From: Candidatus Lokiarchaeum ossiferum
GTDB lineage: Archaea > Asgardarchaeota > Lokiarchaeia > Sigyniarchaeales > Promethearchaeaceae
Length of the DNA: 32,000 nt
Assembly: GCA_025839675.1 (NCBI GenBank)
Contig: CP104013.1
Location: 3,180,001 to 3,212,000, forward strand
Reading direction: 5' to 3'
Shown here: positions 1-32,000 of the stretch, in pieces
Layout of the letters: every line of letters begins with the position of its first letter
Numbering within the stretch: position 1 is the first letter of the stretch
Notes under the pieces: model-generated
What the model saw: the letters and a program-made list of their open reading frames with translations, nothing else
Database searches by the model: none
What the model was told of the DNA's origin: nothing
Translations under genes and position numbers: made by a program

Positions 1-174
1 TAGGACATATTCTCGATGTTTCCAAACGTTGATTATTATTTTCAATTGTCCAAAAATATCTTGAATATTTTCATTGTTTGCTTCTTGTTTTTTGAAAACC
101 CGATCAATTACTTTTTTGATTATATACGGGATTATAATAGTGATTAATCCCAAAATATAAGAAAGCAAGTCCAT
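1..174 (-). CDS. hypothetical protein, N-terminal fragment running off the left edge
   Basis: An ATG at 174..172 on the minus strand opens an uninterrupted 58-codon frame reaching position 1 (MDLLSYILGLITIIIPYIIKKVIDRVFKKQEANNEN...). The N-terminus is a hydrophobic helix. It is absent from the ORF track because it is truncated by the window edge. Confidence 0.35.
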   Translation of the reverse strand, partial: MDLLSYILGLITIIIPYIIKKVIDRVFKKQEANNENIQDIFGQLKIIINVWKHREYVL

Positions 175-355
175 TTGATCTAGTAAGAAAACTTATAGTA
201 TATAAACTTTTAAGATAAAACATTTTATTATAATTTAATCTCTTATGTTGCCTTAGAAACTATTATAATATAGGTAATTATAAGGATTTTTAAATACACA
301 CACGTATAGTATATTGGAGAAAACAATTTGATCTTTTCTTCAATTAGATAATGTG

Positions 356-517
356 ATGGCAATGACAAAAAAACAAGTCACTATAACTCTAGATCATTCT
401 ATTGTACACGAAATGGAGCAGATTCGGGAGGATACAGGTCTCCCAATTAGTACACAAATAGAATTGAAGATGAAAGGATATATTGTCAGAAAAGAACATG
501 AACCAATTGCAAACTAA
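356..517 (+). CDS. small ribbon-helix-helix (CopG/Arc-like) DNA-binding protein, 53 aa
   Basis: The frame starts at ATG 356 (alternatives GTG 353 or ATG 362) and ends at TAA 515-517, below the ORF-track size cut-off. Translation is MAMTKKQVTITLDHSIVHEMEQIREDTGLPISTQIELKMKGYIVRKEHEPIAN. It shows a strand (VTITLD)-helix-helix pattern. T9 runs follow at 529-537 and 547-555. Confidence 0.5.
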   Translation: MAMTKKQVTITLDHSIVHEMEQIREDTGLPISTQIELKMKGYIVRKEHEPIAN

Positions 518-913
518 ATTTTAGGAGGTTTTTTTTTACCAAGCTGTTTTTTTTTCTATATTTTGTTGAGATTACTCAAAAAACTTGGAAGTAATAATAT
601 TTAAATTGTTTGTGGGAATATGATGGGAATCGAAATCATTTTTTCATTAATGCAGATAAGAATTATAATTTGACCCTACTTGATTGCTAATTCAAATTTC
701 AAGATATTCTAGATTTCCTAGGAATACTGATGGCGAATCTATTTTGAAAAAGATAGTGACAATTTTACCAAAATCAAGTCTCCTTCCCATGAAATATCTT
801 TTTTCCAGATTATTTAAAACCGAAAGAGGATGGATTGAGTAAAAAGCAAAAAAAACTAGAACTAAAATTTTTTGCGAACGAAAAGAAAAAATGTAAGAAG
901 ATAATCCTAAACA

Positions 914-1723
914 TTAGATACGGAACTTTTCTCGAAGTAGATTTGATGGTTTAGCATATTGATAGGGTCCACAAATTTTTTTGGTGGAGATGGCCGTTGT
1001 GGGGCAATGATTGTAACAGAACCAACACCCGAAACATTTTTCCTCATCAAATTGGGGGTTTGGGGATAAAGTAATTGCTCCATAGGGACAACCTTTTTCA
1101 CAGATACCACATTTGGTGCATTTTTCAAGATCAACATATTTTTCACCCATATCTTTCTTTGCGGTTTCGGTCGACAACCGGAGAATTTTGCTGAGAATGG
1201 TAGTTATTAAATTTGTTCTAACTTTCGCTGCTGGAAAATTTTCCATTGTTGGATGGGTGGATAATATTAACTTCAATTCGGAAATAAAGGCGTCAAATTT
1301 GGTTAATTCCTGCGAATTTGGAGAATTTTCATAACTTTGACCTCGTTTTATCATTGGAGGGTAATTTTCAGGGAGGTGTAAGGCAAAACTGGCAATCGTA
1401 CGGAACCCTCGCTTTTTTATGGCTTTTGCCAGTGATTTCAAAGTATTTCCTGAAGTGAATCCATGAGTGCTAAGAATGAAAGCAGGTTTATTTGATTGTT
1501 CAGCAATATTTTCCACAAATTGCATGACTAAATGCGAGGGGAGCCAAAAATTAGTAAAAGTTGCAAATCCAATTATTTTGAAATTATCAAGATCAGGAAT
1601 AGTATCATATTTTGCCATGTTAAAAAGTTCGAAGTCAATTTTTGAATTTAATTTGTGGACAAGATAGTTACAAGCAAGTTTAGTGTTACCAGATCCCGAA
1701 TAATAGAAGATTATCCCTCTCAT
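914..1723 (-). CDS. flavodoxin-like domain fused to a 2x[4Fe-4S] ferredoxin domain
   Basis: The N-terminus IIFYYSGSGNTKLA is a flavodoxin-type FMN loop. The C-terminus carries two CxxCxxCxxxCP motifs (CTKCGICEKGCP and CFGCWFCYNHCP). Confidence 0.8.
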   Translation of the reverse strand: MRGIIFYYSGSGNTKLACNYLVHKLNSKIDFELFNMAKYDTIPDLDNFKIIGFATFTNFWLPSHLVMQFVENIAEQSNKPAFILSTHGFTSGNTLKSLAKAIKKRGFRTIASFALHLPENYPPMIKRGQSYENSPNSQELTKFDAFISELKLILSTHPTMENFPAAKVRTNLITTILSKILRLSTETAKKDMGEKYVDLEKCTKCGICEKGCPYGAITLSPNPQFDEEKCFGCWFCYNHCPTTAISTKKICGPYQYAKPSNLLREKFRI

Positions 1724-1845
1724 TTTTTATCCTAATAACCACATTTGCATAATATCATTAAAAATTTTTGCTTAGGGGTATAATGGACTATTGAACCTCG
1801 AGTGCTACTGGAAAATAGGTAGTAAAAAAAGCATCAATGGTCGGA

Positions 1846-2856
1846 TTATTGATATCGCGATTGGCTGATAACATTGACCGTGCGAATAAATTTCTCAGAT
1901 AACTCGTCGTTTCCGATAATGGTCAAAAGAGAATCAACGATATTACGATCTTCACAGAGAACGGGAATGGCACCGTAGGTTAAGGGAAAAAGTGAAACGA
2001 AAGAGATCGGTATTACTATTTCGCTACCAGTATCAGAATCCGCAAATTTCAACTTTCCACTCGGATTACATAAGATACCAAAGAAATTATCTGGATCAAG
2101 ACCAGAAACGCAAAGATATGACACGATTCCGCCAATATTTAATGTATCAGCTTCTTCAACCATTTTTTGAAATCCAACATTAGCGTTTGCACTGAACGCT
2201 TCAACTGTGATGCTAAAATTCGCAGTGCTAACGGCCCGTGCATCAATATTTAATCCACTGGAGTTGACCAAACCATAATAATAGAAAACTGGATTTTGAA
2301 TAGAATCTAGAATAGTGCTGATATTCTGAACAAGTTCCAATTCTTGATAATTTTCTGAAAAATAAGCACCTTTAGCGATATCAGACCCCATTCCACATAG
2401 ATAGATAGCACTTCGGACATTATTGCTAAAGAGTTCAACTTCTTGATCTGTGATTTTACCAGAACCAAAATTATCATCAATTTCCTTCCGGAGATGATAA
2501 ATACTCGATCCAATATTATCAGCATTCAAGGGCCACTCCTGGTTATGATCGTGAACAATAGTCAAAAGCGTTTGTTGGATTCGAATGGTGATTAAACAAA
2601 TCTTTTCAAAAAATGAAAAAGCAATTATTTGGTCTCGAATTCCTAAATCATTCCAATTTTCTTCACTCGAAGAGAACGCAGCAGATGATATACTTGTAAT
2701 TGCATTACTATCGAGTTTAAGGTCAGTGTTTCTTCCTGTTTTAGCAATGGATAGTCCATTTTCATCACTTAAAAGAGCCATAATTGTTGCTTTAGATGAC
2801 CGTAAAATTGAAGAGAGATGTTTTACCAGATTTTCCCGAACGCTCATGATTTTCAA
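1846..2856 (-). CDS. tandem Roadblock/LC7 (MglB-like) domain protein, 336 aa
   Basis: The N-terminal half (LSSILRSSKATIMALLSDENGLSIAKTG...AITSISSAAFS...) and the C-terminal half (NPVFYYYGLVNSSGLNIDARAV...EAFSANANVGFQKM...) each follow the Roadblock pattern. It has the same length and architecture as the 11763..12764 product. The start is TTG 2856 or ATG 2847, directly after an in-frame stop. Confidence 0.7.
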   Translation of the reverse strand: MKIMSVRENLVKHLSSILRSSKATIMALLSDENGLSIAKTGRNTDLKLDSNAITSISSAAFSSSEENWNDLGIRDQIIAFSFFEKICLITIRIQQTLLTIVHDHNQEWPLNADNIGSSIYHLRKEIDDNFGSGKITDQEVELFSNNVRSAIYLCGMGSDIAKGAYFSENYQELELVQNISTILDSIQNPVFYYYGLVNSSGLNIDARAVSTANFSITVEAFSANANVGFQKMVEEADTLNIGGIVSYLCVSGLDPDNFFGILCNPSGKLKFADSDTGSEIVIPISFVSLFPLTYGAIPVLCEDRNIVDSLLTIIGNDELSEKFIRTVNVISQSRYQ

Positions 2857-3020
2857 CTAATCTATAGATAATTAATATTGTATTGCGCGACCTTATTATT
2901 ATTTCTATTGGCAGAAGTGAATTTCTTTCAACAAAAAAAAAAGGGAAATGAAGCGAGGGGAGGGGTTTCTGTTTATGATGAAAAAAGAGAACAAGAAAAT
3001 AATAAGAATCTAGGAAAAAA

Positions 3021-3106
3021 GTGCGGGGAGAGGGCTTCGAACCCTCGCGCCTCTACAGGACTGGATCCTAAGTCCAGCATCGTGGACCAGACTTGATTAT
3101 CCCCGC
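3021..3106 (-). tRNA. tRNA-Leu (anticodon UAG), class II with long variable arm
   Basis: The minus strand reads GCGGGGA...CTGGA-CTTAGGA-TCCAG...GAGGG-TTCGAAG-CCCTC-TCCCCGC-A. It has a 7-bp acceptor stem and a canonical T-loop. CCA is not encoded, and an oligo-T run follows. Confidence 0.9.
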
Positions 3107-3189
3107 AATCATGAAATTACAAAAAAACCAAATTTCTAAATAAATGGAGTTTTACAAATAATATAAAAATTCTGATAGGATTCATTTCA

Positions 3190-3639
3190 ATGACTGAGAA
3201 CCAAATAAAACTATATGGAGTGCATTTAAACCAAGATGATCCAAAAAAAAATACGGTATTGAAATTAGCAAAATATAAATTAGTTACTATAAGGAAGAAG
3301 ATTTATCATTGTCCTCGAAAGGCAATAATTTTAGATCCTTTTTCTCCGATTCAATTTTCATTAAAAGACCGAGATATGGTGGCGAAATATGGAATAATTG
3401 TTATAGATTGTTCGTGGGAACAGACGGAATCGATTTTCAAACAAAATTTTCAATTTGGAAGAAGTTTGCCTCATTTATTGGCAGCAAATACGGTCAATTA
3501 TGGAAAATGGGATCGTCTTAGCTCTGCTGAAGCATTAGCTGCGGCGATGTATCTTTCAGGGTTTCAAGATCAGGCAAAATTCACATTATCAAAATTTTCT
3601 TGGGGGAGCGAATTTTTCAAAATAAATAATTTTCAATAA
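3190..3639 (+). CDS. tsr3: 16S rRNA aminocarboxypropyltransferase Tsr3 (DUF367 family)
   Basis: Family-typical strings are present: KLYGVHLNQDDPKKNTVLKLAKYKLV, IVIDCSWEQ and LPHLLAANTVNYGKWDRLSSAEALAAAMYLSGF. Confidence 0.85.
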   Translation: MTENQIKLYGVHLNQDDPKKNTVLKLAKYKLVTIRKKIYHCPRKAIILDPFSPIQFSLKDRDMVAKYGIIVIDCSWEQTESIFKQNFQFGRSLPHLLAANTVNYGKWDRLSSAEALAAAMYLSGFQDQAKFTLSKFSWGSEFFKINNFQ

Positions 3640-3671
3640 ACAAAAACAAAAAACGGAAATAAAAAAAGGAA

Positions 3672-5270
3672 CTACTTTTTACCTGAAGATCGTATGTAAT
3701 CATCAATACGAATAAATATTATTGCTAATTCCGTTGCAAGAGAAAAAATCTGCTTTTTTATTATCATCGGTTCAATAATGCCGTGATCGACTGCATTAAT
3801 TATTTCTCCTGTATAAGCATCATAACCCATATATTGATTTTTGCCGTAATTAGTTTGAGATCTAAGTGTAGTAATAATATCCAAGGGATCTTTTCCAGAA
3901 TTTTCCACAATTATCTTGGGAATAATCTCTAAGGAATCGGCAAATTGTTCAATAGCAATTTGTTCTTTTCCTCCAATTTTTTCACCATAAATAAGAATTC
4001 GTTTTCGTAACTCAATTTCTATTGATCCTGCACCACCAACTATTTTGGGTGTTTCGATTAAACTCTTCAATACAGAAAGACCATTTTTGATTGCACGTTC
4101 TGCATCATCAACAATAAGTTCAGTTCCCCCGCGAATTAAAAGAGTAACCGACTTGGCTTTATTACATCCTTCAATAAAGATCATATTATCCTGCCCGATT
4201 TTCTGCTCTGAAATCATCTGAGCATCCCCTAAATCATCCATGGTGATATTTTTAATTTGTGTAATTATCTTAGCTCCGGATGCACGGGCAATTTTTTTCA
4301 TATCAGACTGTTTTATCCTTCGAACCGCAATAATACCACTTTTTGCAAGATAATGTTGAGCCATTTCATCTATTCCTTTTTGACAAAAAACAGCGGTTGC
4401 ACCAGCATCTGAAATAGAATCGACGAGGTCTTTTAGCATAGATTCTTCTTTTTTTAGATATCCATCAATTTCTTCAGGAGAAGTAATCTGAATTTCGGAA
4501 CTGAAATCGGTTTTAACAATCTCTAAAGCACCATCAATCAAGGCAATTTTAGCATTTTTTACGAGTTTAGGCATCATAGGGTTCACAATTTCTTTATCTA
4601 CGATGATCCCTTCTATCATTTGGGAATTTATCAATCCTTCTCCTTCTTTTTTCACGATTTGAATATTATCCAAATCAATATAGGATTGATCGCCCCGAGT
4701 TTCTCGAATGTGGTCAATAGCATCAGCAATCATATTTGCAAATTCTATTTTTGAATCTTCCATAGATTTACTATTTAATGCTGTTATAGCTGCTTTTTGG
4801 AGGATGTTCTTATCAGATGTATTAACTGTAATTGAAATTTGGTCTAAAATATTCTTAGTTTCGTTGATAGCGTGAATGAAACCTTCATATATCAATGTTG
4901 GGGAAAGCTCCATTTCGATCATTTCTTGAACTCTAGCCATGAGATCACCAATAAATATTACCGCTGAACTGGCTCCATCCCCTGTATTTTTGTGTATGGT
5001 TTTAGATAAATCTACAATCATTTTGGCCGCTGGATTTTCTACACCCAATTCTTCCAAAATCTTAGCACCATCACCTGTCACAGTGACATCTCCGAGAGTA
5101 TCGACCAACATTTTGTTTAATCCTTTTGGACCAAGAGTAGTCCTAATTGATTCCGCAATGGCTTTAATTGCTTCGATATTTGTAATTAATGCACTTTTTC
5201 CCTTAATTTGTTGTGAACCCTCACGTAATATCATTACTGGATTTCCTGATAAATTTGACATTTGAATCAC
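3672..5270 (-). CDS. ths: thermosome subunit (group II chaperonin, Cpn60/TCP-1 family)
   Basis: It contains TLGPKGLNKMLVD and NTGDGASSAVIFIG (the nucleotide-binding GDGTT-type motif), VGGAGSIEIEL, and is 532 aa. The true start may be the internal MSNLSGNP. Confidence 0.95.
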   Translation of the reverse strand: MIQMSNLSGNPVMILREGSQQIKGKSALITNIEAIKAIAESIRTTLGPKGLNKMLVDTLGDVTVTGDGAKILEELGVENPAAKMIVDLSKTIHKNTGDGASSAVIFIGDLMARVQEMIEMELSPTLIYEGFIHAINETKNILDQISITVNTSDKNILQKAAITALNSKSMEDSKIEFANMIADAIDHIRETRGDQSYIDLDNIQIVKKEGEGLINSQMIEGIIVDKEIVNPMMPKLVKNAKIALIDGALEIVKTDFSSEIQITSPEEIDGYLKKEESMLKDLVDSISDAGATAVFCQKGIDEMAQHYLAKSGIIAVRRIKQSDMKKIARASGAKIITQIKNITMDDLGDAQMISEQKIGQDNMIFIEGCNKAKSVTLLIRGGTELIVDDAERAIKNGLSVLKSLIETPKIVGGAGSIEIELRKRILIYGEKIGGKEQIAIEQFADSLEIIPKIIVENSGKDPLDIITTLRSQTNYGKNQYMGYDAYTGEIINAVDHGIIEPMIIKKQIFSLATELAIIFIRIDDYIRSSGKK

Positions 5271-5327
5271 TTTTTTTTTTAATTAGGAAGTCTAAGTCAC
5301 TAAAAATTTTAAAATTTTTCAATAATT

Positions 5328-8012
5328 GTGAAAACAAAAATCGGTTTTTTTATAAATTGTTCTAGAGAGAAGAATAGTGTTCATATTGGAGATTATACAA
5401 TGAATCTTTTCGTAATATTTTCTTCTTTCGAAATGATGCTTTCTTATACAAATATAGTAATAGGAATCATTCTTTTGATTAAACAAATTCATGATATAAG
5501 AAGAAATGTAATTTCTCGAATTCTTACATTTACAAAAACATACTTTCTTTTTATTTTGATAAATTGTTGTTTATCGATTTTTGATTCACTAATTTATCCA
5601 GAAAGGACGTTATATTATGTTTATATTTTGATATTTCTAGGTATTGGAAATATAATCTTTTATTTTAAGTTAAGACCAAAAAATATTCCAAATTTGCTTT
5701 TAAAAAAACCTGAATTGAAATCTTATCCAAGGGGAAAAGTGAGAATTGGAACAATTTTCCATGAACAAAAAATATTGAAGAAATTTAAACTTAACATTGA
5801 AGATATAAAGAGACATATTATTATCTATGGTCAAACAGGAACAGGAAAAACATGGTTTTTAAAAAATTTTCTATATCAATTTTCAAAAAATTTTCCAGAA
5901 ATACCTTTTATGTTATTTGAATTTAAGGGAGAATATTCAGATTTATCAAGCACTATTTCGAATGTAGATATTATTCGTCCTGGAGAAAACTTTAAAATTA
6001 ATTTATTTGATTGTGATATATTTCAGAAAGAGATATATGTTGAAATATTGTTTGATAGCTTAAAATCTTGTCAAATAATTGAAGGAAATGCGGATTTTTC
6101 CCCCCAAATGGAAAAAGTATTAGTCGATGTATTAAAAAAAGTATGTTTCGATTCAAAAAATCAATCATGGAATACATTATTTACTATTATGGACGAATAT
6201 GCAGTTCAAAATGTACGAAACATCCCAATGTTAAATCAAACAATCATAAGTATAAAGAATAGATTACGTCGATATGCCTCAGGCACACTTTCATCTCTTT
6301 TCAATTTCAGTGAAGATTCTGATCATATATCTGATTTATTATCAAAGAATTGCGTTATTGATCTTGGCCATATACTTAAATTGGGAGGATCTAAAGAGGA
6401 TGTAATTTTTTTTGCAAATCTAATTCTTAAATGGATTTGGGAATTTAATATGAAAAAAAATCCATCAGATAGCCTGAACCACATCACCATTTTTGAAGAT
6501 GCTTCTTATATTGCTTCAAGAAAGCTTTTAGAAACCTCACACTTATCAACTTATTTAGAGGATATTGCACTACTTTTACGAGGTAAAGGAGAAGCGCTTA
6601 TAACACTAACAACTACTTTGGATATTAGCAAAAACATCATTTTAAATTCTGGAACGAAATTTTTTTTTAAATTTAATGAAAATCCTGAAGATATTAATTA
6701 TTTTATTGGATTAAAAAGTCAAGATCATATTGATATTAATGCCCTTAATATTGGTTTTTGTTTAGCAAAAATCGATTCTATTTCAGAGGTTTTTCTATTA
6801 AAAGGAGAAACTCTTAGAAATGATAAGAAGAGAATTAAAAGAAAGGAAAAAATAGTGACCCAAAGGAAGAACAATATTTCATGTAAAAAAAATAAAAAAA
6901 AAAAAGATTTCTCACAATTGGATGCAAATAACAAAGTTTTGAAATCTAAATCAAGAATTATAAATGAAGAATCTAATCATGAGGGGTGTGCAAATGAAAT
7001 GCAAATAAATAAGGATGAAACTCACTTTTCACTAACTAAATTGATACAGCAGGCAGAAGAATTGTATTTGATTGAGAATTATAGGCAATCAACAGAAATA
7101 CTTTCCATTGTACTCCATGATCTAAAAAAAAATTCAAAAAATTTCATAAATATAGACCATAATCCCGATATTATTAACGAAATAAATGATATCATTGATA
7201 AGAAAATTGAAAAAACATTGGAAAATGAAGTCCTTAGTTCCAATGAAATTTTAAACGTGTTAAATATAACAAAAAGGATAAATCAGAAATATTTTTTGAA
7301 TAAAATAGAAGTTTCAAAGCCTTTGGAACAAAATCATCTCCCCTTATTAAACCAAAACCCCATGTTGAAAAAAAAAGTGGACATAATTCAAACAGAAAAG
7401 AAAATTAATAACCAGAGTTCTTCAGCTCCAGGAATCATGTTGTTTTATTTCAATATGATCACAGGACCAGAAAAATATTATGAGATCAATAAACTTAAAC
7501 TGCCAGATCATATAGAACAAAAAATTGCAAAAAGTATGGACACGAATTCAGGAGAATTTTGCTTGGAAATTGAAGGTTACTTTTTTTATATAAATATTTT
7601 CAGCATAGAATCAATATGGGCGCGTGGAAAAGAAGAAATAATTCAATTAGTCATTTTTTATAATTTAACTGAATTTAATAAGAATTTTATGTTATCTCGA
7701 CTAAAAAAAAAAACTCATTCTCTAATTAAAGCCCTAAAACAAAGAAAGACATTATTCTATGCATTTTATTTACTGGATCCCACCAAAATGCTTATTAAAG
7801 GTGAGGAAATTAAGAAAGAAAGCATTTTCATTAAGATGGAAGTAAAAAAAATATATAATCATTTCGTGTATCAGAATAATTCGAAACACAAAATTGAAGC
7901 CATTTTCAACAAAGAATATAGATTGGACAACATAGATTTCGAGTATTTTAATTCTATCATAGAAGAATTATTATTAATTGAAAAAAGCAACCCATCCTTC
8001 AATTCAAAATAA
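5328..8012 (+). CDS. membrane-anchored HerA/FtsK-superfamily (DUF87-like) P-loop ATPase with long C-terminal extension
   Basis: There are three N-terminal hydrophobic helices, followed by RIGTIF...HIIIYGQTGTGKT (Walker A), ITIFEDASYI (Walker B) and LLLRGKGEALITLTTT. A Lys-rich linker and about 370 further residues of unknown function come next. The start is GTG 5328 or, more likely, ATG 5400. Confidence 0.7.
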   Translation: MKTKIGFFINCSREKNSVHIGDYTMNLFVIFSSFEMMLSYTNIVIGIILLIKQIHDIRRNVISRILTFTKTYFLFILINCCLSIFDSLIYPERTLYYVYILIFLGIGNIIFYFKLRPKNIPNLLLKKPELKSYPRGKVRIGTIFHEQKILKKFKLNIEDIKRHIIIYGQTGTGKTWFLKNFLYQFSKNFPEIPFMLFEFKGEYSDLSSTISNVDIIRPGENFKINLFDCDIFQKEIYVEILFDSLKSCQIIEGNADFSPQMEKVLVDVLKKVCFDSKNQSWNTLFTIMDEYAVQNVRNIPMLNQTIISIKNRLRRYASGTLSSLFNFSEDSDHISDLLSKNCVIDLGHILKLGGSKEDVIFFANLILKWIWEFNMKKNPSDSLNHITIFEDASYIASRKLLETSHLSTYLEDIALLLRGKGEALITLTTTLDISKNIILNSGTKFFFKFNENPEDINYFIGLKSQDHIDINALNIGFCLAKIDSISEVFLLKGETLRNDKKRIKRKEKIVTQRKNNISCKKNKKKKDFSQLDANNKVLKSKSRIINEESNHEGCANEMQINKDETHFSLTKLIQQAEELYLIENYRQSTEILSIVLHDLKKNSKNFINIDHNPDIINEINDIIDKKIEKTLENEVLSSNEILNVLNITKRINQKYFLNKIEVSKPLEQNHLPLLNQNPMLKKKVDIIQTEKKINNQSSSAPGIMLFYFNMITGPEKYYEINKLKLPDHIEQKIAKSMDTNSGEFCLEIEGYFFYINIFSIESIWARGKEEIIQLVIFYNLTEFNKNFMLSRLKKKTHSLIKALKQRKTLFYAFYLLDPTKMLIKGEEIKKESIFIKMEVKKIYNHFVYQNNSKHKIEAIFNKEYRLDNIDFEYFNSIIEELLLIEKSNPSFNSK

Positions 8013-8041
8013 TTTTAATCTAAATAATATATATATAACTT

Positions 8042-9256
8042 ATGTTAATTGGAATTGTAGGAAAACCTTCTTCAGGGAAAAGTACCTTCTTAAATGCAGC
8101 ATGTCTAACCAATGCGAAAACTGCGAATTATCCATTCACTACGATAAAACCTAATGTGGGTAAATCCGCTATTCGTGTGAAATGTGTTTGCAAAGAGTTT
8201 TCAGTTGATGATAATCCCAAAAATTCCCAATGCATCAATGGAGAACGTTTTATTCCAATTAAATTATTAGATGTTGCGGGATTGGTTCCAGATGCTCATT
8301 TAAATAAAGGAAGAGGAAATCAATTTCTATCCGATCTCTCGAGAGCAGATGTATTGATTCATGTAATTGATATATCTGGAAGTTTAAATGCTGAAGGACA
8401 AGATGTCAAAAAAGGAAGCCACAATCCAATGGATGATGTTTTATTTTTAGAAAAAGAAATCAATTATTGGTTTCGGGAGATCATTACTCGAAAAGATTGG
8501 GGAAAATTTGTTCGAAAAATCGAGCAAGAAAAATTATCGTTCCTTGAAATGTTATTAGAGAGATTATCAGGAATTTCTATCAAAAAAGAACATATTATCA
8601 AAGCTATGCAAGAACTAAACTTGGATTTTGAACATTTAACTATGTGGTCCGACGAAGATATCTTGAATTTTGCATCAAAACTACGGCAAGTATCAAAACC
8701 AATTTTGATCGTTGCCAACAAGATAGACACACCATATAGCGCAAAAATTTACGATAATTTAAAAACTCAGTTGAAACAAAGGATAATTCCATGCAGTGCA
8801 TTGGCAGAATATTGGTTGAGGCAATTCGAACAACGTAATGTAATTGAATATTTGCCAGGAGACAATTCTTTTAAAATAACTAATCCTGATTTAATAACAC
8901 CCACTGAGATAAAATCTTTGGAAGAAATTCAAAAAAAAATCCTTGACAAGTATGAGGGAACGGGAGTTCAGAAAGTTCTTAATTCTGCAGTTTTAGAAGT
9001 GCTAGATAATATTGTTGCTTATCCTGTTTATGATCTTCATAATTTTTCAGACAAAGACGGAAATGTTTTTCCAGATGCATATATTGTGCAAAACGGAACC
9101 AAACTAAAAGAGTTTGTGAATGATAAAATCCATTCAGATTTAGCCAAAAATTTTATTTATGGAATAAATGGGCGCACAAAAATGAGATTGGGGGAAAATT
9201 ATGAATTACAAAATAATGACGTCATTAAAATAGTATCCGCAGCAAAATCAAAATGA
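8042..9256 (+). CDS. Obg/YchF-class GTPase, Ygr210-like, with C-terminal TGS domain
   Basis: G1 is GIVGKPSSGKST. It also has YPFTTIKPNVG, G3 DVAGLV and G4 NKID. The C-terminal ...GENYELQNNDVIKIVSA is TGS-like. The protein is 404 aa. Confidence 0.8.
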   Translation: MLIGIVGKPSSGKSTFLNAACLTNAKTANYPFTTIKPNVGKSAIRVKCVCKEFSVDDNPKNSQCINGERFIPIKLLDVAGLVPDAHLNKGRGNQFLSDLSRADVLIHVIDISGSLNAEGQDVKKGSHNPMDDVLFLEKEINYWFREIITRKDWGKFVRKIEQEKLSFLEMLLERLSGISIKKEHIIKAMQELNLDFEHLTMWSDEDILNFASKLRQVSKPILIVANKIDTPYSAKIYDNLKTQLKQRIIPCSALAEYWLRQFEQRNVIEYLPGDNSFKITNPDLITPTEIKSLEEIQKKILDKYEGTGVQKVLNSAVLEVLDNIVAYPVYDLHNFSDKDGNVFPDAYIVQNGTKLKEFVNDKIHSDLAKNFIYGINGRTKMRLGENYELQNNDVIKIVSAAKSK

Positions 9257-9550
9257 AAAAAAATTAGTTGTTTTCTTTGGATGAAAGTCCGACATATACC
9301 AGTAAAAGAATGATTAATCCAGCACTGAATAATTGTAATATCAATTTATAATTATCCATAGACCAATTAGATAATTGCATAGGTAAAAAGACCATGAATT
9401 AAAAGAAAGATCGAATAAATAAAAAAAAATTGGTACAAAATTAAGCTAACATTCTGTAGAGCTAAAAAACTCGCAATAATAGCCAATAGAAATTTTATTA
9501 CAAAAAGTTTATTACTAATTTAAAAAAAGAAATTTGAAAAATGCTAAAAG

Positions 9551-9623
9551 TGGACCTAGGGGAATTTGAATCCCCGACCCCCTGAGTGCAAGTCAGGTGC
9601 TCTACCAACTGAGCCATAGGCCC
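9551..9623 (-). tRNA. tRNA-Ala (anticodon UGC)
   Basis: The minus strand reads GGGCCTA-TG-GCTC-AGTTGGTA-GAGC-A-CCTGA-CTTGCAC-TCAGG-GGGTC-GGGGA-TTCAAAT-TCCCC-TAGGTCC-A (73 nt). It carries the G3:U70 alanine identity pair. CCA is not encoded, and CTTTT follows. Confidence 0.95.
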
Positions 9624-9675
9624 TATTGAAAATAAAATTAAAAATACAAAAATTATTACAGTTCTCTAAAGAGAA

Positions 9676-9700
9676 AAGTAGGGTCGTTATGACCCTACTT
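9676..9700 (-). other. perfect 10-bp hairpin immediately 3' of 16S, followed by a U-rich tract
   Basis: On the plus strand, AAGTAGGGTC (9676-9685) and GACCCTACTT (9691-9700) are exact reverse complements around a 5-nt loop. In the RNA sense the hairpin is followed by TTTCTCTTT and, further on, by T5, T5 and T4 runs before the tRNA. Confidence 0.6.
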
Positions 9701-9708
9701 AATGGTGT

Positions 9709-11203
<1,495 letters not shown>

Positions 11204-11762
11204 ATTAATTCGTTCTCGATCCTTCCAAATGTTAAATTATCTCGCTATCGTTATAAACTTAAGTTTAAGAATTGGCAGGTTAACTCAGAGAGTTTACCTG
11301 CCCGTTGCTTCGTTGTAACTACATCGGTCCCCCTACTGTGTAAAAGGACTTCATATGTTTTCCCAAGTCGATGGAAAGGAGTGTTTCATATCAATGGCTA
11401 TGCCGTGATCCACACTCACGCCGATAAAGACATGGGTTAGGTATAATCAATTAAATCGATTACAAAATATACAATGAAGATGATAATTTAAACATATCGA
11501 AACTTCATTCTAAAAATCTGAATTTGAATCTTCCCTAATAAATTTTAACATTTCGAGAAAAAAGGGGATCTCTTCCAGCCTCCACTATTTTATTTAAATT
11601 TTTCTGATTGTTATTTTTTTTGGGAAGAGAAAATCAAATATAAATTTAATTCTACTATTTTAATTGAATTGCAATTAACTTTCGATTTTTGTTTTAAAAA
11701 TTTTTGAAGTATTTTAAAAATAAAAAAGGGGAGTAATAATAAACCAGTATCGGTGATATAAA

Positions 11763-12764
11763 ATAAAGCTCCTTGAACAAGTAAAACTTAACTTAGATAA
11801 AATCAAAAACACTAAGGGGGTAGAGAATGTTGTACTAACCCAACGAGATGGCAATCCTATCCAACATTCTGGAATTTGGCTCTCCAAAGATGAAATCTTC
11901 AGCATTTCTGCAGCCACTTCAGCAATATTTAATTGTGGAATTCATCTTCATGACGACAATCTGAAATATATTTTAATAGAGGGAAAGAAAGCTAAGGTAC
12001 TGCTTTCTCCTTTGATGAATTATGGAGGTGAAACATTAAGGAAAATTATTGAAGCTCAAGGACTTCAGGGAAATAATAATGAATTTTTTCTCGCAATTAC
12101 GACACAACAGATGATAAACCTAGGAAGTATATTTCTAAAAACTCGGAACAACATTATAGACATAAAAAAGTCATTGATTTTATCCGGAGAATCTTTTATC
12201 CCCCCTCTTAGACATTTTTCTGAAAAGAAAATTAATGATATGTTTGATTCAATTGATGTTAAGGAAAATTTATCATACAATGATTCAATTGCTTATTTTT
12301 CATTCAATATTTCTAAAGAATTGAATCAAAACTTGACTAATGTCTTAAAAGAATTTTCAAATCATACATTGGATCTAATTGATGCATTTATTACTTATGA
12401 AGGAGGATTTGTAATTGCTGAAAAAATCAATCCAAATATTATGGAATTGATGGATATTGATGCAAAAGCCACAATGAGTTATTCTTTATTTTCGACGGCA
12501 GACAAATGTGCATGGCTTTTGAAAAAAATGCATATAGAATCGATTTTGTTAGAATGCAAGGAATGTTTTCAATTTATAAATAAAGTTGGCAATGGGATCT
12601 TTTCTACAACTATTGCTAAAGGTCGACAAAAATTGGGATTACTAAGATTAATCATACCGAGATATTGTAAAAAAATTGTGGGGATTCTCCAAAATATTAA
12701 TCTCGAAAGTAATTCAGCTAAAATTCCATCATTTCAAGATCTTTTTTCAGAATTAATTATTTAA
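11763..12764 (+). CDS. tandem Roadblock/LC7 (MglB-like) domain protein; N-terminus lacks a canonical start codon
   Basis: The ORF track starts this gene at TTG 12012, but the frame is open from 11757, after TGA 11754-11756. The extra 85 codons encode a textbook Roadblock N-terminus (KLLEQVKLNLDKIKNTKGVENVVLTQRDGNPIQHSGIWLSKDEIFSISAATSAIFNCG...ILIEGKKAKVLLSP). A second Roadblock-like domain lies at ...IDAFITYEGGFVIAEKI...AKATMSYSLFSTADKCAWLL. An SD-like GGTGAT at 11752-11757 sits 5 nt upstream of ATA 11763. Confidence 0.7.
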   Translation: MKLLEQVKLNLDKIKNTKGVENVVLTQRDGNPIQHSGIWLSKDEIFSISAATSAIFNCGIHLHDDNLKYILIEGKKAKVLLSPLMNYGGETLRKIIEAQGLQGNNNEFFLAITTQQMINLGSIFLKTRNNIIDIKKSLILSGESFIPPLRHFSEKKINDMFDSIDVKENLSYNDSIAYFSFNISKELNQNLTNVLKEFSNHTLDLIDAFITYEGGFVIAEKINPNIMELMDIDAKATMSYSLFSTADKCAWLLKKMHIESILLECKECFQFINKVGNGIFSTTIAKGRQKLGLLRLIIPRYCKKIVGILQNINLESNSAKIPSFQDLFSELII

Positions 12765-12780
12765 AAGGAGAGAATATTGA

Positions 12781-13680
12781 TTGAACATAATTGAAATATT
12801 GTCATCTTCAAACATTGAAGAGGTGTCCTTAATTTTTCAAAGCTTATTAAATCGCACTCCAATTTTAATAATAGGTTCAGATGAGTTTATCGTAGAAGAA
12901 CTGATTAATTCCCTAACTAGTTTCATGCCTTTTAGAAATATATTGATATTTTTTGATGATTTTATTCATAATGACGATTATCAGGCACTGATTGAAAATG
13001 AAGAAGTTGATATTGAAACAGAAAGAAATCTTTTTATTTCCTTTCCCAATTCTGTTAACAAGGTCATTAATCTCACTGAAATCTTTTTTTCATGGATAGT
13101 TGGATGCACTGATAATGAAAGAAATCGAAAAGTAAATGAAATAATATGGAATAAATTCTATATCAATCATGATTTTTTTTTAAAAATAGATATCACAGAC
13201 AATAAAATAAAGGCAGAAGTGATAGGTAGGAAATTTCACCCATTAGATTTAACATTTGAAAGATGGTTATTTCAGAATGCAATAAATCGAACTGAAATTT
13301 CCATAGAAAAAATGAAAAGAGTGATTGCAAAAAGCTATAAAAAAAGCAAGATTTCAGAAGCTGATTTAGAAGAACTTATGGATTTTTCGTTTGAAGAATT
13401 AGAGTTAAAAGAAAATATCTTAAAAAAAGAGATCATTAATTTTTTCCAGGCATGTAAAAGAACTTTTAGTGTGCTAAATAGATTAAAAAATATAGAATCT
13501 TTCGGTTTCTCTACTAAAATTTCAACAAGGACAATTTATTCAACAATAGCCTATAAGTTTTCTTCTATTGGGAGAATTTTAGAATTTATTGAAAAAAATT
13601 GGAAAATAAATTTTTTTACACTTCTTGATGCGAAAAAGACATCAAATTTTACTGATACATTTGAAAGTTTATGGGGATAA
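12781..13680 (+). CDS. hypothetical protein (299 aa), middle gene of the GTPase operon
   Basis: TTG start directly follows an in-frame TGA, with GGAG 10 nt upstream. The N-terminal alpha/beta region is ...LLNRTPILIIGSDEFIVEELINSLTSFMPF..., and the C-terminal half is helical and charged. I recognise no named family. Confidence 0.6.
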   Translation: MNIIEILSSSNIEEVSLIFQSLLNRTPILIIGSDEFIVEELINSLTSFMPFRNILIFFDDFIHNDDYQALIENEEVDIETERNLFISFPNSVNKVINLTEIFFSWIVGCTDNERNRKVNEIIWNKFYINHDFFLKIDITDNKIKAEVIGRKFHPLDLTFERWLFQNAINRTEISIEKMKRVIAKSYKKSKISEADLEELMDFSFEELELKENILKKEIINFFQACKRTFSVLNRLKNIESFGFSTKISTRTIYSTIAYKFSSIGRILEFIEKNWKINFFTLLDAKKTSNFTDTFESLWG

Positions 13681-13682
13681 AA

Positions 13683-14258
13683 ATGATTGTTAACTATAAT
13701 GAAAAAAAAATTCAAATCAAAATCGTTTATTATGGCTGTGCCCTCTCAGGAAAAACAACCAGTCTAAAAAGTTTATTTTCAGGCTATGGTAGAAATGATT
13801 TGTTAACTTCGATTGAAACTACAACTGGACGTACACTTTTCTTCGATTTTGGAACACTTCAAATTAAAGGAGGAGAATGGACAGTAAAAATTTCACTCTA
13901 CTCAGCCACAGGTCAAGATTTTTATGCTTCAACTAGACCCGCCACATTATCTGGAGCAGATGGAATAGTATTTATCATAGATTCACAAAAGAAATATCTA
14001 TCGGATAATATTTCTTCATGGAATGAATTGAACAGATATTATCAAAACAGTCTAAATAATATGCCCTTAATTGTTTGTTTAAATAAGCAGGATCTCCCAG
14101 AATTATTGGATACGGATGTAATAATTAAAAATCTTAACCTAAATAGCTACAATAAAGTAGAAATAATTAAAACGATTGCATCAAGGGCAGAAGATGTGCT
14201 TCAAGCTTTTAAAAGGATGTTAGCTCAAATATTTCCGAAAATAACTATCAAGAGTTGA
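13683..14258 (+). CDS. mglA: MglA-family small Ras-like GTPase
   Basis: MIVNYNEKKIQIKIVYYGCALSGKTT aligns with MglA [27 protein letters not shown]. It has GRTLFFDF (switch I Arg), SATGQ (a G3 lacking Asp, as in MglA TVPGQ) and NKQD (G4). The track start at 13671 is in frame, but ATG 13683 matches the family N-terminus and lies 2 nt after the upstream stop. Confidence 0.85.
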   Translation: MIVNYNEKKIQIKIVYYGCALSGKTTSLKSLFSGYGRNDLLTSIETTTGRTLFFDFGTLQIKGGEWTVKISLYSATGQDFYASTRPATLSGADGIVFIIDSQKKYLSDNISSWNELNRYYQNSLNNMPLIVCLNKQDLPELLDTDVIIKNLNLNSYNKVEIIKTIASRAEDVLQAFKRMLAQIFPKITIKS

Positions 14259-14281
14259 ACTTCTATTAAAATCCTCACTGA

Positions 14282-14295
14282 TTTTTTTGATTTTT
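14282..14295 (+). terminator. oligo-T termination signal after the GTPase operon
   Basis: A T7 run (14282-14288) and a T5 run (14291-14295) lie about 25 nt past the stop codon. Archaeal RNA polymerase terminates at oligo-dT tracts. Confidence 0.5.
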
Positions 14296-14669
14296 ATTCG
14301 TTCTCAATTATTTTCTATAATATTGAGATTTCATTTCAAAAAATAATTGTTTATACAATAATTCTTATCCTTTTGTCCTTTCTAATATCAATTACAGAGG
14401 GATTTACTGGAAAAGTCGTTATTTTTCTAATTTTTATGGTGTTGGGCAGTTATTTTTTTTTGGAAATCGAAAAAATTAAAAATTTTAGAATTTTCCTAAG
14501 GATTTTAACTGAAAATAGCTTCTTTTTTAGTTTTCAAGATTTTTTTTTAATGAGAATGACTATTATTGATTTTTATCTACAATTCACAAAATTTATTGTT
14601 CTTTTCTTGTCAATTTTGAATGTCTCTCTCATTTTTTTAGAAATTATTTGAGAATAAGTGATCAACTCC

Positions 14670-14975
14670 TCAAAACTAATCCCTTAATAAATCAAATTTT
14701 CTTGGGTCTTAACACCCATCCAATTGTGCATGAATTAGTGATCTTACGGCTGCTCCATCCCTGGCCTGACCGATTTTGATCTCTAAGCAGATTTCTCTTT
14801 CCCTACAGAAAAAGATTCAACCTAATCCATCTCAAAAAGCAAGTGCATCATTGACAAGTAAGATAATCTTTTTTATTAAAGTTATAATTCTTTAAAGTTT
14901 TCTAAGTCCGCTATAGGCACGGCTCCACTCAATATAGAGTTTCAAGGAATTGCCTAGATTCCCACGATCTAGTAA
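14670..14975 (-). ncRNA. signal recognition particle RNA (7S/SRP RNA); boundaries approximate (+/-30 nt)
   Basis: This is an ORF-free island of about 40% GC. The minus strand at 14772..14741 reads CGGTCAGGCCAGGGATGGAGCAGCCGTAAGAT. That is the helix-8 SRP54-binding motif (E. coli 4.5S has GGUCAGGUCCGGAAGGAAGCAGCC), with identical GGUCAGG/AGCAGCC loops. It also has a GNRA tetraloop (GGGA) and compensatory changes in the apical stem (CCA/UGG versus UCC/GGA). The 5' part has Alu-like hairpins (CTAGAT-CGTGGGA-ATCTAG, and GTGCCTATAG resembling the human GUGCCUGUAG). Confidence 0.75.
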
Positions 14976-14987
14976 CAGAATTTATGG

Positions 14988-14999
14988 ATATTAAAAAAA
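14988..14999 (-). promoter_or_regulatory. putative TATA box for the SRP RNA
   Basis: The minus-strand sequence TTTTTTTAATAT lies about 20-25 nt upstream of the first SRP hairpin, which starts near 14972. Confidence 0.35.
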
Positions 15000-15029
15000 T
15001 TTTCCAAAAAATTTTTGATTTATCTAATT

Positions 15030-16208
15030 TTATCCTATTAAGGCGATTTGACTTTGGTAAAATTTCTGAATTAATTTTGTTTCTAATTCAGATTTTGATA
15101 ATAGTACCATTTTTTTTAACTTAAATAGAACAGTTTTGGTATTCAATTTTTGTATATCACAATTTTTTTCAAGAATGACGATTAGTATCCTCATACGGGA
15201 ATAAAATTTTATTAAAAAATTTGAAAAATCCTTTAAATTTAGTTTTTCTTGAATTAAAATTACACTTTGAAGGGAAGGAATACAGATTTCTCCATCTCCC
15301 TCTTGATTAAATTGAATTTCTTTAGATATCAATATCTTTTTTGTTTTCTCGAGTAATGATTCGTTAATTCTGGAAAGTATTGAACCATCAGTCTGATTTG
15401 GGATATATTCAGAATTTATGAAAGAATTCTCGAAATATGATAGAGATTGAAGCATTAAATCACAATTTTCTATTTTTCTAATATGATTGGTTGTATTTTT
15501 TATAAGATTTAGGAATGTGCGTATACTCAAGTTCTTTTTTTTTAATTGTATATCAATTTCATGAGATTGAACCATTTGGGTAAATTTTTGAATAGATTCA
15601 GGATCAGATGTTTTTAATATCAATATTGGATTAATTTTCGTTTTAATGGTAAATTTGAAAGTTAGAAAAGCATCTATATTTAATGATTCTAGAAGATCCA
15701 AGAAAAAAACTAAATTCGAGTTGGAAAAATTTAGTTTAGTAAATTGAAATATTGCAAAAGATATTTTTTTTGAATTTTCTTGATTAAATAATATAAAGGT
15801 AGAATCACCGTATGCAATTTTACAATTTCTACTTAATTTCTGAAAATTTTCAATTTGCAAGAAAAAATTCTTTTCCAGTTCCTTATTTTCAAGAATACAT
15901 AAATCTTTATTTTCAAAGTCGCACTTTAAAAGAGTTTTAATATTTCTATGGGTTTCAAACACTTCTTTTTTATTTTTACCATCAATATGGAAAAATAATA
16001 CAATTCTTGATGGATTTAAATATAATTTTACCGAGAGAGATGTTTTAACTTGAAATTTCTGAAATGTTTTAAAGATCACTTTCAATCCAGATAAATTTTT
16101 AATTATAACCCCTCGATATGAACTTACTCTTTTTGAATATTCATAGTATAAAATATCATTATTAATAAGAAAACTATCAATTGCGATTTTCTCCTTCCTT
16201 AATAACAC
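15030..16208 (-). CDS. hypothetical protein (392 aa)
   Basis: A long uninterrupted ORF with a GTG start. It has no motif I can assign and no transmembrane segment. It is divergent from tfb. Confidence 0.5.
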   Translation of the reverse strand: MLLRKEKIAIDSFLINNDILYYEYSKRVSSYRGVIIKNLSGLKVIFKTFQKFQVKTSLSVKLYLNPSRIVLFFHIDGKNKKEVFETHRNIKTLLKCDFENKDLCILENKELEKNFFLQIENFQKLSRNCKIAYGDSTFILFNQENSKKISFAIFQFTKLNFSNSNLVFFLDLLESLNIDAFLTFKFTIKTKINPILILKTSDPESIQKFTQMVQSHEIDIQLKKKNLSIRTFLNLIKNTTNHIRKIENCDLMLQSLSYFENSFINSEYIPNQTDGSILSRINESLLEKTKKILISKEIQFNQEGDGEICIPSLQSVILIQEKLNLKDFSNFLIKFYSRMRILIVILEKNCDIQKLNTKTVLFKLKKMVLLSKSELETKLIQKFYQSQIALIG

Positions 16209-16398
16209 ATACTTTAATTTCGAGTTTATTTTTAAATGACTTCAAATTTCTCAATTTTCTTAAAATTTACTTTCACTTTACTCTCAAGCTTCTAGAACCA
16301 ATCATTCAATCAATAGAATAGTATTATCATTCAAGAAGTTTGAAACTTAGGACAATCCATTAAAAATTACAGAATAATTCATCATTTGAGGATTATTT

Positions 16399-17421
16399 AT
16401 GAACAATACATATAAAATTGAGAATTATAAAATCTGTCCTGAATGTCATGGAAGTGTTATTAAAAATCTCCACGAGAATGTTTGTGTCGAATGTGGGTTA
16501 ATAATAAACGATTTACAATTGATGGATAGTTACCAATATAACGAAATAAAGAATACTGATTTATCTGCAGGAGATCAATTCGTTTCAATAGGAAAGACGA
16601 TCGACAATGTTTGCACTTTAGGTAGCCATATAGGATATTACTCAAGTAATTCTTTTTTTGATCACAGAAATATGATATTACCTTCTGCTCAACAAAAAAA
16701 GTTTCGTAAATTAAAAAAACAATATTCTTTACCGATTAAAATAAAAAATCATGAAACAGATTATAGAATACTTGGCATTTTAAACAGAATAACTCAGTAT
16801 ATGAATTTATCAGATAATGTTAAAAATCGTAGTGCCTATTTTTATCAATCCATAAAAAAAAAAGCAACCAACATTAGAAATCATGTATCATTAATCGCAT
16901 TTTGTATATATTATTCATCTCGAGAATTTTCACAGAATGCTCCAATCAGTATTAAAGAAATTTGTAAGGTTTTTACAATTATGGGCCATAGAATCAATCC
17001 AAAATTAATTATTAGAGATAGCATCACCTATAAATGCTTTATTATGAAAAATGAAAAAATAAATCGACCTCATAAAAGTGAAGACTATATTAATAGGTTT
17101 GTAAATTCAATAGTTAATTCTTCTGAAATATGTGTTCGGATGAAGAAAAAAGGGATTTCATGGACAAAGGAAGAATATAAAAGAAAATTAGAAACAAAAT
17201 GCAACTCAACACTTAAATTACTCGATCTGAATGTTCGAAGAGCAAGAAATCCATTTATTTTAGCGGGAGCAGTAATATATTGTGCTGATAAATTGATTGC
17301 AAAAGAAAATAATACAAAAACAATTTTAACCCAAAAATCAGCGTCAAATGCAATGGAAATAGCAGAATATTCAATTAGAGATCATTACGTGAAGATTCTA
17401 AAGCCCATTTTTTTCCCTTAA
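16399..17421 (+). CDS. tfb: transcription initiation factor IIB (TFB)
   Basis: It has an N-terminal zinc ribbon (CPECHGS...CVECGLII), then two cyclin-like helical repeats (...SLIAFCIYYSSRE..., ...FILAGAVIYCADKL...). The protein is 340 aa. Confidence 0.8.
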   Translation: MNNTYKIENYKICPECHGSVIKNLHENVCVECGLIINDLQLMDSYQYNEIKNTDLSAGDQFVSIGKTIDNVCTLGSHIGYYSSNSFFDHRNMILPSAQQKKFRKLKKQYSLPIKIKNHETDYRILGILNRITQYMNLSDNVKNRSAYFYQSIKKKATNIRNHVSLIAFCIYYSSREFSQNAPISIKEICKVFTIMGHRINPKLIIRDSITYKCFIMKNEKINRPHKSEDYINRFVNSIVNSSEICVRMKKKGISWTKEEYKRKLETKCNSTLKLLDLNVRRARNPFILAGAVIYCADKLIAKENNTKTILTQKSASNAMEIAEYSIRDHYVKILKPIFFP

Positions 17422-18749
17422 CACCCTATCAATGAGTGATTTATAAAATCTATAATTTTTAGAGATTTTTTTTGTCCCAGTTTCGCCTCTTTGCAAAGAA
17501 CAGGTACGTAATACAGATTTCTTCCCATATATGGATATTTTTGGTCTTTTTTGAATTCATTAACAAAAACTTCACCTTTCCAGTTCAGCCAACTATGATT
17601 TTTCTTTTTTGAGTAATTTAAATAAACTTTAGATAAATCTTGAGAGCGTTTTTTTATTATTTGACTAGGTAGCTGCTTTAATTTTTTTGCATCAGTATTA
17701 GGTCTAACCGTATATTTTGAAATATTTAAAACTTGAGGTTGCCACTCAGAAATGAATTCTTTTGTTTTTTGATAATCATTTTCTTGTTCAGTAGGATAAC
17801 CGACAATAATATCTGTTCCGAAAGAAAAGAGTGGATCAAATTTTTGAAATTCTTTAATAATCGAATCTACTTGTTCGATTGAATAATGCCGACGCATATT
17901 TGATAAAACCATATTACTTGCAGATTGGATAGGGATATGAAGAAACCGATAAAACCTAGGATCATTAAAAATTTCTTTAAATTCAGTTAAGTTATTTATT
18001 AGATAATCAGGATTCAACATACCCAAACGTATCAGAAATTCTCCTTCGATTTTAGTTATGGCATTCAATAAATCATGCAACTTCTTTCCTTCAAACTTGT
18101 AATTACCCAAATCTTGACTTGTAAAGAAAAACTCTTTTACTCCAGAAAAAGCTAACTTGGAAACTTGAGCAACAATATTGTCAAAATTGAATGAAACTAA
18201 ATTGCCTCTTGCGTTGGTTGTGCAACAATAAGTACAATGGTTATTGCATCCTTCAGAAATTTGAATAATTGCGGATTTTTTACCGTAGGATGAAAAATCG
18301 ATATCGAGACATGATTTATCTCGCATGGGAGTAAATTTTTGGTCGATTTTTTCTGAATTTCCACCATTCTTAATAATATCAACAATATTTCCTATTTTAT
18401 GCGGATGCAATATGAATCCTTTTGGTTTAATTAATTCAGTTATTAGATTTTCAACTTTTAAATCAATCAAAGGTAAACATCCTGTTATAATAAAACTCTT
18501 ATCTGGATAAGTAGATACTAATTTTCTTATTTCAGAGATAATTTTTATTTCAGTAGAATGCTTTACGGCGCAAGTATTAATTATCACATAATCAGAATTT
18601 TCGAGAGTTTCTTTATAAAAATGATGATCATTCATAATTTGTGCAATTTTTAATGAATCTCCAGCATTAAAAGTACAACCATAAGTATGGATACAATAAG
18701 AACTAGTTTGTGTAGAGCTCAAAAGTTTCACTTTCATTTGTAAATTCAA
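17418..18749 (-). CDS. radical-SAM methylthiotransferase (MiaB/RimO superfamily; archaeal MtaB/CDKAL1-like tRNA ms2t6A enzyme)
   Basis: The N-terminal UPF0004-type domain is IHTYGCTFNAGDS...INTCAV. The radical-SAM cluster motif is CNNHCTYCC. The C-terminus is TRAM-like. The protein is 443 aa. Confidence 0.85.
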   Translation of the reverse strand: MNLQMKVKLLSSTQTSSYCIHTYGCTFNAGDSLKIAQIMNDHHFYKETLENSDYVIINTCAVKHSTEIKIISEIRKLVSTYPDKSFIITGCLPLIDLKVENLITELIKPKGFILHPHKIGNIVDIIKNGGNSEKIDQKFTPMRDKSCLDIDFSSYGKKSAIIQISEGCNNHCTYCCTTNARGNLVSFNFDNIVAQVSKLAFSGVKEFFFTSQDLGNYKFEGKKLHDLLNAITKIEGEFLIRLGMLNPDYLINNLTEFKEIFNDPRFYRFLHIPIQSASNMVLSNMRRHYSIEQVDSIIKEFQKFDPLFSFGTDIIVGYPTEQENDYQKTKEFISEWQPQVLNISKYTVRPNTDAKKLKQLPSQIIKKRSQDLSKVYLNYSKKKNHSWLNWKGEVFVNEFKKDQKYPYMGRNLYYVPVLCKEAKLGQKKSLKIIDFINHSLIGC

Positions 18750-18793
18750 TTCAAAATAGATGATAATTTAAAAAACCATTATTAGATAATTAG

Positions 18794-18871
18794 TGGTGCT
18801 TCGACCGGGATTCGAACCCAGGTCTCAAGGGTGAGGGCCTTAAATGCTTGACCAAACTACACTATCGAAGC
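18794..18871 (-). tRNA. tRNA-Glu (anticodon CUC) with genomically encoded CCA
   Basis: The minus strand reads GCTTCGA-TA-GTGT-AGTTTGGTCAA-GCAT-T-TAAGG-CCCTCAC-CCTTG-AGAC-CTGGG-TTCGAAT-CCCGG-TCGAAGC-A-CCA. The anticodon loop has C rather than U at position 33. Confidence 0.85.
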
Positions 18872-18917
18872 TTATATATAGTGACTCTAATTTTGGATAA
18901 TTTAAATCATTTATGTT

Positions 18918-19310
18918 TCAGAAATCCCTTTTTAAATTTTTAAGGTTTTTTAATTTAGATATTATCTCCAGCGAACTATTAATATTCTTCAGAATTTGGG
19001 CGATAGACACATTATCATCTAAATTATCCAGTTTTTTTGATAACTTTAGTATTAAATTTGAAAAAATGTTATTTAAATCATAAAAATAACCTGAATCCTT
19101 TGAATTTTCATTTTCTTTACTATGAATTGCAACAGAATTTCGTTCAATATTTGTTGATGATTTAATTGTATCTGAACAATTTGGACAAAAAATTGTACCA
19201 GTTTTGAGCCTAAACAAAATTTTACCACATTTCGGGCATTCTTTATCTAGCATCGTTGCTCCATTCCGAAGCAATTTTGCCATATCTTTTACAATTCTAT
19301 CACTATTCAT
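18918..19310 (-). CDS. UPF0148 / Sjogren-syndrome autoantigen-1-like zinc-ribbon protein
   Basis: MAKLLRNGATMLDKECPKCGKILFRLKTGTIFCPNC matches the family N-terminal helix plus CxxC...CxxC ribbon. Confidence 0.7.
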   Translation of the reverse strand: MNSDRIVKDMAKLLRNGATMLDKECPKCGKILFRLKTGTIFCPNCSDTIKSSTNIERNSVAIHSKENENSKDSGYFYDLNNIFSNLILKLSKKLDNLDDNVSIAQILKNINSSLEIISKLKNLKNLKRDF

Positions 19311-19326
19311 TTTAATCGAATTTCAA

Positions 19327-19527
19327 TTACTCTTCATTAGCTTTTTGATTTTTCATCAAATGTGAAATATATCCGGCAATTCGGTTTCTTACTAATTTTG
19401 ATTGAATAACGGTATAACGTGGTAGTAGTTTTTTATTTTCTTCAAAATCTTTCTTAAAAACTTCTGGATATTTTTCAATTAATTCTTTAGAGACTTTTTT
19501 AATAAAAACGGGTCTTACTTTCCCCAT
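19327..19527 (-). CDS. rps17e: 30S ribosomal protein eS17
   Basis: MGKVRPVFIKKVSKELIEKYPEVFKKDFEENKKLL...SKLVRNRIAGYISHLMK is the eS17 signature. Confidence 0.9.
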   Translation of the reverse strand: MGKVRPVFIKKVSKELIEKYPEVFKKDFEENKKLLPRYTVIQSKLVRNRIAGYISHLMKNQKANEE

Positions 19528-19780
19528 TTACATCACCTAGTTATTCTAAAATCATAAAAAAATTTGAACTTTGTGATTCACATATTAAAAAGAAGAAAAA
19601 TAATATTATTAAAAAAACAGTTGCGTTGATGCGCAGCATGAAAAATAAAGAAATATTCCAAAATAAGAAATTCAATGAAATTTTGCACAGTATGATTGAG
19701 AGCTTACTTTTTAGAGTTAAAATCAAGTCAAAATTCCCACTTATCCCTCCAAAAAAAAAGGTGTTGTTTTAATAATTACT

Positions 19781-22700
19781 TTGAAAAAATTTTTGATGAA
19801 AAAAAAAATTTTTTTCTACATCTTATTACTCACAATATTAATCAAAAATTTTGAAATGGTAGATGCATGGATATTCCCAGCTCCTCCTGCAATTATGACA
19901 GATAAGCCATGTTACTTTCCAGATGAAAATATCAATATCACAGCTGAATGGAATCTTTATTGTGATAATAATTCAATTTTTGAGATAAAAATTTTATTTT
20001 TAGAGAACCAGCCAAATAGTTATAGTTCATTAAATACCATGTTTTCAAGTAGCTTGACAACCATACCAATTCCAACCAATGATTCATCGCTACACGATTT
20101 TGAACAAGTTTCTTATTTCACAACAGTTCTAAATTCATCAGAATTATTCAATCTTTCATTTGAGAATACAAAAGAAATTTGGGTCACATTAATCTTCTAT
20201 TTATGGATTGGAGGAGAAATAAATGCTGCTTCATTAATAAAAACATTTTGCGAAATTAGTTTACAAAAATATGAACCATCCTTTCAAAATTCATTGTCCA
20301 ATTATAGCTTCGAGATAGGGGATAACTATCTATTAAATAATACGATTTTAGCATCTGAAAATAGCAAAAAAATGTATCCTACTAAGGAAGTATTGTGTAT
20401 TATTACCAATGAAATCACATGTTTATCAAAAAATATGAGTTCATTAATCCAAGATGGCCAATTAACGCTTAATATCTCAAAATTTGGACAATTATCGGTT
20501 GGAACTTATAATATTACATTTATTCTAGACTTTACCAAATTCTTTTGTAATTCAAATTTAACATTAATTATGAATATCAAGGCAAAATATGTTGAGATAT
20601 CTTCCTTAAACAGTACCAATATCCCGATGTCGTATGATATAAAATTTTTCTTTGATTTTCAACTATTAGATCAATGGGGAAAATCGTTTATAATTGAGAA
20701 TTTCACTTGGTTATTCAATAGTGATTTAAATTGGAGCGAGTGTGAAATATTAGAAGATTTTTATCGTATTTATTTTGAATTTCCAAAAATCGAAGGTGAA
20801 TATTATATTAATCTAAGTTTAGATAATTTCGAATATAACGTCCAATCTTACAGTAAATATTTCCATTTCTATAAAGAGGAAGTTGATTTAAATTTGTACT
20901 TAAGAAATATCACTTTAAATCAAGAAATATCATTTTTAGTTGAGGAAAATTTGGGTTTTTCCTTGGAAAGCATAGAAAAATCCAATTTAAACTTGGAATT
21001 CTTTGATGGGGATATTTGGATATCTATCGACTATAATATTATTGAAAAATATCCATCTATTATGAAAATTGTAACTTCATGGTCTATTTTTGAAAATTTT
21101 CCTCAGTTTTTACAAAATTCGTATTTTTATTCCCGAATAACGTTTCTTGGTAATGAAGTACTGCTTTCTGCAACTTCTAATATACTTACGATTAACCTCC
21201 CAATAATTAATTTTACTGTCAACTCAACATCAATCATTCTGGGACAAAAAATTCAGTTTCTTTTTGAGAATTATAGCATTTACCATCCAGAATCATATTT
21301 TTGGGATTTTGGGGATGGAATAGGATATTCCACAGAAATAAATCCTGTTTATCAATATTTATTCCCTGGAAATTACTCAATTACTTTGACAACATTGAAT
21401 TTTGAGGGTTATAATAATACATTTAATAGAGTTGGTTATATATTGGTAGATGAGGATAGAATACCTTTAGCAAAATTTGAAATCAGTCAAAATTTAACTA
21501 TTCAAAATGAAACCATTGATTTCATATTTACTGGTGATGAAGGAAATGGACCTTGTACGTATTTATGGGATTTTGGAGATGGTTTTTCTTCAAATGAAAA
21601 AAATCCAACGCATAGGTACAATACACAGGGCAATTATTCTATTTCCTTAACTATAATTGACTGTAATCACGATTCAAGCCAAATTATTAAAAATGATCTA
21701 GTTGGAATATTATTCGACGAACTGCCAATTGCAAATTTTTGGTTCAAAAATGAAATTTTAATAATTAACCAAGAAATCCTGTTTTTTTATAATGGGACGA
21801 TTGGTAATGGAAATGAAACATATCTATGGAATTTTGGGGATGGAACATTTTCAATGGAAAAAAATCCAGTTAAAACTTATAATAATACGGGAAGTTATTC
21901 AATTAGTGTTGAAGTTACAGATTGTGATGGAGATACAGATCTAATTATTCAAAATGAGATAATTAATATTGAAACAGACATATTTCCTATTGCAGATTTT
22001 AATAGTTCAAACCAATCATTTTTGACAAATGAAGAAATCTTCTTTTTTTTTAATGGAACAGAAGGAAATGGTGTGAATTTATTTGAATGGAATATCGGGA
22101 ATTTAATTTTTCATGAAAGAAATCCGATAGTCGTTTTCAATGCCTCTGGATCTTATTCAATCAGATTAAGTATCATTGATTCCAACGGAGATAAAGATTC
22201 TATACAAAAAGACAACTTTATTATTATTTTAGAAGACTTGGTTCCAGAAGTTGATTTTTTTTGTCCAATAAAACAAATAGTTGCAAATGAGGATGTTCAA
22301 TTTTTTTACAATGGAACAATTGGTAATGGAAATGAAACTTATATGTGGAATTTTGGGGATGGAACATTTTCTACGGAAAAAAATCCTGTAAAATGCTATA
22401 ATAATATTGGAATTTTTTCAATTAGGGTTGAAATTACAGATTCTGATGGAGATACAATGTTTTTACAAAAAGATGACTTTATAATTATTTTAGAAGACTT
22501 TCTTCCAGTAGCGGATTTCTATTGTTTACAAAATAAAATTATAGGTGGAGAAGAAGTTCAATTCTTTTATAATGGGACAATGGGAAATGAAAAAATGACT
22601 TACTCTTGGGAATTTGGAGATAATACATCCAGTAATGAAGAAAATCCAAAAAAAAGGTATTCAATTCCTGGAAACTACACAATTAAACTTAAAGTGACTG

Positions 22701-23920
22701 ATTTCGATGGGGATATAAATTTCAAACTATTATCAAATTATATTGAAGTTTTACCAGACTATTTTCCAGAAGCAGAATTTAATTATTCACAAAATACAAG
22801 TATCGCTGGAGAAAGTATTCAATTCATGTTTACTGGAAGTTTAGGAAATGGGAATCTTACTTACTATTGGAAATTTGGAGAGCATCTTAGTTCATCCTTA
22901 TCAAATCCGATTATTTCGTTTGAATATCCAGGGATTTATTCTGTTTTTTTACAAATCATGGATGAAGATGGAGATATTGGAACATTGACAAAAGAAAACG
23001 TGGTGAACATTATTCCTGATATTCATCCTAAATCGAATTTTACTTGTTCACAAAATACAAGTATCGCTGGGGAAAGTATTCAATTCACATTTACTGGAAG
23101 CTTAGGTAATGGAAATCTTTCCTATTATTGGAAATTTGGAGAACATCTTAATTCGTCCTTACCAAATCCGATTGTTTCTTTTGAATATCCAGGGATTTAT
23201 TCTGTTTTTTTACAAATCATGGATGAAGATGGAGATATTGGAACATTGACAAAAGAAAACGTGGTGAACATTATTCCTGATATTCATCCTAAATCGAATT
23301 TTACTTGTTCACAAAATACAAGTATCGCTGGAGAAAGTATTCAATTCACATTTACTGGAAGCTTAGGTAATGGAAATCTTTCCTATTATTGGAAATTTGG
23401 AGAACACCTTAATTCGTCCTTACAAAATCCGATTGTTTCTTTTGAACATCCGGGAGAGTATTCCATATCATTGTTTATTTCTGATATCGATGGAGATATA
23501 GATTATTTAACTAAAAAGAATTCTATAAATATTTATCCCGATCTAAAACCTATTGCACACTTCTATTTTAATAGTTCATCATTTGTCACTGGGAAGGGCA
23601 TCCAGTTTTATTTTAATGGAACAAATGGTAATGGAAATATAACTTGGACCTGGAATTTTGGGGATGGGAGCATTTCTAAAGAAATTAATCCTATTAAACA
23701 ATATGAAAAACCAGGAAATTATGTTGTTTCTATTATTGTTGTAGATGATGATGGAGACAAAGATATTTTTAGTTTAAATATAGATATCAAAAGAGATAAT
23801 TGGATTGAAATCTTTCCGTTTTCGATAATAACGAGCGTTATTGGAACAATTTCAATTCTTACCAGAAAATATTGGAAGAAAAAAATTAAATTGGTTGCTC
23901 TAAATTCAATTAAGATTTAA
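19781..23920 (+). CDS. large cell-surface protein: signal peptide, ~490-aa unknown N-terminal region, 10 PKD domains, C-terminal TM anchor
   Basis: The N-terminus KKKIFFYILLLTILIKNFEMVDA is signal-like. There are ten W-x-F-G-[DE] PKD cores (YFWDFGDG, YLWDFGDG, YLWNFGDG, FEWNIGN, YMWNFGDG, YSWEFGDN, 3x YYWKFGEH, WTWNFGDG). Many N-x-S/T sequons are present. The C-terminus IFPFSIITSVIGTISILTRKYWKKK is a TM helix plus a basic tail. The start is TTG 19781 or ATG 19796. Confidence 0.85.
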   Translation: MKKFLMKKKIFFYILLLTILIKNFEMVDAWIFPAPPAIMTDKPCYFPDENINITAEWNLYCDNNSIFEIKILFLENQPNSYSSLNTMFSSSLTTIPIPTNDSSLHDFEQVSYFTTVLNSSELFNLSFENTKEIWVTLIFYLWIGGEINAASLIKTFCEISLQKYEPSFQNSLSNYSFEIGDNYLLNNTILASENSKKMYPTKEVLCIITNEITCLSKNMSSLIQDGQLTLNISKFGQLSVGTYNITFILDFTKFFCNSNLTLIMNIKAKYVEISSLNSTNIPMSYDIKFFFDFQLLDQWGKSFIIENFTWLFNSDLNWSECEILEDFYRIYFEFPKIEGEYYINLSLDNFEYNVQSYSKYFHFYKEEVDLNLYLRNITLNQEISFLVEENLGFSLESIEKSNLNLEFFDGDIWISIDYNIIEKYPSIMKIVTSWSIFENFPQFLQNSYFYSRITFLGNEVLLSATSNILTINLPIINFTVNSTSIILGQKIQFLFENYSIYHPESYFWDFGDGIGYSTEINPVYQYLFPGNYSITLTTLNFEGYNNTFNRVGYILVDEDRIPLAKFEISQNLTIQNETIDFIFTGDEGNGPCTYLWDFGDGFSSNEKNPTHRYNTQGNYSISLTIIDCNHDSSQIIKNDLVGILFDELPIANFWFKNEILIINQEILFFYNGTIGNGNETYLWNFGDGTFSMEKNPVKTYNNTGSYSISVEVTDCDGDTDLIIQNEIINIETDIFPIADFNSSNQSFLTNEEIFFFFNGTEGNGVNLFEWNIGNLIFHERNPIVVFNASGSYSIRLSIIDSNGDKDSIQKDNFIIILEDLVPEVDFFCPIKQIVANEDVQFFYNGTIGNGNETYMWNFGDGTFSTEKNPVKCYNNIGIFSIRVEITDSDGDTMFLQKDDFIIILEDFLPVADFYCLQNKIIGGEEVQFFYNGTMGNEKMTYSWEFGDNTSSNEENPKKRYSIPGNYTIKLKVTDFDGDINFKLLSNYIEVLPDYFPEAEFNYSQNTSIAGESIQFMFTGSLGNGNLTYYWKFGEHLSSSLSNPIISFEYPGIYSVFLQIMDEDGDIGTLTKENVVNIIPDIHPKSNFTCSQNTSIAGESIQFTFTGSLGNGNLSYYWKFGEHLNSSLPNPIVSFEYPGIYSVFLQIMDEDGDIGTLTKENVVNIIPDIHPKSNFTCSQNTSIAGESIQFTFTGSLGNGNLSYYWKFGEHLNSSLQNPIVSFEHPGEYSISLFISDIDGDIDYLTKKNSINIYPDLKPIAHFYFNSSSFVTGKGIQFYFNGTNGNGNITWTWNFGDGSISKEINPIKQYEKPGNYVVSIIVVDDDGDKDIFSLNIDIKRDNWIEIFPFSIITSVIGTISILTRKYWKKKIKLVALNSIKI
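22788..23462 (+). repeat. 261-bp (87-codon) tandem repeat, about 2.6 copies, inside the PKD gene
   Basis: CACAAAATACAAGTATCGCTGG recurs at 22788, 23049 and 23310. Positions 22921-23070 are 100% identical to 23182-23331 (150 nt). Positions 23072-23146 are identical to 23333-23407. Confidence 0.95.
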
Positions 23921-24192
23921 TTTAGAAAAAAAGAACGTTTATGGACTTTTTACCCGCTTTTTTGTATCATATAGATTGAGATATCCGACTTTTCGGGAGT
24001 CTCTTGCAGTTTCTCGACAAACTAAATGCAAATTTTTCCCTTTCTTCAAGGATCTTAGTCGTTTCAATTCAAGGAAAACAAAATCTCAGGAAAATGCACC
24101 TTCATCGTTTTGATTACCAAATCCGTTTCTATTCTAAGATTCTGATTTTCATCAATTTCTTACCTTGTTCGAGATTAAGAAGCGAAGTTTCT

Positions 24193-24210
24193 CATTGTTA
24201 AGTAACAATG
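24193..24210. promoter_or_regulatory. perfect 8+2+8 palindrome upstream of the pilin gene (candidate operator)
   Basis: CATTGTTA-AG-TAACAATG lies about 90 nt upstream of the pilin ATG. Its dyad symmetry fits a dimeric HTH or wHTH binder. Confidence 0.35.
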
Positions 24211-24270
24211 TAAATCTCAAAATCCTAAACGTAAGTCTAATAATAGATGATGTTTAAAAAATTTCGACAT

Positions 24271-24280
24271 TTTAATATAA
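24271..24280 (+). promoter_or_regulatory. putative TATA box of the pilus operon (leaderless-type spacing)
   Basis: TTTAATATAA is centred about 24 nt upstream of ATG 24299, and there is no SD in between. Confidence 0.4.
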
Positions 24281-24298
24281 AAAAAGATAAAAACAATA

Positions 24299-24499
24299 AT
24301 GAAAATTTTGAGAAAAATAAAAAATAAGATTCATTTACTTCTAAAAGATGAAAAAGGAGGGTCAATGCTCGAATCAGGTTTACTGATTGCATTAAGTTTG
24401 ATTCTATTTCTTATGTTAATAGGAATTGTAGGGAATGTTTATGATTGGATTGAGATTAAATTTTCTGAAGTGCTGAATTTTTTTGACTCTCCAATATGA
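24299..24499 (+). CDS. Flp-like type IV pilin precursor (class III signal peptide), 66 aa
   Basis: The n-region is basic (MKILRKIKNKIHLLLKDEKG). It is followed by G-SMLE-SGLLIALSLILFLMLIGIV. This fits the G/xxxxE cleavage motif with Glu at +5 of the predicted mature end and a hydrophobic helix. The mature size would be about 45 aa, as in Flp pilins. Confidence 0.7.
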   Translation: MKILRKIKNKIHLLLKDEKGGSMLESGLLIALSLILFLMLIGIVGNVYDWIEIKFSEVLNFFDSPI

Positions 24500-24568
24500 T
24501 GATAAATCGAAAAATCATCAGACACATGTTATTTTTGTTGGCTGCCGACAAATTTCATATCAATTACT

Positions 24569-25795
24569 TTGAGCAATTGGGGAACAACTTTGAACAAAAA
24601 TTACCTAGAACAACAATTTTATTGCAAGGATTTATTTATTAATGAAGAATATCTCGATATAAATTATCTTCCAGAAGACATCTTGCACAGAGAACAAGAA
24701 TTAATAATTTTATCAAAAATTTTCATTAAATTAATAGAAAATCCTTTTAAAATAACAAGAAAATTGTTAATTCAAGGGGATGTGGGAATTGGAAAAACAG
24801 CGATAGCGCGTACTTTTGGAATAATGTTGAAAAGAAGTGCGAAAAAACGAAATATAAAAATTGAAGTTGTACATATTAATTGCAGAAAAGAAAGAACACA
24901 TTTTAAAATACTTCAACAAATTTTATTGACACTATCGTATCCAGTTCCTAAAAGAGGTTTCTCTCCTCAAGAATTAATGACTATACTACAAGAATATCTT
25001 GAAAAGAATAAAATATATTTATTCTTAGTATTGGATGAAATGAATCATATACAGAGCTCAGATTATGATTTGATATACGCTTTAACTAGATTAAATGATA
25101 CTACAGGAAAAGATTCTTCGTTTCTCTCTTTATTATATATTGTTCGGGATATCACCCTTTTAAGAAATTTAGACGAATCAACCATCAGCACATTACAAGG
25201 AAATATTCTTTCTCTAAAAAAATATAATAAAATGCAAATAAATGATATTTTAGAAGAGAGAATTAATAAATCAATTCAAAAAGGAGTATTTCCATCTAAA
25301 TTGACTATGATAATATCTGAAAAAATCGAAGATTCAGGAGATATTAGAAAGGGATTAAACATAGTGAGAAATGCAGTTAAAATAGCAGAAATCAAAGATA
25401 AAACAATAGTATCTTATGACGAAATTCACCAAGCGATCAAAAATCTAATCCCAAGTCTACAGGATGATGCTTTGGGAATATTAAATATGCATCAAACAAT
25501 TATACTTTTTTCAATTACTACATACTTCATAGAAAATAAGGAAAAAAGAATTACACTAAATCAACTTAATCCTTATTATTTGAATACTTGTAAAAAATAT
25601 GACCAATTGCCCAGAAAAAGCACTCAAATATGGCAAAATTTACAACAATTACGAAATTTGAATCTCATCAAAATTGTAACTATTTCTAAAAATATGAAAG
25701 GAAGGAAATCTTTTTGTTCAATTAATGATATACCCCTGAACATTTTAAATGAAGAATTGAATCAAAAACTGAAAAATTTTTACTGTGGTAGGTGA
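24569..25795 (+). CDS. cdc6: Orc1/Cdc6 family AAA+ protein
   Basis: It has ...LDINYLPEDILHREQELIILSKIF, Walker A GDVGIGKT and Walker B LVLDEMNHI. The C-terminal winged helix is ...QNLQQLRNLNLIKIVTISKNMKGRKSF. The start is TTG and the protein is 408 aa. Confidence 0.85.
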   Translation: MSNWGTTLNKNYLEQQFYCKDLFINEEYLDINYLPEDILHREQELIILSKIFIKLIENPFKITRKLLIQGDVGIGKTAIARTFGIMLKRSAKKRNIKIEVVHINCRKERTHFKILQQILLTLSYPVPKRGFSPQELMTILQEYLEKNKIYLFLVLDEMNHIQSSDYDLIYALTRLNDTTGKDSSFLSLLYIVRDITLLRNLDESTISTLQGNILSLKKYNKMQINDILEERINKSIQKGVFPSKLTMIISEKIEDSGDIRKGLNIVRNAVKIAEIKDKTIVSYDEIHQAIKNLIPSLQDDALGILNMHQTIILFSITTYFIENKEKRITLNQLNPYYLNTCKKYDQLPRKSTQIWQNLQQLRNLNLIKIVTISKNMKGRKSFCSINDIPLNILNEELNQKLKNFYCGR

Positions 25796-25798
25796 AAT

Positions 25799-26104
25799 AT
25801 GCTGATTGTAAAAAAAATGGTAAATACAGGTTTGTTTGAAGAAATTTTTTCCTCGAAAGGAAGAGCGAAGATAGTTAAGATCTTGGCATTAAGAAATGAA
25901 ATGAATATTTCAAAAATTATTTCCTTAGCAGGCACAAGCCATTCAAGTGCTGAATACCATCTGAATTTCTTAAAAACAATAGAATTTGTTAGAGAAAAAA
26001 AATTTGGAAGAATTCGGATTTTTGAATATCAAAATGATAATTTAGACGCTAGAGCTCTAAAAAATTTAATTCTATTTTGGGAACAAAAAAATGTGGAGTT
26101 ATGA
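25799..26104 (+). CDS. ArsR/SmtB-type winged-helix transcriptional regulator
   Basis: IFSSKGRAKIVKILALRNEMNISKIISLAGTSHSSAEYHLNFLKTIEFVREKKFGRIRIFEY is the typical archaeal wHTH pattern. The gene starts 3 nt after the orc1 stop. Confidence 0.75.
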   Translation: MLIVKKMVNTGLFEEIFSSKGRAKIVKILALRNEMNISKIISLAGTSHSSAEYHLNFLKTIEFVREKKFGRIRIFEYQNDNLDARALKNLILFWEQKNVEL

Positions 26105-26561
26105 GAGCGAACAAATTTTATTGTTATCATATTTTCTATTATTAGTAATAATTTCCATAGAAGATTGTGTTTTTGGAAAAATATTTAACTTTACAATTAT
26201 ATGGGGAATTCTCCTTCGAATTTTCTTTTTTTTTTCTTATAATGAAAAAATCACACCTTCAATTGGAAAAATGTTTCAAAATTTTATTATTGTTATTATT
26301 TTTTTCATATTGTGGAATAAAAACATAATCGGTGGTGGAGATTTAAAGACGATTTTACTTTTCTTATTTTATATCTCTGCACATTCTAACAAACATACGA
26401 TAATATTCCCATATCAACTATTTGATAGAGTTCAATTTTTCATTTCTTTTTTTATGATAATATTTTTCTCAAAATTAATTCAAAAAAAAAAAAAACACTC
26501 TCCAATTTTCAAATTGGGGCCAATTTTTTTAATTTCAATGTCTATTGCAATTTTATTTTAA
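26091..26561 (+). CDS. short prepilin peptidase (A24 aspartic protease, TadV/CpaA/FlaK-like)
   Basis: The protein is polytopic and hydrophobic. The first catalytic Asp lies in ...IISIEDCVFGKI, and the second lies in the signature IIGGGDLK. It overlaps the wHTH gene by 14 nt. Confidence 0.7.
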   Translation: MWSYESEQILLLSYFLLLVIISIEDCVFGKIFNFTIIWGILLRIFFFFSYNEKITPSIGKMFQNFIIVIIFFILWNKNIIGGGDLKTILLFLFYISAHSNKHTIIFPYQLFDRVQFFISFFMIIFFSKLIQKKKKHSPIFKLGPIFLISMSIAILF

Positions 26562-26593
26562 TCGTTTTTTTTAAAGAATTTTAGAATGTAAGA

Positions 26594-28669
26594 GTGATGA
26601 AAAAATGCAAGAATAATTTAAATTCTTCCTTAAAGAATGAAATGGATCAAAGAATTTTAAGCCTGAATTGCTCTTCTTTTCCCAGTGACGATAAAAAATT
26701 GTGTTTAACTTGCATAGTTGATAAGTTACTGGAATTATCTAAAAAATCTTATGATGATATTCAAATAAATTGGAGAGTATTGGATAATTCCGAAACAAAG
26801 GTCTTGGTATACTTAAGTAACTTTCTAATTGATCTTCGTAAAAGAGATCTTAGTTCAAATTGTAAAATCGCACTTTTACAATGTCAATACAATAGCAAAC
26901 TAATTAATCCTTTAGAAAAAATAACAATTCAATCCATTTTCAGATGTTTAAAAAATGAAAACGTGCCAAATTCAAAAGATTTGCATGAAGAAGGATATAA
27001 TCTTGACAAAATATGTGAATCTTGCATAAAAAAACAATACAAAAAAAACAAATTAATTAATAAAATATATTGCAAATCAAAATTTGCCTCATTACTTGAA
27101 AAAAAATATGGATTATTTCATCCTTCCTTAGGAGATATAGTGAGAATATTACCTTCATTTTCTCTTATTAGTGTCGAAAATAACCTTAAGTCAAATTCTC
27201 ACATTTACAGTGAGATTGAACAATATAGTTTACACAAAAATATATTTTTAGTTAAAATTTTTAAAATTGAAAATGAAATAGAAAACTTATATCAAGTTAC
27301 AAATTTGATATCACCCTCACTTAGTCAAAAATTAGATTTTTTCAAAAAATTCTTCAAAACGAAGTTATCAAGCCTTAAATTCCAGTATTTCTCGAATTTA
27401 GCCGAAAAAATTGATCATATTGAGATCCAATTAAAATCTTCATTCAAGAATTTTTTTCCTGAAATTAGAGTAGATGAAATTACAAAATTAAGTCTGATCC
27501 TAGCGTTAAAATACTTGAAAGTTGAAAAATTATTTCCTCTTTTAGTCGACCCGTTTATCGAAGAAATATTTCTTGATTCCGCTGAAGCATTTATTTATTT
27601 AAACCATCAAAAATTTGGGAGATGTATTACCAAATTATGTATAAATGAAATTGAGATAGAAGCTTTAAAAACCCATCTTAGGTTTGAAAGTGAAAAAAGA
27701 TTGGATGAAAAATCCCCCAGCTTAATCCATTCTATAAATAATAAATACTTCCACTGTAGATTTTCAATTGATATATTTCCATCACATTGGAAAAATTTTT
27801 CATTTGACATTAGAAAAATGAATAAAAATATTTATTCAATAATCGATCTTATAAGTTTGAACACCTTAAGCGTAAGAATGGCTAGTTTTTTAATTTTTTG
27901 TATCATAAATAGAATAAATATCACAATTGCGGGTGAAGTTAACTCAGGGAAGACAACATTACTTAATTCTATTGATCTAATGATTCCGAAAAATTTCCGT
28001 AAAATATATGTTGAAGAAACATTGGAGAGCTTAGAAATACCAATAAGTCAAAATCACCAATTAAAATATGTAGTTGAGTCCGATTTAGACGGAATAAACA
28101 GAGGAAAAGAAAAAGAAATATATAAATTGCTCCACCGTTCAGGAGATATAATTATTTTGGGAGAGATTCTTAACAAATCAGAATCTGATGCATTATTTCA
28201 TTGTTTGAGTGCAGGATTGAAAGGTATTCAGACAACTCATGCTTCATCAATTCAAGGATTAATTAATCGATGGATAGTTCATTTTAATATTGATAAAAGT
28301 TGTTTTAATGATCTTGGAATAATTGTTTTGATGAAGAAAATAGGACAACAGAGAAAAATCCTGTCCATTTGTGAAACTATATATAACAGAAGAGAAGATT
28401 CGCTACACATAAATGACTTCTTTAAATATTTCCCTAATTCTAATAAATGGAAACAAATTATTCCATTCACAGATTCAAATCTTTTCAAGAAATTGAATAG
28501 TTATTTAAATCTCACAGATTATAAATACCAGAATATTATCAATACTATCGAAGATGCTCTATATCAATTAATCCAGAAATCTAAAGAAACGAAAAAATCT
28601 AAATTTAACTTAGCACAAGGAATTTTAAAATCTTTGAATGAAATTGAACCTATGATTGGAGGTAATTAA
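26594..28669 (+). CDS. type II/IV secretion-family ATPase (FlaI/TadA/VirB11-like) with long N-terminal extension
   Basis: Walker A is ITIAGEVNSGKTT, at about residue 450. Walker B is DIIILGEI, and the His-box is GIQTTHASS. The protein is 691 aa. ATG 26597 is the probable start. Confidence 0.85.
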   Translation: MMKKCKNNLNSSLKNEMDQRILSLNCSSFPSDDKKLCLTCIVDKLLELSKKSYDDIQINWRVLDNSETKVLVYLSNFLIDLRKRDLSSNCKIALLQCQYNSKLINPLEKITIQSIFRCLKNENVPNSKDLHEEGYNLDKICESCIKKQYKKNKLINKIYCKSKFASLLEKKYGLFHPSLGDIVRILPSFSLISVENNLKSNSHIYSEIEQYSLHKNIFLVKIFKIENEIENLYQVTNLISPSLSQKLDFFKKFFKTKLSSLKFQYFSNLAEKIDHIEIQLKSSFKNFFPEIRVDEITKLSLILALKYLKVEKLFPLLVDPFIEEIFLDSAEAFIYLNHQKFGRCITKLCINEIEIEALKTHLRFESEKRLDEKSPSLIHSINNKYFHCRFSIDIFPSHWKNFSFDIRKMNKNIYSIIDLISLNTLSVRMASFLIFCIINRINITIAGEVNSGKTTLLNSIDLMIPKNFRKIYVEETLESLEIPISQNHQLKYVVESDLDGINRGKEKEIYKLLHRSGDIIILGEILNKSESDALFHCLSAGLKGIQTTHASSIQGLINRWIVHFNIDKSCFNDLGIIVLMKKIGQQRKILSICETIYNRREDSLHINDFFKYFPNSNKWKQIIPFTDSNLFKKLNSYLNLTDYKYQNIINTIEDALYQLIQKSKETKKSKFNLAQGILKSLNEIEPMIGGN

Positions 28670-29096
28670 GATCAATCAAATTTTGGATAAGATGCTATTA
28701 ATGGTATTTGGTTTAATTTCCATCCTAGTTTTTGCACCAATATTATTTTTTTTTTTGGAAAATAATTTTTCTACAATATCAGTTGAAAATACAGTAGAAT
28801 TAGAACAGATTGATTCTGATATATTAAATTTGGCAGAAAATTTTAAAATTTTTCAGGAAGACAATAACGAATCTCAGATATTTTATTTTGAATTCCAAGG
28901 AGTGATTACTGTCTTTTACGAAAATTTGAATAATTTAACTACGTTATATTTGAATTTTTATTACAACGAAACAAAATCTCCGATCTTTAGGCATTTAATT
29001 TTCAACAACGAACTAAATATTACAATTAATTCATACCAGATTAACCAATATTTCTTCCTTAAAGAAAAAAATGTGATTTCACTAATTTTTTCTTAA
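28656..29096 (+). CDS. small membrane-anchored protein of the filament locus (FlaF/FlaG-like topology)
   Basis: A single N-terminal TM helix (MLLMVFGLISILVFAPILFFFL) is followed by a beta-rich region of about 110 aa. It overlaps the ATPase stop, with GGAGGT at 28658-28663. There is no recognisable [KR]G cleavage motif. Confidence 0.5.
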   Translation: MEVIKINQILDKMLLMVFGLISILVFAPILFFFLENNFSTISVENTVELEQIDSDILNLAENFKIFQEDNNESQIFYFEFQGVITVFYENLNNLTTLYLNFYYNETKSPIFRHLIFNNELNITINSYQINQYFFLKEKNVISLIFS

Positions 29097-29110
29097 GGAG
29101 GTGCTAAATC

Positions 29111-30637
29111 ATGAATTTTTCGAAAATAATCAATGACACATATTTTCACTTATGTTCCAAACTCCCAAAAAAAAACAATTTTGAAAGCAAGCAAGAAATA
29201 GTTTATGAGGATATTATTAGAGTTGAATATAATTTAACAAAAAGTCAACAGATGCAAGGAGCTTATCTATTATCAATGGGATTTTTTATTGTTTTATGTA
29301 TAGCACATTATATTTGGCAATTTGACATGATTTATTTAATATTTTTGATATGTATCGGTTTTTTAATCTTCACTTACTTGAAAAACTATTTCAAGAATCA
29401 AATAAAGGTGAAGGAATATAGTTTAATAAATCATTTACAATTTTTGGTGGTCCAAATTAAGATATTTTTAAAAAATGTTTCAAAAACTAAAGATAGGGAA
29501 ATATTAATTTTAGAAATGTTGACTTACGGTCCAAAATTATCCCCAAATATAGATCAAGTTTATTATTCTCTTAGTTTAGGTAAAAATTCAAAAAAAAGTC
29601 TGGAAAAATTAATCTTTTACTCTCCTGCTTTTACCAAATTTTTCCAAACGATGATCAAATTCAATTTTGATGAAAAAATTGTATCAAAATTAGATGAATT
29701 TAATTCATCTTATGAAAAAAAAATAGAAATGTTTATACAATCTCTCGAGACAAGATTAAGTCTTTTCTTCTTTTTCTCGATTTTTTATCCAATTGGTGTC
29801 TTTTATTTTGCAGCAACATACCCAATTTCTTTTAAAACTATGTTAATGCTGGTTTTAATATATTATTTGGCACAAGAAATTATTTTAAAATATGTGCTGG
29901 ATAATCGAATACATTTGCTAGGCGATGTATCTAATTTGAAAAAAAAAAAAAAAAATGAATTTGAAACATTTTTAGACTTTTTCTTGATTTTAGGAAGAAA
30001 TTTAATCAATAGTTCTCCTGAAATTGCAATATTTGAAGCTTTTAAAAGCATAGGTCCGAAATCTCAAGAAATTTTAAAATTATCTAATTTTAATTTCTCT
30101 CTTGAATTTTTATCTCTTGAACATTTTTTAAATAAAATGTCTCAAACCTTGCAGAACAGTGAAATAAGTCAATTTTTAAATTTCTTGTTAAAACTTTTTA
30201 AAAATGATTCTTCACAAGGATATAATTTTTTAATTGATACTTTAATTCAAATTAATTCTCATAAAGTTCAAGTAAACAAGCAAGAAGTTGCTTTCAAAAA
30301 TGCCTATTCTAAGTCAAATTTATTCAAAATGCTTCTTGCTTTAATACTTGGCATATTAACTCCATTTATCATCAAATTTCAAGCAACGATAGTTGAATTT
30401 CAAAAAGTAGTAAACAGCTCACAAGATTTCTATTTTGAATACTCGACTTTAGCAATCAATCAATCGATATCTCTTGTATTAAGAGTAATTTCATTACTAT
30501 TTCTTATTATAAATATTACTTCTTTTAATCGTTTTTATATTAAACGATCTTTCAAAAAAATAGATTTTCTCGTAATTATTTTATACATTATTTTTAATCT
30601 AATTTCGAATATTTTGCTCCAAAATACAATCCTTTGA
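29111..30637 (+). CDS. polytopic membrane platform protein (FlaJ / fused TadB-TadC, T2SS-F-like)
   Basis: A strong SD (AAGGAGGTG) lies 7 nt upstream. The 508-aa protein has two clusters of TM helices separated by soluble helical segments. It sits immediately after the secretion ATPase, as in archaeal type IV filament loci. Confidence 0.65.
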   Translation: MNFSKIINDTYFHLCSKLPKKNNFESKQEIVYEDIIRVEYNLTKSQQMQGAYLLSMGFFIVLCIAHYIWQFDMIYLIFLICIGFLIFTYLKNYFKNQIKVKEYSLINHLQFLVVQIKIFLKNVSKTKDREILILEMLTYGPKLSPNIDQVYYSLSLGKNSKKSLEKLIFYSPAFTKFFQTMIKFNFDEKIVSKLDEFNSSYEKKIEMFIQSLETRLSLFFFFSIFYPIGVFYFAATYPISFKTMLMLVLIYYLAQEIILKYVLDNRIHLLGDVSNLKKKKKNEFETFLDFFLILGRNLINSSPEIAIFEAFKSIGPKSQEILKLSNFNFSLEFLSLEHFLNKMSQTLQNSEISQFLNFLLKLFKNDSSQGYNFLIDTLIQINSHKVQVNKQEVAFKNAYSKSNLFKMLLALILGILTPFIIKFQATIVEFQKVVNSSQDFYFEYSTLAINQSISLVLRVISLLFLIINITSFNRFYIKRSFKKIDFLVIILYIIFNLISNILLQNTIL

Positions 30638-30810
30638 AAACATTGTCTTTGGAAAAAGATTTTTTGATAGAAAAAATGAAATAAAGTCCACCTTCAGACA
30701 TCCAATATGATTGAATAGTAGTAAATTACTCATTTATCTGAATAACAATTATGGGTAGGATGCTATACTTGCACAGAATTACACACGTGAGAATTTAATG
30801 AACAAATTAA

Positions 30811-30831
30811 AATAAAAATAAAATAAAAAAA
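30811..30831 (-). terminator. oligo-T terminator directly after rpl23
   Basis: Downstream of the uL23 stop, the minus-strand sense reads TTTCTTTTTTTATTTTATTTTTATTTT. Confidence 0.5.
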
Positions 30832-30836
30832 GAAAT

Positions 30837-31103
30837 TTAGAAGATACCTAACTTAATTGCAAGATCTGCTGCCGAATTATTCGGATGAAGTTTTACAAAG
30901 GCTTTTTTATTTCCATTTGAATGAATTAAAGTGTTAATTTTTACAACTTTAACATCATATAATTTTTCAATAGCCTCTTTAATTTGGAATTTATTCGCTT
31001 TTCGTTCAACTATAAACACCAATTTATTATGATCTTCAATTAAATCGAATGTATTTTCTGTGACTAAAGGTTTCAAAATTATAGAATAATAATTCACTGA
31101 CAT
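30837..31103 (-). CDS. rpl23: 50S ribosomal protein uL23
   Basis: ILKPLVTENTFDLIEDHNKLVFIVERKANKFQIKEAIEKLYDVKVVKINTL is the uL23 signature. The gene follows rpl4. Confidence 0.9.
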   Translation of the reverse strand: MSVNYYSIILKPLVTENTFDLIEDHNKLVFIVERKANKFQIKEAIEKLYDVKVVKINTLIHSNGNKKAFVKLHPNNSAADLAIKLGIF

Positions 31104-31107
31104 TTTA

Positions 31108-31905
31108 TTAGTTCACCTCATATTTATTCAAAGATTTGAATGCTGATTGAGTCCAAATGACTAAACGTCCAGAATGGGTTCCTGGAGCTAACAGATTGCA
31201 ATTCAAATTATCAATTTTGACAACTTCAACTCCAGGAATATTCCGTGCAGCTTTATAGATACCAAAATTTTCCTTGATTACAACCAAAGGACCACGTCTT
31301 CGTTTATACTTCCGACCACGTCGTTTTCCTTTTCCTGCTCGAATTGTAACACTATTCTTCACTCTTGCCATTTCATCAATTAATCCGATTTTTTCAAAAA
31401 CATCAATAACTTGAGATGTTTTTTTAAGAGTTTGAAGTTTATCATCAATAACTATCGGTAAAGAAGATATTTTTTCAATAGCATGTCCTCGTTTCTGAAC
31501 AAGATTCCGTTTCTCGGTGGCAGAAATAGCAGATAATAATGCTAATTGCTTTTCTTTACGATTAATTCGTTTAATTGTTACTTTTTCTGCTCGAGGTGGA
31601 TGAGCTACACGCCCACCGACAACACCAGGTGCAAAAGCAGCACTCCGCGCACCAGGATACCCAGAACCACGTAATCGAGGAACTCTTGCAGATGCAAAAC
31701 CAGTCCCCCAACTTAATGCAGTATTTCGCTTTCCAGCTAATGGATTTCGCCCTTGTGGTTGCTTTTGAGCAGCTTCTGTTGAAATAACTGCTCTTTCGAT
31801 AAGATCTAAACGAGGTGTAATGGAAAATACATCTGGAAGATCAATCGATTCTTTTTCCTTTCCATCTAATCCAAGGATATTAATTTTTTCTTTTTGATTT
31901 GCCAT
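31108..31905 (-). CDS. rpl4: 50S ribosomal protein uL4
   Basis: It contains QPQGRNPLAGKRNTALSWGTGFASARVPRLRGSGY...GGRVAHPPRAEK and is 265 aa. Confidence 0.92.
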   Translation of the reverse strand: MANQKEKINILGLDGKEKESIDLPDVFSITPRLDLIERAVISTEAAQKQPQGRNPLAGKRNTALSWGTGFASARVPRLRGSGYPGARSAAFAPGVVGGRVAHPPRAEKVTIKRINRKEKQLALLSAISATEKRNLVQKRGHAIEKISSLPIVIDDKLQTLKKTSQVIDVFEKIGLIDEMARVKNSVTIRAGKGKRRGRKYKRRRGPLVVIKENFGIYKAARNIPGVEVVKIDNLNCNLLAPGTHSGRLVIWTQSAFKSLNKYEVN

Positions 31906-31914
31906 ATTTTACAC

Positions 31915-32000
31915 CTACTTTCCTTGTTGACTGAGTTTACTAATATAAGTTATCTCAGGTACAGATACTGCATGATGTGCTTTGGGTCTCATAGTTTCTC
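31915..32000 (-). CDS. rpl3: 50S ribosomal protein uL3, C-terminal fragment (runs off the right edge)
   Basis: The minus-strand frame ends ...ETMRPKAHHAVSVPEITYISKLSQQGK with a TAG at 31917..31915. Its position upstream of rpl4 follows the conserved L3-L4-L23 order. Confidence 0.65.
   Translation of the reverse strand, partial: ETMRPKAHHAVSVPEITYISKLSQQGK

Follow-up and report, generated by a model that had tools for sequence, protein, structure and literature searches.

The window analysed here is a stretch of 32,000 nucleotides of the Candidatus Lokiarchaeum ossiferum chromosome. Seven open reading frames on its plus strand encode, in this order, a Flp-like pilin, an Orc1/Cdc6 protein, an ArsR-type winged-helix protein (wHTH), an A24 peptidase, a FlaI/GspE-type ATPase, a small membrane protein and a GspF/TadC-type platform (Table 1). 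A sequence-only reading of the window had described these genes as tightly packed on the same strand, and our check found every ORF where it had been placed. The spacings are likewise confirmed: 3 nt separate orc1 from the wHTH gene, the wHTH and A24 genes overlap by 14 nt, as do those of the ATPase and the small membrane protein, and a gap of 14 nt precedes the platform gene. The 378-bp gap 5' of the pilin gene is taken up by the RNase P RNA gene (77.3 bits, E = 9.5e-22), within which position 24193, formerly given as the start of the region, falls. A PKD-repeat surface protein is encoded by a conserved upstream neighbour, a related surface-protein gene lying 5' of orc1 in most loci; its functional membership in the pilus system is uncertain.

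Table 1. Features of the pilus and orc1 locus and its upstream flank (positions in the window).
Feature	Position	Strand	Remark
Membrane-anchored PKD-repeat surface protein	19781..23920	+	nine PKD_4 repeats (Pfam)
RNase P RNA gene	23943..24225	-	
Flp-like prepilin, 66 aa	24299..24499	+	predicted cleavage ...DEKG/GSMLES...
Conserved cis motif CCGACAAATTTC	24545..24556	+	about 35-45 nt 5' of orc1 start; invariant in six Lokiarchaeales sequences
Orc1/Cdc6 paralog, asCOG cog.000439, 401 aa	24590..25795	+	start TTG 24590; longest ORF from 24569
ArsR/SmtB-type winged-helix protein, 101 aa	25799..26104	+	HTH_5/ArsR 23.6 vs cut-off 22
Short A24 class III signal (prepilin) peptidase, 156 aa	26091..26561	+	Peptidase_A24 26.1 bits, just below the 26.5 cut-off
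FlaI/GspE2-type secretion ATPase	26594..28669	+	Pfam T2SSE match
Small membrane protein	28656..29096	+	N-terminal hydrophobic helix and beta-rich domain
Polytopic platform, GspF/TadC/FlaJ (T2SSF) superfamily, 508 aa	29111..30637	+	matches of remote members

The gene identifications proposed earlier hold on the grounds of Pfam matches, a leader motif, solved-structure relatives, catalytic aspartates and remote T2SSF matches. The match of the pilin to Flp_Fap (Pfam) is weak (E = 0.05, below the cut-off), and its class III/Flp-type leader is clear (...DEKG/GSMLESGLLIALSLILF) and conserved in six related genera or species; the motif G/[GS]S[MT][LI]E[ST]GLLIALS occurs directly 5' of orc1 in P. syntrophicum, Harpocratesius and four other MAGs, and UniProt names the protein "Flagellin Flp1-like domain". 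The catalytic residues D25 and D84 (GxGD; GGGD) of the peptidase are invariant in 13 orthologs. Solved relatives of the ATPase are 2OAP (A. fulgidus GspE2, 1e-21), FlaI (3e-20) and CpaF (3e-6). Its Cys-rich N-terminal extension of approximately 200 aa contains C26, C37, C40, C90, C97, C141 and C144, each conserved in at least 90% of 60 orthologs, and an eighth cysteine about three residues after C26 in at least 60% of them.

The small membrane protein, which found no family match in Pfam and further family scans, is kept between ATPase and platform in 51 loci with the N-terminal consensus MTNLxEKxLxIGFGI. A single-sequence AF2 model of low confidence (pLDDT 53.7), to be read for architecture only, has a helix at residues 2-38 and nine strands; the protein may be a pilin-like or FlaF/G-like accessory protein. 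The platform gave no match in a direct Pfam search. A profile search retrieved only 116 representatives, among which P0231 (T2SSF, 43.8 bits) and P0226 (25.8 bits) pass the cut-off of 25.2 bits; the protein was assigned to arCOG01814 TadC (PMC9834061, supplement 3) and is named GspF-domain protein in UniProt. With the identities of pilin, A24 peptidase, ATPase and platform supported, the description as a minimal filament machine with a Flp-sized pilin can be upheld.

The Orc1/Cdc6 protein matches Cdc6_C, Cdc6_lid and AAA_22 (Pfam), passes TIGR02928 (219.6 bits vs a cut-off of 181.3) and shows 100% identity with the Cdc6/Cdc18 protein that NCBI lists for L. ossiferum. The sequence-only reading recognized the gene correctly, but the start it adopted from the longest ORF (24569) is probably wrong: the homology-supported TTG at 24590 has GGGGAA upstream, gives the N-terminus MNKNYLEQQ that aligns with the orthologs, and results in the protein length found in NCBI. 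Walker A (GIGKT), Walker B (LDE), sensor-2 (GDIR) and the wing of the WH domain (KGRK) are invariant in 15 orthologs. The AAA+ module scores 169.7 bits against the initiator Sso Orc1-1 and 111 against A. pernix ORC2 and is thus nearer to the former, its closest relatives being Sso Orc1-1 and P. aerophilum Cdc6, and judged from this comparison the protein does not look like a member of the Orc1-2 clade. The family profile of the wHTH finds CzrA as the best solved-structure match (2.4e-6); the mean column identity of the family alignment is 63%, and the length across Lokiarchaeia is roughly 97 aa. A position of cdc6 beside PolD is the classic context of archaeal origins, e.g. Pyrococcus oriC. 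According to supplement 3 of PMC9834061 the orc1 of the window belongs to ORTHOMCL656 (cog.000439) and is followed by ArsR, FlaI and TadC, and in L. ossiferum a separate Cdc6, ORTHOMCL546 (cog.000771), has the PolD small subunit and an RPA-like HTH protein as its neighbors.

The neighborhood was surveyed in 81 non-redundant Lokiarchaeia loci from three clades. The wHTH gene follows orc1 in all 81, mostly with a stop/start overlap of 4 nt (ATGA or TTGA); the A24 gene comes after the wHTH gene in 73 of 75 loci, mostly starting 1-4 nt past it; and both ATPase and platform are located at most 8 kb away in 55 of 58. The arrangement is clearly not confined to one assembly, nor do relatives carry the pilus genes free of orc1 and wHTH, an outcome which the sequence-only reading had named as counting against it: the orc1-wHTH-A24 core is present in essentially every locus. 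The flanks vary among the three clades, with the ribosomal-protein operon on the other side in L043 and L052, yet orc1-wHTH-A24 stays with platform and ATPase, which we count as persistence through rearrangement. In most Lokiarchaeia the module of ATPase, small membrane protein and platform is on the strand opposite to orc1, and a pilin gene upstream of orc1 was not detected in most of the loci. In Lokiarchaeales the ATPase module is inverted and the pilin gene lies upstream of orc1; judged by these gene orders, the exact seven-gene layout on one strand is a derived state of this one order.

A neighborhood of 20 kb is frozen throughout the class, including Roadblock/Arf GTPases, a TFB-like gene, p27, S17e, RNase P RNA and the L3/L4/L23 operon, and adjacency alone is therefore weak evidence for a functional link. 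The TFB-like gene in the same conserved block as orc1 is a divergent TFB paralog. Furthermore, orc1-wHTH-A24 is kept in L046 and L073, which lack both ATPase and platform, and in L025, which has lost the ATPase; the pair therefore has a role which does not need the filament machine.

The conserved motif upstream of orc1 (Table 1) is a candidate promoter element or operator. It is single-copy and seen across the class, with the related form CCGACAAAATTC conserved upstream of orc1 in other clades. The pattern C[CG]GAC[AT][AT]A occurs 90 times in 1.42 Mb of loci, 40 of these just 5' of orc1 and on its strand. At the promoters of pilin and ATPase the same 1.42 Mb showed no copy of the motif, so these units do not share an operator with orc1.

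The genes for Orc1, wHTH and A24 peptidase appear to be translationally coupled, as indicated by their overlaps. The coupling of orc1 and wHTH to the peptidase beside a pilus machine suggests that the pair may control pilus genes, and not replication. We propose, with a probability of about 0.45, that a co-opted Orc1 paralog and the wHTH could represent a DNA-binding regulatory module for the pilus and prepilin-peptidase genes. Lokiarchaeia would carry an ancient operon with orc1 paralog, wHTH and prepilin peptidase as its first three, coupled genes, which abuts the ATPase, small membrane protein and platform genes of a Tad/Flp-like type IV filament. The Orc1 paralog, as an ATP-dependent sequence-specific DNA binder, and the wHTH would be made in fixed proportion and bind promoter DNA, the first candidate site being the conserved CCGACAAAWTTC element 5' of orc1. 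There the pair might switch transcription of the peptidase, pilin and assembly genes, in whichever direction. Pilus production, if pili are actually formed, could thereby be coupled to the nucleotide, DNA or cell-cycle state which Orc1-type AAA+ proteins may sense. In Lokiarchaeales one co-directional seven-gene cluster would have arisen when the ATPase module was inverted and the Flp-like pilin gene came to lie directly 5' of orc1.

Arguments for such a regulatory module are the coupling of orc1, wHTH and A24, their persistence, the other Cdc6 linked to PolD, the lack of room for an origin beside orc1 in the window, the intact motifs, the precedent of Orc1-2 and the upstream motif. The frozen block, the retention without the machine, the Orc1-1-like AAA+ module and the absence of the motif at the other promoters argue against it. 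It is the best supported of the three interpretations which the sequence-only reading had offered, and is still inferred. We found no description of a link between Orc1/Cdc6 and pili in the searchable literature. In Lokiarchaeia, which are close archaeal relatives of eukaryotes, a paralog of a replication initiator may serve pilus control.

The strongest rival had not been considered before: the protein might be a genuine replication initiator, for the primary or a second origin, within a frozen housekeeping block, where co-transcription with the wHTH and a prepilin peptidase of general purpose would be mere hitch-hiking in an operon, without regulatory meaning for the pilus, and the wHTH might be a partner or autoregulator of Orc1. 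We regard this as possible, though less probable than the regulatory module. The protein is a full-length family member by TIGR02928 with an AAA+ part closest to Sso Orc1-1 and P. aerophilum Cdc6, each of the 81 loci has one copy of it, with genes for ribosomal proteins, RNase P RNA and S17e nearby, it outlasted the loss of ATPase and platform, and several origins are plausible in genomes of 4-6 Mb. Outside Lokiarchaeales there is also a uniform non-coding stretch of about 260 bp with conserved blocks 5' of orc1, and about 430 bp of AT-rich DNA upstream of it in L052. These blocks, however, are single-copy, and one resembles a TATA promoter; in the window the pilin-orc1 spacer of about 90 nt is the largest non-coding region flanking orc1, and no ORB-like repeats were found there. 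The canonical cdc6-PolD context is moreover occupied by a different Cdc6, and stop/start overlaps that join an initiator gene to a wHTH of the transcription-factor type and to a pilin peptidase are not known from archaeal origin neighborhoods.

Two further explanations stem from the sequence-only reading. The filament could be a machine for DNA uptake or transfer with Orc1 and wHTH as its DNA-binding or loading components instead of regulators. By analogy only, competence pili are among the type IV filaments, and in Sulfolobales Orc1-2 controls both the Ups pili and the Ced DNA importer coupled to them; Orc1 binds DNA in an ATP-dependent manner and has intact motifs. The conserved cluster is nonetheless a minimal Tad/Flp-like set devoid of Ced-like, ComEC-like, nuclease or translocase genes, and family scans matched no membrane or signal-sequence domain in Orc1 or wHTH; we consider this reading very improbable. 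Effectively excluded is the idea that orc1 and wHTH once served the replication of a mobile element that was integrated into a pilus operon. Orc1/Cdc6 genes are common on archaeal plasmids and integrated elements (282 plasmid records have distant matches), and there is one Pfam match to TniB, which reflects generic AAA+ similarity. All 81 loci, from three Lokiarchaeia clades, agree in position and order, a class-wide vertical synteny by the ribosomal-protein operon; the GC content equals that of the surroundings, integrase, att repeats and tRNA target are all absent, and the only relatives on mobile elements are haloarchaeal plasmid orc genes, at most 25% identical even in the best matches, with no phage match.

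Among known systems, orc1/cdc6 genes adjacent to archaeal oriC are exemplified by cdc6-PolD at Pyrococcus oriC and by Sulfolobus oriC1/orc1-1. The Orc1 of the window is of the same family and domain set and has a position conserved class-wide. Unlike these genes, it has neither a large intergenic region nor ORB repeats beside it, and the PolD-linked context is held by another Cdc6 paralog (PMC9834061). Sulfolobus Orc1-2 is a non-initiator which binds ANTTTC in the upsA, upsE, tfb3 and cedA1 promoters and activates the type IV pilus and DNA-import genes, ups and ced (PMC6061795; PMC13584746). The resemblance to this Orc1-2/TFB3 DNA-damage regulon of Sulfolobales lies in an Orc1/Cdc6 paralog with intact AAA+/WH parts that is tied genomically to type IV filament genes, and in the divergent TFB paralog of the conserved block. 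Sulfolobales orc1-2, in contrast, is encoded at a distance from ups and ced, on which it acts in trans, whereas the Lokiarchaeal gene is inside the locus and coupled to wHTH and peptidase; its product is not demonstrably of the Orc1-2 clade, with an AAA+ module nearer to Orc1-1.

The wHTH shares the winged-helix fold family of the ArsR/SmtB metalloregulators (CzrA, SmtB) but differs in reaching only 31.7 bits vs a cut-off of 55 with the NCBIfam metalloregulator model; an obvious metal-site pattern is not among the invariant residues of the family alignment. Genes for Orc1/Cdc6 and ArsR inside a pilus locus go unmentioned both in the 2016 survey of T4P loci in archaea (PMC4858521) and in the TFF preprint of 2026. 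With bacterial Tad/Flp and archaeal Epd-like/Tad-like filaments the locus shares the short Flp-type pilin with its G/XXXXE motif, a short A24 peptidase in which no added domain was detected (TadV/CpaA-like), a FlaI/CpaF-related ATPase and a TadC/GspF-type platform. It differs from Tad/Flp systems in having a single platform protein that has diverged beyond Pfam detection, the Cys-rich extension of the ATPase, and the Orc1/Cdc6 and ArsR genes within the locus.

The seven genes that the sequence-only reading had described on the forward strand (Flp-like pilin, orc1, ArsR-type wHTH, A24 peptidase, ATPase, small TM protein and platform) were all found at the places given for them, with two corrections: orc1 most likely begins at TTG 24590, and the start proposed for the region falls within the minus-strand RNase P RNA gene. 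The surrounding DNA is ordinary chromosome with a GC content of about 27%, and also carries a 16S rRNA gene, tRNAs, a thermosome subunit, an Arf-like GTPase, a TFB-like gene and the ribosomal proteins L23 and L4. Orc1 matches the Cdc6/Cdc18 protein that NCBI lists for Candidatus Lokiarchaeum ossiferum at 100% identity, and the other products of the locus correspond to the locus tags NEF87_002710-002716. The orthogroup table of this organism lists the gene as cog.000439, in the order S17e, Cdc6, ArsR, FlaI, TadC, L23 (PMC9834061).

Features with their positions (window coordinates unless a related locus, designated by L and a number, is named)
Feature	Position	Strand	Remarks
16S rRNA gene	9550-11202	-	followed by tRNA-Ala
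Three-gene set: two uncharacterised proteins and Arf-family small GTPase	12012-14258	+	250 and 299 aa (uncharacterised proteins)
Divergent TFB/TFIIB paralog	16399-17421	+	44 bits versus 384 cut-off (NCBIfam TFB), single weak cyclin repeat
Surface protein	19781-23920	+	1379 aa, nine PKD repeats, C-terminal membrane anchor
RNase P RNA (archaeal)	23943-24225	-	77.3 bits, E 9.5e-22, 34% GC
Predicted hairpin	24534-24552		rejected as terminator
Motif CCGACAAAWTTC	24545-24556		upstream of orc1
orc1 start (TTG)	24590	+	most likely start
ATPase residues 1-150	26594-27050	+	C26, C37, C40, C90, C97, C141, C144
Non-coding stretch upstream of orc1	L018 9725-10000		example; length 250-285 bp
Four small genes between A24 and platform	L005 10192-12029		example of the common layout
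Small gene 1, 102-aa helical protein			detected by sequence in 12 loci
Small gene 2, 123-139-aa acidic protein, WDPW at end			conserved; 123-aa gene in 67-68 loci
Small gene 3, 162-aa weak V4R/DUF2507-like		opposite	in 67-68 loci, range shared with the 123-aa gene
Small gene 4, 96-aa membrane protein			detected by sequence in 10 loci
orc1-wHTH-A24, ATPase and/or platform missing at the expected place	L046 10979-12225		runs directly into L3 gene
Same	L073 11530-20513		many short ORFs downstream
Same	L025 14267-16113		

The core components of a type IV filament (TFF) system, namely ATPase, platform, A24 peptidase and pilin, are present at the locus. The pilin leader is of the Flp type (KG/GSMLESGLLIALS, the slash marking the end of the leader) and is kept in relatives. 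With a glutamate at +5 that is conserved in Lokiarchaeales (KG/GSMLESGLLIALSLILFLMLIG) it has the form of a class III signal peptide; the pilin of the related locus L052 reads AG/SLLEYGLLIG. Against Pfam Flp_Fap the pilin reaches an E-value of 0.05 only. The A24 peptidase is borderline by its Pfam score (26.1 bits versus a cut-off of 26.5), both catalytic aspartates are invariant (D25, and D84 in GxGD), and longer A24 orthologs match PF01478 without a borderline mark. In many non-Lokiarchaeales genomes, e.g. in L014 and L018-L029, A24 takes the form of two neighbouring ORFs of about 68-85 aa and 110-145 aa directly after the wHTH gene. Each of them would hold one catalytic Asp region, and the arrangement could be a real split gene or the result of recurrent frameshifts.

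The ATPase is of the T2SSE type (Pfam, E-value 2.2e-12) with conserved Walker A, Asp box and His box. Its solved relatives are 2OAP (1e-21) and FlaI (3e-20); A. fulgidus GspE2 and FlaI are nearest, and CpaF is farther away. Its N-terminal extension, for which no family match was found, contains seven cysteines at least 90% conserved among 60 orthologs, and an eighth lies about three residues past C26 in at least 60% of the orthologs. These positions suggest two Cys4 metal sites. The region of the extension is a separate 111-aa ORF in L052. For the platform, direct Pfam and PDB-sequence profile searches were negative and two word-index homolog searches gave 4-5 proteins only. An exhaustive profile search yielded a narrow family of 116 representatives, whose profile finds the remote member P0231 at E 9e-6. 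As this protein (43.8) and a second remote member, P0226 (25.8), pass the T2SSF cut-off of 25.2, the platform can be placed transitively in the GspF/PilC/TadC/FlaJ family, and its UniProt name agrees with a GspF/TadC identity. It was previously assigned to arCOG01814 TadC (PMC9834061). The AF2 model of the platform (pLDDT 62.6) is too poor for fold matching, and the Foldseek result against PDB is meaningless. The small TM protein can be described at the level of architecture only, as an N-terminal helix with a beta domain, and AF2 confidence is low.

The sequence-only reading had proposed a comparison of gene neighbourhoods, and this comparison found the cluster in P. syntrophicum MK-D1 and Harpocratesius and, in rearranged form, in more distant genomes. 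A scan at one genome per species gave 80 loci, the window proteins were mapped onto all loci by iterated HMMs, and counts were taken among 81 non-redundant loci. The wHTH gene follows orc1 in every one of the 81. A24 comes after wHTH in 73 of the 75 loci with enough downstream sequence, and platform and ATPase both lie within 8 kb in 55 of 58 loci. The orc1 stop overlaps the wHTH start by 4 nt in the great majority of loci, and A24 usually starts 1-4 nt past the wHTH gene. In the commonest layout, Roadblock/Arf genes, the TFB-like gene, p27, S17e and a surface protein precede orc1-wHTH-A24 on the plus strand, followed by a few small conserved genes, platform, small TM protein and ATPase on the minus strand, and L3, L4 and L23. 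The window order, shared by Lokiarchaeum, Promethearchaeum and Harpocratesius, has the ATPase module inverted and the Flp-like pilin directly 5' of orc1. A third clade keeps the cluster, but its ribosomal operon lies on the opposite side and its Flp pilin next to the ATPase. Of the four small genes that the common layout has between A24 and platform, the window yielded none. The arrangement is real and conserved, and apparently undescribed.

Several of the MAGs carry the label Thor, Hermod, Odin or Hod. Their L4, where present, is 70-85% identical to that of Loki_b32, and in all of them Orc1 identity is 62-79% and the Loki synteny is shared. On the grounds of the L4 and Orc1 identities we place them in Lokiarchaeia, and our claim on distribution is limited to this class. 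The labels of L006, L023-L025, L029, L040, L055, L060 and L080 (JBHL... assemblies), deposited as Hodarchaeota, Hermodarchaeota, Thorarchaeota or Odinarchaeota, look like mislabels.

Some neighbours of the cluster deserve mention. In most Lokiarchaeia loci the Arf three-gene set is conserved upstream of the orc1 cluster, its distance from the cluster being fixed, and its two uncharacterised proteins are Roadblock/LC7-like by faint matches in relatives. The highly divergent TFB paralog belongs to the conserved block and precedes orc1 by three genes in most loci. The last several PKD repeats of the surface protein are nearly identical in sequence (recent tandem duplication), and as proteins of 355-1963 aa occupy the orthologous position in relatives, this protein next to the pilus locus varies rapidly. 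Since the next gene downstream of the 16S rRNA gene encodes an Obg-like GTPase on the other strand, 16S is not linked to 23S in the window.

Orc1 passes TIGR02928 (219.6 bits versus 181.3) and stays under the cut-off of the equivalog NF001623 (258.5 versus 311). Pfam finds Cdc6_C, Cdc6_lid and AAA_22, and the alignment to 1FNN extends through the WH domain. The lid domain is present, the motifs Walker A, Walker B, sensor-2 GDxR and WH wing are all intact, and the 15 orthologs compared share without exception G73, G75, K76, T77, D156, E157, G257, D258, I259, R260, G378 and R379. The protein is complete and, judged from these residues, apparently active. Its AAA+ part scores 169.7 bits with Sso Orc1-1, 143 with P. 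aerophilum Cdc6, 140 with A. pernix ORC1 and 111 with A. pernix ORC2. As this part is nearer to Sso Orc1-1 than to A. pernix ORC2, we refrain from assigning the protein to the Orc1-2 clade. For the WH domain the best score is with P. aerophilum Cdc6 (80.8), followed by ORC2 (21), in a comparison where the reconstructed Orc1-1 WH sequences are truncated. The wHTH protein reaches the cut-off of HTH_5 (ArsR; 23.6 versus 22) and stays under that of NCBIfam NF033788 (31.7 versus 55), and its family profile matches CzrA among the solved structures (2.4e-6). With regard to a metal-sensing site, an alignment of 25 wHTH sequences showed no conserved Cys/His cluster apart from the recognition-helix His.

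Throughout the class, the DNA upstream of orc1 contains a conserved motif CCGACAAAWTTC, and 40 of the 90 occurrences of its core pattern in 1.42 Mb lie just upstream of orc1. Non-Lokiarchaeales clades possess a TATA-like block TACTCTGTATTTTATTATAAAC at about -55. Neither of the two recurs at the pilin or ATPase promoters, and a search for a shared operator of orc1 and the pilus promoters found TACTCTGTA and CCGACAAA essentially confined to sites upstream of orc1. The conserved CCGACAAATTTC upstream of orc1 includes an ANTTTC-like AATTTC; this is a hexamer in a 27% GC genome and we do not regard it as evidence. The predicted hairpin was rejected as a terminator, as it is not conserved in relatives (3' arm only). 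Roughly 50 non-Lokiarchaeales loci share a non-coding stretch of markedly uniform length, about 260 bp, upstream of orc1 with the conserved blocks CCGACAAAATTC and TACTCTGTATTTTATTATAAAC. It has no conserved ORF and no Rfam match, and nhmmer finds no match to the Lokiarchaeales RNase P RNA. The stretch may represent promoter plus leader, a small RNA or an origin; block TACTCTGTATTTTATTATAAAC is promoter-like.

A 378-bp 'intergenic' region had been a candidate for a conserved regulatory region or origin and turned out to be RNase P RNA. The default scan missed this RNA because its score is just under the Rfam gathering cut-off of 84 bits. It is strongly conserved with covariation (compensatory changes) in six Lokiarchaeales genomes, and a second clade (L031, L043, L052) likewise has it upstream of orc1.

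We propose, with a probability of roughly 45%, that orc1 and wHTH represent a co-opted pair of DNA-binding regulators for the pilus and peptidase genes. The arguments are that the genes are coupled by overlaps, that the cluster has come through rearrangements intact and even tightened, that another paralog is better placed to be the initiator, and that the Sulfolobales paralog Orc1-2 sets a precedent. The mechanism by which such a pair would act is one that we infer; a non-initiator role of this Orc1 paralog is probable. The main rival, less likely than this but well ahead of the readings below, is that Orc1 genuinely initiates replication and sits in a housekeeping block that has stayed frozen, its operon partners being incidental. 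The nearness of its AAA+ part to Sso Orc1-1 rather than A. pernix ORC2 would fit, as would the retention of orc1-wHTH-A24 in three loci without ATPase and/or platform. Against it stands the lack of flanking non-coding DNA for an origin in the window, where the orc1 spacers measure about 90 nt or less and the only long gap is the RNase P RNA gene; in other clades about 260-430 bp lie upstream of orc1. An intergenic origin with ORB repeats and an AT-rich unwinding element was not found beside orc1 in the window. The ORB-like consensus TTCCANTGGAAA is not enriched (32 occurrences versus 28.5 expected), and a repeat search at about 23800-24700 found none beyond chance. A cdc6-PolD neighbourhood is the classic euryarchaeal origin context. 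This is the setting of another L. ossiferum Cdc6 (K10725, cog.000771), which adjoins an RPA-like HTH protein and the PolD small subunit and also argues against an initiator at our locus; the orthogroup table holds a third arCOG00467 member (PMC9834061).

The sequence-only reading had further considered a relic of a mobile element, which is excluded by the vertical class-wide synteny and the lack of close plasmid or phage relatives, and a DNA-handling filament, for which we found no positive evidence. A more speculative extension of the regulatory pair, to which we give little credence, is that the Orc1 paralog and its translationally coupled wHTH form a dedicated checkpoint that reads the DNA or replication state and directly licenses surface-filament assembly for cell-cell contact or DNA exchange. 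If true, Asgard archaea would have their own counterpart of the Sulfolobales response from Orc1-2 to Ups/Ced, one hard-wired in cis. Replication initiators moonlighting as transcription factors would then predate or parallel the regulatory roles of eukaryotic ORC/Cdc6, and the locus would bear on syntrophic cell-cell contact in the lineage nearest to eukaryotes.

Lokiarchaeia include the first cultured Asgard archaea, and to our knowledge almost nothing is known about surface filaments, partner-cell contact and replication control in this class. The class-wide coupling of an Orc1/Cdc6 paralog to a prepilin peptidase offers a concrete and testable hypothesis, namely that initiator paralogs act as transcription factors also outside the Sulfolobales. 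Two small soluble proteins and one conserved DNA motif are candidate reagents and targets, and the analysis flags which Loki Cdc6 paralog should not be assumed to be an origin marker.

Open-access papers and bioRxiv yielded no description of a type IV filament locus in archaea that includes an Orc1/Cdc6-ArsR pair. The 2016 census of archaeal T4P leaves Orc, Cdc6 and Loki unmentioned (PMC4858521), and in the L. ossiferum paper a word search turned up 'surface structures' only, neither 'pili' nor 'archaell'. For Asgard, a 2026 preprint on archaeal TFF lists core components alone, with nothing on Orc1, and calls their type IV filament systems rare or minimal, whereas a divergent Tad/Flp-like set is present in nearly every Lokiarchaeia genome sampled here. 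Sulfolobales Orc1-2 binds ANTTTC and activates upsA, upsE, tfb3 and cedA1 (PMC6061795; PMC13584746). The TFB-like gene in the orc1 block is reminiscent of Orc1-2/TFB3, but its adjacency may be synteny only. The locus joins two things each known in kind, filament genes of the Tad/Flp-like type and an Orc1 paralog whose role is probably not that of an initiator.
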